From NCBI GenBank assembly GCA_965202985.1, contig CBDBCF010000001.1, forward strand, positions 1,344,001 to 1,408,000: a stretch of 64,000 nucleotides of DNA, in the 5' to 3' direction. Position numbers and translations under genes: made by a program. Positions within the stretch are counted from its first letter, which is position 1, and each line of letters opens with the position of its first letter. The notes beneath the pieces were generated by a model. The model searched no databases. It was not told the DNA's origin and saw only the letters and a list, made by a program, of their open reading frames with translations. This document shows positions 1-64,000 of the stretch, piece by piece. This DNA is from Longimicrobiales bacterium. Its GTDB lineage: Bacteria > Gemmatimonadota > Gemmatimonadetes > Longimicrobiales > Gaopeijiaceae.

Positions 1-1159
1 CGGCGATGCCGTCCCGCCCCAGGCGAACCACGCCGCCCCCCGTGTCCACCAACACGTCGAACTGGAACATCGCGTGCTTCACGGGGAAGTCGAGGATCGC
101 TTCTCCCGGCGCCAGCCCCAGCTCTCGGGCGGCTTCGTCTTCCCATCGGCGCTTCTCCGGCGAGTCGCCGCCCACCCACGCCGGAAGCGAGCACCCCTCC
201 AGCCGCCATGCCGAGACCTCCACGGCGCGCTTCGGCAAGCGCCGGTTCCGCAGCGCCGGCAGCCATCGGCCGGCCAAGCGGGCCGCCCGCTCGTCGGAAG
301 AGGCCTTGGCGCGGCGTTCCAGCTCGTGAAGCAGCTCCTCGTCGGTCGGCCCCACCAACTCGGCCGGCGAGAGCAGCTTCGCCTCCACGGCCGTCTCCAC
401 GATCCGCTTGTAGAGTCCCGTGGCCGACCGCACCGCGTGATGCCAGTACACGGTTCGGAACATCTGGTACTTGGAGAAGAGCAGCGATTCCAGGGCGCTC
501 AAGGCCTTCGCCCTCAACCCCACTTCCCACGCTCCGGTTTCGGGGTCCCGCAACAACGCCAACCCCTGCAGGAGCCGGTCCACGTCCACCGCGCCGTAGG
601 GGACGCCGCAGAACCAGGCGTCTCGGCGCAGGTACTCCATCTTGTCCAGGTCCAGGCTGCCGCTGACCAAGCCTCGCAGCGGGGCGGCGCCGCGCCCGCG
701 GATGATCTCCAACACCATCTCGGCGGCCCCTGGGCCCAGCGGCTCCAGGGCGGTCGCAAGCTCTTCCGACGCGAAGAAGCGGCCCCCTACCTCTTCGTGA
801 CGGCCGGCGATGCGGTCCGGCTCCAGCTCTTCCAGGGCGTGCGAGAAGGCGTAGTGGCCGATGTCGTGAAGCAGGGCCGCATAGGGGATCAGCCGGGCGT
901 CGCCCCACGCCGACAAGGGCGAAGGCTGCTTGTCTCGGATGATCCGCAGCGCCTTCGTGGCGAGGTGATAGACGCCCAGGGCGTGGTCGAACCGCGTGTG
1001 CGTGGCCCCCGGATAGACCAAGTGCGCCAAGCCCAGCTGTCGGATGTAGCGAAGCCGCTGAAAGGCCGCTGTGTCCAGAACGGCGGCGGCCACGGGGTCC
1101 ACGCGGATCGTGTTCCACAGGGGGTCGCGGATGACGAGAGATCGTCCATGGTCCAGCAT
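1..1159 (-). CDS. HD-domain phosphohydrolase (dNTP triphosphohydrolase/SAMHD1-like), 3' end beyond window
   Basis: Absent from the ORF track (no stop in window). Manual translation from ATG 1159: MLDHGRSLVIRDPLWNTIRVD...FQRLRYIRQLGLAHLVYPGATHTRFDHALGVYH...AALLHDIGHYAFSH, which are the classic HD dNTPase motifs. Confidence 0.9.
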   Translation of the reverse strand, partial: MLDHGRSLVIRDPLWNTIRVDPVAAAVLDTAAFQRLRYIRQLGLAHLVYPGATHTRFDHALGVYHLATKALRIIRDKQPSPLSAWGDARLIPYAALLHDIGHYAFSHALEELEPDRIAGRHEEVGGRFFASEELATALEPLGPGAAEMVLEIIRGRGAAPLRGLVSGSLDLDKMEYLRRDAWFCGVPYGAVDVDRLLQGLALLRDPETGAWEVGLRAKALSALESLLFSKYQMFRTVYWHHAVRSATGLYKRIVETAVEAKLLSPAELVGPTDEELLHELERRAKASSDERAARLAGRWLPALRNRRLPKRAVEVSAWRLEGCSLPAWVGGDSPEKRRWEDEAARELGLAPGEAILDFPVKHAMFQFDVLVDTGGGVVRLGRDGIA

Positions 1160-1216
1160 GGAGCGCCAACGTAGTTGCGTTGGGCGGACGCCGGCAAGCA
1201 GGACCGCCGAGCAGCG

Positions 1217-1245
1217 TTGACGGATACCGAACAAAATACGAATAT
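1217..1245 (+). promoter_or_regulatory. Putative sigma70 promoter with overlapping GAAC-N7-GAAT direct repeat (SOS-box-like)
   Basis: TTGACG at 1217-1222, 17-nt spacer, weak -10 GAATAT at 1240-1245. GAACAAAATACGAAT at 1229-1243 lies in an AT-rich patch upstream of a UvrC-like gene. Confidence 0.4.
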
Positions 1246-1255
1246 CGTAGGCGTC

Positions 1256-2353
1256 ATGACGGAACACCCTTTACGGGCGCGAGTTCGGACACGCGCCGAA
1301 GACAGGCCCGGCGTCTACCGTTGGATCGCGGGCGACGGACGCGTGCTCTACGTGGGCAAGTCGGTCCGCGTGCGGTCGCGGCTTCTGTCCTACTTTCGAG
1401 CGCGCGGCGGCAAACTGGAGCGGCTTGTGCGGCAAGCCCGAGGCGTGGTGTGGAACTATGTCCCGAACGAGTTCTCGGCCCTCTGGCAGGAGATGCGGCT
1501 CATCCGCCGGTGGAGACCGGAATTCAACGTGGAGCACAAGCGCGGACGGCGGTACGGCTTCGTGAAGATCACGCGGGAGCCGGCTCCGCGATTGCTCTCC
1601 GCGACAGGCCTCTCGGACGACGGGGCGCTGTACTACGGCCCGTTCGCGCGAGCGAGCTGGCTTTCCCAAGCCGTCCGAGACCTTGCCCACGCGATAGGAC
1701 TGCGGGACTGTCCGGGCCGCACGCCCGTGCACTTCGGGGACCAACGGGAGCTCTTCGGCGGCCGGCGGACTCCTCTTTGCGCCCGGGCCGACCTTGGTAC
1801 CTGCCCGGCGCCCTGCGCGGGCCGCGGCTCCCGCGCGGACTACGACCGGCGCGTGGCCACGGCCCGGGCCTTCCTCGAGGCTCGCAGTCGACAGCCGTTG
1901 GAGGAGCTTGCCCGTTCGATGGAAGACGTGTCCGTACGCTCGGACTTCGAGTACGCCGCAGAGCTTCGGGCGCGCTTGGCCAGGCTCCGAAAGCTCCGCA
2001 GCCACCTCTTGGCGTTCCGCGGTCGGCTCCAGGCCATGAACTTGGTCTACCCGGTGGCGGGCTACGGGGGCGAGGACCACGTCTATATCATCCGCCGAGG
2101 CCGCCTTCACAGCGAGTGGCCCGCGCCCGCCGGCGAGGCGGCCCGGCGACGCTTGGCCGGCATCGTGAGTCGGACCTTCCGACCCGCGTTCGACGACCGG
2201 CACGCCGCCATGAGCGCCGCTGCCGCCTCGGAGGTGCTCTTGGCGGCTGCTTGGTTCGCCCGACACCCCGAGGAACGCCAGCGGGCCTTGGATCCGCGCG
2301 AGTGGCTGGCCCGAAACGGTACGCACCCTCCCCCGCCCCGACGTATCTTGTAG
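1256..2353 (+). CDS. GIY-YIG nuclease, UvrC N-terminal/Cho-like excinuclease
   Basis: PGVYRW...VLYVGKS..VRSRLLSYF, EMRLIRRWRPEFN, YYGPF, CPAPC and a UVR-like DFEYAAELR segment. It lacks the RNase H and HhH C-terminal half of full UvrC. Confidence 0.85.
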   Translation: MTEHPLRARVRTRAEDRPGVYRWIAGDGRVLYVGKSVRVRSRLLSYFRARGGKLERLVRQARGVVWNYVPNEFSALWQEMRLIRRWRPEFNVEHKRGRRYGFVKITREPAPRLLSATGLSDDGALYYGPFARASWLSQAVRDLAHAIGLRDCPGRTPVHFGDQRELFGGRRTPLCARADLGTCPAPCAGRGSRADYDRRVATARAFLEARSRQPLEELARSMEDVSVRSDFEYAAELRARLARLRKLRSHLLAFRGRLQAMNLVYPVAGYGGEDHVYIIRRGRLHSEWPAPAGEAARRRLAGIVSRTFRPAFDDRHAAMSAAAASEVLLAAAWFARHPEERQRALDPREWLARNGTHPPPPRRIL

Positions 2354-2439
2354 ACGCTCCGCACGAGGACCCGCCCTGCCGAGCTCCCAAGCGACCGCCC
2401 CGGGGGAGACGCACCCGGCGCACCAAAGGAGGAACTGCC

Positions 2440-3147
2440 GTGAATCTCTCGACCGATTTCAACGTGTGGACCCTCGTGTCCGTGCTGCTGAGTGCCACTG
2501 GACTCTATTTGGCGATGAAGTGGGAGAGGCGCCGCGAGCTGGACAAGCGCTTCGACAAGGCCGAACAACGCGCCAACGAACGCTTCGAGAAGATGGACGA
2601 ACGCTTCGACAAGGCCGAACAACGCGCCAACGAACGCTTCGAGAAGGTGGACGAACGCTTCGACAAGGCCGAACAACGCGCCAACGAACGCTTCGAGAAG
2701 GTGGACGAACGCTTCGACAAGGCCGAACAACGTGCCAACCAGCGCTTCGAGAAGGTGGACGAGGGCCTTGACAAGACCGAGCAACACGCCGACGAACGCT
2801 TCGACAAGGTGGACCAACGCTTCGACAAGGTGGCCACGAAGGACTGGGTTGCCGGACAGTTCGCCCAAGCCAACGACCGGATCGACGAGGTGGGAAATCG
2901 GGTCGACCGGGCAGACGGCCGGATGCGCGAGGGGCTAAGGGACGTGACGGCGTCCGTAGCCGCCCTGGGCGTCAAGGTTTCCGACCTGCAGGCCGAGGTC
3001 CGGGCCGTGAGTACGAAGCTCGACGAACGCACCTACAGGAGCGGGGTGTTGGTCCCCGAGGCCACGGTGCGCGAACCCGCCTCCGAGTATCGCGGGGACG
3101 AGCGGGTCGAGAAGAAGGACGGCGAGGACGAAGGCGCTACTTCTTGA
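2440..3147 (+). CDS. Membrane-anchored coiled-coil repeat protein (DUF1640/CCDC90-like)
   Basis: AAAGGAGG RBS before GTG 2440; N-terminal hydrophobic helix; 18-aa repeats ERFDKAEQRANERFEKVD; ATK motif after the repeats. Confidence 0.7.
   Translation: MNLSTDFNVWTLVSVLLSATGLYLAMKWERRRELDKRFDKAEQRANERFEKMDERFDKAEQRANERFEKVDERFDKAEQRANERFEKVDERFDKAEQRANQRFEKVDEGLDKTEQHADERFDKVDQRFDKVATKDWVAGQFAQANDRIDEVGNRVDRADGRMREGLRDVTASVAALGVKVSDLQAEVRAVSTKLDERTYRSGVLVPEATVREPASEYRGDERVEKKDGEDEGATS
2548..2830 (+). repeat. 54-bp intragenic tandem repeat, 4 near-perfect copies plus about 1 degenerate copy
   Basis: CGCTTCGACAAGGCCGAACAACGCGCCAACGAACGCTTCGAGAAG(A/G)TGGACGAA starts at 2548, 2602, 2656 and 2710. 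Confidence 0.95.
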
Positions 3148-3730
3148 CGGCGGTCCACCGCATGGCGGGGATCGGTTCGCCGCGGGCGCACGACTCGACC
3201 AGGACGGCCAGTCGTCGGCGTCGAGTCTCTTCGCGCTTTGCGCTCACGACCCACCACGCCACCTGTTTTCGGTAAGACGGGCGCGCGGCCTGGAAGTAGC
3301 GCCAAGCGGCGGGGTCGGCGCGGATTTCGGCCTCGTATGGGGGCGGCAGGCTCACGTCCGCCTGCTCGTAGGACGCCTGCCTCTCCTTGGCGCGGTTCCG
3401 GTCTCGGTAGGCCGCCAGCCCGGCTTCCGCCACTTGTCCCGCCGCCAGCAGCTCGGCCATCCGAGCCAAGTTGCGTGCGCTCCAGTGGCTGTCGCGCCGG
3501 CGCGGCGTGAATCGGATTTGGTAGCGCCGGTCGTCGATGGACTTGCGGATGCCGTCGATCCAGCCGAAGCAGAGCGCCACGTCCACGGACTCCGGCCAAG
3601 TAATGCTGGGCACGCCGGACCCCACCTTGTAGTAGCCCACCCACTGCTCCGCCAGCTTGTCGTGCCGCGTCTCCAGCCAAGCCCGGAACTGGACCGGGCC
3701 GGCGAAGAAGAGCGGCTCGCCCGAGGTCAC
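3137..3730 (-). CDS. YdeI/OmpD-associated family protein
   Basis: FRAWLETRH...WVGYYK...ITWPESVDVALCFGWIDG...RFTPRR..SHWS.RN; C-terminal SAKREETRRRRL. GTG start overlaps the upstream TGA (GTGA). Confidence 0.88.
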   Translation of the reverse strand: MTSGEPLFFAGPVQFRAWLETRHDKLAEQWVGYYKVGSGVPSITWPESVDVALCFGWIDGIRKSIDDRRYQIRFTPRRRDSHWSARNLARMAELLAAGQVAEAGLAAYRDRNRAKERQASYEQADVSLPPPYEAEIRADPAAWRYFQAARPSYRKQVAWWVVSAKREETRRRRLAVLVESCARGEPIPAMRWTAVKK

Positions 3731-6204
3731 GAAGCGGGCATCAGCGTCCACCGTTCCGCCGCGACCGATTCCACCCGCTCGCGCGAGTAGAAGACGGGGA
3801 AGTAGCGGTCGGCGGCCCACAGGTCGAAGAGGTTGTCGTAGAAGGGCGAATCCGGGACGCCGGACTGGCCGGGCGTGTTGGCGCCCAGGGTCCGGTCCCA
3901 GTCGCCGGTGTCCACGATGATCCGGAACGACGCGCCCGAAGTTTGATTGTCGCTGCTGCCCGTGTTGTTGAGCGTGTAGCTGTTCCCGCCCCTGGGCGCG
4001 GGGCCGACGCTGAGTCGCGCCGCCAAGTCGTCCGACACGACCTCGGAGAGCGGATGACGAATGGTGGCGTGCTTGTAGGCGGCTTGCCCGTAGCGCCAGC
4101 CCTCCATGTCGCCGCCGAGCTTGGCCTCCAATTCCTGCACGGCTTCTTCCAGACTGCGGACCAGGACTTGGTCGCGACCGACCACGGGATCGACGCCGAA
4201 TTCGCCTCCCGGCGCCTGCAAACGGCGCACCACCTTGACCATCGCCATGCTCCGCAGGAAGTCTCGGGTCGCCGGAGGCGCGACCAGGGCATGCACGTTG
4301 CGTCGCAGGCGGGCCTCGAAGGCCGCGTAGATGCCCGCCGCGACCGATTCCGGCGCCAGCACGTAGTCCCACCCCAGCAGCATCCGCCGAGCTTCTTCGA
4401 CTTGGGCGACATCGGACGAGACGTGCCGCAGCAGGGGAACCAAGGTTCGCGCAGGCATGGACAGGTAGTCGGTCTGCAACGCCGCCATGTCCGCCATCGA
4501 GTGGCGGCGGCCGGAGCCCAGCACCTCCGACGCTCGGGCCCACCGGTAGGGGTCCGACCACTCCCAGCCGATGGCGTCTCGGTGGGGGTAGTCCGGCGGC
4601 GTCAGGTGGTTGTTGGCGGTGACGAAGAAGCCCTCGGGCGGGTTCAGTACGCTGGGCTTGGCCGGGATCGGCAGGTAGCCGTCCCACTCGTACCGCCCGT
4701 CGCCGGGAACCGGCACCAAGCCGGACCAATTCCGTCGCATGGGCGCAATCCCCACGGCCTGCCATCCGATGTTTCCGTCGCGGTCGGCCCAGACCATGTT
4801 CTCGCCCGGGATGTTGGACCAGCTGCACGCCTCCACGAACTCTTCCCACGTCTTGGCCTGGTCCATGCGAAGGCTGGCCAGGTAGGGAGCGCCGCCGGGC
4901 TCCAGCCACGCCGCGCGGACCGCATAGGCCACGTGGTTTTCCGGGTCCTCGTGGACCACTGGGCCGTGGCGCGTGTACTTGAGCTCGGCTCGGTGCGGCG
5001 CCTCGCCCTTCACCGGGATCTCCTCGACGATCACCGTCATCTCTTCCCATGCGTCCCGGTACCGGTAGCGGTTGGGGTCGGCCGGATCGGTGCGGTAGAC
5101 GTACAGGTCCTCGCCGTCTGTCCTGAACACCGTGAGGCCCCAAGCTCCGTGCCCGTTGTGGCCGATGCTCACGCCCGGTATCTCCGGCTCGCCCCCGCCG
5201 ATCACGTTCCACCCCGGCCCCACCAAGTGCACCCAGTACCGCAGCGAGGGGGCCGACTGGGCGCGGTGCGGGTCGTTGGCCATCATGGGGAAGCCGCTCT
5301 CCGAGAGGCGTCCGCCCACGATCCAGTTGTTGGACCCCGTGCTCTCGCGGTCCGCGTTTCGCCACGGGTGGACATTCGAGCCGGCGGCGGCGTCCAGCAA
5401 CAACCGAGCCGGGCCGCTTCTTCGATGCTCCGGCATCAAGTGGTCGGGTCGGAAGCGGATCGGCCGCCGGAACGCGTTGTACAGCCGGAGGATGTCGGCC
5501 CCCAGCAGGCTGCCGTCGATCGCCGGGTCCAGGTCGATCTCCGGGTCGCCCGGGTGGAAGTTCGCGACTCGCTTGACGGCATCGCTGCCCGCGGCGGCGA
5601 CCGCCCGGCCGTAGTTCAGCTCGGCGCCGATGTTTCCCAGCAGTCCCTGGTGGCGGGAGATCACGACTTCAGGGGTCCATCGCTTGGGACGGATGCCGAG
5701 GAGGCCGAACTCGACGGGCAACAGCGACGGGTCGGCCTCGGTCCGGGCGATCCACGCGTTCACGCCGTCCACGTAGGCCGGAATGATCTCCGACCCCCGG
5801 TCGTGGTAGTGGTTCATCTCCTGCGTCATGTCGCCCCGGTACTTGAAGAGGCGGAAACCGACGTCGCGCTCGATCTCCGACGGCCCCAGCATCTCCGCGG
5901 CCGTGCCTGTGGCCTGGGCTCGCCACACCTCGAACTGGAAGAGGCGATCCCGGGCGGCGGCGTAGCCCTGCGCGAAGAAGAGGTCGTACTCGGTCTGCGC
6001 GTAGATGTGGTTGATGCCCCAGCGGTCGCGGACGATCTCGACAGGCACCTGCAGGCCCGGAACCGCGACGATTTGCTGCTCTTGGGCGGGGCGGCCTTGC
6101 TGGGCAGCCGCCTCCGCGACGCCGACTGCCAAGAGAACGACCGCTCCGGCCAGCATCCGGGGCGCGGGTGCCGCAATAAGGCAAGGATCGAAGTTGGTCT
6201 TCAT
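3727..6204 (-). CDS. Penicillin acylase family Ntn-hydrolase (peptidase S45)
   Basis: Signal peptide; RDRWGINHIYA, FAQGYAAARDRLFQ, GSNNW beta-subunit nucleophile, ANDPH, PGQSG. Confidence 0.93.
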   Translation of the reverse strand: MKTNFDPCLIAAPAPRMLAGAVVLLAVGVAEAAAQQGRPAQEQQIVAVPGLQVPVEIVRDRWGINHIYAQTEYDLFFAQGYAAARDRLFQFEVWRAQATGTAAEMLGPSEIERDVGFRLFKYRGDMTQEMNHYHDRGSEIIPAYVDGVNAWIARTEADPSLLPVEFGLLGIRPKRWTPEVVISRHQGLLGNIGAELNYGRAVAAAGSDAVKRVANFHPGDPEIDLDPAIDGSLLGADILRLYNAFRRPIRFRPDHLMPEHRRSGPARLLLDAAAGSNVHPWRNADRESTGSNNWIVGGRLSESGFPMMANDPHRAQSAPSLRYWVHLVGPGWNVIGGGEPEIPGVSIGHNGHGAWGLTVFRTDGEDLYVYRTDPADPNRYRYRDAWEEMTVIVEEIPVKGEAPHRAELKYTRHGPVVHEDPENHVAYAVRAAWLEPGGAPYLASLRMDQAKTWEEFVEACSWSNIPGENMVWADRDGNIGWQAVGIAPMRRNWSGLVPVPGDGRYEWDGYLPIPAKPSVLNPPEGFFVTANNHLTPPDYPHRDAIGWEWSDPYRWARASEVLGSGRRHSMADMAALQTDYLSMPARTLVPLLRHVSSDVAQVEEARRMLLGWDYVLAPESVAAGIYAAFEARLRRNVHALVAPPATRDFLRSMAMVKVVRRLQAPGGEFGVDPVVGRDQVLVRSLEEAVQELEAKLGGDMEGWRYGQAAYKHATIRHPLSEVVSDDLAARLSVGPAPRGGNSYTLNNTGSSDNQTSGASFRIIVDTGDWDRTLGANTPGQSGVPDSPFYDNLFDLWAADRYFPVFYSRERVESVAAERWTLMPAS

Positions 6205-6432
6205 GCGGGTCGTTCGCTCCGTGGATGGACGACTTCTTTGGGTGACTTGGCATCAAGGTCAAAGGTGGCACACGGCGGGGCAGTGGCCAAATGGTTGGTG
6301 GTTGCCGGGTGCCGTGGAATCGGATACGTTCAGGCATGATGCACGTCAAGCTGAGCGACGAGCAGTGGGGGCGGATTCGCCACCGCTTCCCCGAGAAGTT
6401 ACGGCACGGCGTGGAGGCGGTGACGTTGGAGG

Positions 6433-8127
6433 ATGTGGCGCGTCGGCGGCTGGCGCTCGGAGGCTAATCCCTTGGACGGCCGGCCCTCGGGGCGAGCTCC
6501 TGCACGGCGACGACGAATCGGCATACTCCTGGGCAACACCGATTGCAATCCGTGGCTCTACGAGACCGTGCGGGACCTAGCCGCGGCGGACAACATGGAG
6601 CTGTGGTTTCTGGTCAACGACCGCCCGCCGCCGTGGCATACGACCCTTGCCCGTGTCTGCTTTCGCGTCCTGGCGTTCGCCGAGTCCGCCCTCATGCGGT
6701 TGTGCCGGTCCAAGACGGCTGCGGCACGGAGTCCGACCAGGAGCGTCTTGGCCTTTTCCGAGCGAGTGCTGTCCGTGTCGCCGGAGTTCTCGCCGTCGGG
6801 ACTCTCGGTTCGATACCCGGTCAAGGACATTGAGCGGATCCGGGAAATCGGGTTTGACCTCCTTGTCCGCGGCAACGCTGAACGCATCTTCCGCGGGGAC
6901 ATCCTCCACGCCGCGAAGGACGGGATCTTGTCCTGGCACTACAGCGACAACCGCTGTATCCGAGGCGGCCCGCACGGATTCTGGGAAGTCTACCATCGGC
7001 AGCCGTCGTCCGGCTTCGTTCTGCAGGTGCTGACGGAGGAACTCGACGGTGGGAGCGTCGTGTTCCGGGGCAATGTGGCGACGCAACGGTTCTACACAGC
7101 CAATGCCGCCTCGCTTCGCAACCAGAGCAACCCGTTCCTTGCCAAGATCGTTCGGGACTACGCCGACTCCGGACGTCTCCCCAGGCCGGAGGAACCGGTT
7201 CCTTACTCGGGGCCCCTGTACCGCACTCCTTCCGTCGGCCAGTCGGCACGCTATGCGTTGCGGGTGGCGGCGACTTTGCCGGCGGCGGCTTGGGCCCGGT
7301 TTCGTGCCAAGAGCCGCATGCGGACGAGTCCGTGGCAAGTCGCTTTCGTCGAGAGGCCGTGGCGCGTCGCGGTGCTGCGGCGCGGTACTCGCATCAGGAA
7401 TCCCCCCGGAACGTCCCAAGCCGACCCCTTCGTCGTCGCCCGCGACGGCCGCACCGTCGTTTTCGTTGAACAGTTGGTGCACGCAAGGAAGCGAGGGCAC
7501 ATCGCGGCCGTCGAGCTGCTTGGGGCAAGCAAGTACCGCATGCTCGGGCCCGTCATAGCGGAGCCTTTCCACATGTCTTTTCCGTACGTCTTCGAGCACG
7601 AGGGGCGCCTCTACATGACGCCCGAGACCACGGAAGCGAACGCCTGTCGGCTCTACGAATGCACGAGGTTTCCTCTCGAGTGGACGTATCGCGGCATTCT
7701 CTGCGAGCGGCCTCTGCACGACCCCATCGTGTTCGAGCACGAGGGTCTGTGGTGGCTGTTCGGCACCGAGTGCGTGGGAGGCCGCGAAGCGACTTTCTTG
7801 CTGGCCTTCTGGGCTGACAACCCGCTGTCTGGAACGTGGTCCCCGCACCAGTGCAATCCGCTGGTCGTCGATCCGCAAACGGCCCGCAACGGGGGCATCC
7901 TCTTCGATGCCGGGGGGGACCCCGTCCGCGTCAGGCAAGCGTACGGCTTCGGCGCAAGCGCAGCCTACGGGGAGTGTTGCTCGCTGGCTCGGATCACGAA
8001 GCTGACGCCCCGTGCCTTCGAGGAGCAGCAGATTGCGGAGATCGCTCCCGAGTTCTTCCCGGGAATCCGCGGGTGCCACCACATGAGCGGCAACGACCGC
8101 TGGACCACGTACGACTACCGCCGCTGA
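6433..8127 (+). CDS. Formyltransferase-like N-terminus fused to a GINT1_N/GH43-like beta-propeller (polysaccharide-modifying protein); start uncertain
   Basis: ILSWH..DNR..RGGP.GFWE...LTEELDGG (Formyl_trans_N-like); ADPFVV, HMSFPYVFE, ARNGG (propeller). Confidence 0.65.
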   Translation: MWRVGGWRSEANPLDGRPSGRAPARRRRIGILLGNTDCNPWLYETVRDLAAADNMELWFLVNDRPPPWHTTLARVCFRVLAFAESALMRLCRSKTAAARSPTRSVLAFSERVLSVSPEFSPSGLSVRYPVKDIERIREIGFDLLVRGNAERIFRGDILHAAKDGILSWHYSDNRCIRGGPHGFWEVYHRQPSSGFVLQVLTEELDGGSVVFRGNVATQRFYTANAASLRNQSNPFLAKIVRDYADSGRLPRPEEPVPYSGPLYRTPSVGQSARYALRVAATLPAAAWARFRAKSRMRTSPWQVAFVERPWRVAVLRRGTRIRNPPGTSQADPFVVARDGRTVVFVEQLVHARKRGHIAAVELLGASKYRMLGPVIAEPFHMSFPYVFEHEGRLYMTPETTEANACRLYECTRFPLEWTYRGILCERPLHDPIVFEHEGLWWLFGTECVGGREATFLLAFWADNPLSGTWSPHQCNPLVVDPQTARNGGILFDAGGDPVRVRQAYGFGASAAYGECCSLARITKLTPRAFEEQQIAEIAPEFFPGIRGCHHMSGNDRWTTYDYRR

Positions 8128-8146
8128 CGGCCGGGGCGGGCATGCC

Positions 8147-10126
8147 CTACGCCTCCCGCCTCCTCGTCACCTTGATCTTGAAGTTCTTCGCGGGCCTCGG
8201 CGTGGGGATGTTGCTGACCTGGAGTTCGTAGTTCCGCGGGTGGAGTTCCATCTCCACGCCGTTCATCAAAACGGCCAGGATGAGCAGCGTCTGGAGATCG
8301 GCGAAGCCTGCGCCCAGGCAGCGATGCACGCCCACGCCGTAGGGAACGTATGCATGAGGCTGCCGGTGCTCGGCGCGCTCCGGCAGGTACCGGTCGACAT
8401 CGAAGCGCTGCGGTTCGGGGAAGTGCTCGGGCAGGTGATGGGTCGCCGCTTGCGGAAGGAACATGGGCGTGCCTGCGGACACGTGATAGCCCGCGAAGTC
8501 GAAGGAGTTGGCCGCGACCCGGAAGAGCACGGGGGCCGCCGGCCACATGCGCATCGACTCCATGATCAGGCGACGCGTGACATCCAGCTCAGCCAACTTG
8601 GCGGCCGACGGCCCGCCGGAAAAGAAAGCGTCTGCTTCCGCGACGACCTTTTCCTTCAGCTCCGGGTACTTCAGCGCGGCGTAGAGGTTGAAGGCGCACG
8701 TGTTGGCCACGGTCTCCATTCCCGCGAGGAAGGGAGCGATCGCCCAGCCGCTCATGTCGGTCTCGGGTATGAGCTGCGGGTCACGGCGGTTCAGGTCGAT
8801 CAGGTCGCTGATGAAATCGCCGGAGTCGTGGAACGGCCCGCCCGGCCCATGGGCCTCGAGGATCTCGTGCGCAACGGTCTCCACGCCGCCCTTCGCCTTC
8901 TTGAACCTGCTCGCGAACAGCAGCCATGGCAGCTGCTTGGTCACCTTGGTCTTCAGCAAGATGTCGAGCATCGTCGCCATGTCCTCGACCTGTTCGGAGG
9001 CCGACCGGTTCGCCAGAATCCTTCCCATCTGCTCGGCGACGACCTGCTGCAGGAACGGCAAAGGATGCAGGGGCCGGCCCACGGGCAGGGCGGCAACTTG
9101 CCGGTGCACGACTTCGTTGGCGAGGTCGAAGCACTGGTTGAAGCGGGGGCGACCCAGCGCGGGGGCGAACGCCTTGCGTATCGCGAAGTGCTCCTGCCCC
9201 TCCATGTTCAGCACGATCCTGTGCATGTTTAGGCCTTCGGCAAGCCCCTGGAACGGTTCTCTCGAGCTGAAGCAGCGCCGCCCCTGGCGGTTCACGAAGC
9301 GGTTCGCCTCCTCGCCCACCAGCACCAGAAGCGTCCTGCGCAGAATGCGAACCTCGAACATGGGACCCAGCTCCACGTACTGTTCGGCCAGGAAGCGCCC
9401 CAAGTCGATCGACGCCTCGCGGACGTTGCCGACGAACGGCAGCCCCTTGGCCATCGGCGGCTTCTTCAACCGCGGGCGCGGGGTCTTCTTCTCCTCGGAC
9501 TCGGACTCGCGCACGGCCCGGGTCACGGCTTGGCCGATCAGGTCGAGGCGACGCACCGTATCGATCCGCTCCCGCGCCTCTTCGAACTCCGCCTTGGCGA
9601 GCATCCCCTTGAAGACGCCGCAGGCGTCGGCCAAGCAGATGATCACCACGTCGCGCGGCCCGGGCACGTCGTCGCTGAATAGCACGCCCATGATGCGGAG
9701 GCGCACCTCTTGCTCCGCCTTGCCGCCCACGGTCGGGTAGCGCTTGGCCCGGGCCACCTTGGTCGTCGTTTCGATCGCGCCCTCGTCGGCGGACCGAATG
9801 ATGCCGGCCTCGACCAAGCGCTGGAGCGACGACGCCCGGATGCGCTCGCCGTCCTGCGCGAAGTGCCGCACCCAGTACTCGGGCGCACGCGGTTCGGGGT
9901 TCTCGGCCAAGCGCGCCAGCACCGGGTCCAGCACATCGTCGCCCAGAGGCGCGGAATCGACCACCGTCAGCTGCTGCAGGTCCGTGTCGATCCGGTTCTC
10001 GTGCGCCAAGTCCATGAGCACGGCGCCCGCCAGCACGTGGTTCAAGTCGCGCTCGGGCACGAGCGCCAAGCTGCCGGAGTCCTCGTCGATGAGGAGGAGA
10101 AGCAGCTCCTCGGCAAACCTCAGCAT
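8147..10126 (-). CDS. GPP34/GOLPH3-family domain fused to cytochrome P450
   Basis: N-terminus MLRFAEELLLLLIDE...LAGAVLMDLA..RI...LGDDVLD (GPP34-like). C-terminal P450 motifs: AGMET (I-helix), ESMR (ExxR), PQRF, YGVGVHRCLG (heme Cys). Confidence 0.85.
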   Translation of the reverse strand: MLRFAEELLLLLIDEDSGSLALVPERDLNHVLAGAVLMDLAHENRIDTDLQQLTVVDSAPLGDDVLDPVLARLAENPEPRAPEYWVRHFAQDGERIRASSLQRLVEAGIIRSADEGAIETTTKVARAKRYPTVGGKAEQEVRLRIMGVLFSDDVPGPRDVVIICLADACGVFKGMLAKAEFEEARERIDTVRRLDLIGQAVTRAVRESESEEKKTPRPRLKKPPMAKGLPFVGNVREASIDLGRFLAEQYVELGPMFEVRILRRTLLVLVGEEANRFVNRQGRRCFSSREPFQGLAEGLNMHRIVLNMEGQEHFAIRKAFAPALGRPRFNQCFDLANEVVHRQVAALPVGRPLHPLPFLQQVVAEQMGRILANRSASEQVEDMATMLDILLKTKVTKQLPWLLFASRFKKAKGGVETVAHEILEAHGPGGPFHDSGDFISDLIDLNRRDPQLIPETDMSGWAIAPFLAGMETVANTCAFNLYAALKYPELKEKVVAEADAFFSGGPSAAKLAELDVTRRLIMESMRMWPAAPVLFRVAANSFDFAGYHVSAGTPMFLPQAATHHLPEHFPEPQRFDVDRYLPERAEHRQPHAYVPYGVGVHRCLGAGFADLQTLLILAVLMNGVEMELHPRNYELQVSNIPTPRPAKNFKIKVTRRREA

Positions 10127-10139
10127 GTCCGTTCGCGCG

Positions 10140-11285
10140 TCATTCGGCGGCGGGGGGCGGCTCGTAGCCCCAAGCGTCCACTGCGAACCCCCACTCGTCG
10201 GTGATCCGGTCTATCGTCGCCTGCGGCAACGTGAAGCGGTTCTTGCGGTAGCCCGCCACCGTCTTCAGGTATGCCTCGATGCGTTCGCGGGCGACGCTCC
10301 AACCGGAGAGCTCCAGCTCCTCGTACACGCGCCCCAGCTCGCCCAGCGGATCCTTGTCCAGGTCTTCGTAGCGCACCTCGGCGAAGTGCCCGTCCGGAAT
10401 CAGCTCGCGGTCTCGCATGTACTTGGACATCAACAGCTTGTAGGTGTCGACAATGTGCTGCTCCACTTCGTCCCAGTCGTAGTCGTCCAGCTGGTACAGC
10501 GGCAGCATCGTGCGGTTGAGGTGCATCACCGAGGGGTAGACGGCGTACGGATTGCGGATGATGTGCAGGAACTTCGCGCCCGGGAAGAGGCGCGCCAAGT
10601 GGTCGGAGCGGGCGATATTGAGCGTGTTCCGCAGCATCGGGGGCTTGCCGCCGGAGTGGAGGACCACCTTTCGCACCTCGCGGACGTAGACGCGCTCCCA
10701 CTGGCGCAGCTCCCGCGCCGACAGGCTGCCGTCGGGAGAGCCGTCCGGCCCTGCGCCCATCATCACGTACTTGGCCACCGTCTCCCGAAACAGCTTGGGG
10801 AACGCCAGCTGGTGCACGGCCGACAGACGCGACATGGCGGCAACGGCCAGGTCCTCTTCCTGCGGCGAGTCCAGCGTGACCTTGACGTTGTCCATGGGCC
10901 GGGTCTGCTCGCCGGCGGCCTCCATGGCCTTCCGCAGGAGCCGCTTGATCCAGCCGCTCGCAACGAACGAGAACGGCGCCGCCACGCACTGGAAGGTGTT
11001 GAAGTAGCCCCACTGCGGATCCTGGGCGAGCAGGTACTGCAGGTGCGTCGAGCCCGTGCGCGGGAAGCCCAGGACGAAGAACGGCGGCTTGTCGATGGGC
11101 GTCCTGGCGATCTTCCTCGAGAACGCCACCCGCTCGGCCAGCCGCAACGGGGTCGTCGTCGTGGACAACGCGAGGATGCCGGCGAACTTCCGCCAGTACC
11201 GGCGCGGAATGCCGCCGTTGTCCCAGACGAGGCGCAGCCAAAGGAGGGGGGATGCGAAGGTTGCAGGGTGAAAGTCGTCCTTCAT
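10140..11285 (-). CDS. PAPS-dependent sulfotransferase (Sulfotransfer_3 type)
   Basis: PFFVLGFPRTGSTHLQYLL (5'-PSB loop), RPMDN..SPQEED, FLHIIRNPYAVYPS (3'-PB), VRYEDL. ATG 11285. Confidence 0.88.
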   Translation of the reverse strand: MKDDFHPATFASPLLWLRLVWDNGGIPRRYWRKFAGILALSTTTTPLRLAERVAFSRKIARTPIDKPPFFVLGFPRTGSTHLQYLLAQDPQWGYFNTFQCVAAPFSFVASGWIKRLLRKAMEAAGEQTRPMDNVKVTLDSPQEEDLAVAAMSRLSAVHQLAFPKLFRETVAKYVMMGAGPDGSPDGSLSARELRQWERVYVREVRKVVLHSGGKPPMLRNTLNIARSDHLARLFPGAKFLHIIRNPYAVYPSVMHLNRTMLPLYQLDDYDWDEVEQHIVDTYKLLMSKYMRDRELIPDGHFAEVRYEDLDKDPLGELGRVYEELELSGWSVARERIEAYLKTVAGYRKNRFTLPQATIDRITDEWGFAVDAWGYEPPPAAE

Positions 11286-11290
11286 GTCAG

Positions 11291-12985
11291 TCAGGCCTCG
11301 TGTGTGGTTGCTCCGCCGGCGACGGTGCGCAGGACGGGGATTTCCTTGATGGCGCCGGGATCGGCGTCGTGGGGATCGGAGGCCAGCGCCACGAAGTCCG
11401 CCAGCTTGCCCGCGGCGATCGACCCCTTGTCGTGCTCCTCGAACGACGCGAACGCGCCGCCCATAGTGCAGATGCGCAGCGCTTCGCCCACGCCGATCCG
11501 CTGGCTCGCGCCCCACACGCGGCCGTCGAAGTCCGTGCGGGTCACCATGCTCTGAACGGCCATGAGGGGCTCGTAGGGACCGGGCGTGTAGTCCGACGCC
11601 GGCGCCACAGGGATTCCGTGGTCCAGAAACGACCGGTGAGCGAACATCCACTCCATCTTCTCGGGACCGTACTCCACCCACTTGTTGCCGTGATAGTGGA
11701 CGTAGGTGTAGAAGGGCGTGGGCACGACTCCCGCGGCCTTGATCCGCCGGAGCAGGTCCGGGTTGACCAGGGAGCAGTGCTCGATCCGATGGCGCGGGTC
11801 GGGCCGGGGCCAGCGGTCCTGGACTCGCTCGTAGGCGTTCAGCACAATGTCGATGGCGATGTCGCCGTTGGCGTGGATGCCGACCTGCCAGCCCGAGCGG
11901 TGGGCTTCCTCCACCACTTCGTGAACCTCTTCCTGGCTCATGGTGAGGATGCCGTAGTCGCCGGGGCGGCCCACGTAGGGCGTGCTCATGCGCATCGTGC
12001 GCTCCGAGGCCGATCCGTCGGCGCCGTACTTGACGGGCCCGACCCGCAGCCACTCGTCGCCGAAGCCCGTGGCCACGCCGGCCCGGCGCAAGTCCTGGTA
12101 CGGACCACGCACGAGCATGTAGACGCGGCAGCGCAGTTCGCCAGCGGCGTAGGCGGCCTGATAGGCCTTGAGGCTGGCGGCCGACGTGCCGGCGTCGTGA
12201 AAGGAAGTCAGTCCGGCCTGCGCCATCAGTCGGGTGATCAGGGCCACGCCGGCTTGGCGGTCGTCGTCGGTGTGGGTGTTGGGGATCAGCGAGCGGAAGA
12301 CGTAGTTGGCCCGCTCGGCGACCAAGCCCGTGAGCGCGCCGTCCTCGCGGTAGAACTTGCCCCCGTCGGGGTCGGGCGTGTCGGCGTCCACCCCGGCCAG
12401 GGCGAAGGCTCGGGAGTTGTACACGCTGGTGTGGCCGCCCCGGTGTCCCACCACCGCAGGATGGTCCGGGACCGCTTCGTCCAGGTCCAGCCGGTTCAGA
12501 GGCCGCCCTTCGGCCAGCTTGGTGTCGTCGTACTTGAAGCCGACGACCCACTCGCCGGACGGAGTCTGCCGCGCCCGCTCGGCCATCCGGTCCTTGATCT
12601 CGGCTACGCTTCGGACGTCCACATTCACGTCCTTCAGCTCCCGAACGCCGGCCCCCGCCGGGTGCGTGTGGGCGTCGACGAACCCGGGGACGATTGCGGC
12701 GTCGCCGTGGTCGATCACCCGCGTCCCGGCGCCCCGCAGGTTCTCCACGTCTGCCCGGGAGCCCACCGCCACGAAGCGGTCGTCCTTCACTGCAAAGGAC
12801 TCGGCTCTGGGGTTGGCGTCGTCCATCGTGTGGATCGTTCCGCCGTGGACGATCAGGTCCGGGGGCGCGCCTCCTCCTCCATCAAGGCCGCCGCGGGCTC
12901 GGCCGCCGGATCCGCACCCGGTCGCCAACCCTGCGCCGGCACCGGCGGACAGCCCCAGGAACCGGCTTCTGGTGATTCGCGTCAT
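11291..12985 (-). CDS. Amidohydrolase 3 family (YtcJ-like), Tat/lipoprotein signal
   Basis: TRSRFLGL...ATGC signal; PGFVDAHTH, KYGADGS, IHANGD, RHRIEHCS, ASDY, GSIAAGKLADFV. Confidence 0.9.
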   Translation of the reverse strand: MTRITRSRFLGLSAGAGAGLATGCGSGGRARGGLDGGGGAPPDLIVHGGTIHTMDDANPRAESFAVKDDRFVAVGSRADVENLRGAGTRVIDHGDAAIVPGFVDAHTHPAGAGVRELKDVNVDVRSVAEIKDRMAERARQTPSGEWVVGFKYDDTKLAEGRPLNRLDLDEAVPDHPAVVGHRGGHTSVYNSRAFALAGVDADTPDPDGGKFYREDGALTGLVAERANYVFRSLIPNTHTDDDRQAGVALITRLMAQAGLTSFHDAGTSAASLKAYQAAYAAGELRCRVYMLVRGPYQDLRRAGVATGFGDEWLRVGPVKYGADGSASERTMRMSTPYVGRPGDYGILTMSQEEVHEVVEEAHRSGWQVGIHANGDIAIDIVLNAYERVQDRWPRPDPRHRIEHCSLVNPDLLRRIKAAGVVPTPFYTYVHYHGNKWVEYGPEKMEWMFAHRSFLDHGIPVAPASDYTPGPYEPLMAVQSMVTRTDFDGRVWGASQRIGVGEALRICTMGGAFASFEEHDKGSIAAGKLADFVALASDPHDADPGAIKEIPVLRTVAGGATTHEA

Positions 12986-13325
12986 CAAGCTTCTCTTGCC
13001 TGGAATGGAAGAGTCCACCGACCATGCCCGCCGCCGCGCCCCGCCTAGAGAGTACCACCGGGGCCAGTGCCGCCGCCAGCCCGAACCTAACCGCGACTGC
13101 TTCCACGATGGCATCATCCGCTGGACAATGACGCGACCGACGTGGGCCGCCGTGGTGGGCGTGACCGGGGGCTGCACGGCTACGTGAGCGAGCCCGAGCG
13201 CGGTCGGCGGAGCTGGAAGAAGGGCAGGGAAGCCCAGAAAGCCGGTCTATGCGAACCGGCGGCGGGTCCGGGGCGAGCGCCTCTTGGGACCGCTTCAACG
13301 CGCCAAAACCCGTTTATAGGGCATA

Positions 13326-14390
13326 TCAGTCGCCAACAGGGAGTTCCCACAAGCGAAGAGTCGGGAACAAGTCGTTCTCCAGAGTCGCAAGCCGACCGTC
13401 TGCCAGAACCGTGATCGCGTCCACGTCGCGTGGGAACAAGTAGGATCCAAGGTACTCGCCGCCTTGCGTCGAATATGTGTCCACCACACGCCCTGCATGG
13501 CTAGTGGACCCAAAGTACAGCACGTAAATCCGGGACGTGGTGGCCGCTGCTCCCCGCGCCGCCCTCACAGCCTTGGGGTCGACCTTGAATCCAGTGCCGG
13601 TCCAACCGGGCCCCGATGCGCTCACTGCAACGACTTCGGGAAAAGGGATCGCCTCTACGCCATCTGCGAGAACGCCTACGCTGCCGTCGGCTTCCAAGAT
13701 GATCATCTGGCTGGACCAGCGGAAATAGACTGCCGCACGGCCGCCCGGTATTTCTGCGGCCCAGCCCTCGCCGGCCAAGTCATGATCGAACGCCATCTGC
13801 GCTGGCATGAGCACGGTCCGGCGCCGAACACCGGTCTTGGAAAACGACGTCCACAAGGTGTCTCGCTTGTTCGTGTGCGGCACGACGGCGAAGTGTCCTG
13901 GGTCAAAGGACGGGGGCAACAGGGACGCCGGCAGCCCACCCGGAACGGGCACGGTTGCGAGAAGTTCCCCTGCCGAGCTGACGACCGTAATCCGGCGATT
14001 CCACGGATCAAGGACGTGAAGGCTCCCGTCTTCGTCGAACTGCAAGTCGATAAAGGCCAAGAATTCTCCAGGCCCCGGACCGTTGCGTCCGAACTTCCAG
14101 ACGAGTTCGCCGGCGGCGGACACCTCGCGGATCGAGAAGTCTCCCCAGTCGGTCACCACCAGCCCTCCGCGTGGACTGCGCTGGATCTGCAGAGGACGTG
14201 TCCCAAGGAGAGTCCCATCGACATCCTCCCAGGCGGCGACTTCCACGGGGGTTGGCAACCATCGACGCTGAGCGTCCAGTGCGGCGACCGGGCCTAAGAG
14301 CGTCATGCCTCCGAACGCCGTGCACCAAGTCGCCGCTGCAGCGGTTCTCAGAATGGGGCCAGCCCTCCTTCCTTGTACCCCTCCCAGCAT
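13326..14390 (-). CDS. Secreted six-bladed beta-propeller (NHL-like) protein
   Basis: Signal-like N-terminus; FGRNGPGPGEF, LHVLDPWNRRITVVS, VVDTYS..GEYLGSY repeats. Confidence 0.7.
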   Translation of the reverse strand: MLGGVQGRRAGPILRTAAAATWCTAFGGMTLLGPVAALDAQRRWLPTPVEVAAWEDVDGTLLGTRPLQIQRSPRGGLVVTDWGDFSIREVSAAGELVWKFGRNGPGPGEFLAFIDLQFDEDGSLHVLDPWNRRITVVSSAGELLATVPVPGGLPASLLPPSFDPGHFAVVPHTNKRDTLWTSFSKTGVRRRTVLMPAQMAFDHDLAGEGWAAEIPGGRAAVYFRWSSQMIILEADGSVGVLADGVEAIPFPEVVAVSASGPGWTGTGFKVDPKAVRAARGAAATTSRIYVLYFGSTSHAGRVVDTYSTQGGEYLGSYLFPRDVDAITVLADGRLATLENDLFPTLRLWELPVGD

Positions 14391-14580
14391 GTCCAGCGGT
14401 TCATGCTGTCGTCCTGTCTAGAGATGTGACCGCTGTGTACTTGGTAAAAGCTTTCAAGAGCCCGAAAATGCGGATCAGTTTTTGGCACACGAGAGTTGGG
14501 GCCGCCGGCAAAGGCGCTTGACCATCGAGGCTGGCCCGCAGGAAGCGCTCCCCGGCAAGCTGCCTGGGCCGCAACCCGCG

Positions 14581-16089
14581 TCACGGCGTTCTTCGCCGGA
14601 AGGGGTCTCCCACAACGCGGCGCACATCCGCCAGCACGGTGGCGGCGTCGGGCGGGGGCTTGGTCAGCAGGCTGACGACGACCGTCAGCAGAAACCCGAC
14701 CGCGAAGCCCGGGATCATTTCGTACAGGTCGTAGAAGCGCGCCTTAAGGGGCGTCACGACCCAGACGATCGCGGTGGCGAAGCCGCCGATCATGCCCGCC
14801 ACGGCGCCGGCCCGCGTGGTGCCGGCCCAGAACAGCGAGCACAGCACGACGGGCGTGAACGCCGAGGCCAAGCCCGCCCAAGCGAAGAGCACGAACCAGA
14901 AGATCAGGCGGCTCTCGGGCAAGGCGAAGGCCAGTCCGCCAAGGCCGATCACGACAGTCAGGACTCGTCCGACAGCCGCAAGCCGTCGTTCGGGTAGGCT
15001 CGGGGCGACGACCTTCTGGACCACGTCGCGCACCACTGCGGACGAGGCCAGGATCAGCAGCGAATCCACGGTGGACATGATCGCCGCGATCACCACCACC
15101 AGGACCAGACCGGCCACGACCGCCGGGAACAGTTGCGTGGCCATGGCAGGCAGCACGGTCTCGGGGTCGGCCAGCCCCGGAAACAGATGGCGTCCGGCGA
15201 TTCCGGCCAAGACCGCTCCGACATCGAAGACCACGATGCACAGGACGGCGATGAGGCCGCCCCCGGCGATCTGGCGTCGGTCGCGCGCCGACATGAACCG
15301 GGTCAGCAGCTGCGGCGCGCCCAGGAACGCGAGGCCGATCCCCGCGAAGCTGACGGCGCTGACCACGCCCTGCAGGGTCCATCCGTGTTCGCCCATGGGC
15401 CGCAGAAGCGCCGGGTCCGCCTGTCCGACGCTGGCCATGAGGGCGCTCCAGCCTCCGGCGTGCCATATGCCCGCCACCGGAAGCACCAGCAGGCACAGGA
15501 ACATGAGCACGCCTTGAACCAGGTCGCTGTACGCCACGGCCTTGAAGCCGCCGATGCTGGTGTACAGGAAGATCACGGCGGCTCCGACGAGCACGCCCGT
15601 GCCGTAGCCGGTCCCCAGGAACGACTCGAACGTCTTGCCCGCGACCGTCAGCTGGGCGGCGGTGTAGGCCACGACCATGGTGAAGATGATGACGGCGCTG
15701 ATCAGCCGCAGCACATGGCGGCGGTCCTGGAACCGGTCCGACAGGTAGTCGGGCACGGTGATGGCGTCGCATCGGTCGGTGTGCTCCTTGAACGGCCGGG
15801 CCACCAGCGTCCACGCCAAGGCAACGCCCAGGACTTCGCCCAGGACCACCCACATGGCGTGGAACCCCACCAGATAGCCCATCCCCGTCAGCCCCAGCAG
15901 CAACCAGCCGCTCTCGCCCGTGGTGTTGGCGGAGAACGCGATCACCCACGACGGCAGCTTCTTGCCGGCCACGTAGAAGCCGGCCACCGAGCGGTTCTCG
16001 CGACTGGCCCACCACGCGATGCCGACGAGCACCAGGAAGTAGGCGGCCAGCACCGCGACGATCGTGGCGCGGCCGTCGGGGTTGCTCAC
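14581..16089 (-). CDS. Sodium:solute symporter (PutP-like)
   Basis: FYVAGKKLPSWVIAFSANTTGESGWLLLGLTG, YTSIGGFKAVAYSDLVQG, AAIMSTVDSLL; many TM helices. GTG 16089. Confidence 0.9.
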   Translation of the reverse strand: MSNPDGRATIVAVLAAYFLVLVGIAWWASRENRSVAGFYVAGKKLPSWVIAFSANTTGESGWLLLGLTGMGYLVGFHAMWVVLGEVLGVALAWTLVARPFKEHTDRCDAITVPDYLSDRFQDRRHVLRLISAVIIFTMVVAYTAAQLTVAGKTFESFLGTGYGTGVLVGAAVIFLYTSIGGFKAVAYSDLVQGVLMFLCLLVLPVAGIWHAGGWSALMASVGQADPALLRPMGEHGWTLQGVVSAVSFAGIGLAFLGAPQLLTRFMSARDRRQIAGGGLIAVLCIVVFDVGAVLAGIAGRHLFPGLADPETVLPAMATQLFPAVVAGLVLVVVIAAIMSTVDSLLILASSAVVRDVVQKVVAPSLPERRLAAVGRVLTVVIGLGGLAFALPESRLIFWFVLFAWAGLASAFTPVVLCSLFWAGTTRAGAVAGMIGGFATAIVWVVTPLKARFYDLYEMIPGFAVGFLLTVVVSLLTKPPPDAATVLADVRRVVGDPFRRRTP

Positions 16090-16202
16090 CGACCGGCGTC
16101 TCGGCGGCCATGCGCCCAGTACGCCGCGAAGCCCATGACCAGCCCGGGCACGGTTGCCGCCAGCATCAGGAGCCAAGCGCCCCAAGGGAGTCCGGCGATC
16201 AC
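16086..16202 (-). CDS. Small single-pass membrane protein (38 aa) coupled to the SSS transporter
   Basis: Manual translation: VIAGLPWGAWLLMLAATVPGLVMGFAAYWAHGRRDAGR*. GTGA overlaps with both neighbours exactly fill the gap. Confidence 0.7.
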   Translation of the reverse strand: MIAGLPWGAWLLMLAATVPGLVMGFAAYWAHGRRDAGR

Positions 16203-17587
16203 GAAGCCGCCCCGGCAGCGTCGCAAGCGGCGTCGCAGGCTCTGGACAGGCGCCGCAGCACCTCGTCCACCTCGTCTTCCGCGATCAGCAGGGACGGGCC
16301 CAGCCGGATCACGTGGCCGTGCAGCCCGCCGACGCCGATCAGCAGCCCCTGGGCCTTGGCCGCTTCCAGCAGCGCGGCCGCCAAGCCCGGCGCCGGCGTC
16401 TTGGACGACGGGTCCTCGACCAGCTCCAGCGCCTGCATGAGGCCCATGCCACGAACCTCGCCGATCCAGGCGTGCCGACGTCCCAGCGCGTTCAGCCCTG
16501 CGCGCAACTGTCGGCCGCGCTCGTGGGCGCGAGCCGGGACGTCGTCGGCTTCCATGACCCGCAAGGCCGCCGCCATGCCAGCCATGCAGATCGGGTTGCC
16601 GCCGAAGGTGGACAGGGTCTTGCCCCGCCAGCTGGCCGCCACTTCTTCGGATGCCGTGACCGCGCCCACGGGCAGTCCGGCGCCGATGCCCTTGGCGGTC
16701 ACCATCAGGTCCGGGACCACGTCCCAGTGCTCAATCCCGAACCAACGCCCCCCGGTTCGGCCAAAGCCCGACTGGACCTCGTCGCTGACGAAGACGCCGC
16801 CGTAGGAGCGGATCGTCTCGGCCATGCGCTGGAAGTAGCCCCGGGGCGGCACGATGTAGCCCCCAACGCCCTGGATCGTCTCGGCGATCAGCGCCGCCGG
16901 GCGGCCGTTTGTGGTCGTCTCCACGACCTCGGCCAAGTCGCGGGCGTAGATCTCGGCCAGCTCTTCGTCGCTGCGGGGGCCGAAGGGCGCCCGGTAGGGG
17001 TAGGGCGCCAGCGCGTGGACGATCCCCGTCTGGGTGCTGGGCAGGACGCGCCATGGCGCATGGGCCGTCGCGGAGGCCGCCAAGCTGGTGCGTCCGTGGT
17101 AAGCGTGCCGGAGCGCCACCACCTCGGTGCGCCCGGTGTGCAGGCGCGCCGCCGCCAGGGCGGTTTCGATCGCTTCGGTGCCGCTGTTGAGGAAGAAGGT
17201 CCGGCTCAGGTTCCCCGGCGCCAGCCGCGCAAGCGCCTCCGCGGCCTCCACTTGGGGTTCGTTCGCGTACAGCGTGGACACGTGGCCTAGGCGGCCGGCC
17301 TGCTCCCGCACCGCCGCCACCACTTCCGGGTGACAGTGTCCCAACGAGGTGGTAAGGATGCCGGCGAAGGCGTCCAGGTATTCGCGGCCGTCGGCGTCCT
17401 TGACCCAGCATCCGGCGCCTTCGGCCAAGGCCAAGGGCTCCTGGTAGAGAGGCTTCACGCAGTCGAAGAGGACCGCGCGCTGGCGCTCGAGCAGCGAGGC
17501 CGAGGCCGCTCCCGCCGCCGAAAGCGCTTCGGTTCCCGTCGACGCGGTCGTCACGCCGGATTCGCCGGTCGCCACGCCCGCGCTCAC
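16199..17587 (-). CDS. Class III PLP aminotransferase (beta-alanine/AGXT2-like)
   Basis: YLDAFAGILTTSLGHCHP, FFLNSGTEA, AYHGRT, ETIQGVGG, DEVQSGFGRTG, TAKGIGAG, STFGGNP. GTG start overlaps the mmsA stop. Confidence 0.9.
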   Translation of the reverse strand: MSAGVATGESGVTTASTGTEALSAAGAASASLLERQRAVLFDCVKPLYQEPLALAEGAGCWVKDADGREYLDAFAGILTTSLGHCHPEVVAAVREQAGRLGHVSTLYANEPQVEAAEALARLAPGNLSRTFFLNSGTEAIETALAAARLHTGRTEVVALRHAYHGRTSLAASATAHAPWRVLPSTQTGIVHALAPYPYRAPFGPRSDEELAEIYARDLAEVVETTTNGRPAALIAETIQGVGGYIVPPRGYFQRMAETIRSYGGVFVSDEVQSGFGRTGGRWFGIEHWDVVPDLMVTAKGIGAGLPVGAVTASEEVAASWRGKTLSTFGGNPICMAGMAAALRVMEADDVPARAHERGRQLRAGLNALGRRHAWIGEVRGMGLMQALELVEDPSSKTPAPGLAAALLEAAKAQGLLIGVGGLHGHVIRLGPSLLIAEDEVDEVLRRLSRACDAACDAAGAAS

Positions 17588-19062
17588 CACCGCGAGATCA
17601 CGACCTTGGCATCGGTGTAGAACGCCACCGAGTCCTTTCCCTGGGCCTTCAGGTCCCCGTAGAAGGAGTTCCGCGCGCCGCCGAAGGGAAAGAACGCCAT
17701 CGGCGCCGCCACGCCCACGTTGATCCCGAGCATGGAGATGCCCGCCCGGTAGCGGAACTCGCGCGCCGTCCGGCCCGAGCGCGTGAAGACGCTGGCGGCG
17801 TTGCCGTAGGGGCTCGAGGCAAGGATCTCCAAGGCCGCGTCCAGCGTCGGCGCCCGCGACAGCCCGGCCACGGGGCCGAAGACCTCGTCCTGCCCCAAGG
17901 GCGACTCGGGCGGCACGTTCTCGACCACGGTGGGGCCGATCCAGTGGCCCTCGGGGTAGCCGGGCACGCGCGCGTTTCGACCGTCCATCAGCACGCGCGC
18001 GCCGTCGCGCTCCCCCTGCTCGACGTACTCTGCGACGCGATCCCGGTGCGCGCCCGAGATGACCGGTCCCATGTCGGTTCCCTCGTCCAGCCCGCAACCG
18101 ACCGTCAGGGACGCCGCCCCGTCCAGGATGCGTTCGCGAACGGGCTCGTAGGAGTCGCCCACGCCCACCACCACCGAGCCCGCCAGGCATCGCTGGCCCG
18201 CGCATCCGAACACCGAGTCCACCACGGCCGCGGCCACCGCGTCCGGGTCGGCGTCGGGCAGCACGATCATGTGGTTCTTGGCGCCGCCCAGCGCCTGCAC
18301 GCGCTTCCCCGCCGCCCCGGCCCGGCGGTACACCTCCTTGGCCACGGTACTGGAGCCCACGAACGACACCCCCGCCACGTCCGGGTGCGCCGCCAGCGCC
18401 GCAGCCGCCTGGCCCCGCCCGTGCACGACGTTGAGCACGCCGGCCGGCAGCCCGGCCTGGACGGCCAACTCCACCACGCGGTGGTGCGTGAGCGGGTCCT
18501 GCTCGCTGGGCTTGACGACCACAGTGTTCCCCGCGGCCACCGCGTACGGCCAGAACCACAGGGGCACCATCATGGGGAAGTTGTAGGGCGTGATCACGGC
18601 GAAGACTCCCACCGGCTGGCGCACCGTCTCGCAGTCGATGCCCCGGGCCACGTCTTCCAGCGTGTCGCCCATCATGAGCGTGGGCATCCCCGCGGCGTGC
18701 TCCACGTTCTCGATGCCGCGCTGCACTTCTCCGCGGGCCTCGGCCAAGTTCTTGCCCTGCTCGCGCGACAGGCGACCGGCCAGGTCTTCGTGGTGTTCGT
18801 CCAGCAGGGACTTGAGGCGGAAGAAGACGCGGGCGCGTTCGGCCACCGGCGTGCGTCGCCATTCGGGGAAGGCGGCCTTGGCCGCGGCGACGGCCCGGTT
18901 CACGTCCGCGGCGTCGGACACGGGCACGGCGCCTAGGGTCTCTCCCGTGGCGGGGTCCTTCACGGCCAGGCGATCCCGCGCCTCCGCAGCCCACTCGCCG
19001 TTCACGAAGTTGGGAGCCAATGGGACCGTCGCCGAACGGGCGGCCGAGTTTGCCGAAGTCAT
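17584..19062 (-). CDS. mmsA: CoA-acylating (methyl)malonate-semialdehyde dehydrogenase
   Basis: ITPYNFPMMVPLW, KPSEQDP, SFVGSS, QALGGAKNH, FGCAGQRCLA, GINVGVAAPMAFFPFGG, FYTDAKVVISRW. Confidence 0.92.
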   Translation of the reverse strand: MTSANSAARSATVPLAPNFVNGEWAAEARDRLAVKDPATGETLGAVPVSDAADVNRAVAAAKAAFPEWRRTPVAERARVFFRLKSLLDEHHEDLAGRLSREQGKNLAEARGEVQRGIENVEHAAGMPTLMMGDTLEDVARGIDCETVRQPVGVFAVITPYNFPMMVPLWFWPYAVAAGNTVVVKPSEQDPLTHHRVVELAVQAGLPAGVLNVVHGRGQAAAALAAHPDVAGVSFVGSSTVAKEVYRRAGAAGKRVQALGGAKNHMIVLPDADPDAVAAAVVDSVFGCAGQRCLAGSVVVGVGDSYEPVRERILDGAASLTVGCGLDEGTDMGPVISGAHRDRVAEYVEQGERDGARVLMDGRNARVPGYPEGHWIGPTVVENVPPESPLGQDEVFGPVAGLSRAPTLDAALEILASSPYGNAASVFTRSGRTAREFRYRAGISMLGINVGVAAPMAFFPFGGARNSFYGDLKAQGKDSVAFYTDAKVVISRW

Positions 19063-19202
19063 GGAGCGCGCTCCTTTTGTCATGGGGCGAAAGTGCCTTG
19101 CCCTAGGAAGCTGGACAAGTCCGGCGCGCGGGATCAAGCACTCGGCGGTTCCGGGCCGGGCGCGTCCGCGGTCCGCCCGTGCTCGGACTGGCCTTGTGCC
19201 GG

Positions 19203-19226
19203 ATCATGTGGTATCATGGTATCATC
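19203..19226 (+). promoter_or_regulatory. Direct-repeat operator/extended -10 (TGGTATCA x2) before the TA operon
   Basis: ATCATGTGGTATCATGGTATCATC immediately precedes ATG 19227. Contains TG-N-TATCAT and no RBS, so possibly leaderless. Confidence 0.5.
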
Positions 19227-19826
19227 ATGGCCAAGACACCTGCATCGGGACGCTTCCTGCTTCGCGTGCCCCCCGCGCTCCATCGAGCGTTGCGCCGGGG
19301 GGCCAGAGCCAAGGGCACGTCGTTGAACCGCTACTGCCGGGACGCGCTCGAAGCAGCCGTGGACGGGGGACCGAACCGCGAGACGGCTTGGCAGCGAGCA
19401 GCCGGGGCGATCGTGCGAGAGGTCGGCGGGGGATTGGAAGCCGTAGTGCTCTTCGGGTCGCGGGCTCGGGGCCACGACGGGCCGGACTCGGACGTGGACC
19501 TGTTGTTGGCCGTGGCGCCGGACGCACCCTTGGGAAGGGAGCGCTACGTGGCCTGGGACGAAGGCTTGGCCGGCGCTCCGGAGATCCGCGCTCTGGGCGC
19601 CCGCGTAAGCCCGCACTTCGCCCGCCTGCCCGCCGAACCGCCGGGCCGGGCCGGCGGGGGCGGCGCTCTGTGGCTGGAAACCGCGCTGCACGGCATCGTG
19701 CTCTGGCAGCGAACCGACGCCCCGTCCCGCTGGATCGGCGACGCGCGAGAGATGATGGCCGCGGGGGCGCTCGTCCGACGCTTCGCCCACGGACAACCTT
19801 ACTGGGTCGCGGGCGGCGCAGAATGA
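19227..19826 (+). CDS. HicB-type RHH domain fused to a minimal nucleotidyltransferase (MNT antitoxin)
   Basis: SGRFLLRVPPALHRALRRGARAKGTSLNRYC (HicB C-terminal RHH) followed by VVLFGSRARG..GPDSDVDLL (MNT). Confidence 0.85.
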   Translation: MAKTPASGRFLLRVPPALHRALRRGARAKGTSLNRYCRDALEAAVDGGPNRETAWQRAAGAIVREVGGGLEAVVLFGSRARGHDGPDSDVDLLLAVAPDAPLGRERYVAWDEGLAGAPEIRALGARVSPHFARLPAEPPGRAGGGGALWLETALHGIVLWQRTDAPSRWIGDAREMMAAGALVRRFAHGQPYWVAGGAE

Positions 19827-20230
19827 GAAACCCCGACTTGGCGGCCGACTACCTGCGTCGCGGCGCTAGCCGACTCAAGGCGATCCGCGTGCTCATGGAC
19901 GAAGAGAGCTGGGCCGACGTTGTCCGCGAATCGCAGGAGGTGGTGGAGATCTGCCTCAAGGCGCTGCTGCGTCGCGCCGGCGTGTCGCCGCCTCGCATTC
20001 ACGACGTGAGCGGCGTGCTGACCGACAACCGGGCGCGCTTGCCGGCCGCGGCCAAGCGACATTTGGACGAACTCGTACAGGTGTCGCGTGCGCTTCGTCG
20101 CGACCGCGAGCTGGCGTTCTACGGCAGCGAAGACCTGACGCCGGGCCAGTTCTACCGCCGCGAGGACGCCGTGGACGCGTTCTCGGGCGCCCGACTGGTC
20201 CACCGCGTCGTGCTGGAGGCGTGTTCCTAG
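19823..20230 (+). CDS. HEPN-domain protein (toxin partner)
   Basis: ATGA overlap with MNT; WADVVRESQEVVEICLKALL, PPRIHDV, RELAFYG. Confidence 0.85.
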   Translation: MRNPDLAADYLRRGASRLKAIRVLMDEESWADVVRESQEVVEICLKALLRRAGVSPPRIHDVSGVLTDNRARLPAAAKRHLDELVQVSRALRRDRELAFYGSEDLTPGQFYRREDAVDAFSGARLVHRVVLEACS

Positions 20231-20235
20231 GCCGG

Positions 20236-21861
20236 GTGCGCGGGCGAGCGGCGGCACGGGCGGCGGTGGTTGCGGCGACGACATGCGCGACGGTCTCGGG
20301 CATGGCCGCCGGCACCGGCGCCGCCTTGATCGCCCAAGAGACGGCCCTCGTGTCCAACATGGACCCCGCGTACGACGACTTGGCGCTCCTGGCCGCCCTG
20401 GGGTTGGTGCGCACCGCGTCGGCGGGCGAAGGCCCCCACTCGCGGGCGGCGTTCGCGCGGTGGACCGCCGAGGCCCGCAATCGTGCCGAAGCGCCCGGCG
20501 CCCCGCCGCCCTCCGCGCGCGTCCAAGAGATCCTGGAGCGCTTTCGGCGGCGCTTCGGGGAGGAGCGTTCTGCCGTGGCGCTCGGAAGCGCCCGGCTGGA
20601 AGTCTGGGCCGCTCGCTCGCCTTCGAGGCCGCTCGGACCAGCAGCCGCTTATGGAATCGACGGCGTCTTGAATCCGCTACTCCAGTCCAACCAAGGCCGA
20701 CAGGTGGCCGACGGCTGGACGGCAGCGGCCGAGTTCTCGGGCGACCTGTCGGCGGGCCCCTTCGCTGTCGGCTTTCGACCGCGCACATGGGCGGAGCAAC
20801 CCCGTGCGGTCGAGCCCGCCAAGGCCCGGGCTACGTTCGTCGAAACGTACGTCCGCCTCGTGGGGGGTGCATTCGCCCTGGAGGCAGGCAGGCTGTCCGT
20901 TTCGCTTGGGCGCGGGCGGCACGGCGGCCCGCTGCTCTCTCACAATGCGCGGGGCCTGGACTTGGTGCGCCTGGCTTCCGACCGACCGTTTCGGTTGCCC
21001 GGCTTCTTGCGCGGAACGGGCGAATGGAGGGCTTCGGCGATGGTCGCCAACATGGGCGCCAGCCGCGATGTGCCCGACAGCTGGCTGGCCGGGTTTCGCG
21101 TCAGCAACCGGGTATGGAGCAAGATGCAGCTGGCCCTCTTCTACCTGAACCTGCAGGGCGGCGACGGCTCGCCGGACGGCAGCTTCTGGGAGCGCGCCGC
21201 CGATCTCTTGCTGCCGTTCCGGGGCGGCGGCGTCCAGGTATCCGACAAGGCGGGCGGCGGCGACCTGCAGATCGCGATCCCGTCCGCTCGCGCGCTCCTC
21301 TACCTCAACTTCGTCGCCACCGACCTTCGCCGGAACTACAGCCAGTTTCTTCGGGCGTACTGGCAAGACGCGATCTGGTCCGGCGGCGTTCGCACCTTGG
21401 GACTGGGGGCCCATGGCCGCTTCGACGCCTGGCTGGAAGCAAAGAGCGCGGGTCCGCTGGCTCACACGCACAGCCAGTTCACGTCAGGCCTGACGTTGGA
21501 CGGCCGGGTCATCGGGGACCCGCTGGGTCCCAACGCCCGAAGCGTCGCGGCCGGCGTTTCGTGGACGGCCCCGCTCTGGCGCTTGTCGGCAACGGCAGCG
21601 CGAGAACGCTACTCGGGCGACGAGTGGCGGCTCGTCGGCGCCTTCGAGGGCGACCCCCGCCCCTGGGAATGGACCAAGATCAGGGCGCGTCCCGCCGAAA
21701 CCCGCACGCGGCTGACCGTGGATTGGACCAACCGTCCCGCCCCCGGCAACGTCTTTCTGTCCGTGCGCCTTGCCTACGAGCAGGCCGACAACTTCGACTT
21801 CGCCGGCGGGCGCCGTCGCAACCTCCTGGTCCGGATCAGCGCGGGCTGGGCAGGAAGCTAG
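20236..21861 (+). CDS. Outer-membrane beta-barrel, capsule assembly Wzi-like
   Basis: Signal peptide; GR.....G.GRHGGPLLSHNARGLD, IGDPLGPNA; alternating amphipathic strands. Confidence 0.65.
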   Translation: MRGRAAARAAVVAATTCATVSGMAAGTGAALIAQETALVSNMDPAYDDLALLAALGLVRTASAGEGPHSRAAFARWTAEARNRAEAPGAPPPSARVQEILERFRRRFGEERSAVALGSARLEVWAARSPSRPLGPAAAYGIDGVLNPLLQSNQGRQVADGWTAAAEFSGDLSAGPFAVGFRPRTWAEQPRAVEPAKARATFVETYVRLVGGAFALEAGRLSVSLGRGRHGGPLLSHNARGLDLVRLASDRPFRLPGFLRGTGEWRASAMVANMGASRDVPDSWLAGFRVSNRVWSKMQLALFYLNLQGGDGSPDGSFWERAADLLLPFRGGGVQVSDKAGGGDLQIAIPSARALLYLNFVATDLRRNYSQFLRAYWQDAIWSGGVRTLGLGAHGRFDAWLEAKSAGPLAHTHSQFTSGLTLDGRVIGDPLGPNARSVAAGVSWTAPLWRLSATAARERYSGDEWRLVGAFEGDPRPWEWTKIRARPAETRTRLTVDWTNRPAPGNVFLSVRLAYEQADNFDFAGGRRRNLLVRISAGWAGS

Positions 21862-21888
21862 GTGGAGGCGGGCCGGAAGGCGTCGAAT

Positions 21889-22338
21889 CTACTCCGCCTC
21901 GAAGCCGCACTCCCGGTGGGCCCCGTCGCAGAAGGGCTTGGACGACGATGCGCCGCACCTGCACAAGGCGCCCTTCCGTCCATGCGTCGTCGCGCCGTCT
22001 TCGCCCACGACAACCAGCGGCCCCCTCACCAGCAACGGCCCGTTGGGGGTGCAAACGACAGCGACGGGTTCGTCGGCCGCGCTCGCGCGTTCGTCGGCCG
22101 TACCCCGATCTCCTTCGGCAGGCGCCAACCGGCCGCCCTGAACGCCGCCTTCGTCGGCGAAGCCCGCCTGGTGGTGGGAGTCGTCGCAGAAGGGCTTGTC
22201 CTGCGACGCGCCGCACCGGCACAAGTACGCTTCTTCGGTCTCGTGGACCGCTCCGTCGGGCAACTCGATTCGGATCCGTCCCGTCAGGTGGAGAGGACCG
22301 TCCTGCAGGATCTTGCACGTGTTCACGTTCATGGTCAC
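21889..22338 (-). CDS. Tandem CDGSH iron-sulfur domain protein
   Basis: LCRCGASQDKPFCDDSH and LCRCGASSSKPFCDGAH, each preceded by a [DN]GPL motif. GTGA overlap with ETF-QO. Confidence 0.9.
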   Translation of the reverse strand: MTMNVNTCKILQDGPLHLTGRIRIELPDGAVHETEEAYLCRCGASQDKPFCDDSHHQAGFADEGGVQGGRLAPAEGDRGTADERASAADEPVAVVCTPNGPLLVRGPLVVVGEDGATTHGRKGALCRCGASSSKPFCDGAHRECGFEAE

Positions 22339-23993
22339 ATCCTTCGATAGCGCGGGCCGCTGCCGCCTTCGCGCGGCGTCCACCGCGGGCCCAGCACGTC
22401 CGTGGCTCTGCAATCGATGCAGTTGGGGGCATTGACCACAAGGCGGCCGTCGCCGTCGCGCTCGTAGACGCCGGCCGGACAAAGGTGGCCGTACATCTCG
22501 GCCACGTCCGCCGGCACGCCTTCCGCCGCTTGCAAGTGCGACGGGATGTCGTCGCGGGTTCGGTTCCCGCTCTTGAACACGGCGTCGGCCTTGGAGACGG
22601 CCAGCGGACCCGAGGCGTCCACCGCGGACCCCAAGCGCTTGCTTTCGGAGGCGTCGGACCCGGTGGCGATCCGTTCGGCGGGCCAGCGTCCCCGCGTCAG
22701 CGTCGCCAGACCCGCCTTGAGCCCGCCTGCGTAGAAGCCGCTCTTGAAGGCGAGTCGCATGTTGCGGTTGCGCTTCAGGTCGGTCGCGATGAACGACGCG
22801 TCGACAGCCTCCGTGGCCGGGGCCAGCGCGTTCGCCGAGAAGTCTTTCCTGCACAACGCCCCGTAGATGGCGCGCGCCGCCAGAACGCCCGAGTGCATGG
22901 CGTAATGGATGCCCTTCAGGCTGGCGACGTCGACGTATCCGGCGGAGTCGCCCACAATGCAGATGCCGGCGCCGTGCCGCCGCTCCGGAAGCGAGTAGAA
23001 GCCGCCTTCGGGGATCGTTTTTGCACCCCACTCCACCAGCTCGCCGCCCTCGAGGATGTCGCGGAACAGCGGATGGTGCTTGAGCCGCTGCAACAAGCTG
23101 TGCACGTCCAGCCGCGCATTGCGGTAGTCCAAGCTCGCGACCAGCCCCAGCGCCACCAAGCGGTCGTCCAACGGATACGCGAACGCGCCTCCGAAGCCGT
23201 CTTCGCGCAGGGGCCAGCCCATCGTGTGCACGACCCTGTCCAAGGGCCGCCTCACTTCCCAGAGCTCCTTGACGCCCAAGGAGTAGATCTGCGGGTTGGG
23301 CGACTGGACGCCTTGCCACTCCAGGTAGGCCTGCGTCAAGTGTCCTCGCGTGCCTTCGGACAGGACCACGACCCGGGCCGTCACGTCCACGGGCGACATG
23401 TAGCCCGCGCCTCCCGGCTGGCCTTCGCGGTCCAGCCCGGACGGCGTAGTGCGAACGCCCGTCACGGCGTCGCCGTCGACCAGGAGGCTCTCCGCCGGAA
23501 ACCCCGGCAAGATGCTCACGCCCGCTGCTTCCGCCTGCTCGCCCAGCCACCGCACGATCTCGCACACCGACGCCACGAAGTTGCCGTGGTTGCGCATCGT
23601 CGGCGGCGCGGGCAGGCGGATCGCGCCGCCCCGAGTCAAGAAGTACACGGCCTCTTTCTGCACGGGCCGGCGAAAGGGAAAGTCGGCGTCTTTCACGCTG
23701 GGAAAGATCTCCCGGAAGACGCGGGGGTCGACGACCGCCCCCGAAAGGTTGTGCTCGCCCAGGCTTTCGGCCTTCTCCAGCACGCCGATCTCCACGTCGC
23801 CGGGGCCGTCTCCCGCCTTGTTGCCCTCGCGCACCAAGCGGGCAAGCTCCACGGCGCCCGCCAACCCCGCCGGCCCCGCCCCCACGAACACCACGTCCAT
23901 CGGCACGGTCTCTGCGCCGGCGCCCGACGCGGCTCCATCGACGATGAAGCGTTCGATGCGCAGGGGCGGCCGGTGGAGGGCGGGATGTATCAA
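22335..23993 (-). CDS. Electron transfer flavoprotein-ubiquinone oxidoreductase (start inferred at TTG 23993)
   Basis: DVVFVGAGPAG, GEHNLSGAV, YSLGVKELW, GAKTIPEGG, KGIHYAMHSG, CPAGVYE...NCIDC...WTPREGGSGPRY. Confidence 0.9.
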   Translation of the reverse strand: MIHPALHRPPLRIERFIVDGAASGAGAETVPMDVVFVGAGPAGLAGAVELARLVREGNKAGDGPGDVEIGVLEKAESLGEHNLSGAVVDPRVFREIFPSVKDADFPFRRPVQKEAVYFLTRGGAIRLPAPPTMRNHGNFVASVCEIVRWLGEQAEAAGVSILPGFPAESLLVDGDAVTGVRTTPSGLDREGQPGGAGYMSPVDVTARVVVLSEGTRGHLTQAYLEWQGVQSPNPQIYSLGVKELWEVRRPLDRVVHTMGWPLREDGFGGAFAYPLDDRLVALGLVASLDYRNARLDVHSLLQRLKHHPLFRDILEGGELVEWGAKTIPEGGFYSLPERRHGAGICIVGDSAGYVDVASLKGIHYAMHSGVLAARAIYGALCRKDFSANALAPATEAVDASFIATDLKRNRNMRLAFKSGFYAGGLKAGLATLTRGRWPAERIATGSDASESKRLGSAVDASGPLAVSKADAVFKSGNRTRDDIPSHLQAAEGVPADVAEMYGHLCPAGVYERDGDGRLVVNAPNCIDCRATDVLGPRWTPREGGSGPRYRRM

Positions 23994-24057
23994 GGCGGTT
24001 CCCCGGAGACGGCCAAGGCCGACAGCGAACGCGGGCACGTCGAGAGCGGAACCAAAG

Positions 24058-25302
24058 CTAACGTTGCCGGGACGCCGAACGGTCCCCGAGCCAGTGCGCA
24101 AGCTGCACGGCGACCTTCTGCTGGGCCACGGGAACGGCCAAGCCGGCCAAGTCGTCCAACGAAGCCGCCACCGTTGCACGCGGCGCGTCGGCAGGGTCGT
24201 TGCTGCCGCCGACCCCGACTCCGCCAACGCCGTCGGTTGCTCTGTCCAGTGCTTCGCGATCGCACGTCACCACCACGGGGTGATAGACGGCGCGCAGGTG
24301 CGTGAACGCATGACGGACCGGTCGAAGGCGCCCCGCAACCTTGCCGCGGACGGCCAGCCCCGGTCCCGCCAGCCTGGCCAGCGCCGCTTCCGCGGCCGAA
24401 GCGGCCAAGCTTCCGTTTCTGCCGCCGCCGGCATCGCCGGATCCTGCCGGTCCCGGGTCGCCCAGCTCCGTCGCCGGGAACTCCCACATCCCCGCCAGCA
24501 AACCGACTTCGGGGCGCCGGACCAGCAGCGTCCGCCCCTGCTTGTCCACGGCAACCGCCACCGCGAACTCGGCCCGGCGAACCCGAGGGGCGCGTGGGGG
24601 CGCCGGCCGTTCCTCGGCGGTGCCCGCCGCTCGGGCACGACAGTGCGCCGCCAACGGACAGGCGCCGCATCGGGGCGACTTGGGCGTGCACACCGTGGCG
24701 CCCAGCTCCATGAGGGCCTCGTTGAAGTCGCCGGGACGCTCCGGGTCCAGGAGGCGCGCGGCTTCGGCGTGGATCCGCCGGGCCGAAGGCCGGGGCGCAT
24801 CCAGCAACCGCGACAAGACGCGACGGACGTTGCCGTCCACCGCGGGCACGGGCGCGCCGAAGGCAATGCTGGCCACCGCTCCCGCCGTGTACTCGCCGAC
24901 GCCGGGAAGCGTTCGCAACACGGCGGGGTCGCGCGGGAGGCGGCCCCCGTGGCGATCCAGGACCACGGAAGCGGTCCGGTGCAGGTTCGTTGCCCGTGCG
25001 TAGTAGCCCAGCCCCTTCCACGCCAGGAGAACGTCGTCGCGGGAGGAGGCGGCCAGCGCCTTCCACCCGGGGAAGCGCCGAAGCCATCGCTCGTAGTAGG
25101 GCGCCGCCGTTTCGGCTCGGGTCTGCTGCAGCATGACCTCCGAAACCAGCACGCGGTAGGGCGTGCGGGCCGACCGCCACGGCAGCTCGCGTCGGGTCTG
25201 GTCGAAGTGGCGGAGCAGCCCCCGGCGAATCGGCGACGCGGGCGCGCAGATCCGCTTCCTGGTCCCCGGGATCGTCGTTCTCCTCTCGTTTGGAGGCGTC
25301 AC
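24058..25302 (-). CDS. mutY: A/G-specific adenine glycosylase
   Basis: RELPWR..PYRVLVSEVMLQQT, WKGLGYYARA, LPGVGEYTAGA, VDGNVRRVLSR, CTPKSPRCGACPLAAHC, GLLAGMWEFP. Confidence 0.95.
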   Translation of the reverse strand: MTPPNERRTTIPGTRKRICAPASPIRRGLLRHFDQTRRELPWRSARTPYRVLVSEVMLQQTRAETAAPYYERWLRRFPGWKALAASSRDDVLLAWKGLGYYARATNLHRTASVVLDRHGGRLPRDPAVLRTLPGVGEYTAGAVASIAFGAPVPAVDGNVRRVLSRLLDAPRPSARRIHAEAARLLDPERPGDFNEALMELGATVCTPKSPRCGACPLAAHCRARAAGTAEERPAPPRAPRVRRAEFAVAVAVDKQGRTLLVRRPEVGLLAGMWEFPATELGDPGPAGSGDAGGGRNGSLAASAAEAALARLAGPGLAVRGKVAGRLRPVRHAFTHLRAVYHPVVVTCDREALDRATDGVGGVGVGGSNDPADAPRATVAASLDDLAGLAVPVAQQKVAVQLAHWLGDRSASRQR

Positions 25303-25308
25303 GTTGGC

Positions 25309-25992
25309 CTAGGGCGCGCGTTCCCAGCGAACCACGTCGATCTGGTCGGCGCCTCCGCACGGGCTGGACTCGGTCACCGTCCCTTCCACCGTCACTTGGT
25401 CGCCGGGCTTCAAGTCGCGCAGGCCCGCCAAGGCGCCCGCCAAGGCGTACATGTACTGGTCGGCGTCGCGCAGGGTTAGGCACGGCAAGCCCTCGTCGGT
25501 GATCCGCCCCGTGCGCCGAACCAAGCCCATCTCGTTGGTGACGTGGAAGGGATCCGAGATGCCGATCGGGCTGAAGACGCCGTTGAAGACGATGAACACG
25601 ATGGGGCGCTCCCACGTCGCGTAGCGCGGGATGCGCACGGTGGCCGACACCTCGCCCCATATCTCCTGCGTGGCCTCGGCCAGCGCCTCGAAGCCGGCCC
25701 GCATGGCGCCCACCCCGACGTGAATCTTGGCTTGGGGCGGCAGGTTCTCGGTGTAGATCTCCACCTCCGTGCCCGGTGGGCCGCTTCGGGGCACGACCGA
25801 CTGGATGTGGCGCAACGAGTCGACGGTGGCGTAGCGGCGCTGGCCTTGGGCGTCCTGGGCGGCAGCTGCGATGCAAGCCGCCACGACGGCCGCGAGCACA
25901 TTTGCGCTTCGAGGCGTCCACGGGCGGCGCGTGCGGGAAGGCGCAGCAGGTACGACGACGGCACGGGCCGAGTTCGTGCTGGGCTGGATCAT
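25309..25992 (-). CDS. Secreted hypothetical protein (Ig/IPT-like plus OB-like C-terminus)
   Basis: Signal-like segment; VVPRSGPPGTEV; C-terminal LKPGDQVTVEGTV..SPC. Co-oriented with mutY with a 6-bp gap. Confidence 0.5.
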   Translation of the reverse strand: MIQPSTNSARAVVVPAAPSRTRRPWTPRSANVLAAVVAACIAAAAQDAQGQRRYATVDSLRHIQSVVPRSGPPGTEVEIYTENLPPQAKIHVGVGAMRAGFEALAEATQEIWGEVSATVRIPRYATWERPIVFIVFNGVFSPIGISDPFHVTNEMGLVRRTGRITDEGLPCLTLRDADQYMYALAGALAGLRDLKPGDQVTVEGTVTESSPCGGADQIDVVRWERAP

Positions 25993-26155
25993 CGGGGGGA
26001 CCTCGTCGGCTGGGGTTGGGAGGCCCATAGTGGGCTGGACGGCGCGGACGGGCCAGTGGTCGGACGAATCGGGACGCCGAGCGCTTGGTTGCGGGTTCAC
26101 GGTCGAAGTGCGAAAATGGACGCCGCCTGTGCGCCGCAAAGAAGAGGAACGACAA

Positions 26156-28681
26156 GTGCGAATAGACGACTATTGCAAGCTCGCCGCAGTCCTGTGCCTC
26201 GCTGGAACTCTGGCCAGCTGCGCGCCCGAATCGCCCTCGTCCGGCGCCCTGGGCTCGGGCGCGGTGGCGCCTCGCGAAGGCTACGGGGAAGTGGCCGGGC
26301 GCTTGGGCGCCGTGATCGAGCGCGAGCGCGAACAGAAGGACTTGGCCGCCGTCTCGATTGCGCTGGTGGACGGCGAGGGCGTCGTCTGGGCCGCCGGCTT
26401 CGGCGAGGAGTCGCCGGGAGTTCCCGCCACGGCCGAGACCGTCTATCGGGTCGGCTCGGTGTCGAAGCTGTTCACGGACATCGCCATCATGCAGCTGGCG
26501 GAGGCGGGCGAACTGGACATCGACGCGCCCGTGCGCCGCTACTTGCCCGAGTTTGCGCCGGCGGGCGTCGGGGATGCGCCGATCACGCTGCGCCAGCTCA
26601 TGTCGCACCGTTCCGGCTTGGTCCGAGAGCCGCCTGCCGGGCACTACTTCGACGACTCGGGCGCGACGCTTGCAGCCACGGTGGCCAGCTTGTCCGGCGT
26701 GCCGCTGGTCTACGAGCCCGGAACTCGCACCAAGTACTCCAACGCCGGCGTTGCCGTGGCCGGCTACGTGCTGGAGGCGACCCAAGGCGAACCCTTCGCC
26801 CAGTACGTCAAGCACGCCCTGCTGCAGCCGCTGGGAATGGACAACACGGCCTTCGCCCCCGACCCGATGGTCGTGGCCAAGCTGGCGCGGGCGTACATGT
26901 GGGGCTTCGACCGGGACCGGTTCGACGCGCCGCAGTTCGAGCTGGGGATGGCCCCCGCGGGCAGCATGTATTCGACCGTCCTGGACTTGGCGCGCTTCAT
27001 GGACGCCATGTTCCGCCGGGGCCAAGGCGAGAACGCGCCCATCCTGGAAGCCGAGACGCTGGAATCCATGTGGGAGCCGCAGGAAGAGACCGGCTACGGC
27101 CTGGGCTTTCGCTTGACTGAGCGCTTCGGCGAGCGATGGCTTGGGCACGGCGGGGCCATCTACGGCTTCTCCACGCAGCTGGCGTTCCTGCCCGACGCGG
27201 GGCTGGGCGTCGTGGTGGTGTCGGCGGTGGACGGCACCAACACGGTCGCGAGCCGGGTGGCGGATGCCGCCCTTGCGCTCATGTTGGCGGTGCGCGCAGG
27301 AGACGCCCTTCCCGAGCAGCCATTGCGCGGCACGGAACCCTTGGACCCGGTGGCGGCTCTCGATCTCGAAGGCGTGTACGGCGCCGGCGCCCACGCTCTT
27401 GAGCTGGACGAACGCAACGGCCGGCTCTTCTTGACGCCCGCCCGAGGCGGCTTCACCGTGGAGGTGCGTATGCAGGGCGGCGGAGCGGGCGACAGCTCGG
27501 ACGGCGACGCCTCCGACAGCGCCCCCCGCGACACCTTGGTCGTGGACGACCGGCTGGCGTTCGGCGCGCGCTTCCTGCCGGCCGACGAGGGGCTGGTCGT
27601 GCTGGACGACGGCGGGTTGCTGGGCCTGGGTTCGGGCGGCAGGGCGGCAACCGGCGACTCGGCTGGAAGCAGCGACGGCGGCCAGTCCCCGCTGGTCCTG
27701 TCGCGCCAGTCCCCTCGGGGACTCCCGCCCGCGCCTCCCGACCATTGGACGGGCCTCGTGGGCGAGTACGGCTGGGACCACAACGTCTTGTACATCTTGG
27801 AACGGGCCGGCCGGCTCCATGCGCTGATCGAGTGGTTCTTCCTGTATCCGCTCGAAGAGCTGTCGCCGGACGTCTATGCCTTTCCGGAAGACTGGGGACT
27901 GTACCACGGCGAGCGACTGGTCTTTGCCCGGGACGCCGACGGCAGAGCCGCGTCGGTAGAGGCGGCTTCGGTGGTCTTCCCACGCCGCGAAGTGGGGACC
28001 GAGGCGGGCGGCACCTTCCGGATCGAACCCGTGCGTCCGGTGGAGGCGTTGCGAGCCGAGGCGCTGGCCGCGTCGCCGCCCGAGGAGGAGGGGCAGCGAT
28101 TCCGGGATTCGGAGCTGGTCGAGGTGGCGGAGTTGGAGCCGGGGATTCGCTTGGACGTGCGCTACGCGACGACCAACAACTTCATGTCGTCCGTCTTCTA
28201 CGACGAGCCGCGGGTCTTTCTCCAGAGTCCGGCGGCGGAGGCCGTGGTCCGCGCCCATCGGGCCCTTGCGCCGCACGGCTACGGACTTCTCCTTCACGAC
28301 GGCTACCGGCCCTGGTACGTGACCAAGATGTTCTGGGACGCCACGCCCGAATCCCAGAAGCTGTTCGTGGCCAACCCGGCCAACGGCTCTCGGCACAATC
28401 GAGGCTCGGCGATCGACCTCAACTTGTACGATTTGGCCACGGGCGACCCCGTCGAGATGGTGGGCGGCTACGACGAGTTCTCGCCCCGCTCGTTCCCAGA
28501 CTACCCGGGCGGCACGTCCCGGCAACGATGGCTGCGCGAGCTCCTTCGGCGCGCCATGGAGGCGCAAGGGTTCACGGTCTACGAAGCCGAGTGGTGGCAC
28601 TTCGACCACGAGGACTGGCGTCGGTACGCCATACAAAACGCCACCTTCGACCAGCTGGCGGGCCAACCGACGAGCCGCTGA
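26156..28681 (+). CDS. Lipoprotein: serine beta-lactamase-like hydrolase fused to a VanX/M15D D-Ala-D-Ala dipeptidase
   Basis: LASC lipobox; SVSK, YSN, HGG; C-terminal DGYRP, SRHNRGSAIDL, EAEWWHF. Confidence 0.88.
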   Translation: MRIDDYCKLAAVLCLAGTLASCAPESPSSGALGSGAVAPREGYGEVAGRLGAVIEREREQKDLAAVSIALVDGEGVVWAAGFGEESPGVPATAETVYRVGSVSKLFTDIAIMQLAEAGELDIDAPVRRYLPEFAPAGVGDAPITLRQLMSHRSGLVREPPAGHYFDDSGATLAATVASLSGVPLVYEPGTRTKYSNAGVAVAGYVLEATQGEPFAQYVKHALLQPLGMDNTAFAPDPMVVAKLARAYMWGFDRDRFDAPQFELGMAPAGSMYSTVLDLARFMDAMFRRGQGENAPILEAETLESMWEPQEETGYGLGFRLTERFGERWLGHGGAIYGFSTQLAFLPDAGLGVVVVSAVDGTNTVASRVADAALALMLAVRAGDALPEQPLRGTEPLDPVAALDLEGVYGAGAHALELDERNGRLFLTPARGGFTVEVRMQGGGAGDSSDGDASDSAPRDTLVVDDRLAFGARFLPADEGLVVLDDGGLLGLGSGGRAATGDSAGSSDGGQSPLVLSRQSPRGLPPAPPDHWTGLVGEYGWDHNVLYILERAGRLHALIEWFFLYPLEELSPDVYAFPEDWGLYHGERLVFARDADGRAASVEAASVVFPRREVGTEAGGTFRIEPVRPVEALRAEALAASPPEEEGQRFRDSELVEVAELEPGIRLDVRYATTNNFMSSVFYDEPRVFLQSPAAEAVVRAHRALAPHGYGLLLHDGYRPWYVTKMFWDATPESQKLFVANPANGSRHNRGSAIDLNLYDLATGDPVEMVGGYDEFSPRSFPDYPGGTSRQRWLRELLRRAMEAQGFTVYEAEWWHFDHEDWRRYAIQNATFDQLAGQPTSR

Positions 28682-28686
28682 CCTCC

Positions 28687-29628
28687 TTGCGCTCGCGCAA
28701 CTCGGCGGCCGCGAACGCGGGCCTGCTTCTGGTCGTCCTCATCTGGGGCTTCAACTTCCCCATCATGAAAGCGGCGCTGGACCACGTGCCTCCGCTGGCC
28801 TTCAACGCGCTCCGCTTTCCGTTGGCGGCGGCCACGCTGGCGGTCGTGCTGCGTCTGCAAGGCCGGCGTCTTGTGCCGCGCCGCAGAGACTGGGGCAAGG
28901 TCGCGGCGCTGGGCGCATTGGGGCACGTGGTCTTCCAGGTTTGCTTCGTCTTCTCTCTTGACCTGACGCTGACCGGCAATGCAGCGCTGCTGCTGGCCAC
29001 TTCGCCGGTGTGGGTCGTACTGCTGGGGACGGCGATGGGCCGCGAGCGCTTCAATCCGTGGGCGCTGTGGGGCTCCTTGATCACGTTGGCGGGCATGGCG
29101 CTGCTGATCGCCGGGGGCGACAGGGGCGAGTCGAGCGGGGCCGGGGCCGGCGGGAGCGGCGGCAACCTCTACGGCGACCTGCTCATGGTGGGCGCGGCCG
29201 TGAGCTGGGCGCTCTACACCGTGCTGGGGAGGCGGGCGGTCAAGCGTCACGGGGCCTTGGAGGTGACGGGCTGGGCCATGTGGGCGGGGGCGCCGCTGGT
29301 CGTGGCGGCGGGTGTGCCCGATCTGTGGCGAGTCGGCTTGGGGTCGATCGGCCTGGTCGCCTGGGGAGCTGCCGCGTACGCCGGCGTGCTGGCCGTGGCC
29401 GTGGCGTACTTCCTGTGGTATCGGGCGGTGGGCGCCATCGGCCAAAGTCGCACCGCCGTCTACCAGAACTTGGTGCCCGTAGTGGCCCTGGGGGCGGCGT
29501 GGCTATGGCTGAACGAGACGCCCGGGGCCGCGCAATGGGCGGGCGCGACGGTGATCTTGGCCGGCCTGCTGGTGGCGCGCCGGGAGCGGCGCCGGGAGCG
29601 CGCGCGGCGCGTCCCTTCCCAGGGGTAG
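28687..29628 (+). CDS. EamA/DMT family transporter (start approximate)
   Basis: IWGFNF...LRF.LA, GDLLMVGAAVSWALYTVL, NLVPVVAL; about 10 TM helices. Confidence 0.88.
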   Translation: MRSRNSAAANAGLLLVVLIWGFNFPIMKAALDHVPPLAFNALRFPLAAATLAVVLRLQGRRLVPRRRDWGKVAALGALGHVVFQVCFVFSLDLTLTGNAALLLATSPVWVVLLGTAMGRERFNPWALWGSLITLAGMALLIAGGDRGESSGAGAGGSGGNLYGDLLMVGAAVSWALYTVLGRRAVKRHGALEVTGWAMWAGAPLVVAAGVPDLWRVGLGSIGLVAWGAAAYAGVLAVAVAYFLWYRAVGAIGQSRTAVYQNLVPVVALGAAWLWLNETPGAAQWAGATVILAGLLVARRERRRERARRVPSQG

Positions 29629-29970
29629 CCACACCCCTTCCCAATAGCATTACATTTTCGCGTTCCACAATCTGCACGGTCCGCGGACCAGCGTCTCCGC
29701 TCCCGCCAACAGGTCGACCGGTCGCCACGGCCAGTCGGTCGTCTCCCGCCCCACTTCAAGCAGGGAAATCTCTCTGCTCTTCACGGCCTCCGCCTCCTGC
29801 GGAAGCCGGCACTTTTCCCCGGTCTTGGAACCCTCCGTCCGCGGCTGCCTTGCGCACCGCCGGCGAGCCCTCCAAGGCCGGCGTGCACAGCCGATCGCCA
29901 AGACGCATCTGCAAGCCACCGGTGCACCCGCAAGCCACTCGTGCACCCATAGATCAAGGAAGAAGACGCC

Positions 29971-30969
29971 ATGTCGAACACTCACGCGAGGACCCCCGCG
30001 CACTACCCCCGCCCCCGGCTCGCCCCTGGCCAGAGCGCCTGGACGATCGACGCGGGCCTGATCCTGATCGCCGTCATCTGGGGGCTCAACTTCCCGCTGG
30101 TAAAGATCGCCCTGCGGGAGATGGAGCCGCTGGTCGTGAACGCGATCCGCTACCCGTTGGCGGCGCTGACGGTGACGCTGCTGCTGCGGATGCAAGGGCG
30201 CAGGCTGGCGCCCCGCCGTCGGCACTGGCCCCGAGTGCTGTTCCTGGGGCTGATCGGCCACGTGATCTATCAGGTCCTCTTCATCTACGCGCTGGACTGG
30301 ACGTTGACGGGAAACGCCGCGCTCATCCTGGCCACGGCGCCGGTGTGGATCGTGTTCCTGTCGACGGTCATGGGGAAGGAGCGGTACAGCCCGCCGGTGC
30401 TCTACGGGGCGCTGACCACGCTCGCCGGCATGGTGCTCCTGATCGCCAACGGCTCCGCGAGCTTGGGCGCCAGCATGCGCGGCGACTTGCTGATGGTCGT
30501 GGCCACGATCTTCTGGTCGCTCTACACGGTGCTCGCGCGGCGCGCGATTAAGCGACACGGCGCCTTGGAGGTGACCGGCTGGTCGCTGTGGGCGGCCACG
30601 CCGTTCGTGTTCGCGGCCGGCGTTCCCGGCATGGTGCGGGGCGACTTGGCCGGCGTGTCGGTCAGCAGCTGGATGGCCGTAGTGTACGCGGGCGTGCTGA
30701 CGGTGGCGATCGGGTATTTCGTTTGGTACCGGGCGGTGGGCGTGCTGGGCCAGAGCCGCACGTCGGTCTACGCGAACCTGGTCCCGGTGATCACGCTGCT
30801 GGCGGCCTGGGCGTGGCTGGGCGAAACGCCGACGGCGGCGCAGCTGGTGGGCACCGGGGTGATCCTGGCCGGCCTGGTCGTGGCGCGCCGGGGGCCCAAG
30901 ATGCGAGCGGGCGACCGGATGCGGGCGCAGGGGCTCGGGCAGCGGCCCCTTCAGCCTACCGGTCGGTGA
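29971..30969 (+). CDS. EamA/DMT family transporter, paralogue of the upstream gene
   Basis: IWGLNFP, TLTGNAALILAT, KRHGALEVTGW, GQSRTSVYANLVPV; AAGGA RBS. Confidence 0.9.
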   Translation: MSNTHARTPAHYPRPRLAPGQSAWTIDAGLILIAVIWGLNFPLVKIALREMEPLVVNAIRYPLAALTVTLLLRMQGRRLAPRRRHWPRVLFLGLIGHVIYQVLFIYALDWTLTGNAALILATAPVWIVFLSTVMGKERYSPPVLYGALTTLAGMVLLIANGSASLGASMRGDLLMVVATIFWSLYTVLARRAIKRHGALEVTGWSLWAATPFVFAAGVPGMVRGDLAGVSVSSWMAVVYAGVLTVAIGYFVWYRAVGVLGQSRTSVYANLVPVITLLAAWAWLGETPTAAQLVGTGVILAGLVVARRGPKMRAGDRMRAQGLGQRPLQPTGR

Positions 30970-33900
30970 CGATCAGCATCCCCCTTGCCTGCAACATGCG
31001 GTTCAGGTCGGCCACTTCGCTCTCCATGAGCGCGTCCAGGGCGGAAAGGTGCTCGCGCAGCATGTCGCGCAGTCGGACCTTCACTTCCAGCTCTTGGTCG
31101 GTAGGGGGGAAGTCCGCGACGGAGATGCCGCCGGTCAGGTAGCCCAGCTTCTGCAGAAGCTTGGCCTCGAAGCGGACGCCGTCCTGTCCCTGTCCCGTGA
31201 GGCGCAGGTCCACCATCTCCATCTGCAGGTCGACCATGCGGCCGTCCAGCGCGGCGATCGCGTCGGCCAGCGCCTGGTCGTCCGCGAAGCGCGCCAAGGT
31301 GGCCAACTGCACGCGCACCGCCTCCACGCGATCCACCGCCATGCCGGCTTCCACGAAATCGGCGCGCACGTCGCGCAGGAACGCCACCTGGGCCGCGATG
31401 TCGGCTTCGCTGCCCGCCGAGTGCGGGTCCTTGATCACGGTCAGGGGCTGTTCGTGGACGGCGTCGCCGACGGTCAGGCGGACGGTGTAGCGACCCGGCG
31501 GCATGAGGATCGCGATCTGCCGAGAGCCGGGGGCAGGGCGTCCTTCGCTGCCGACTGCGATGTGGTCGGCGTAGAGGGGGCTCGTCAATAGCTGGACGGG
31601 CTCGTTAGGCTCGTCGCGGAGGTTCCAGTGCACGCGGTTGACCCCAGGCTGGCCGGGGGCCTCCAACGTGCGCACCACCGCGCCTGCGGCGTCCACGATC
31701 TCGACTAAGGGCGCGGCCTCCTGGTCTTCCGAGCCCTCCGCGGCGGCAGGTGCCAGCCAGTAGTTGATCGACGCGCCGTACTCGGGATCGCGTCCTTCGG
31801 TGGGGTCGCTGTAGGGCACCGACGGCGGCGTGATCGGCCGGAAGCGGTAGGCGTCGCGGGGCGCGAACAAGTGGGACGCGGACGCCACGACTTCGGCCGT
31901 GGCCTGCTGCAACGGCGACAAGTCGTCCAGAATCCAGAAGCCGCGACCGTACGTGCCCACGACCAGGTCGTTGAAGTGTTCTTGGACGACGATCCCCGAC
32001 ACCGGCGCGTGGGGAAGGTTGTTCTGCAGCGGCTGCCAGCTGTCGCCGTGGTCGAAGGAGACGTAGATGGCGTTCTCGGTGCCGGCGTAGAGCAGGCCGG
32101 GCCGCTTCGGGTCCTCCACGACGACTTTGGTGTAGCTGAGCATCGTCGGCGGAATGCCGTCGGTGATCTTGTCCCACGACTGGCCGTAGTCGCGCGTGCG
32201 GTAGAGGTGCGGATCGCGGATGTTGACCTGATGGCCGTCGGCGGCCAGGTAGGCGGTGCCGGCGTCGTGTCGGGACGGGGCGATGCTTCGCACGGCGATC
32301 CATTCCGGCAGCCCGGAGACGTTGGCGGTCACGTCGGTCCACGTAGCGCCGCCGTCGCGGGTCAGATGCACAAGTCCGTCGTTGGTGCCGGCCCAGATCA
32401 GCCCTGCTTCGACGGGCGACTCGGCGATGCCGAACACCGTGCCCGCGTATTCGACGCCGATGTTGTCGCCGGTCAGGCCGCCCGAGAGGCCCATGCGGCT
32501 CTGGTCGTTCAGGGTCAGGTCGGGGCTGATCACCTCCCAGCTCTGGCCGCCGTTTCGCGTGCGGTGCACGTGCTGGCTGCCTACGTAGACCGTGTTGGCG
32601 TCGTGGGGCGAGATGTGGATCGGCGCGTCCCATATGAAGCGGTAGCGCACGCCCGACGCCGCGCCCCGGCTCTGCTCCGGCCACACTTCGACCGACCGGA
32701 ACTGGCGTCGCGCCTCTTCGTAGCGCACCACGATGCCGCCCACCATGCCCGATCCCGAAGCCGACGACCACACAATGTTCGGATCGGTCGGGTCGGGCGT
32801 GGCCCAGCCGCTCTCGCCGCCGCCCACGTGGTGCCACATGCCCCTAGGGATGCCGGTGATGCGGCGCTGTCCCATGATGCGGCTGTTGCTGGGGCCGCGG
32901 TACGTGGGTTCGTCCTGCTTGTTGCCCAGCACGTTGTAGGGGATCGCGTTGTCCACCGTCACGTGGTACATCTGCGCGTTGGTGAGGCGCTGGCGGAACC
33001 AGGACTTCCCTCGATTGCCCGAGATCGACAGCCCTTGGTCGTGGGCCACGATCATGCGGTCGGCGTCGGCCGGGTCGATCCACATGTCGTGATGGTCGCC
33101 CCCCGGCGCCTGGCGACGCGGCACCACGCCCAGCGTGCGCCCGCCGTCGGTGGACACCGCGAACGAAGCGGTCAGGAAGTACGCCTCGTCCTCGTCGGAG
33201 GGCGACACGACCACTCGCGAATAGTAGTGCGGCCTGCCCATCGCGTTGCGGTTGCGCGTGATCAGCGCCCAAGTGCGCCCGCCGTCTTCGGAACGCCAGA
33301 CCTGCCCGTCCTCCGTCTCGCGCCCCTCCCACGGAATGCCGTCGCCCGTTTCGAGCATGGCGTAGACCCGGCGCGGGTTGGACGGCGCGACCGCCACCGC
33401 CACCTTGCCCACCGGCTTCTCGGGCAAGCCGATGCCGTTGTCCGGCCCCGACAGCCGGCGCCACGTGTCCCCGCCGTCGCGCGAGACGTGAAGGCCGCCG
33501 CCCGGTCCGCCGCTGGTGCGCCCCCACGTGTGAATCTCCAGCTGCCACGTGCCCGCGAAGAGGATGCGCGGGTTGGTCGGGTCCATCGCCACGTCGGAGC
33601 AGCCCGTGTCCTCGTCCACGAACAGGACCCGCTCCCAGTTGGCGCCGCCGTCGGTGGTGCGGAAGAGCCCGCGTTCCTGCTGCGGACCGTAGGCGTGGCC
33701 CAGCGCGCACGCGAACACGACGTCCGGGTCCGACGGATGCACCACCAGTCGCGGAATCCGCCCCGTCTGCTCCAACCCCATGAGCGTCCAGGTCCTCCCC
33801 GCGTCCACCGACTTGTAGATGCCCTGCCCGATGGAGACGTGGCTCCGAATCTTCCCTTCCCCCGTGCCGGCCCAGACAATGTTCGGATCGGACGGCGCCA

Positions 33901-34348
33901 CCGCGAGCGCCCCGATCGACTGCACCGGCTGGTCGTCGAAGATCGCGTCCCAGTGCACGCCGCCGTCGGTCGTCTTGTAGACGCCCCCCGAAGCCGCCCC
34001 GACGTAGTACGTGTGCGGATCGCCCGAGATCCCCGCCGCTGCGCTGAACCGGTTCCCCTCCGGCCCGATGTGGCGCCATTCAAGGGCCGTGTAGTCGGCC
34101 GGGGCGGGGGTGGTCTGGGCGGCGAGGGGGGCGGGGATGGGGATGACGAGCGGGAGAGCCGCCGGGGTGGCCAAGAGGGCCAGAGCCGCATGTGTGAAGC
34201 CGCCCTTCGCGAAATTCGGGAGCCGCTGAAGCACGCGGAGCGCCGCGACGAACGCGGACATGGGGGTGCGAACGAGGGCGGCGGGGCTAGGGGTCATGAG
34301 ATGCATGGGCGTCCTTGGGGTTGACGGGCGTTTGTCGGCGAGTCGCAT
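30956..34348 (-). CDS. Large secreted VPS10/sortilin-like BNR-repeat beta-propeller protein (start uncertain)
   Basis: LEWRHIGP, repeated S/T-x-D-G-G-x-T-W Asp-boxes, GDHHDMWIDP, QMYHVTVD, DLVVGTYGRGFWILDD. Confidence 0.88.
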   Translation of the reverse strand: MRLADKRPSTPRTPMHLMTPSPAALVRTPMSAFVAALRVLQRLPNFAKGGFTHAALALLATPAALPLVIPIPAPLAAQTTPAPADYTALEWRHIGPEGNRFSAAAGISGDPHTYYVGAASGGVYKTTDGGVHWDAIFDDQPVQSIGALAVAPSDPNIVWAGTGEGKIRSHVSIGQGIYKSVDAGRTWTLMGLEQTGRIPRLVVHPSDPDVVFACALGHAYGPQQERGLFRTTDGGANWERVLFVDEDTGCSDVAMDPTNPRILFAGTWQLEIHTWGRTSGGPGGGLHVSRDGGDTWRRLSGPDNGIGLPEKPVGKVAVAVAPSNPRRVYAMLETGDGIPWEGRETEDGQVWRSEDGGRTWALITRNRNAMGRPHYYSRVVVSPSDEDEAYFLTASFAVSTDGGRTLGVVPRRQAPGGDHHDMWIDPADADRMIVAHDQGLSISGNRGKSWFRQRLTNAQMYHVTVDNAIPYNVLGNKQDEPTYRGPSNSRIMGQRRITGIPRGMWHHVGGGESGWATPDPTDPNIVWSSASGSGMVGGIVVRYEEARRQFRSVEVWPEQSRGAASGVRYRFIWDAPIHISPHDANTVYVGSQHVHRTRNGGQSWEVISPDLTLNDQSRMGLSGGLTGDNIGVEYAGTVFGIAESPVEAGLIWAGTNDGLVHLTRDGGATWTDVTANVSGLPEWIAVRSIAPSRHDAGTAYLAADGHQVNIRDPHLYRTRDYGQSWDKITDGIPPTMLSYTKVVVEDPKRPGLLYAGTENAIYVSFDHGDSWQPLQNNLPHAPVSGIVVQEHFNDLVVGTYGRGFWILDDLSPLQQATAEVVASASHLFAPRDAYRFRPITPPSVPYSDPTEGRDPEYGASINYWLAPAAAEGSEDQEAAPLVEIVDAAGAVVRTLEAPGQPGVNRVHWNLRDEPNEPVQLLTSPLYADHIAVGSEGRPAPGSRQIAILMPPGRYTVRLTVGDAVHEQPLTVIKDPHSAGSEADIAAQVAFLRDVRADFVEAGMAVDRVEAVRVQLATLARFADDQALADAIAALDGRMVDLQMEMVDLRLTGQGQDGVRFEAKLLQKLGYLTGGISVADFPPTDQELEVKVRLRDMLREHLSALDALMESEVADLNRMLQARGMLIVTDR

Positions 34349-34387
34349 CGTAGAACTGATTGGTTACGAGCTGAGATGGGAAAAGTC

Positions 34388-34469
34388 AAGCCGGGGCGGC
34401 GGGAATCGTGCAGGCGTGGAAGCCGGGGCGGCGGGAATCGTGCAGGCGTGGAACCCGCACCGGCGGGAA
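34388..34469 (+). repeat. 32-bp perfect tandem repeat x2 plus a degenerate partial third copy
   Basis: AAGCCGGGGCGGCGGGAATCGTGCAGGCGTGG at 34388-34419 and 34420-34451, then AACCCGCACCGGCGGGAA. Confidence 0.9.
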
Positions 34470-34553
34470 GAGGAAGATCTCAGCTCAGACGGGATACCGG
34501 GCCACGCCAGACAGATAAGCTCGCCCTCGCCCGAGGTTGTTCCACACCTTGGC

Positions 34554-34582
34554 TTGACCGCCCCCAAAACTACGGTTACCTT
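34554..34582 (+). promoter_or_regulatory. Putative sigma70 promoter of the ParB-nuclease-SNF2 module
   Basis: TTGACC-N17-TACCTT, about 70 nt upstream of ATG 34652. Confidence 0.55.
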
Positions 34583-34651
34583 GCGGGGACCAAGGCGTTC
34601 CCGCTACATTCACCAAGTCTCTGTTCCTCCAACTTTCCGCGAGGCTGCCCA

Positions 34652-35680
34652 ATGTCAGAGAGTTACACGATGCTGGACGTCAACGAGATCGAATTCGACA
34701 CCGACAATCCGAGGATCAAGAAGGCGCTCGAGAAATACGGCGATCGCTTGACCGCCGAGAGGATCCACTTCGCCCTAACCACAGCGGGTACTGCCGCGAC
34801 CGGGGCTTCGTCGTACGCAAGTCTGCGTGATTCCATCCGAGCCGCACGTGGAATCACGATTCCCATTACGGTCGTCACTCGAAACGGCGGCTACACATGC
34901 ATTGACGGTAACACAAGACTCGCCGTCTACAAGGACTTCGTGAGCAAGGGCGAGGAAGGCGACTGGACCACCATCAAGACGATCGTCAGAAGCAACGCAA
35001 AACCCGAGGACATCGAGCGTATTCGAGTATCTGCCCACTTGGTGGGGGCTCGGGAGTGGCCAGCGTACGAGAAGGCGCGCTATTTGCACTACCTCCGCAA
35101 CCAGGAGTTTATGGATTACGGACAAATGATTCAGCTGTGCGGCGGCAACAAGACTGACATAGAACGTCAGATAGAGGCCTACCATGACATGAACCGATTC
35201 TATCGTGATATGGTAGATGACCAAGCATTCAAAATCGATAGATTCAGTGGCTTCGTGGAATTGCAGAAGCCCGGCGTTAAGGAGGCAATATGGACGGCGG
35301 ATTTCGACCTACAGGATTTCGGCAAATGGATCCGGGACGGCAAGATACTTCGGCTACGCGACGTTCGCTGGCTTCCCAAGGTTCTTGACGACCCAGATGC
35401 TAAACAGATATTTCTCGAAGGCGGCCCTAGATCCATAGAGGAAGCAATAAATCTCCTGCGACAGCGCGCAAGGACCACTGCCGCCGAAGCAGGTACCACA
35501 CTGACATCAGCGTCACTATTCCAGTTGGCCGAGGCGCTAGCTCGCAAGGTTGATGAAATGCCCTACTCCGAGGTTCGTGCACTCAAGACGCGGGAGCGAT
35601 CGGAGTTCGACGAAGGCATCGCGACATTGGAACACTTGTCCGCACGTCTCACCGAGCTTCTAGACGATGTCGGAGAGTGA
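34652..35680 (+). CDS. ParB/Srx-like N-terminal domain protein (copy 1)
   Basis: FDTDNPRI, SIRAARGITIPITV, CIDGNTRLA, EWPAYEKA, then an HTH-like helical region. GAGG before ATG 34652. Confidence 0.8.
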   Translation: MSESYTMLDVNEIEFDTDNPRIKKALEKYGDRLTAERIHFALTTAGTAATGASSYASLRDSIRAARGITIPITVVTRNGGYTCIDGNTRLAVYKDFVSKGEEGDWTTIKTIVRSNAKPEDIERIRVSAHLVGAREWPAYEKARYLHYLRNQEFMDYGQMIQLCGGNKTDIERQIEAYHDMNRFYRDMVDDQAFKIDRFSGFVELQKPGVKEAIWTADFDLQDFGKWIRDGKILRLRDVRWLPKVLDDPDAKQIFLEGGPRSIEEAINLLRQRARTTAAEAGTTLTSASLFQLAEALARKVDEMPYSEVRALKTRERSEFDEGIATLEHLSARLTELLDDVGE

Positions 35681-36110
35681 CGTACACCGGTCGCTGGTGC
35701 TCCGAACGGCCAACGCCGTTAGGCAGAAATGCACGCAGTTAGCCACACTCATCACGGACGTACTGGCCAAACCTGGGGATCCTGTTCCGCCACTGGTGGA
35801 GGGATATCGGCCAGACTTATATGGTACTGGCCGTGACAATAGGCTGGTAGTACTTGGTGAGATCGAAACGCTGGCAAGTATGCGATCTCGTCACACCGTT
35901 AGGCAGATTGGAACATTTCTGTGCTATCTCGAGAAACTTTCACTGCATGGATGCCTTGTCTTGGCGGCCGAGGGAAACGGAGCCGATCGTGCTAAGGCGC
36001 TGCTAGGCTTTCTCGTTGCAGAACACTCTATTGAAGTCACTAGTATACTGGTGTACGATGGCTTGGACTTCTGGCACCTTGGCGGTACGGCTCGATGGCG
36101 TTTGCTCTAA
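35667..36110 (+). CDS. Small hypothetical protein, possible PD-(D/E)xK restriction-endonuclease fold
   Basis: N-terminal H-containing helix, GYRPDLY...VVLGEIET (PD...E-x-E). Overlaps both neighbours. Confidence 0.5.
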   Translation: MSESDVHRSLVLRTANAVRQKCTQLATLITDVLAKPGDPVPPLVEGYRPDLYGTGRDNRLVVLGEIETLASMRSRHTVRQIGTFLCYLEKLSLHGCLVLAAEGNGADRAKALLGFLVAEHSIEVTSILVYDGLDFWHLGGTARWRLL

Positions 36111-37585
36111 GGAGACCTCCCCGCCTTGTTGGCAAGCACGATCCCTATCCGTATCAACTTGATGCTGTGCGGGCAATCAGAGGGTTGGAGTACGCAGCCA
36201 TCTTCCATGAACAGGGACTCGGGAAGACGAAGATCGCCATTGATTTGATCCACTCCTGGCTGGAGCAAGATGTGGTTGACACCGTATTCGTAATCACTAA
36301 GAAGTCGTTAGTGAGAAATTGGATGGAAGAAATACGAGCGCATTCGTACTTGACCCCTAGAGTACTATCGACAGATCGGCACCATAACAGCATCGCACTG
36401 AATTCACCAGTGCTCGTCTATGTTCTGAACTACGAAGTGGTTATGGGTAATGCGGAGCTACTTCGGTCCTTCTTGGCAACATGTCGCGTGGCTGCAATCC
36501 TGGACGAGAGCCAGAAGATCAAGAACCCCGAGTCCAGGTTGGCAATATGCTTTCATGACCTTGCAGACTGCTTCGATCGTCGCATAATCATGACAGGAAC
36601 GCCAGTTGCCAATCGCCCATTTGATATTTGGTCCCAAATTAGGTTCTTGGATGGCGGAACGGCACTCGGTAGATCGTTTGCGGCCTTCAGGGCAAGCCAT
36701 GATCTACCGAACAGCGATATTGCAGGTGGCGAATATGGATCTCAGCTGGCGAGGATTATGAATAGAATTCGACAGTTTTCGGTACGGGACACCAAGAGAT
36801 CAGCGGGCATAGAACTTCCAGACAAGACGATCCTCAGTCATCGGGTCGCTTTGGCACCAAGACAGAGAGAGGTGTACGGTGCATATCGAGACCGGCTACG
36901 GCACGACGTATTGGTAGAAGACGGTGAAATGAGGATCGACAGTGCCGAAGAGCTTCTCAAATTGTTGTTGCGGCTCGTTCAATGTGCATCCAATCCGGTC
37001 TTGGTCGACCCGACTTATGATGAGAAGCCGGGCAAGTACAGTAAGCTGAAGGAGATTGTTGGCAGTAGCGATGAAGATGGCAAGGTAATAGTTTGGAGTA
37101 ATTTTGTGGATAATGTAGAATGGTTGGCGAAAGCATTTCAGGACTATCGGCCAACGATTGTTCATGGGCGAATGGCTCTTAGGGACAGAGATCGAGCAGT
37201 AGCGACGTTCAAACATAACGATCGCTGTCGGCTACTTGTTGCCACTCCCGGTGCCGCCAAGGAGGGACTGACACTTACAGTAGCCAATCAAGCGGTGTTT
37301 TATGACCGGAGCTTTAGTCTGGATGACTACATTCAGGCTCAGGACAGGATACATCGCATATCTCAGGTGCGGACCTGCTTTGTTCATAATATGATAGCAG
37401 ACGGTACCATCGACGAGTGGGTTGACCTCTTGCTGAACGCGAAACACCAAGCGGCCCAACTGGCGCAAGGGGACATTGATGAGGCGGAGTTTGGAGCCGC
37501 TTTTGCGTACAACCTACACGAGGCATTGCGGGACATCTTGGCTCCGTCAGAGGGATTAGACGGAACGAAGGACGTCTTTGGGTGA
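36095..37585 (+). CDS. Minimal SNF2/SWI2-family SF2 helicase
   Basis: PYPYQ (Q motif), HEQGLGKT (I), ILDESQKIKN (II), MTGTP (III), KVIVWSNF (IV), AAKEGLTLT (V), QAQDRIHRISQ (VI). Confidence 0.92.
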   Translation: MAFALRRPPRLVGKHDPYPYQLDAVRAIRGLEYAAIFHEQGLGKTKIAIDLIHSWLEQDVVDTVFVITKKSLVRNWMEEIRAHSYLTPRVLSTDRHHNSIALNSPVLVYVLNYEVVMGNAELLRSFLATCRVAAILDESQKIKNPESRLAICFHDLADCFDRRIIMTGTPVANRPFDIWSQIRFLDGGTALGRSFAAFRASHDLPNSDIAGGEYGSQLARIMNRIRQFSVRDTKRSAGIELPDKTILSHRVALAPRQREVYGAYRDRLRHDVLVEDGEMRIDSAEELLKLLLRLVQCASNPVLVDPTYDEKPGKYSKLKEIVGSSDEDGKVIVWSNFVDNVEWLAKAFQDYRPTIVHGRMALRDRDRAVATFKHNDRCRLLVATPGAAKEGLTLTVANQAVFYDRSFSLDDYIQAQDRIHRISQVRTCFVHNMIADGTIDEWVDLLLNAKHQAAQLAQGDIDEAEFGAAFAYNLHEALRDILAPSEGLDGTKDVFG

Positions 37586-37904
37586 CCTGCTCCGCCACAT
37601 CTCATCCTTGAATCCTCGGCCCCCAGCGGCAACCGCGCGGGGCCAGGAGCCCGTGGAACATTAGCCCGTCCTTTGTTGTTTGGAGGTTGAGGGGGGCGGG
37701 TAGATTGGGATGGGGATACCGCCGTCGATGCCGGGGGGGCAGAGGGGTCAAGCGACAACATAGATGAAGCTGTCGGAGGCGTCCGTGGTTAATGTCGAGG
37801 GGGTTCGGGCGCGAGGCTTGTCCTGTGGTTTGGAGTCGGGCCGTCGGTGATCGTGGAGCGGGGTCCAGCTAGTTCAGTGCCTTCCCGAACGAGGAAAAGC
37901 ACTG

Positions 37905-39107
<1,203 letters not shown>

Positions 39108-39111
<4 letters not shown>

Positions 39112-39883
39112 GCCCCGAGCAGCCCTTCGTCGGGGAACGGCGCCGAGGTCGACTGCATGCTCAAGGAACTGCACATGCCCACCATGAAGGACCTGTGGCG
39201 GCCGTTCGCCGACCGGGCCGAGCGCGAACGCTGGTCGCTCGACAACTTCGACTTCGGCCGCCTGCCGGACTGTCCGAACGCTTGGTCCGCGGCCTCGCCA
39301 ACGGAGGCGACTGGATCGACGACGGCCACAACGTCGTCGTCCTCGGCCCGCCCGGCACCGGCAAGAGCCATCTCGCCGCCGGCATCGGCCTCGCCCTCGT
39401 CGAGCGCGGCTACCGCGTCCTCTACGCCCGAGCCACCGACCTCGTGCGGAAGCTCCAAGCCGCACGCCGCGACCTCGCCCTCGAGGCCGGGATCCGACGA
39501 CTCCACAAGTTCCACCTCGTTGTCCTCGACGACATCGCATACGTCGACAACGGACCGCGACGAGACCAGCGCGCTCTTTCGAACTCGTCGGCACGCGCTA
39601 CGAGTACCGCTCGCTCTTGGTCACCACCAACCAGCCGTTCAGCGCATGGGAGCGCATCTTCGCCGACAAGGCCATGACGGTCGCCGCCGTCGACCACCTC
39701 GTCCACCACGCCCACGTCCTCACGCTCGAAGGCGAGAGCTGCCGCCGACAAGAAAAAAGCCGCACGGCTACCCCCGCACAGCACGCCGGCACCACCGACG
39801 ACGACGCGGGCCGTCCCCGAACGCGCCTTCACAGCCCGCCTGGTGACGCTGCCCCCCGCCGCGACAGGGCGGAAGTCCGTTGA
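39108..39883 (+). pseudogene. istB: IS21 helper ATPase, frameshifted and internally deleted
   Basis: MLKELHMPTM; NVVVLGPPGTGKSHLAAG (Walker A); LVVLDDIAY (Walker B); VTTNQPFSAW..IF.DKAMTVAAVDHLVHH. Confidence 0.85.
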
Positions 39884-40344
39884 ACGGCCCCGAATCCGGG
39901 GGTACCACAGGTCGGGTCCGGTCGAATTCTACCTCTAGACGGCCACCAGCAGCCTCAAAACCCGGCCAAGACCGGCCAACTCCTCCGGGGTCACGCCCCT
40001 TCGTCGGCTGTGTGCCACCTCCGAGACCCCGTTCCGCAACCGCCCAAGCCCTCGCCTTGACCCGCTCCCCTTCCGCTACCATCGTTCCCGTCACACGATC
40101 CCGACGGTCTCATCTTGATTGTCGCCAGGGTTTCATTCTGATTGTCGCTCTAGACAGCCTTTGGGTCGTGCGTAAGTCAGTCATCCGTAACGACTTATGA
40201 CTCCCGCGGCGTGAAGTTTCGTCTGGCGGGCTCAGGCGCAGTGAACGATCGCTAACCCATCGTCCACGGATCAGGTCCTGCTCCCAACCGGCGGCGGGCG
40301 GTTTTGGCGACCCCCCTTTAAGAAGGTGCCTGACGCCTTCAGGG

Positions 40345-40373
40345 TTGCTTGGAGCCTTCGGCTACGTTAGAGT
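40345..40373 (+). promoter_or_regulatory. Putative sigma70 promoter of the ParB-rSAM-GHKL module
   Basis: TTGCTT-N17-TAGAGT, about 140 nt upstream of ATG 40512. Confidence 0.45.
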
Positions 40374-40511
40374 GTTGACCGTCCGACACTCCTTCCATCC
40401 TCCGGCAAGGCAAGCCGACCTAACAGGTGCCTTTCATCTTCTCGTCAATCATCCTGTCGAGACGCCGGCTCCCCGGGCCGTCTGGCGCCTTTACTTGAAA
40501 CAGCTCACTCC

Positions 40512-41519
40512 ATGACCCAACCAGAAATTACGATCCACAGCACAAGGATACCCTGCACGGACGACAAATGGCGAACTGACCGGCTGGTCTTCCTGAGCGA
40601 AAACCCGCGCGTCTATTCCTCCATTGCTGACATTCCTGACTTCGACGACCTGCATGATGACCAGAAGCAACAGGTGATCTATCGTCAGCTGCTCAAAGAA
40701 CGGAGCGTCAGGACGCTGATTCCAGACATTCGTGATAACGGCGGCTTGATCGAACCAATTCTCGTGCGTGCCGACACACGAGAAGTTGTCGAGGGTAATT
40801 CCCGTCTCGCTGCCTACAGGCACCTGTATAGCGAATCCAAAGACGAAAAATGGAATACTATTCCCTGCCGACTCGTATCAAGCCTCACCGATGACCAGCT
40901 AGCAGCGCTGCTTCACTCTATACATGTCAAAGGCAAGACGTCCTGGACAACGTATGAGAAGGCCCACTTTACCTATCTCCAACACAAGAAGGGCAAGAGA
41001 ATCGAAGATATCGCAAAGCTGTTTTCGATATCAACATCGAAGGCCTATCAGGATGTCCGGATTATAAAAGCGATGAAAGAGAACAGTGACTCCGATCGTG
41101 CGCACTTCAGCTACTACAGCGTACTCAAGACAAGCTTGAGGAAGGAACTCCGGGACAACACCCAGCTGGAGTCTGCACTCTTGTCGATGATTCGGCGTCC
41201 TGACGACGGTGGCGATCACCATCCGCCATTTACAGCCCAGAACCTACGCGACCAACTGCCAGTGGTACTTCGGAAGCCCAAGATTCTACGCAAGTTCGTG
41301 AAAGGGGAGATCACCCTTGACACCGCTCATGACAGAGCCAAAATCAGCGATACTCAGTCTAAAATGAAGCGAGTTCGTGGACTTCTTAATGACGTGACGC
41401 ACGAGGAGCTACGAGAACTTGGTCAACCAGCCAAGAAAGCCGTTGACTACGAGTGCCGCAAGGTACAGAAGGAGCTCTCCCGCATCCAGAAAATGCTCGC
41501 CAAGATGATGTCCTCATGA
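40512..41519 (+). CDS. ParB/Srx-like N-terminal domain protein (copy 2)
   Basis: FLSENPRV, DIRDNGGLIEPILV, VVEGNSRLAAY, SWTTYEKA, then an HTH-like IEDIAKLFSIS segment. Confidence 0.82.
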   Translation: MTQPEITIHSTRIPCTDDKWRTDRLVFLSENPRVYSSIADIPDFDDLHDDQKQQVIYRQLLKERSVRTLIPDIRDNGGLIEPILVRADTREVVEGNSRLAAYRHLYSESKDEKWNTIPCRLVSSLTDDQLAALLHSIHVKGKTSWTTYEKAHFTYLQHKKGKRIEDIAKLFSISTSKAYQDVRIIKAMKENSDSDRAHFSYYSVLKTSLRKELRDNTQLESALLSMIRRPDDGGDHHPPFTAQNLRDQLPVVLRKPKILRKFVKGEITLDTAHDRAKISDTQSKMKRVRGLLNDVTHEELRELGQPAKKAVDYECRKVQKELSRIQKMLAKMMSS

Positions 41520-43141
41520 GTGGTCATCGCATCCTGCTTGTAGAACCCGGATACAGAAACAAGTACCCACCGCTTGGCCTGATGAAGATAGCCGCGTATC
41601 ACGGACTCGAAGGCCGTGGGGATACGGTTAGATTTGTAAAAGGCGAGAACTCAGAAGTACTTGCTGAGGTCTGGGATCGAGTATACGTTACAACGTTGTT
41701 TAGTTTTGAATGGACCCGGACAGCACGAGCGATCGATTTTGCAATCCGAGCCGCTGGTGGCCAAAACGAACGGGTATTTGTGGGCGGTATTGCGGCATCT
41801 TTGATGCATGACGATTATGTGTCAGAACCTCGATGGTCGGGCGTTAGATTTGTTAAAGGATTGCTAGACGGTCCTCCCGCGACCGCCTTAATGTTGTCGG
41901 AAGACAACTGTGATTTTGGCGCGGACGACGTATCGAGTCTGCCAATAGAAAGAAACGTGCCAGATTACGGAATACTAGACCACATCGAATACAAGTACCC
42001 CGTACACGATGCCTACTTTGGTTACGCTTCGCGCGGATGCGTCCGAAAATGCTCCTTTTGCGGCGTTCCGGCGTTGGAAGGTGGACTTCGAGAGATGCCG
42101 CCGCTTTCGAACCTAGTGCACGGAATCGCGCAGGTACATGGACCCAAGAAGGATCTGATATTGATGGACAATAATGTCACAGCATCTTCCCGATACAAAG
42201 AGATTATCGCTGAAATCAGGGACCTGGGCTTTGTCCGTGGTGCCCGGGTAGAGGCTAACGGCACGAAGCCAGCCGTCAAGCGGCGGGTGGACTTTAATCA
42301 GGGCGTAGATGCCCGTATTCTGGCGAAATCTCCGATGTACCTTCGAGAAATGGCTACGATATGCATTGATCCGCTGAGGATCGCCTTTGATCATCTAGGC
42401 GTTCGGAGAGTCTATGAGACGGCAATAAACATGGCGGCAGATAACGGTATTACGTCTCTGTCCAACTATATGCTCTACAATTTTATGGATACACCAATTG
42501 ACTTGTACACACGAATGGCTTTGAACATTCAACTTAATGAGAGTCTTGGAATTCGCATCTGGTCGTTTCCGATGCGATATCAGCCGGTTACGCTTCGGGA
42601 TCGTTCTCACGTCGGCAAGAACTGGAATTGGTATTACCTCCGTTCATTTCAGATTATGCTACAAGCTACTCACGGAGTTGTGAGTGGCAACCCAGCATTC
42701 TTTCGCCGAGCTTTCGGGGAAGACCAAGATCGCTTTCTCGAACTTCTTGGAATGCCGCACGCGTTTATTTTCTTCCGAGAATACTACGAGGCTGGCGGCG
42801 GCACGGCGGTGCGAGAAGAATATGAGGCATTGCGTAAACGGCTGACGTCTAGTCAGCGGAAGGAATTGCTTGGCATGGTGCTTGGCCAACATGTGCATCG
42901 AGGCCGTGACGAGTTTCTCAGAAGAACGAAGGATCGACAAATTGACCGTCAAGTGAGAAAGATCTTACGTTTTTATGCGCTGGACACCAAAGAACGATCC
43001 AAGCTCGAGGGTCAGAAAATTTTGGCAGACACTGAAGACCTAGCGCCCGGCATGCCGGATGCAGAACGCAGGGTCGAGGACGCAGGGTTGTACGACGACG
43101 GACCGGCAACCGGTGGTCGCCTAGTTGCGTTAGCGACATGA
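41516..43141 (+). CDS. Radical SAM enzyme with a B12-binding-like N-terminal Rossmannoid domain
   Basis: RILLVEP..NKYPPLGLMKIAAYH; ASRGCVRKCSFC (CxxxCxxC); LMDNN, VDFNQGVDAR, LRIAFD, YMLYNF.DTP.DLY.R, FPMRYQP. ATGA overlap with ParB-2. Confidence 0.88.
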   Translation: MSGHRILLVEPGYRNKYPPLGLMKIAAYHGLEGRGDTVRFVKGENSEVLAEVWDRVYVTTLFSFEWTRTARAIDFAIRAAGGQNERVFVGGIAASLMHDDYVSEPRWSGVRFVKGLLDGPPATALMLSEDNCDFGADDVSSLPIERNVPDYGILDHIEYKYPVHDAYFGYASRGCVRKCSFCGVPALEGGLREMPPLSNLVHGIAQVHGPKKDLILMDNNVTASSRYKEIIAEIRDLGFVRGARVEANGTKPAVKRRVDFNQGVDARILAKSPMYLREMATICIDPLRIAFDHLGVRRVYETAINMAADNGITSLSNYMLYNFMDTPIDLYTRMALNIQLNESLGIRIWSFPMRYQPVTLRDRSHVGKNWNWYYLRSFQIMLQATHGVVSGNPAFFRRAFGEDQDRFLELLGMPHAFIFFREYYEAGGGTAVREEYEALRKRLTSSQRKELLGMVLGQHVHRGRDEFLRRTKDRQIDRQVRKILRFYALDTKERSKLEGQKILADTEDLAPGMPDAERRVEDAGLYDDGPATGGRLVALAT

Positions 43142-43142
43142 G

Positions 43143-44675
43143 GTGCAAGCGTTGGCACGGCTAGAGATCGAACGATACGTCGGCTCCTCGGAGCCGGTTT
43201 TGGGTGATCAGGTCCTTGGGATCATTACTTCTGCAATGTACGACAGTCCCTTGGCGGTGTATCGGGAGTATATTCAGAATTCCGCTGACGCATTGGCTAG
43301 TTTGGATTTGCGTAGCCGGGGAGCGGTAGACGTGTCAGTCGACCCGCGTCGACAGCGCATTGAGATTCGTGATAACGGCCCCGGACTGTCCGAAGAAATG
43401 GCCGTTCGTACTTTAGTGCCGATTGCGACTAGCCGAAAGCGGCAAGAAGGCGGCCGGGGGTTTCGGGGCATAGGTAGGTTGTGTGGCTTAGCGTTCGCGG
43501 AGTCGGTTACGTTCCGTACGCGGGCAGACGGTGCCCAGGACGTAACGCAGATCAAGTGGAGCGGACCGGAACTCCGGGCTCATATAGGACGAACTGGGCA
43601 TACGGCGCATTCGGTGCGAGAGTGCGTAGAAGTAACGACAGAGGCCGGGGATGGGTTTCCCGAGCATTTTTTTTCGGCGACCGTGGAGGGGGTGCATCGG
43701 CATGCAGCTGGAGCTCTGCTGAATCGCGAAACGGTTCGGGCATACATAGGCGAGGTATGCCCAGTGCCAATCGCCGAGTCATTTCCTTTTGTGGCGGATG
43801 TCAGGAGATTGTTTGCTGATGGTGAGACGCCCCTAGCGCTGACAGTATCGTTGACCAAAGATGCGAGACCGATTTGTCGACCGCTAGGGAAAGAGCTGCG
43901 TCTCTCAATGCATCGTGTTGATCGCTTTAGAGATTTTGAGGAGATTCGGATATCGTCGCTCGATAAGGCTACGATTGCGGCAGTCGGATGGATTGCTCAT
44001 TCGTCATATATGGGTGCGTTGCCGAAGAGGTTGGGCATTAGGGGCATGCGAGTCCGTGCCGGGAACATTCAGATCGGTGGTGAGGACGTATTTGACCATC
44101 TTTTTGATCAGGAACGCTTTAATCGGTGGTGTGTAGGTGAGATTCATGTTACGGATAGTCGAATTGTACCAAATGGTCGCCGGGATTATTTTGAAGCAAG
44201 TCCACATCTGAGGAATCTAGAGAATCACCTGTCGGTCTTATTCCGAAACATTACGGCACGGTGCCGCCTAGCATCCAAGAAACGTAATCGTATGCGGAGA
44301 TTTGAGGCAGACGTGGACAACATCGAAAATTGGTATCGTCTTGTGGCATCGGGGTGGCTTGCTCAGAATGAAGCATTAAAGTTAGCTATCAAGGTTCGAG
44401 AACAAGCGAGTCGGCTAGCGGAGAAGATTGAGGCATTAGACCGAGGGGCCGGGAACGTAGCAACCAGACTTCGAGCAGTCACAGATGATCTACGGGATTT
44501 CAACGGACCCAGTCAACGGCCGTTAGTGCCCATGACGAAAGCGGAACAACGAGCGTACCAACGCGCATTTCTTGCGATCATTGAGGCGACGAACTCGCCG
44601 CGGACGGCACTGAGGGCAATTGAAGCTGTGGTTGATAGAATGGGATCGGAGGAGAGGCGGAGGAGAAAGGTGTAG
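43143..44675 (+). CDS. GHKL (Hsp90/MutL/MORC-like) ATPase with a C-terminal coiled coil
   Basis: MYDSPLAVYREYIQNSADA (N box), IRDNGPG (G1), GFRGIGRL (G2); S5-like region GMRVRAGNIQIG...VGEIHV...IVPNGRRDYFE. Starts 1 nt after the rSAM stop. Confidence 0.85.
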   Translation: MQALARLEIERYVGSSEPVLGDQVLGIITSAMYDSPLAVYREYIQNSADALASLDLRSRGAVDVSVDPRRQRIEIRDNGPGLSEEMAVRTLVPIATSRKRQEGGRGFRGIGRLCGLAFAESVTFRTRADGAQDVTQIKWSGPELRAHIGRTGHTAHSVRECVEVTTEAGDGFPEHFFSATVEGVHRHAAGALLNRETVRAYIGEVCPVPIAESFPFVADVRRLFADGETPLALTVSLTKDARPICRPLGKELRLSMHRVDRFRDFEEIRISSLDKATIAAVGWIAHSSYMGALPKRLGIRGMRVRAGNIQIGGEDVFDHLFDQERFNRWCVGEIHVTDSRIVPNGRRDYFEASPHLRNLENHLSVLFRNITARCRLASKKRNRMRRFEADVDNIENWYRLVASGWLAQNEALKLAIKVREQASRLAEKIEALDRGAGNVATRLRAVTDDLRDFNGPSQRPLVPMTKAEQRAYQRAFLAIIEATNSPRTALRAIEAVVDRMGSEERRRRKV

Positions 44676-45027
44676 ATTGGCATCCTCTGCTGTTTCATAT
44701 GGAGAATTGGAAATCCAGCTTGCCGCATACATCGCTCGAGATGTGCGTCTGCAGGGACATCAGATCCATCTGGTACGCTTGCACCGTTTCCGGGGCGATC
44801 CGCGACGGGTCCAGCAAGCTCGTCCGGCCACGTCCGCTTCCGGGGTCGCAGACAACTCCGGGCGGCCCGTCAGGTACGCCACGTTACCCGATTCGGAGTC
44901 GCCGAGGTGCGGGCGCTTGATCCCGGGGGGCTTGCGTACCGGCGACTGCCCGTGAACTATGGACCCAGCCACTTCGGGAGCCCTTACGGGCCCGTCTCGA
45001 TAAGTTCCTCCCAATCCTATCAGTCAA

Positions 45028-46977
45028 ATGCCGTTCGCTCTGCTATCCGTCAGGCCATCCATAGGGAGCGTCTTCCTTGGGAGCACGCTCCGAACCACCG
45101 CCCTCGCTGTAACGGCCGCTGCGTTCACCAGCACCATCACGACTTCCCTTGCGTCCCCAGCCGCCACCTCCGCCCAGACCCACCCCGTTGTCGAGAACGG
45201 CCAGGCCCAGGTCGTCCCCGCCTTTGCCGACTCGACCGCGTGGATTCGGCACGAACTCTGGGTCGAGACCGAGTTCGACACCGACGGGGACGGTCGGCTG
45301 GACCGGGTGCACGCGGACGTGACGCGACCGGCGCAGACCGACGCCGACGGGCTCAAGGTGGCCGTGGTGTACGAGACCAGCCCCTACTACTCGGGCACGG
45401 CGGGGATCGACTTCGACCACTTCTGGAACTTGCGTCAGGAGGTGGGTGAAGCGCCGCCGGAGCGGAACCCGTATCCGGCCACGATTGGCCATCGTGCCAG
45501 CCAGCCGGTCATCTCGCGGTCGCATGTGGCCACTTGGGTGCCGCGGGGATTCGCGGTCATGCACTCGCAATCGCCGGGGACGGGGCAGTCCCAGGGGTGC
45601 CCAACCGTGGGCGGGGCCAACGAGTCGCTAGCGCCCAAGGCGGTGATCGACTGGCTGAACGGGCGGGCGCGGGGCTTCTCCACGGTGGACGGGGACGAAG
45701 AGGTGGAGGCGTACTGGGCCACGGGGAAGGTCGGCATGACGGGCACGTCCTACAACGGCACGCTGCCCTTGGCGGCCGCCACGACGGGCGTGGACGGGCT
45801 CGAGGCGATCATCCCCGTGGCGCCCAACACGTCGTACTACCACTACTATCGATCCAACGGGCTGGTGCGGTCGCCGGGCGGGTACCCGGGCGAAGACATC
45901 GACGTGTTGTTCGACTTCATCTTCAGCGGCTTCCCCGAGTCGCGGGACTATTGCGTCGCCCAGGTGCGCGAGGCAGAAATGCGGCCGAACCAGGATCGAG
46001 CGACGGGCGACTACAACGACTTCTGGGCGGGGCGCGACTACCTCAACCACGTGGACGGCGTGAAGGCGGCAACGCTGATGAGCCACGCATTCAACGACTG
46101 GAACGTCATGCCCGAGCACAGCTTCCGGATCGCCGAAGCGCTGAAGGCCAACGGCGTGCCCGTGCAAGTGTACTATCACCAAGGGGGCCACGGCGGTCCG
46201 CCGCCGTTGGAGCTCATGAACCGCTGGTTCACGCGCTACGTGCTGGGCGTCGAGAACGGCGTGGAGGATGACCCGCGCGCCTGGATCGTGCGCGAAGGCG
46301 ACGACCGCGAGCAGCCCACGCCCTACGCCGCCTACCCGAACCCCGAGTCCGAAGGCGTGGCGCTGCATCCGACCGGCGACGGCAACTGGACGGGCGTGTT
46401 GTCGTTCGCCGCAGACGGAGCGGGACCGGAAGCGGACGCCGGGGCGGGGCTCGGTGCGCTGGTCGACAACTTCTCGTTCGGTGGCGGCGACTTGGCGGCA
46501 GCCGAGTGGTCGAACCACCGCCTGCTGTACGCGACTCCCGTCTTGCGCGAGGACGTGCATTTGTCGGGCGTGGCCAAAGTGCGGGTTCGGGTGGCGGCGG
46601 ACGCGGCGGCGGCCAACCTGTCCGTGTGGCTGGTGTCGTTGCCGTGGACCAACAGCGAGTCGATCAACGACGACGTGATCACGCGAGGCTGGGCCGATCC
46701 CCAGAACGCCGGCGCACAAGACATCTCGGCGCCGCGCGGCGGAAGCGACCTCGGGCCGGGCCAGTTCGTCGAGATGGAGTTCGACCTGCAGCCCGACGAC
46801 CAGATCGTTCCCGCGGGCGCCCGCATTGGCCTCATGATCTTCTCCAGCGACAAGGACTTCACGTTGCACCCCGATCCGGGCACTGCGCTGGAAGTCGACT
46901 TGAGCGGCACGAGCATCGAGTTGCCGGTCGTCGGCGGGCGTCGAGCGCTGGCGCGGGCCTTGCGGCCAGTGAGCTGA
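45028..46977 (+). CDS. Xaa-Pro dipeptidyl-peptidase (S15, PepX-like), secreted
   Basis: DTDGDGRLDRV, ETSPY, GTSYNG nucleophile, DWNV, QGGH, ITRGWADPQN. Confidence 0.9.
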   Translation: MPFALLSVRPSIGSVFLGSTLRTTALAVTAAAFTSTITTSLASPAATSAQTHPVVENGQAQVVPAFADSTAWIRHELWVETEFDTDGDGRLDRVHADVTRPAQTDADGLKVAVVYETSPYYSGTAGIDFDHFWNLRQEVGEAPPERNPYPATIGHRASQPVISRSHVATWVPRGFAVMHSQSPGTGQSQGCPTVGGANESLAPKAVIDWLNGRARGFSTVDGDEEVEAYWATGKVGMTGTSYNGTLPLAAATTGVDGLEAIIPVAPNTSYYHYYRSNGLVRSPGGYPGEDIDVLFDFIFSGFPESRDYCVAQVREAEMRPNQDRATGDYNDFWAGRDYLNHVDGVKAATLMSHAFNDWNVMPEHSFRIAEALKANGVPVQVYYHQGGHGGPPPLELMNRWFTRYVLGVENGVEDDPRAWIVREGDDREQPTPYAAYPNPESEGVALHPTGDGNWTGVLSFAADGAGPEADAGAGLGALVDNFSFGGGDLAAAEWSNHRLLYATPVLREDVHLSGVAKVRVRVAADAAAANLSVWLVSLPWTNSESINDDVITRGWADPQNAGAQDISAPRGGSDLGPGQFVEMEFDLQPDDQIVPAGARIGLMIFSSDKDFTLHPDPGTALEVDLSGTSIELPVVGGRRALARALRPVS

Positions 46978-46988
46978 CGCGGCTAGAC

Positions 46989-48230
46989 GTGGCTGGCCCC
47001 GGGGTTCGCACCTACCGGTTCGTCCGGGGATGGTTCAACGGCGCCTCCCTCCACGAGAACTGGGGGCAAGACGGCGACGACCCGGACAAACGACCCGGCG
47101 CGGCGGATCTGGACATTGACATGCCCGCGCTGCGAAAAGGCACCTGGCCGCCTCGAATTCCGGGCGTCCGCACCGAGACGCGGATGATCTGGGGCGGGGC
47201 GAACGATCAGGACCGAGACTCCGCCGGTCCCGTCATGGCGCGCTGGTATTCCCCTACATCTCCGGCCGACAACGGCCCGCTTCCGGCTTGGCTGCTGCTT
47301 CACGGGGCCGCCGTCCAGGGTCCCGACCATCCGGCGCTGATGCGCTTCGCGGCGGCGCTGGCGTACTCGGGAAGCGTCGTGCTGATTCCGGAGATTTCGG
47401 GCTGGAGTCGGCTGGACCTGAACCCGGAGCATGCGGACGGACCGGTGGCACGGGCGCTGGAATACCTCGCTGGGAACCCCGGCGTCCTGCCTGGCGGGGT
47501 GGTCTTGGCGGGGTTCTCGTTCGGTTGCCCCCAGGCCGTTCGGATCGCGACGGACTTGGCCGGCGCCGGGCACATCCGGGGCGTCGTCGGGTTCGGCGGG
47601 TACTGCGACTTGAGCACGGCGGTGCGCTTCGGACTCGCGGGCGAGTACGTGTGGCGTGGCCGGACGTGCCGCGCCCAGCCCGATCCCTACGGGCGCTGGG
47701 TCCTGGGCGGCAACTACTTGGAGCCTCCGGTGTCCGACGCCCTGCTCAGGTTGGCCGCCCTTGCCGGTGCGCGCGGGGTCATGGCCTGGGAGCCCTACTA
47801 CGACGACGCCAAGGAGGCGCTCGCACGCGCCATGCCGCCCGACGGCCGCCGCCTCTTTCGCGTGTTCGCTCCCCCGGCCAGCGCCGAGCCCGAGCCCGAA
47901 GAAGCCGCCCGAGCCGCCGCGTCGCTGGCCCGTGCCGCCCACAGCGCACATCCTCTGCTGGTCTTGCCTCGGTCGTTCGACGGCGGGGCGCTGCCCCCTA
48001 TCCATCTGCTGCACGGCCGGGGCGACCCGCTCGTCCCGTTCACCGAGACGCTGGCCTTGGAGCGCCGTCTTCTGGAGGCTGGCGTTCCGGGCGTCGCAAC
48101 CACGGTCACCGGCCTGATCGCACACGCCCGCGAATCCGGCCGGATGGCGGCCCAGCCCTTGGAGGCGCTACGGTTCCTGCGTGCCATGCGCAACCTCATG
48201 TCCCTGCAACTTCGTCCCATTCGCCCATGA
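46989..48230 (+). CDS. Alpha/beta-hydrolase fold protein (start approximate)
   Basis: WLLLHG, GFSFG nucleophile elbow, LLHGRGDPLVP, distal His (LIAH). Confidence 0.65.
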   Translation: MAGPGVRTYRFVRGWFNGASLHENWGQDGDDPDKRPGAADLDIDMPALRKGTWPPRIPGVRTETRMIWGGANDQDRDSAGPVMARWYSPTSPADNGPLPAWLLLHGAAVQGPDHPALMRFAAALAYSGSVVLIPEISGWSRLDLNPEHADGPVARALEYLAGNPGVLPGGVVLAGFSFGCPQAVRIATDLAGAGHIRGVVGFGGYCDLSTAVRFGLAGEYVWRGRTCRAQPDPYGRWVLGGNYLEPPVSDALLRLAALAGARGVMAWEPYYDDAKEALARAMPPDGRRLFRVFAPPASAEPEPEEAARAAASLARAAHSAHPLLVLPRSFDGGALPPIHLLHGRGDPLVPFTETLALERRLLEAGVPGVATTVTGLIAHARESGRMAAQPLEALRFLRAMRNLMSLQLRPIRP

Positions 48231-51200
48231 CTTCGTCCCATCGCCCTTCGTCCCATCGCCCCACGACAACGCTCAGCACGGTCGCACCCCGAGCCGCCTT
48301 CGCCACCGCTCTCGCCCTGGTTCTTGCCGGCGTCGCCCCGACAGTCCCGGTCCTGCCCGGCGTCCCGGCCGGCCATGGCGCCGCCCAAACAACCTCCCGG
48401 CCGACCGCAACGACCACGCCAGCCCCAACCACCGAACCCCTCGCCACCGCCCAGCTCGACGGCCTGCGCTTCCGCAACATCGGCCCGGCGGTCATGAGCG
48501 GGCGGATCGTGGACCTGGCCGTCGTCGAGTCCGATCCGACCAAGTTCTATGTAGCGTCGGCCACCGGCGGCGTCTTCAAGACGGCGGACAACGGCATCAC
48601 CCTGGCGCCCGTGTTCGAGAGCGAACGCACGCACTCCGTGGGCGCCATCGCTGTACATCAAGTCGACACGGCCACGGTCTGGGTCGGCACCGGCGAGCGC
48701 GCCAACCGCCAAAGCTCGTCCTGGGGCGACGGCGTCTATCGCAGCGACGACGGGGGCGCCACGTGGACCCATGCGGGGCTCCCGGAGAGCCGTCACATCG
48801 GTCGCATCGCGCTTCACCCGGCCGATCCCGACATTGCGTATGTCGCCGCCATGGGGAATCTGTGGGGACCCAACCATGATCGCGGGCTGTACCGGACTCG
48901 CGACAAAGGCAATAGCTGGACGCGCATCCTGTTCGTGGACGAGAACACGGGCGTCGTGGACGTGGCGCTGGACCCGGACGACCCGCAGATCGTCTACGCG
49001 GCCGCCTATCAGCGCAGGCGCCGCCCCTGGGGCTTTCACGGAGGCGGTCCGGGGAGCGCGCTCTACCGCAGCATGGACGGCGGCGACACGTGGGAGCGGC
49101 TTTCGGGCCCCGGAGTCGCGCGCGGCTTGCCCGAAGGCGACCTGGGCCGCATCGGCATCTCCGTGTACCGAAGCGACCCGCGCATCGTCTATGCCAGCGT
49201 GGAGCAGGGCTGGCGGTACAATGCCTCGACCGCCTACACCGAACGCAGGGCCGGCGTCTATCGCTCCGACGACCGTGGCGACACGTGGGAGCACATGAGC
49301 GACTGGAACCCGCGTCCCATGTACGCAAGCCAGATCCTGGTCGATCCCGGCGACGACCAGCGCGTGTACATGGTCAACAGCTACTCCTTCTCGGACGACG
49401 GCGGCAGGACGTTCAGGGTCCCCCCGCAAAGCCTGCACGGCGACGACCGGCTTGTGTGGGTGAACCCCGCCGACTCGCGCCACGTCATGAAGGCCGACGA
49501 CGGTGGCCTGGGCATCTCCTACGACCGGGGACTCCACTGGTTGTACATCTCCGACTTGCCGGTCAGCCAGTACTACCGCGTGGCCGTGGACATGGCCACG
49601 CCCTACAACGTGTACGGCGGACTGCAGGACAACGGGTCGTGGATGGGTCCCAGCGAGACATTGCGCAGCGCGGGCATTCTCAACGGGGACTGGACCCGAC
49701 TGGGCGGCGGCGACGGCTTCCTCAACCTGCCCGACACCACGAACAACGCCATCGTCTATACAGCGTCCCAGTACCTGGGCCTTTCGCGCTTCGACTTGCG
49801 CACCGGCGAGCGCACCGCCATCCGCCCCGGCAACCCGCGGGGCCACATCGCCGCCCGGCGCAACTGGACGACCTGGAAGGACATCGGAACGCCCGAGGAA
49901 CAGAGGTTGGGGAACGCCATGGCGCCCGCGAACTGGGACGGGCCGTTCATCCTGTCGCCGCACGACGCCTCCACCTTGTACGCCGGCACCGACGTGCTTT
50001 GGAAGACGACGGACCGGGGCGACACGTGGCAGGCGCTGGGGAAGCTGACGTCGGACGTGGACCGCCGCTCGCTGCCGATCATGGGGCAGATGCCCGAAGA
50101 GTTCGTGCCCTCCCTGGACGACGGCATCCCGTACTACCCGACCATTTCAGCCATTGCCGAGAGCCCGTTGACCGAAGGGCTTCTGTACGCGGGCACCAAC
50201 GACGGGCGGCTGCACGTTTCCCAGGACGGCGGCGAGCGCTGGACACTGGTGCCTGTCGGCGCGTTCTCGGGGCTGCCCGAAGGCGCTTCGGTCTCGGGGC
50301 TGGAGCCGTCGCGCCACCGCGAAGGCCGCGCTTACGTCGTCTGGAACAACTACCGCAACGGCGATTTCGGCAACTACCTGTATCGCTCGGACGACTACGG
50401 GCGCACATGGGAAGCGCTGCCGGGCGACCTGCCCCCGCAGCGCGTGTTGCGCACGGTGCGCGAGGACCCGCGCAACGAGTCGGTCTTGTACCTGGGCGCC
50501 GAAGTCGGGCTGTTCTACAGCATGGACGGCGGCGCGCAGTGGACCGAGTTGCGAGGCGGCCTGCCGACGCTGGCGTTCAACGATCTGGTCGTCCATCCGC
50601 GGGACAACGACCTAGTGGTGGGCACGCACGGCCGAGGCGTGTGGATCCTGGACCAGATCAACGCGCTCCAGGAGTTGTCGCCCGAGATCGCGGCGTCGGA
50701 CGCGAGCTTGTTCACGGTCGAGCCGGCGATCCAGTGGCGACGCGCCGGCCGGGGAGTTCATGCCGGCGACGTGCACTTCCAGGGCGAGAACCCGCCCGTC
50801 GGCGCCGTGTTCGACTATTGGCTCGCCCAGGGCGCCGACAGCGGGGCCGCGACGTTGGTGGTGGAAGACGTGGGCGGCCGGCAGGTGGCCGTGCTGGAGG
50901 GCGGCGTTCGCCCGGGCGTGAACAGAGTTGTTTGGGACCTTCGACACCAGGTCGAGCCGCCCCGGCCCGCATCGTCGGAGCGCGGGCGGCGCTGGCAGGG
51001 GCCGCTGGTCGTGCCCGGCGAGTACGCCGTGCAGCTGGTCGTCGAGGGCACCGACGTTGGTGGAAGCCGAACCGTGGAAGTGCGCGACGATCCTCGCATC
51101 GACGCGACGCTGGCGGTCCGCGCGGCCTGGACGGCCGACCTGCTGGCGCTGGCGGAACTCGGGATGCGCGCCACGGACGGGCTGGACCGGGCGGGTCAAG

Positions 51201-51433
51201 CGCTGGAAGGCGTGGACGACGACGATGCCGGTCCGCGGGCCGTCAAGCTTCGCGACCTTGCGCGAGAGTTCGAGGAGATGGAGAGCCGCATCCGCCGCTT
51301 GGCCAACGCCGTCGAGGGCGCGGTGGCCCCGCCCACGGGGGACCAACGGTCGCGTCGGGCATACTACATGGAGATGCTGACGACCCTGGAAGCGGAGCTG
51401 GAAGCTTTGCCGGGGACTTCGGGGGGTCGTTAG
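48227..51433 (+). CDS. Second VPS10/BNR-repeat secreted beta-propeller protein
   Basis: LRFRNIGPAVMSGRIVD, many Asp-boxes, YGGLQDNGSW, DLVVGTHGRGVWILD. ATGA overlap. Confidence 0.88.
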   Translation: MTSSHRPSSHRPTTTLSTVAPRAAFATALALVLAGVAPTVPVLPGVPAGHGAAQTTSRPTATTTPAPTTEPLATAQLDGLRFRNIGPAVMSGRIVDLAVVESDPTKFYVASATGGVFKTADNGITLAPVFESERTHSVGAIAVHQVDTATVWVGTGERANRQSSSWGDGVYRSDDGGATWTHAGLPESRHIGRIALHPADPDIAYVAAMGNLWGPNHDRGLYRTRDKGNSWTRILFVDENTGVVDVALDPDDPQIVYAAAYQRRRRPWGFHGGGPGSALYRSMDGGDTWERLSGPGVARGLPEGDLGRIGISVYRSDPRIVYASVEQGWRYNASTAYTERRAGVYRSDDRGDTWEHMSDWNPRPMYASQILVDPGDDQRVYMVNSYSFSDDGGRTFRVPPQSLHGDDRLVWVNPADSRHVMKADDGGLGISYDRGLHWLYISDLPVSQYYRVAVDMATPYNVYGGLQDNGSWMGPSETLRSAGILNGDWTRLGGGDGFLNLPDTTNNAIVYTASQYLGLSRFDLRTGERTAIRPGNPRGHIAARRNWTTWKDIGTPEEQRLGNAMAPANWDGPFILSPHDASTLYAGTDVLWKTTDRGDTWQALGKLTSDVDRRSLPIMGQMPEEFVPSLDDGIPYYPTISAIAESPLTEGLLYAGTNDGRLHVSQDGGERWTLVPVGAFSGLPEGASVSGLEPSRHREGRAYVVWNNYRNGDFGNYLYRSDDYGRTWEALPGDLPPQRVLRTVREDPRNESVLYLGAEVGLFYSMDGGAQWTELRGGLPTLAFNDLVVHPRDNDLVVGTHGRGVWILDQINALQELSPEIAASDASLFTVEPAIQWRRAGRGVHAGDVHFQGENPPVGAVFDYWLAQGADSGAATLVVEDVGGRQVAVLEGGVRPGVNRVVWDLRHQVEPPRPASSERGRRWQGPLVVPGEYAVQLVVEGTDVGGSRTVEVRDDPRIDATLAVRAAWTADLLALAELGMRATDGLDRAGQALEGVDDDDAGPRAVKLRDLAREFEEMESRIRRLANAVEGAVAPPTGDQRSRRAYYMEMLTTLEAELEALPGTSGGR

Positions 51434-51475
51434 GTTGCCCGCCCGGCCCCCCGCACAACCCACGGAGAGCACATC

Positions 51476-54304
51476 ATGACGAACCGAGCCGTTTCCATCG
51501 TCGTCGCCGCAACCCTGGCCCTCTCTAGCTTGGCCAGCCCCGTCCCAGCAACCGCCCAACTTCCCGACCTGGACGATCCTCTGCCGCTCGACCCGGCCGT
51601 GGTCGAGGGCACTCTGGACAACGGGCTGCGCTACTTCGTCCGCGAGAACGGGCGGCCCGAGAACCGAGCGCTGCTGCGCCTGGTCGTCAACGTCGGCTCG
51701 ATCTTGGAGGACGAGGACCAGCTGGGCTTGGCGCACTTCGTGGAGCACATGGCGTTCAACGGCACGCGCAACTTCGAGAAGCAGGCGCTGGTGGACTACA
51801 TGGAGTCGATCGGCATGGCGTTCGGCCCTCACGTCAACGCCTACACCAGCTTCGACGAGACCGTGTACATGCTGCAAGTTCCCATGGACGATCCCGAGAT
51901 GCTGGCCACGGCGTTTCAGATCCTCGAAGACTGGGCCAGCGCGCTGCTCTTCGACCCCGAGGAAGTCGACAAGGAGCGGGGCGTCGTCATAGAAGAATGG
52001 CGAGGCAGACGGGGCGCCGCCGCGCGGATGCAGGACCAGCAGATGCCGGTGATGTTCGAGGGATCGCTGTACGCCGAACGCCTGCCCATCGGCAAGCCCG
52101 AGGTGCTCGAGACCGCCCCCGTCGAGGCGTTGCGCCGCTACTACCAGGACTGGTATCGGCCCAGCTTGATGGCGGTCGTGGCCGTCGGCGACTTCGACGG
52201 CGCCTGGATCGAGGCAATGATCCACGAGCACTTCGCCGGGCTGCAAGACCCGTCGAATCCGAGGCCCCGGACGACGGCCGAAGTGCCGGTCGATCACCCG
52301 CCCCGTATGGCGATCGCAACGGACCCCGAAGCCGCGCAGAGTCAGGTTGCGGTGATGTACAAGCGACCGTCCCGCGGCTATCGAACCATCGGCGACTTCC
52401 GGCGCAGCCTCGTGCGCGGGCTTTACTCGGGGATGCTTGTGTCGCGCTTCGACGAGCTCCGGCAGCAGGCCGATCCTCCCTTTGTCTTCGCCTTTGCCGG
52501 CCAAGGAGGCTTCGTGCGCGGCGTCGACGCGTCCCAGCTTGTGGCGTTCGTGTCCGAGGACGGCATCGAGCGCGGCCTTGACGCGCTATTGACTGAAGCG
52601 GAACGGGCGGCGCGCCACGGCTTCACGGGCTCGGAGCTGGAACGCATCAAGACCCGTAGGTTGCGCTCCTACGAGCGTTCGTACGCCGAACGCGAAAACC
52701 AAGAATCGCGGTCGCTGGCAGGCACCTACGTGAATGCATTTTTGCAGGACCGCGCCTACGCCAGCGTCGAGACGCGCAAAACGCTTGCCGATCAGTTCCT
52801 GCCCGGCATCACGCTTGCAGAGGTCAATGCGCTTGCGGCAGAACGGCTGTCCGAGGAAGGCCGCGTAGTGCTGGTGGACGCTCCCGACAAGGAAGGGTTG
52901 GAAGCGCCCACGGAAGCGGGGCTTGCGGCCGTGTTCGCCGCCGTGGACTCGAAGGAGATCGAGCCATACGAAGACGCCGACGTGGACGCGCCTCTCGTGC
53001 CGGAGCTGCCGACTGGTTCCGCCGTGGCGTCGGAAGAGACCGTGGACGCAGCGGGAGTCGCGATCTGGACGCTGGAGAACGGCGTGCGGGTCGTGCTCAA
53101 GCCGACCGACTTCAAGGACGACGAAATCCGCTTCTCGGCCACGAGCCCCGGTGGATCGTCGCTGGTGACGGACGAAATGTACGAACGCGTAGCGTATGCT
53201 TCGTCGATCGTGAACCAAGGAGGCGTGGGCGAGTTCGATCAGATCGCCCTGACGAAGAAGCTCGCAGGCAAGGTGGTCAACGTGCGCCCCACGATCGGCG
53301 GGCTGTCCGAGGGCATCACCGGCTCGGCGTCCCCCAAGGACTTGGAGACCGCGTTCCAGCTGGTGTACTTGTACTTCACGGCGCCTCGACGCGACGAGAC
53401 CGCTTTCGAAGCCTTCAAGGCTCTGCAGCTCGGGTTCTTCGCCAACGCCGCTGCCAGCCCGGGCCGCGTGTTCGCGGACACCATCGCCCTCACCATGTCG
53501 CAATACCATCCCCGCGTCCGCGGCGTGCCGACAGAAGAGGACTTCGACAAGATCGACTTGGACGCCGTCTTCAGCTATTACCAGGACCGCTTCGCCGACG
53601 CCAGCGACTTCACCTTCTACTTCGTCGGCGCCTTCGACCTGGCCGAAATGCGCCCGTTGGTGGAGCGCTATCTGGGCGCGTTGCCGAACCTGGGACGCGT
53701 CGAGACTTGGCGGGACATGGGCATGGACCCGCCTGCCGGCGTGATCGACAAGGTCGTGCACAAGGGAATCGAGCCGCAGAGCCGCACGCGCATCATCTAC
53801 GCCGGAGATGCCGAGTATTCGCCCGAAGAGAACATGGCGATATCGGCCTTGGCGGACGTGCTGGACATCCGCCTGCGGGAGCTGTTGCGCGAGGACTTGG
53901 GCGGTACCTACGGCGTCGGCGTGTCCGGCAGCGTCTCCTACCGCCCCGACGAGGAGTACCGGCTGAGCATTTCGTTCGGGTCCGCGCCCGAGCGAGCGGA
54001 AGAGCTGGCGACGGTAGCGTTCGAAGAGATCGAGCGCATCAAGGCCGAAGGCCCCAGTCCCGAAGTCGTGGACAAGGTTCGCGAGACCCAGCGCCGCACC
54101 AAGGAGACCAGCCTGCGCGAGAACGGCTATTGGCTGAGCCGCATGCGCGGCCTGGAGGACCAGGGCAGGGACTTGGCGCTGGTTCCCAGCTACGCCCTGA
54201 TCGAAGGCTGGACCGCCGAGGACGTGCGGGCAGCCGCCATCCGCTACCTGCGGACCGACCAGTACGCCAAGTTCGTGCTGCTGCCGGAGGACGTGGTGCC
54301 GTGA
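51476..54304 (+). CDS. M16 zinc protease (PqqL-like)
   Basis: Signal peptide; GLAHFVEHMAFNG (HxxEH), NAYTSFDETVY, ERGVVIEE, WYRP; duplicated second half with LRE.LGGTY. Confidence 0.93.
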   Translation: MTNRAVSIVVAATLALSSLASPVPATAQLPDLDDPLPLDPAVVEGTLDNGLRYFVRENGRPENRALLRLVVNVGSILEDEDQLGLAHFVEHMAFNGTRNFEKQALVDYMESIGMAFGPHVNAYTSFDETVYMLQVPMDDPEMLATAFQILEDWASALLFDPEEVDKERGVVIEEWRGRRGAAARMQDQQMPVMFEGSLYAERLPIGKPEVLETAPVEALRRYYQDWYRPSLMAVVAVGDFDGAWIEAMIHEHFAGLQDPSNPRPRTTAEVPVDHPPRMAIATDPEAAQSQVAVMYKRPSRGYRTIGDFRRSLVRGLYSGMLVSRFDELRQQADPPFVFAFAGQGGFVRGVDASQLVAFVSEDGIERGLDALLTEAERAARHGFTGSELERIKTRRLRSYERSYAERENQESRSLAGTYVNAFLQDRAYASVETRKTLADQFLPGITLAEVNALAAERLSEEGRVVLVDAPDKEGLEAPTEAGLAAVFAAVDSKEIEPYEDADVDAPLVPELPTGSAVASEETVDAAGVAIWTLENGVRVVLKPTDFKDDEIRFSATSPGGSSLVTDEMYERVAYASSIVNQGGVGEFDQIALTKKLAGKVVNVRPTIGGLSEGITGSASPKDLETAFQLVYLYFTAPRRDETAFEAFKALQLGFFANAAASPGRVFADTIALTMSQYHPRVRGVPTEEDFDKIDLDAVFSYYQDRFADASDFTFYFVGAFDLAEMRPLVERYLGALPNLGRVETWRDMGMDPPAGVIDKVVHKGIEPQSRTRIIYAGDAEYSPEENMAISALADVLDIRLRELLREDLGGTYGVGVSGSVSYRPDEEYRLSISFGSAPERAEELATVAFEEIERIKAEGPSPEVVDKVRETQRRTKETSLRENGYWLSRMRGLEDQGRDLALVPSYALIEGWTAEDVRAAAIRYLRTDQYAKFVLLPEDVVP

Positions 54305-54326
54305 GGGGCGCTAGACCGGAGGTTCC

Positions 54327-55697
54327 GTGAACGCGATTCGGCTCAAGAACTTCCGCTGCTTCGGGGACGAGCAGGAGGTTCCGCTCGCGCCGTTGACGTT
54401 GCTCGTCGGTGAGAACAGCACCGGCAAGACGTCGTTCATGGCAGCGATTCGGGCGTTGTGGGACATATTCTACCGCGAGCGCGTCCCCGACTTCAAGGAA
54501 CAGCCGCACGACCTGGGCAGCTTCGGGGACATTGTCCATTCGCCCACAAAGGATGCTGCTTCGCATCGTCCTCACTTCGAGTTTGGCTTGGCGTATTCGG
54601 CCGAAGGCGATTCGCCGAGCGCTCCTTACCAAGGTCGGTTTGACGTCTCGTTCGGCAAGAACGGCGCCGCACCGACACCGGTGCGAATGACGCTTTCCGA
54701 TGCCGAGCGGAAGGTTTGGGTCGAGTACAGCCAAGATGATGATTCGTGGCGGGTCTCCGTCGGCACGCCTCAGGGAATTTGGCGTCCAAGTCCAGAGGGC
54801 AAGCCACCGGTGATTCATGCAGATCGGATATGGCCGTTCTTCGTAGTCATGGACATCTACAGGAGAGGCAACACAGTGAACGCCCGGATCGAAGATGAAG
54901 AACCGTTACTTCGCGACTTACAAGGTCGATCCACCGCAATCGAGTCAGATACCTGGGAAATGATCGAACAACTTTGCAGATCACAGTATAGCCAAGATTT
55001 TTTTGACAAGACGCGCTATGCAAGCGCACCCGTGAGGTCTAAGCCTCGACGGACGTATGATCCTTCGCGTGTTATCCACGACCCGGAAGGAGGCGATACA
55101 CCGACGTACTTGGGCAATTTGGCGCTCCAGCGCAAGAGCAAGTGGACATCACTAAGCAGGGCACTCGCCCGATTTGGTGTCGATTCTGGTCTTTTCGAAG
55201 AACTTACGGTACGTTCCTTTGGCGATACCGCGAGTGATCCTTTTCAGCTTCAAATCAAAGAAACCAATTCTGGAACTGGTAGCCCACTGCGCAATCTTGC
55301 AGACGTTGGCTACGGCGTTAGTCAAGTGTTGCCCGTGGTGACCGAACTCCTGCGTCCCGAAGCCCCACCTGCGTTCTTGTTGCAGCAACCCGAAGTTCAT
55401 CTGCATCCGAGTGCACAGGCCGCCCTGGGCAGCTTGTTCTGTCAAGCCGCACGACCGGGCAAGTTGCTCATTGTCGAAACCCACAGCGACTATCTCTTGG
55501 ATCGCATACGGATGGATCTTCGAGATGACAAGACAGACTTGCGACCTCAAGACGTGGCAATATTGTTTTTTGAGCGAATAGACAGAGCTGTGCGTATTCA
55601 TCGATTAACGTTCGATAAAGAGGGTAACATCTTAAATGCGCCGAGTAGCTATCGTGCTTTCGTCATGCAAGAAATGCAAAGATCGCTGGGACTGTGA
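54327..55697 (+). CDS. ABC-superfamily (AAA_15/AAA_21, DUF3696-type) ATPase
   Basis: IRLKNFRCF, GENSTGKT (Walker A), LADVGYGVSQVLPV (signature), LLQQPEVHLHP (degenerate Walker B/D-loop), IVETHS (H-loop), DKEGNI C-terminus. Confidence 0.85.
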   Translation: MNAIRLKNFRCFGDEQEVPLAPLTLLVGENSTGKTSFMAAIRALWDIFYRERVPDFKEQPHDLGSFGDIVHSPTKDAASHRPHFEFGLAYSAEGDSPSAPYQGRFDVSFGKNGAAPTPVRMTLSDAERKVWVEYSQDDDSWRVSVGTPQGIWRPSPEGKPPVIHADRIWPFFVVMDIYRRGNTVNARIEDEEPLLRDLQGRSTAIESDTWEMIEQLCRSQYSQDFFDKTRYASAPVRSKPRRTYDPSRVIHDPEGGDTPTYLGNLALQRKSKWTSLSRALARFGVDSGLFEELTVRSFGDTASDPFQLQIKETNSGTGSPLRNLADVGYGVSQVLPVVTELLRPEAPPAFLLQQPEVHLHPSAQAALGSLFCQAARPGKLLIVETHSDYLLDRIRMDLRDDKTDLRPQDVAILFFERIDRAVRIHRLTFDKEGNILNAPSSYRAFVMQEMQRSLGL

Positions 55698-55703
55698 AGA
55701 GTC

Positions 55704-56165
55704 GTGTGCGCTATTGTTGACGCCAATGTCGCGTCGGCGATGTTTCGACCAGATCGCTCGAATGCCGCGTCGGCCTTCTTCGAGTGGATCAATGCCGGGT
55801 CCGGTCGATTGATTGGCGGAGGCAAACTGCGTACGGAACTTGGTTTATTGGATTCGTTCAGGGAGTGGCAACGAGAAGCGATTCTTGCGGGACGTATTCG
55901 CAACTACAGCGACGATGAAATCGAAATACAAACGGGTATCGTCAAGAACACAGGATTGTGTCGGTCGGACGACGAACACATCATTGCATTGGCTCAGGTC
56001 AGTGGTGCTCGCTTGTTGTATTCGCATGACAAGCGGTTGCATGAGGATTTTAGAAACCCGGAATTGGTCAAGAAACCGCGTGGAAAAATCTACTCAACCC
56101 TAACTGGCACAAAGCTTCGAGACAGCCACAAGCAACTTCTTCGCCAGAGTTCGTGCAGGAAGTAG
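55704..56165 (+). CDS. PIN-domain protein
   Basis: AIVDANV, ELG, SDDEHIIALA, LYSHDKRL: the acidic PIN pattern. Confidence 0.75.
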   Translation: MCAIVDANVASAMFRPDRSNAASAFFEWINAGSGRLIGGGKLRTELGLLDSFREWQREAILAGRIRNYSDDEIEIQTGIVKNTGLCRSDDEHIIALAQVSGARLLYSHDKRLHEDFRNPELVKKPRGKIYSTLTGTKLRDSHKQLLRQSSCRK

Positions 56166-56194
56166 ATGTCGACGACGCAAGAGCAGGGGCCATC

Positions 56195-56527
56195 ATGAGC
56201 GGGCAGGACCGTGTGCCCGACGTTCCCGCCGACGCGATGCGCGCGATGATTCGGGTGTTCTCGTCGTATCCCGACTTGGAGAAGGTGACGTTGTTCGGGT
56301 CTCGCGCCATGGGCACGGCCAAACGCTGGTCCGACATCGACTTGGCCACGCATGGCATCGTGGGCGATCGTCACCGCCTGGGCCGACTCGCTCTCGACCT
56401 TGAAGACACCGACATTCCGCAGACCTGCGACGTCATGGCGTACGAGGCGATCTCCCATGTGCTCCTGAAGCGCCACGTGGACAACATGGGCATCGTCATT
56501 TACAGGCGAGACGCCGGGACAAGCTGA
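56195..56527 (+). CDS. Minimal nucleotidyltransferase (MNT/Pol-beta-like)
   Basis: VTLFGSRAMG...SDIDLA, CDV...I...LKRHVDNMGIVIY. Confidence 0.85.
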   Translation: MSGQDRVPDVPADAMRAMIRVFSSYPDLEKVTLFGSRAMGTAKRWSDIDLATHGIVGDRHRLGRLALDLEDTDIPQTCDVMAYEAISHVLLKRHVDNMGIVIYRRDAGTS

Positions 56528-56551
56528 CGCGACGCGCCGGGAGCGCCCCCC

Positions 56552-57808
56552 TCACCGAACCTCCGTGTCCACCCCCTCTTCGCCCTCCGAACGCGCGATG
56601 ATCGCCGCGCCGCAGGAGTCGCTGTAGACGTTGACGGCGGTGCGGCACATGTCCAGCGGGCGGTCGATCGCCAGCATCATTCCCACGATGGCGACGGCGT
56701 TCGCGTTGTCGCCCAGGCCGATCACGTCCAGCACGATGAAGATGATCACCAATCCGGCGGAGGGCACGGCGGCGGCGCCGATCGACGCCAGCAATGCGGT
56801 CGCGACGACCAGGAACTGCTGCGTCACCGTGATCTCGATCCCCAGCACCTGCGCGATGAACAGCGCGCCGATGCACTCGAAGACCGCGGTGCCGTCCATG
56901 TTCACGGTGGCGCCCATCGGCAGAACGAACGACGACACCTTGTTCGACACGCCCACCCGCTTGCGGACCGCGTTGATCGTCACGGGAAGCGTGGCCGCGG
57001 ACGAACTGGTGGAGAACGCCGTGAGCAGCGCGTTTCGCATGTTGCGGAGGTGCAGCCAGGGATTGATTCTGCCCACGAACATGAGCAGGAGCGGCAACGT
57101 CACCAGGAAGTGAATGGCCAAGCCGGAGCCCAGCGTGCCCACGTACTTGAGCAAGGGCGCGAACGCCTCGAAGCCCGTGTTGCCGACCATGCGCGTGATC
57201 AGCGCGAACACGCCGATGGGAAGGAACTTGATGATCCCGGAGGTCAGGTTCATCATCACCTTGAAGAACGACTCGAAGATGTCGGTGACCTGCGCGCGCG
57301 GCTTGTCGGGGAGGGTCGTGATGGCGGCGCCGAAGACGATGCAGAAGAAGATGATCGCCAGCATGTCGCCGGAGGCCATCGCGTCGATGAAGTTGCGCGG
57401 GACCACGTTGAGCAGCAGGTCGATGCCGGTCGGCGTGGCCAGCTCTGGCAGCTCTTGCGAGGCGGCGGTGCTCAGGTCGGCGCCCCTGCCGGGACTCCAG
57501 AGGTTGAACATGAGGACGCCCACGCACGCCGCCAGCAGGCTGGACGTCACGTAGTAGCCCAGCGTCTTGCTGAACAGGCGCCCGATCGCCCGCCCCCCGC
57601 CCACGGACGCCACCCCGGAGACGATCGACGTCAGGACCAGCGGAACGATGATCATCCGCAGCAGCCGCATGAAGAGGTCGCCCAGCCAGCCCAGCGCGCT
57701 TGCGGCGCCTTCGCCGCCCGCCAAGCCGACCCCGACGCCGGCGAGCATGGCTGCGGCCACCTGCCAGTGAAGCCGTCGGTACCAGGGGAGGTCGGGGTTG
57801 TATTCCAT
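56552..57808 (-). CDS. Dicarboxylate/amino acid:cation symporter (DAACS, GltP-like)
   Basis: LFMRLLRMIIVPLV, AFSTSSSAATLP, GATVNMDGTA, SIGAAAVP, DRPLDMCRTAVNV. Confidence 0.95.
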   Translation of the reverse strand: MEYNPDLPWYRRLHWQVAAAMLAGVGVGLAGGEGAASALGWLGDLFMRLLRMIIVPLVLTSIVSGVASVGGGRAIGRLFSKTLGYYVTSSLLAACVGVLMFNLWSPGRGADLSTAASQELPELATPTGIDLLLNVVPRNFIDAMASGDMLAIIFFCIVFGAAITTLPDKPRAQVTDIFESFFKVMMNLTSGIIKFLPIGVFALITRMVGNTGFEAFAPLLKYVGTLGSGLAIHFLVTLPLLLMFVGRINPWLHLRNMRNALLTAFSTSSSAATLPVTINAVRKRVGVSNKVSSFVLPMGATVNMDGTAVFECIGALFIAQVLGIEITVTQQFLVVATALLASIGAAAVPSAGLVIIFIVLDVIGLGDNANAVAIVGMMLAIDRPLDMCRTAVNVYSDSCGAAIIARSEGEEGVDTEVR

Positions 57809-58042
57809 GGGGCTCTCCGAGGGGGAGTGGGGGACGCTTGGGGACGTGCCACATTATGGGAACGAGCCCGCCGGGCCGCAACCGAACGAGGACCCCGCGG
57901 GAGGACTGGCCGCACGGGCGAGACTTGAACCCGTTTCGTCGGGCCGACGCCCGTGGGCGGGACCGGCCGCCCTGGGACCTTGCGGAAGAGCGCACGGGTG
58001 TGGTATTGGACGTGTCGCGGATCAACCCCATTGGAGTCGTGA

Positions 58043-59635
58043 ATGAACGTGAACTCGACCAGAAATCGCCGTCGCCGTCTCTCCGCCCGGGCGGCTTCCC
58101 GCTCGGCCGCCGTCGCGCTGTGGTGCTTGGCGGCACTCGCCTGCGCCGAGCCGCCCGACCGCGCCCGCCTTCGCATCGCCGTCGCCAAGTACCAGCACGA
58201 GACGTGCACCTTCTGCCCCGGCGGGGACACCCGCGTGGAGGACTGGCTTCGGCAGAGCGAGCCCCTGGCCGGCGAGGCGCTGCTGTCGTCCGGCGCCTAC
58301 GTGCGCGGCTTCGCCCAGCGCGCCCGCGAGTTCGGCGACATGGAGCTGGTGCCCCTCTCGTCGCCCGACGGCGTCTTCGGCGGCTCGTCCCGAAGCTGGA
58401 ACACGCGGGAGACCTTCGACCACTTCCTGGACGCCATGCTCGCGGAGCTGGAGGACCAGCTGCCCGTGGACGCCGTCTACCTTTCCCTGCACGGCGCAAT
58501 GGCCGTACGGGACGTGCCCCGCCCCGAGGCCGAGATCGCCCGACGCTTCCGGGAGCTGGTCGGCCCCGGCGTCCCCATCGCCGCCACCTTCGACCTCCAC
58601 GGCAACGAGGACGGCGAGTTCCTCCGCCACGCCGACTTCGCCTTCGTCACCAAGCGCTACCCCCACTACGACGCCTACATCCAGGGCGAGCGCGCCGCCC
58701 GAGCCCTTCGCCTGGCCGCCCGCGGCGAGTACGTCTCCACGACCGCCACCCGCAAGCCCGGAGTCGTCACCGCCACCGTGCTCCAATGGACGGGCCGCTC
58801 CCCGTCGATGGACATCATGGAGCGGGCCCGGCGCTGGGAGGCCCGGGAAGCGGACGCCTACGTGAACGTCTTCTACGGCTACCCGTGGTCCGACGTGCCC
58901 GACGTAGGTGCCACCGTCCACGTCATGACCAACGACGACCAAGCCCTGGCCGACCGCATCGCCGACGACATGGACGACTTCATCTGGCGCGTGCGCGAGG
59001 AGTTCGCGGTCGGCAGCTACCCAGGCCCTTCGGAGGCGGCGCGGCTGGTGGCCAGGGCCGTGGCCACAGGCGAAGTTCCCGTGGCCGTCGGCGACCACAG
59101 CGACCGCCCCGGCGACGCCACCCATGTCCTGACGGCGTTCCAACAGGCCGGGCTGGGCAAGGTCCTGTACGGAACGATCACCTCCCCCGCCGCGCTCGAG
59201 GCTCTGTCGGCTTCCGGCGCCCGCCCCGGCGACTCGTTCGACATGGAGATCGGCGGCTTCACTCCCTCCGGCGGCGCACCCTACCGCGTGGAGGGCGTGC
59301 TGGAGCACCTGGGCGCGGGCTTCGGCCACGACACCGTGGCGGCCGTGTCGTTCGGCGACGGCAACCTGGTCTTCCTGACCCCGACCTACACCCAGGTCCT
59401 CTACCCCGACGCCTTCCGCCTGGCCGAGATCGACCCCGCCGACTACGACGTCTTCGTGGTCAAGTCCCGAGTCCACTTCCGCCGAGGCTTCGACGAGACC
59501 GGCTTCGCGCCCACGATCGTGATCGTGGAGGCCCCCGAGCCGTTCGTCGGGACCACCTTCCTGAACGCGCTGCCGTACGAGAACGTGGACCTGGACACGC
59601 TCTACCCCTACGGGACGCCGGAGGCGCGACGGTGA
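58043..59635 (+). CDS. M81 family metallopeptidase (MlrC-like), lipoprotein
   Basis: LAC lipobox; QHETCTF, YLSLHGAM, TFDLHGN, YPHYD, DRPGD, VVKSRVHFRRGF. Confidence 0.88.
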   Translation: MNVNSTRNRRRRLSARAASRSAAVALWCLAALACAEPPDRARLRIAVAKYQHETCTFCPGGDTRVEDWLRQSEPLAGEALLSSGAYVRGFAQRAREFGDMELVPLSSPDGVFGGSSRSWNTRETFDHFLDAMLAELEDQLPVDAVYLSLHGAMAVRDVPRPEAEIARRFRELVGPGVPIAATFDLHGNEDGEFLRHADFAFVTKRYPHYDAYIQGERAARALRLAARGEYVSTTATRKPGVVTATVLQWTGRSPSMDIMERARRWEAREADAYVNVFYGYPWSDVPDVGATVHVMTNDDQALADRIADDMDDFIWRVREEFAVGSYPGPSEAARLVARAVATGEVPVAVGDHSDRPGDATHVLTAFQQAGLGKVLYGTITSPAALEALSASGARPGDSFDMEIGGFTPSGGAPYRVEGVLEHLGAGFGHDTVAAVSFGDGNLVFLTPTYTQVLYPDAFRLAEIDPADYDVFVVKSRVHFRRGFDETGFAPTIVIVEAPEPFVGTTFLNALPYENVDLDTLYPYGTPEARR

Positions 59636-59680
59636 GGGCGGCAAGAGGCTGTCGATGAACCAGCCAGGGCGGCTAGGACG

Positions 59681-61234
59681 ATGATGCGCCGTATTGGGAG
59701 CTGGCTGAAGGCGTTTGGGCGCTGGATTCTAGCCGCGTTTTCCCGTATCTTTGGCGCCGCCGCCGGCTTGCTCGGCACCTCCTCCAAGTCTTCTCGCCGA
59801 CAGGAAACGATGAACCCCCAACTGGACACGATGCCCCTTGCAGAACGGTTTCGCTTGGTGGAGCGAGGCCGTGCGCGGGGCAAGAACAACGCGCCCGCCC
59901 CGAATCAGCCGGGGTTGGATCTGGTCGAAACTGAAGTGGTCGAGCATTGCAACCGGTTGATGAGCCAGAAGAAGGACGCGTACCGTAGAACAGCTCGCCT
60001 GACCGAGCAACGATCTGTCCCCGCGGCGGGTACAGCCACGAGTGCGGACGCGGCGGTTGAAGAGGCGTGCGGCCGCATGAGGGCAAGAGTGGAAGAGGAG
60101 CGCCCCGCGTTGAAAAGCCTTCACAGGTCTGCGCAGAAGGCTGTCGACGACATGCGGGACTTCAAGAACGTGCACCGCCTGACTCGGGACGCCCACGTGC
60201 CTCAAAACCTTACTTCCTCGTGGATGCTACTTGCGGTGTTGCTTGTGGTCGAGACGCTGATAAACGGGCTGTTCTTCGGCGCGAACTTGGCAACAGGGCT
60301 GTTCGGCGGCGTCACTTACGCCGCACTGATCAGCGCCATCAACGTAGTCGTGTTCGGCTTGCTCGCCGCGACCGCCATTCGGCAGCTCTATCATCGCGAC
60401 CAGTCCCGAAATATGGTAGGATACTTGCTCCTGTTGCTCGTGGGCACAGGAGCCATTGGATGGAACCTTGCCGTGGCACACTACCGGGAGGCACTACCGC
60501 CCGACTATCCGCCCGCGATGGAAGCGATAGAGGACACAACCGATGTCGAAGTCGGAATCGCCGAGTGCCGACGGGGGCCCACCGAAGCCGACGCCGACGG
60601 AGAAGCAGTTTGTCTGTTGGTGAACCAATGGTTCTCGCTCGACGGCTTTCAATCCTATATGCTCATGTTAATCGGTCTCGTGATGTTTGGTGTTGCGACG
60701 TGGAAGTGGTTGCGCATGAGCGATCTGTATCCTGGCTTCGGTCAACTGGAAAGGCGGCGACAGGAGACGGAAAAGAACCTTCTCGACGAGCGACAGGAAC
60801 TAATGGAGCGGTTGGCGGACGACGTAGAGGACGCAGTGAAGCAGCAACATGCCATCTTTGTTGATCCGGTAGGTAGTTGGAAAAGGGCCATGAAGGCCCA
60901 TGAGGACCTGAAGCAGGCCCACGAGGACCTTCGCGACTTCGCAAGAGAACTAGAAGAAGAATGCCGTAGCGCCATCGAAACATATCGGTCCGCCAATCGA
61001 GAGGCTCCCCGCGGAGATCCAGAGCCCGCTCACTGGTCGAAGCCATGGAAGGCGAGCTGGGAGTTGCCGGAAAGGCCTGCCCCGGATCGGGGCGACATCG
61101 GCGACCGTCGTCAAGCAGAGGCCGAGAGCCGGGCAGCGCAGGAACAACGAGACGAGCGTTTGGCCACCCTGAGGTCGTGCGCTGACGAATGCAAGGCCCA
61201 AATGGAACAGATCACCAGGATCAGCGATGAGTAG
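59681..61234 (+). CDS. Multi-pass membrane protein with flanking coiled coils (hypothetical)
   Basis: 517-aa ORF with about 4 hydrophobic helices (e.g. WMLLAVLLVVETLINGLFFG) between long helical charged regions. Overlaps the next gene. Confidence 0.7.
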   Translation: MMRRIGSWLKAFGRWILAAFSRIFGAAAGLLGTSSKSSRRQETMNPQLDTMPLAERFRLVERGRARGKNNAPAPNQPGLDLVETEVVEHCNRLMSQKKDAYRRTARLTEQRSVPAAGTATSADAAVEEACGRMRARVEEERPALKSLHRSAQKAVDDMRDFKNVHRLTRDAHVPQNLTSSWMLLAVLLVVETLINGLFFGANLATGLFGGVTYAALISAINVVVFGLLAATAIRQLYHRDQSRNMVGYLLLLLVGTGAIGWNLAVAHYREALPPDYPPAMEAIEDTTDVEVGIAECRRGPTEADADGEAVCLLVNQWFSLDGFQSYMLMLIGLVMFGVATWKWLRMSDLYPGFGQLERRRQETEKNLLDERQELMERLADDVEDAVKQQHAIFVDPVGSWKRAMKAHEDLKQAHEDLRDFARELEEECRSAIETYRSANREAPRGDPEPAHWSKPWKASWELPERPAPDRGDIGDRRQAEAESRAAQEQRDERLATLRSCADECKAQMEQITRISDE

Positions 61235-62048
61235 GAAGTCCAGGAGGGAAGCCGAGAAGAAGAAGACGCGGCGAGCTTGGGGGGTGATTGTACCCTGCGT
61301 CCTGCTACTATTTGGCTTCATCGTCTTTGGCCAGCTGAACCAGCCCCAAACCGGTGCTGATCATTGTCCCTTGGACGGCCAGTTCCCCTTCCAAGTGGCG
61401 GTGCTCGTGGACCCGTCGGATGCACTCACCGCAGTTCAGCAGCGATCGGCTCTCCCTCGGCTTATCGAAGCCCTGGATCAAGTGTCCGAACGAGCCGAGA
61501 TTCGCGTCTATTCGGTTGCGCGGATCGGACGAGGTGGCAATGCGGGGGCTGACCTGCGACTGTGCGTGCCACGCCACCCCGAGAGTATTGGCTGGCTCGA
61601 AGGCCTGTGGAAAAACCGCCGGATCGCCGCAAGGAACTACGACCAGGACTTTATCGAGCCGCTGCGTTCGCGGTTGGGTGAACTTCTTGCTGCACCGAGC
61701 GACTCCGTGTCGCCGATCCTGGAAGCCATACAGGCCGCTTCCGTCGACGCCTTTCCACCAGGAAGCCCAGCGGTTCCGCGAGAGCTGATCGTCGTGTCCG
61801 ATATGGCTCAGCACTCCAGGGACCTGTCGTTCTTCCGGGAGGCTCCAGATTTTGGCGCATTCGGTGGCAGCGCTATCTACAGGACGCTCCGTGTCGATCT
61901 CATCGGCGTCAAGCCGACGGTTCTTCTGCTTGCTCGCCGTGGAACGTCAGGACATCTGCAAGCTGGACGTCTGCAGCGGTTTTGGGACGACTACTTCATC
62001 GATTCGGGTACCGATGGCCCGCCCCGTTGGGTCCCCGTCGAGGGATGA
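61227..62048 (+). CDS. Membrane-anchored VWA-like domain protein
   Basis: Basic N-terminus plus one TM; VAVLVDPSD (MIDAS-like DxS), SPILEAI, LIVVSDM; Cys pair. Confidence 0.6.
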   Translation: MSRKSRREAEKKKTRRAWGVIVPCVLLLFGFIVFGQLNQPQTGADHCPLDGQFPFQVAVLVDPSDALTAVQQRSALPRLIEALDQVSERAEIRVYSVARIGRGGNAGADLRLCVPRHPESIGWLEGLWKNRRIAARNYDQDFIEPLRSRLGELLAAPSDSVSPILEAIQAASVDAFPPGSPAVPRELIVVSDMAQHSRDLSFFREAPDFGAFGGSAIYRTLRVDLIGVKPTVLLLARRGTSGHLQAGRLQRFWDDYFIDSGTDGPPRWVPVEG

Positions 62049-62070
62049 CCCGGCTTCCTGGCGAGACGAC

Positions 62071-63522
62071 ATGACATTGTTCCATAGCCAACCTACGCCA
62101 AGCCGCCGACAGGCTCTCCAAGTCGAGCGCCAGCGGAAAGATCATCAAAGGACCTGGATATTCACATTGGGCGTCGGTCTTCTGCTCGTCTTCGCCGGCA
62201 GTTGGCTCGGATTCGATCGATGGTTGGGAGGATGGTTCCTCGCGCTTATCCTGTCCTTGCTCATGGCGATGTACTTCATCACGGCGAGCACCACGGAGTA
62301 CGTCTCGGCAGACACACGGGGCGACGCGTTCTATTATCTGGGCCTGCTCTTCACTTTCGGGTCTCTTGTATCTGCTCTGTACGGTTTTTCTAGGTCCGAC
62401 GTTGGCGACATGAGAGAGATGATTGCTCCTTTTGGCATCGCGTTGCTCACCACGATTGTGGGCCTCTTTGGGCGAGTCTGGTTCTCTGTGTGGCAGGAAG
62501 CTCCTGGTGATGCCGTTGCCGACGCCACTCGGGCACTGGACGAAGAGATCAGAGACATGAAGGAGATCGTCAGGCTGGGCAGTGTCGGCATGGCAGACCT
62601 CGTAGACAAGGTTGGCGAGTCCGCCCAGGCAATCGAAGCAACCGCGGGGCGCATTGCATCCGCTGCGAAAAGGGCTGTCAGCACGGCCAGCGATCTCGAC
62701 GAATACTCTGGCCACGTGGCTAAGCTTGCCCAGTCCTTCACGCACGGGGCGACCAAATTTGAGTGTGCGGTCGCCGGGGTCTCCGACGTCGTCTCAGCTC
62801 TAAAGAAGCCTCTGGAAGAGACGAAGGGACGCCTGGACGCCCTGTGTGCCGATTTTGCTGTGCTCGGCAAAGCCGTCAAGCAGGCGCAAGGGTCGGTGCT
62901 GCAGTTGGATCGTGCAGGTCGCGACAGCGAACAGGAAATCGCGGGCATTGCGTCGCGTGCCGAAGGCGTAAAGAGCGAGATGGAGAAGATGCAGGTGCAA
63001 CTTGCCAAGACAGCGGAGTTTGTCGTTGGTGCCCAACGCGCCGCTTCGACGATCGACGAACACACCGCCAGGATAACCCGTTCCGTTGGCGACTTGGCGG
63101 GAGAAGTCGGTAGGTTGCAAGAGGCTGCTGTCGTGGCCGCAGATGCCATGTCGGGAGTGGGAAGCGCAGCGTCGGAATTTGGAATGGCGAAGTCTCAGGC
63201 AGCCTCTTTGGGCGAAAGCCTGTCGGGGTTGTCGAACGCAGCGGTCCAAGGACGAGAAGTTGTAGCAGGGCACGTTGAGGGCCTGAGAGAAAATTTGGAC
63301 GCCGTGGGTGCCGAAGCTGCGGCGACGCTTGGCCACGCAAGCGGTCGTGCGGATTCCGTGACCAAGGACCTCGATAGTCTGCGGGATCAGCTGACGGAGA
63401 CCCAGAAGCAGCTATCGCAGATCACTCGCGACAGTGTCGTGGTCGCCAAAGAACTGCGCCGACGCACCCAAGGTTGGAAATGGCGGCGCTTCTTGTTCTG
63501 GCGACGCGATTCGACACGCTAG
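62071..63522 (+). CDS. MotA/TolQ/ExbB-like (ZorA-like) channel subunit with a long coiled-coil tail
   Basis: TM helices with GDAFYYLGLLFTFGSL and FGIALLTTIVGL (ExbB/MotA-type G-x3-T and ALxTT motifs), then more than 300 aa of MCP-like Ala/Ser-rich heptads. Confidence 0.65.
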   Translation: MTLFHSQPTPSRRQALQVERQRKDHQRTWIFTLGVGLLLVFAGSWLGFDRWLGGWFLALILSLLMAMYFITASTTEYVSADTRGDAFYYLGLLFTFGSLVSALYGFSRSDVGDMREMIAPFGIALLTTIVGLFGRVWFSVWQEAPGDAVADATRALDEEIRDMKEIVRLGSVGMADLVDKVGESAQAIEATAGRIASAAKRAVSTASDLDEYSGHVAKLAQSFTHGATKFECAVAGVSDVVSALKKPLEETKGRLDALCADFAVLGKAVKQAQGSVLQLDRAGRDSEQEIAGIASRAEGVKSEMEKMQVQLAKTAEFVVGAQRAASTIDEHTARITRSVGDLAGEVGRLQEAAVVAADAMSGVGSAASEFGMAKSQAASLGESLSGLSNAAVQGREVVAGHVEGLRENLDAVGAEAAATLGHASGRADSVTKDLDSLRDQLTETQKQLSQITRDSVVVAKELRRRTQGWKWRRFLFWRRDSTR

Positions 63523-63543
63523 CGTAGACCGAGGTCGGTAGCA

Positions 63544-64000
63544 ATGTTGCCCGCCGAGAAGACGCACTACCGCAAAGGCCTGACGCTCGGGCTGACGCTG
63601 GCGGAGACGTTTAGCGTGGTGGTCTTTGTCCTGCTCTTAGCGTTTGCACTGGTGCTGCGCACCGAGAACGACTCTCGCGTTGAGGCTGAAGAGCAACTTG
63701 GCGAGGCCGAGACGCAGTTGGCGCGCCGCAACCAGATGCTGAACCCCGGCGACACATTGGGTGGCAGTTGGTACCGTTACGCCCAACAGTTGAATGACTC
63801 GCTGGAGGACACACGAGACCGCGCGGGGGTGGCGGAGGCCGAGCTTGCCCAGGCACGTTCCCTGCTGGAAGCGAGGTTGGGACAGCAAGAAGTCGACTCG
63901 CTTCTGGAGCGGTCCAGGGAGCTGGAGACCGCTCGCGATTCCGTGGAGCGGGTCAAGAATTTGTTGGAAACTCTGGAAACCGAACGGGACTCGCTGATCA
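63544..64000 (+). CDS. MotB/ZorB-like single-pass protein, truncated by window end
   Basis: Absent from the ORF track. GAGGT RBS; manual translation MLPAEKTHYRKGLTLGLTLAETFSVVVFVLLLAFALVLR... followed by coiled coil, open to the end. TLAE resembles the MotB T-x-A-D motif. Confidence 0.6.
   Translation, partial: MLPAEKTHYRKGLTLGLTLAETFSVVVFVLLLAFALVLRTENDSRVEAEEQLGEAETQLARRNQMLNPGDTLGGSWYRYAQQLNDSLEDTRDRAGVAEAELAQARSLLEARLGQQEVDSLLERSRELETARDSVERVKNLLETLETERDSLI

Follow-up and report, generated by a model that had tools for sequence, protein, structure and literature searches.

Six co-oriented genes within the window (the whole 64,000-nucleotide stretch of DNA analysed here) make up a conserved and mobile gene system that is best explained, with slightly more than even confidence, as an AbiR-like or restriction-modification-like defence in which a radical SAM enzyme provides the self mark on host DNA. 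The radical SAM enzyme would write a chemical mark on the host DNA while being held or positioned by an Hsp90-like ATPase and, where present, by a ParB-fold protein. The mark would most simply be a cobalamin-dependent methylation at a carbon beyond the reach of ordinary methylases. A clamp of two ParB-like proteins, an SNF2 motor and a small PD-(D/E)xK nuclease would scan the DNA and, where the mark is missing, the DNA would be cut or the cell killed, to the presumed detriment of an infecting phage. Other nuclease modules (PIN, NurA-HerA and DndB-HEPN) would plug into the same core.

All six open reading frames were recovered on the forward strand at the positions given by a sequence-only reading of the region, and each frame is open. 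ParB-like protein 1 (ParB1; 34652..35680, 342 aa), a putative minimal PD-(D/E)xK-type nuclease (35667..36110, 147 aa) and a compact SNF2-family ATPase (36095..37585, 496 aa) are followed by a frameshifted insertion sequence (IS), ParB-like protein 2 (ParB2; 40512..41519, 335 aa), the radical SAM enzyme (41516..43141, 541 aa) and an Hsp90-like GHKL ATPase (43143..44675, 510 aa). The overlaps of 14, 16 and 4 nt and the 1-nt gap between these genes were exact as first described, as were two hand-counted GC samples (27/60 at 36241 and 43/60 at 33301). The lower GC proposed on this basis was borne out across whole genes (0.51–0.55 versus 0.68–0.70 in flanking genes and 0.686 genome-wide) and at third codon positions (0.51–0.64 versus 0.88–0.91). 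The six genes are foreign to the host genome and are intact; public contigs from three studies differ at 0–1 positions over the gene parts covered, and no RNA data set was listed as containing the stretch. A sigma70-like promoter for each half could not be sustained, as a promoter scan placed no site upstream of either half and found 6 sites against an expected 4.5 ± 1.8. All that lies there in the way of a promoter is a lone TTGACC hexamer at 34554 and another at 40375. An Rfam search of 33000–46000 at gathering thresholds gave no match.

The multi-copy IS (~37747..40165, forward strand) is a late insertion and no component of the system. Its pieces match other places in the same genome, its GC is 0.689, and it shows high depth and indels relative to other copies. 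It had been named as a decayed IS21 and as all that separates the two halves. A relic is indeed present, but approximately 500 nt of unique DNA also lies between the halves, and the IS21 label was given from IstA/IstB-like motifs seen by eye. The intergenic pieces had no other match in the same genome or in 343 loci, and among the repeats listed by a repeat search, neither the island nor the IS was bounded by clean terminal inverted repeats or a target duplication. The stop codons of SNF2 and ParB2 are 743–1092 nt apart in 50 of 51 relatives and 3934 nt apart here. The IS and the extra DNA sit inside a four-gene ParB module of which ParB2 is the last gene in relatives, and the earlier division into two triplets gives way to a natural split of four genes plus two.

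The ParB assignments were upheld by model and profile. ParB1 contains NPR and GNTR motifs, a helix-turn-helix and a helical carboxy terminus. Its model matched ParB/Noc/KorB structures (Foldseek E = 3.6e-7) and the pNOB8-like ParB 5k5d (Z = 9.4, RMSD 4.0, 194 aligned), and its profile matched Helicobacter pylori ParB (E = 9e-4). None of its 50 conserved columns is altered in the window copy. ParB2 is an old paralogue of ParB1 (hhalign probability 99.9 over 298 columns); NPR and GNxR are invariant in both, and the GxxR box of the ParB N-domain and a helix-turn-helix are present. The SNF2 assignment also holds (PF00176, E = 1.1e-25; PF00271, E = 6.7e-18), while PADLOC matches to ZorD, DpdE, DrmD and BrxHI involve the helicase core only and fall far below NCBIfam cut-offs.

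The nuclease motif is present in the family to which the small gene belongs, in which P49, D50, E65 and K67 of a PD...E-x-K motif (PD..EAK) are invariant in 56/56 relatives; the local clade presents E-I-E instead (PD..EIE). Position 67 is lysine in 66 of 75 sequences and glutamate in the window copy and its 8 nearest homologues. Of the named Atlas clusters, those closest to it belong to PD-(D/E)xK families, at 0.87, and give a lead only, and the nuclease profile had no meaningful match among PDB sequences. The window copy departs from its family at near-invariant positions of the nuclease (K67E and D71S) and in SNF2 (R290L); the other genes depart no more than is usual for their families. An origin of K67E in a sequencing error or in recent decay was rejected given the agreement of the public contigs and the shared E67. 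Since the residue is common to 8 homologues of 49–90% identity, it is a kept clade trait.

These substitutions, together with the IS and extra DNA inside the four-gene module, raise the possibility that this particular copy is partly disabled, with its halves uncoupled, its nuclease dead and only a marking core at work. We consider this doubtful, since all six frames are open, E67 recurs among homologues and BamHI is active with an E-x-E site. Such a defect would bear on the local copy and could stand alongside a radical SAM self mark in the system at large.

Among 84 related radical SAM loci, the same six-gene order was found in 34, spanning 10 phyla and nearly always contiguous. Both halves thus occur together in other genomes in the absence of the IS, as anticipated. 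The radical SAM-GHKL core is present in 82/84 loci and the ParB-nuclease-SNF2-ParB module in 56/84. The partners of the core are swappable, with at least four alternative nuclease-type modules, among them ParB-nuclease-SNF2-ParB, PIN-GHKL, NurA-HerA-GHKL and DndB-like proteins, including DndB-HEPN. When mapped on the radical SAM tree, the module label required 18 changes. The dependence runs one way. From 80 metagenome loci found with ParB1, the module adjoins a radical SAM gene in 46, and the other 34 have less than 2.5 kb of flank on one side; thus, on long enough contigs the module was never seen alone (46/46). The same adjacency holds in 6/6 plasmids, and intact loci are carried by Rhizobium leguminosarum plasmid pR132505 (RLEG_RS34150–34110) and by Novosphingobium plasmid pNL1. 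A ParB-fold gene lies directly upstream of the radical SAM gene in 59/84 loci, and DGQHR/DpdB-like proteins accompany it in 27/84, although the window version has no DGQHR. The fold shared by ParB2 and DGQHR is taken from library labels, as their profiles gave no alignment (probability 0.5). Not every locus has a ParB partner: the eight NurA-HerA loci have no ParB-fold gene, which rules out the proposal that the radical SAM enzyme always needs ParB. The conserved gene set does not include ParA, and a ParA-like cluster, labelled by motif, occurs in just 4/84 loci.

The radical SAM enzyme was identified correctly from the outset (domain E = 2e-5). It carries the superfamily hallmarks of a CxxxCxxC motif (C175, C179 and C182, invariant in 78/78) and a partial TIM barrel, and C283 is also conserved. 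Its family is large, unannotated and modular: 7859 of 8000 scored candidates matched at E ≤ 1e-10, and 430 clusters at 50% identity were obtained at E ≤ 1e-30. Aligned relatives share 54–85% identity, and the enzyme matches PHROG 9298 (E = 2e-35); against PDB sequences, only weak RimO and MgmA matches were obtained. The model (pLDDT = 84) is closest in fold to MgmA (Z = 20.9), AprD4 (Z = 20.2, RMSD 3.9, 358 aligned) and TsrM (Z = 19.2). An N-terminal Rossmann fold of the B12-binding type, overlooked in the sequence-only reading, is present in the model, where residues 3–136 superimpose with AerR (Z = 9.7, RMSD 2.9, 116 aligned). PF02310 (B12-binding) matched just 7/78 members, all below cut-off. 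The enzyme may use cobalamin, as class B radical SAM methylases do, although AprD4 has a B12-binding fold without cobalamin. Like MgmA, TsrM, TokK, CysS, OxsB and AprD4, it combines a Rossmann domain, a radical SAM barrel with CxxxCxxC and a helical C-terminal domain, at no more than 17% identity. To our knowledge, none of these enzymes acts on DNA or in defence. In MiaB and RimO methylthiotransferases, a second Fe-S cluster is bound by three conserved cysteines in the N-terminal part. This class was rejected for the enzyme described here, since its sole N-terminal cysteine (C132) is present in 36% of rows.

The GHKL protein (HATPase_c_3, E = 3e-10) had been described as MORC-like. The four GHKL ATP-binding motifs are there, and across 63 rows ExxxN (E42, N46), DxGxG (D77, G79, G81) and GxxGxG (G106, G109, G111) are conserved, with E42, N46, D77, G79 and G106–G111 invariant. 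The MORC part of the label was not retained, as the best solved relatives are HtpG/Hsp90 and the likely counterpart of the S5-domain motif GhXhhpXXRhl (PMC2292703) is a strand GLRARxGNIQ that by consensus inspection has no arginine at the ninth place. A model of the radical SAM-GHKL complex scored 0.66 as compared to 0.46 for the best control; a control that kept the GHKL protein scored 0.46. The score of the complex lies exactly at a margin reached by 116/157 solved pairs and 2/215 mismatched pairs. The runs agreed in at least 94% of contacts (partner pLDDT = 81), and the radical SAM enzyme is marginally predicted to bind the GHKL ATPase.

The genomic contexts are defence-like, and the metabolic or partition contexts that would have spoken against the system did not appear. 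Methylase-motif ORFs occur in just 2/84 loci and no DNA methyltransferase is encoded among the six genes, as previously noted, which leaves the radical SAM enzyme as the likely modifier. Relatives adjoin DISARM, AbiEii and PD-lambda-5A genes, and distant relatives occupy positions where DNA methylases usually sit. A distant radical SAM gene directly follows a PD-lambda-5A homologue in loci L280 (E = 8e-72) and L277, and another follows DrmA/DrmB of DISARM in L267. Such cases of methylase substitution are few, since a D12 methylase is encoded 8 kb off on the opposite strand in L280, the L277 sequence stops right behind the radical SAM gene and L267 is cut. In a congener, a type II REase and MTase pair fills the corresponding slot. 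A DGQHR-radical SAM fusion also exists (P0208). Phage relatives, which have neither GHKL nor effector, are flanked by a ParB-like gene on one side and terminase on the other. The short ones show no enrichment of neighbouring methylases (6/74 versus 3/61, p = 0.51), and this adjacency was rejected as support. The earlier reading of the locus as a single defence-like system, here seen to be conserved and mobile, is supported apart from its two-triplet structure.

The radical SAM enzyme could instead make or alter a nucleotide through viperin-like or AprD4-like sugar radical chemistry, with ParB or DGQHR domains sensing the product and switching nucleases on or off. AprD4, a diol dehydratase, ties for the best fold match, the ParB-fold gene is the usual upstream neighbour, and ParB-fold proteins bind CTP, ATP or GTP with a preference that is not readable from sequence (PMC12704722). 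We consider a small-molecule defence unlikely, since it leaves the methylase-like slots (L280 and the phage ParB-terminase clusters) and the need for GHKL unexplained, and the NurA-HerA loci have no ParB-fold sensor. Modification of protein or RNA is similarly improbable. Here, the Hsp90-like ATPase would present a client, for instance a phage protein or the toxic nuclease encoded by the system itself, which the radical SAM enzyme would methylate as an MgmA-like antitoxin. The top fold match is indeed a protein methylase, the ATPase is closest to HtpG/Hsp90, and one-way dependence of effectors fits any antitoxin. Nonetheless, a single highly conserved enzyme serving unrelated effector modules is more readily reconciled with one common substrate, such as DNA, than with several protein clients, and the phage relatives dispense with both GHKL and effector. 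A role other than antiviral, be it as a selfish cassette by which mobile elements ensure their maintenance or addict the host, or in partition or regulation through ParB, would suit the carriage by plasmids (7/12 GHKL-bearing ones are conjugative), the resemblance of both ParBs to clamp proteins such as KorB and the very patchy distribution, and is least probable given that ParA is outside the conserved set, the partners are nucleases and the neighbours are defence genes; addiction and defence are in any case not exclusive.

Some observations also weigh against a radical SAM mark on DNA. The substrates of the best folds, taken partly from entry titles, are protein (MgmA), aminoglycoside (AprD4), tryptophan (TsrM) and tRNA (MiaB), and none is DNA. 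The complex score is at its margin, the local nuclease has no family lysine, the operon is split here, methylase adjacency is not enriched among short phage relatives and the NurA-HerA loci have no ParB.

In agreement with the original expectation, searches of PADLOC-DB 2.0 and NCBIfam 20 matched no named system. In PADLOC, the nuclease, radical SAM and GHKL proteins had no match and the ParBs matched PDC-M38A alone, weakly (E = 1e-5 and 4e-4). The literature searched gave no description of the six-gene system, though an earlier in-silico mention may exist. The closest comparison is AbiR of the Lactococcus plasmid pKR223, which is described as toxic without its methylase (PMC13064643). At the level of protein classes, AbiR has a ParB-like subunit that matches PDB 5K5D as ParB1 does and a nuclease-SNF2 subunit; it also depends on a DNA modifier, and its genes are spread over two loci. 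In AbiR, however, ParB is single and the nuclease is fused, and the system includes a sigma70-like subunit and the ordinary methylase LlaKR2I. The present system encodes a pair of ParB paralogues and a free-standing mini PD-(D/E)xK nuclease, with a radical SAM enzyme and GHKL in place of the methylase; neither a sigma-like subunit nor a cognate methylase is among its six genes. PD-lambda-5 is compact and carries a methyltransferase (PMC9519451), and no window protein matches its models; the A-protein homologue in L280 shares its N-terminal ParB-type domain with ParB2 (hhalign 83.7). MORC and paraMORC restriction-modification operons likewise combine a GHKL ATPase, SNF2 and a restriction-fold nuclease and are laterally mobile, but carry DNA methylases or Vsr and an ATPase with the MORC motif; the words radical and ParB do not occur in the paper that describes them (PMC2292703). 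Dnd and Dpd systems pair a non-methylase modifier with an ATPase, a ParB-fold DGQHR protein and exchangeable nucleases (PMC10853773), whereas the six genes include no homologue of DndC/D/E or DpdA/C. In phages, ParB activates a DNA dioxygenase, 5mYOX. This pairing of a ParB-fold protein with a post-replicative DNA-modifying enzyme recalls the phage ParB-radical SAM-terminase clusters, although the chemistry is that of an Fe/2OG dioxygenase and the word radical is absent from the paper on it (PMC13229309).

Methylation, phosphorothioation, 7-deazaguanine and a few others make up the self marks known from bacteria. A radical SAM writer would extend this set with a chemistry that might escape ordinary methylome surveys, and would connect phage defence with vitamin B12. 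If the proposal is true, a radical SAM self mark would be a new chemical class, exchangeable with DNA methylases across several defence architectures and turned by phages to counter-defence, as a modifier activated by ParB and linked to packaging, a generalization that we offer tentatively and at less than even confidence. Since the system is present on plasmids of culturable Rhizobium and Novosphingobium, the claim is directly testable.

All six genes were found where the sequence-only reading had placed them (ParB1, 34652–35680; small nuclease, 35667–36110; SNF2, 36095–37585; ParB2, 40512–41519; radical SAM, 41516–43141; GHKL ATPase, 43143–44675), and recomputation reproduced the overlaps of 14, 16 and 4 nt, the 1-nt gap and the hand-counted GC samples. 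GC content is 0.51–0.55 for the six genes (GC3 0.51–0.64) and 0.68–0.70 for the flanking genes (GC3 0.88–0.91). Public runs from three studies yielded contigs with 0–1 differences over the covered gene stretches, unusual nuclease codons included; the best matching run may itself be the source sample. A frameshifted element at 37747–40165, with further copies elsewhere in the genome, splits the set. It was described earlier as a decayed insertion sequence and the sole separator of the halves; the frameshifts and multiple copies bear out the first point, but about 500 nt of unique DNA also flanks the element. A promoter scan found neither of the two promoters proposed, one for each half.

The six-gene set forms an acquired cassette, and the slot that it occupies is variable. 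One of 60 relatives has the radical SAM gene and none of three congeners does; across the same phylum it matched 2 of 300 genomes, both partially, and in another phylum 1 of 400, the seed genome not counted. The flanking genes are syntenic across all three congeners, where the slot holds a type II restriction endonuclease (PADLOC E 2e-39) and methyltransferase (E 3e-104), an unassigned ORF with a ParA-like gene, or almost nothing. An exact 32-nt tandem duplication (34388–34451) lies close to the island's left edge, and similarity to the congener genome G001 stops nearby at 34396.

Related loci were compared as the best 80 of 211 GTDB matches plus 4 of 12 plasmids. The GHKL gene accompanies the radical SAM gene in 82 of these 84 loci, and the full ParB1-nuclease-SNF2-ParB2 module is present in 56, of which 34 have the exact order of the window, so that the six genes do co-occur without the insertion, 12 have a DGQHR gene before the radical SAM gene and 10 are rearranged. 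The two triplets first proposed did not survive this comparison: since ParB2 lies next to SNF2 in 50 of 51 co-oriented cases, the triplets are a product of the split. Two loci (L020, L032) have a similar split and a third (L031) retains ParB2-radical SAM-GHKL only. Alternative partners are DGQHR (27 loci), PIN with a second GHKL (17), large DndB-HEPN proteins (9), and NurA-HerA with a second GHKL (8 of 84), in which the HerA label is presumed from context and recall, there being no library match. In a quick tree of the 84 radical SAM proteins (SH-aLRT support only), 10 phyla are intermixed and the module label needs 18 changes. A reciprocal search with the ParB1 alignment placed a radical SAM gene nearby in 46 of 80 metagenome loci; the remaining 34 have, on at least one side, less than 2.5 kb of flanking sequence, among them one (L114) with ParB1 and only a nuclease stub. 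Plasmids carry the radical SAM gene in 6 of 6 cases with ParB1 and 12 of 12 with GHKL. The same six-gene order is kept in a far more distant clade (L270), and others read NurA-HerA-GHKL-radical SAM. In another partner module (L027, L066, L081, L084), a divergent GHKL has a PP_RS20740-like protein (NF047698, below cut-off) as its neighbour, and in Marinitoga camini virus 1 (L099:4992–8818) a family member is convergent with herA- and nurA-like genes.

ParB1 and ParB2 are full-length paralogues, both with a ParB/Noc/KorB-like N-domain and an HTH. In the small protein family, 56 of 56 relatives carry PD...EAK, and the window protein and the 8 homologues nearest to it have glutamate in place of the family lysine. 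This form may be either an inactive scaffold or a BamHI-like variant. Split by the insertion and carrying this clade-specific nuclease variant, the window copy departs somewhat from the typical member.

The radical SAM model (pLDDT 84) combines a Rossmann domain with a barrel and a helical tail. Its top fold matches are MgmA (Z 20.9, RMSD 4.1, 325 aligned) and AprD4 (Z 20.2, RMSD 3.9, 358 aligned), followed by TsrM and MiaB; the extra cysteines typical of methylthiotransferases were absent. The ATPase was termed MORC-like. It retains the GHKL motifs, but the MORC motif as outlined in PMC2292703 is absent and HtpG/Hsp90 is closest. In a model of the complex, GHKL helix 354–372 packs against the radical SAM Rossmann domain with a score of 0.66 (best control 0.46), a mark reached by 116 of 157 solved pairs and 2 of 215 mismatched pairs. 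The runs had at least 94% contact agreement and a partner pLDDT of 81. The predicted complex passes at the margin, the high-scoring control being one that retains GHKL. Within the helix, H355 and N361 are 92–95% conserved; the second GHKL paralogue shows neither. The low-confidence tail of the radical SAM enzyme carries a VEDAGL motif (residues 518–525, 43067–43090) that 77 of 85 close relatives share and 0 of 75 distant relatives have; the motif is outside the modelled GHKL interface and so may dock another partner.

A DNA mark made by the radical SAM enzyme is the best mechanism for the system, and is favoured slightly. One conserved enzyme common to unrelated nuclease modules would suit such a mark, as would a ParB module not seen without it. 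Also counted for it are methylase-motif ORFs in just 2 of 84 loci (crude scan), methylase-like positions occupied by distant family members, and a DGQHR-radical SAM fusion (P0208). One distant locus (L280) reads PD-lambda-5A homologue (E 8e-72), radical SAM, ImmA peptidase, recombinase, with a separate D12 methylase 8 kb off on the opposite strand; L277 has a similar order up to a contig edge at the radical SAM gene. PD-lambda-5 is a compact RM and Abi system including a methyltransferase (PMC9519451). On these prophage-like contigs (L280:8364–11617, L277:7894–11620), the radical SAM gene directly follows the homologue in the place of a methylase. At L267:2999–14729, a single run comprises DISARM DrmA/DrmB, NERD-UvrD, radical SAM, GHKL and an Mrr-type nuclease. 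Among nine intermediate-clade phage loci (two nearly identical), seven have a ParB-like gene directly upstream of the radical SAM gene, called with a profile from three of the nine (one with Pfam ParB_N, E 1e-8), and six a Pfam-confirmed terminase just downstream. These clusters are L287, L289–L292 and L294–L297, with an MT-A70 methylase downstream in L296. DNA methylases are often fused to ParB folds in phages (PMC12704722), and one phage DNA dioxygenase has a ParB as its activator (PMC13229309). AbiR, which combines a ParB-like subunit with a nuclease-SNF2 one, becomes toxic when its methylase is missing (PMC13064643). Against a DNA mark, the substrates of solved relatives are protein, small molecules or tRNA. 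Adjacent methylases were not enriched at short phage relatives (PHROG 9298, 110 loci collapsed to 39 groups; 6/74 vs 3/61). The host genome encodes two B12-binding-domain proteins; Pfam B12-binding matches are weak (7 of 78 radical SAM members), so cobalamin use is presumed. A cobalamin-dependent modification specifically is put forward only tentatively.

The system is real, widespread, modular and of a defence type, and a role in defence of some kind is very probable. As first supposed, the combination matched no named system among PADLOC or NCBIfam models, and no published description was found in the literature searched; it is apparently new to the literature. By analogy, it may function like AbiR, PD-lambda-5, MORC-type R-M or Dnd/Dpd; the window system lacks one defining feature each of AbiR and Dnd/Dpd, its ATPase is missing the defining MORC motif, and PD-lambda-5 models match none of its proteins.

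Two further low-GC features lie downstream. At 54327–56165, an ABC-type ATPase (AAA_21/AAA_15, 456 aa) is paired with an ORF of 153 aa whose start resembles PIN on visual inspection; the two look like a distinct pair, of either defence or toxin-antitoxin type. The run of membrane and coiled-coil genes at 59681–64000 (517, 273, 556 aa and more), lower in GC and with almost no Pfam matches, is at a guess a MotA/OmpA- or Zorya-like island.
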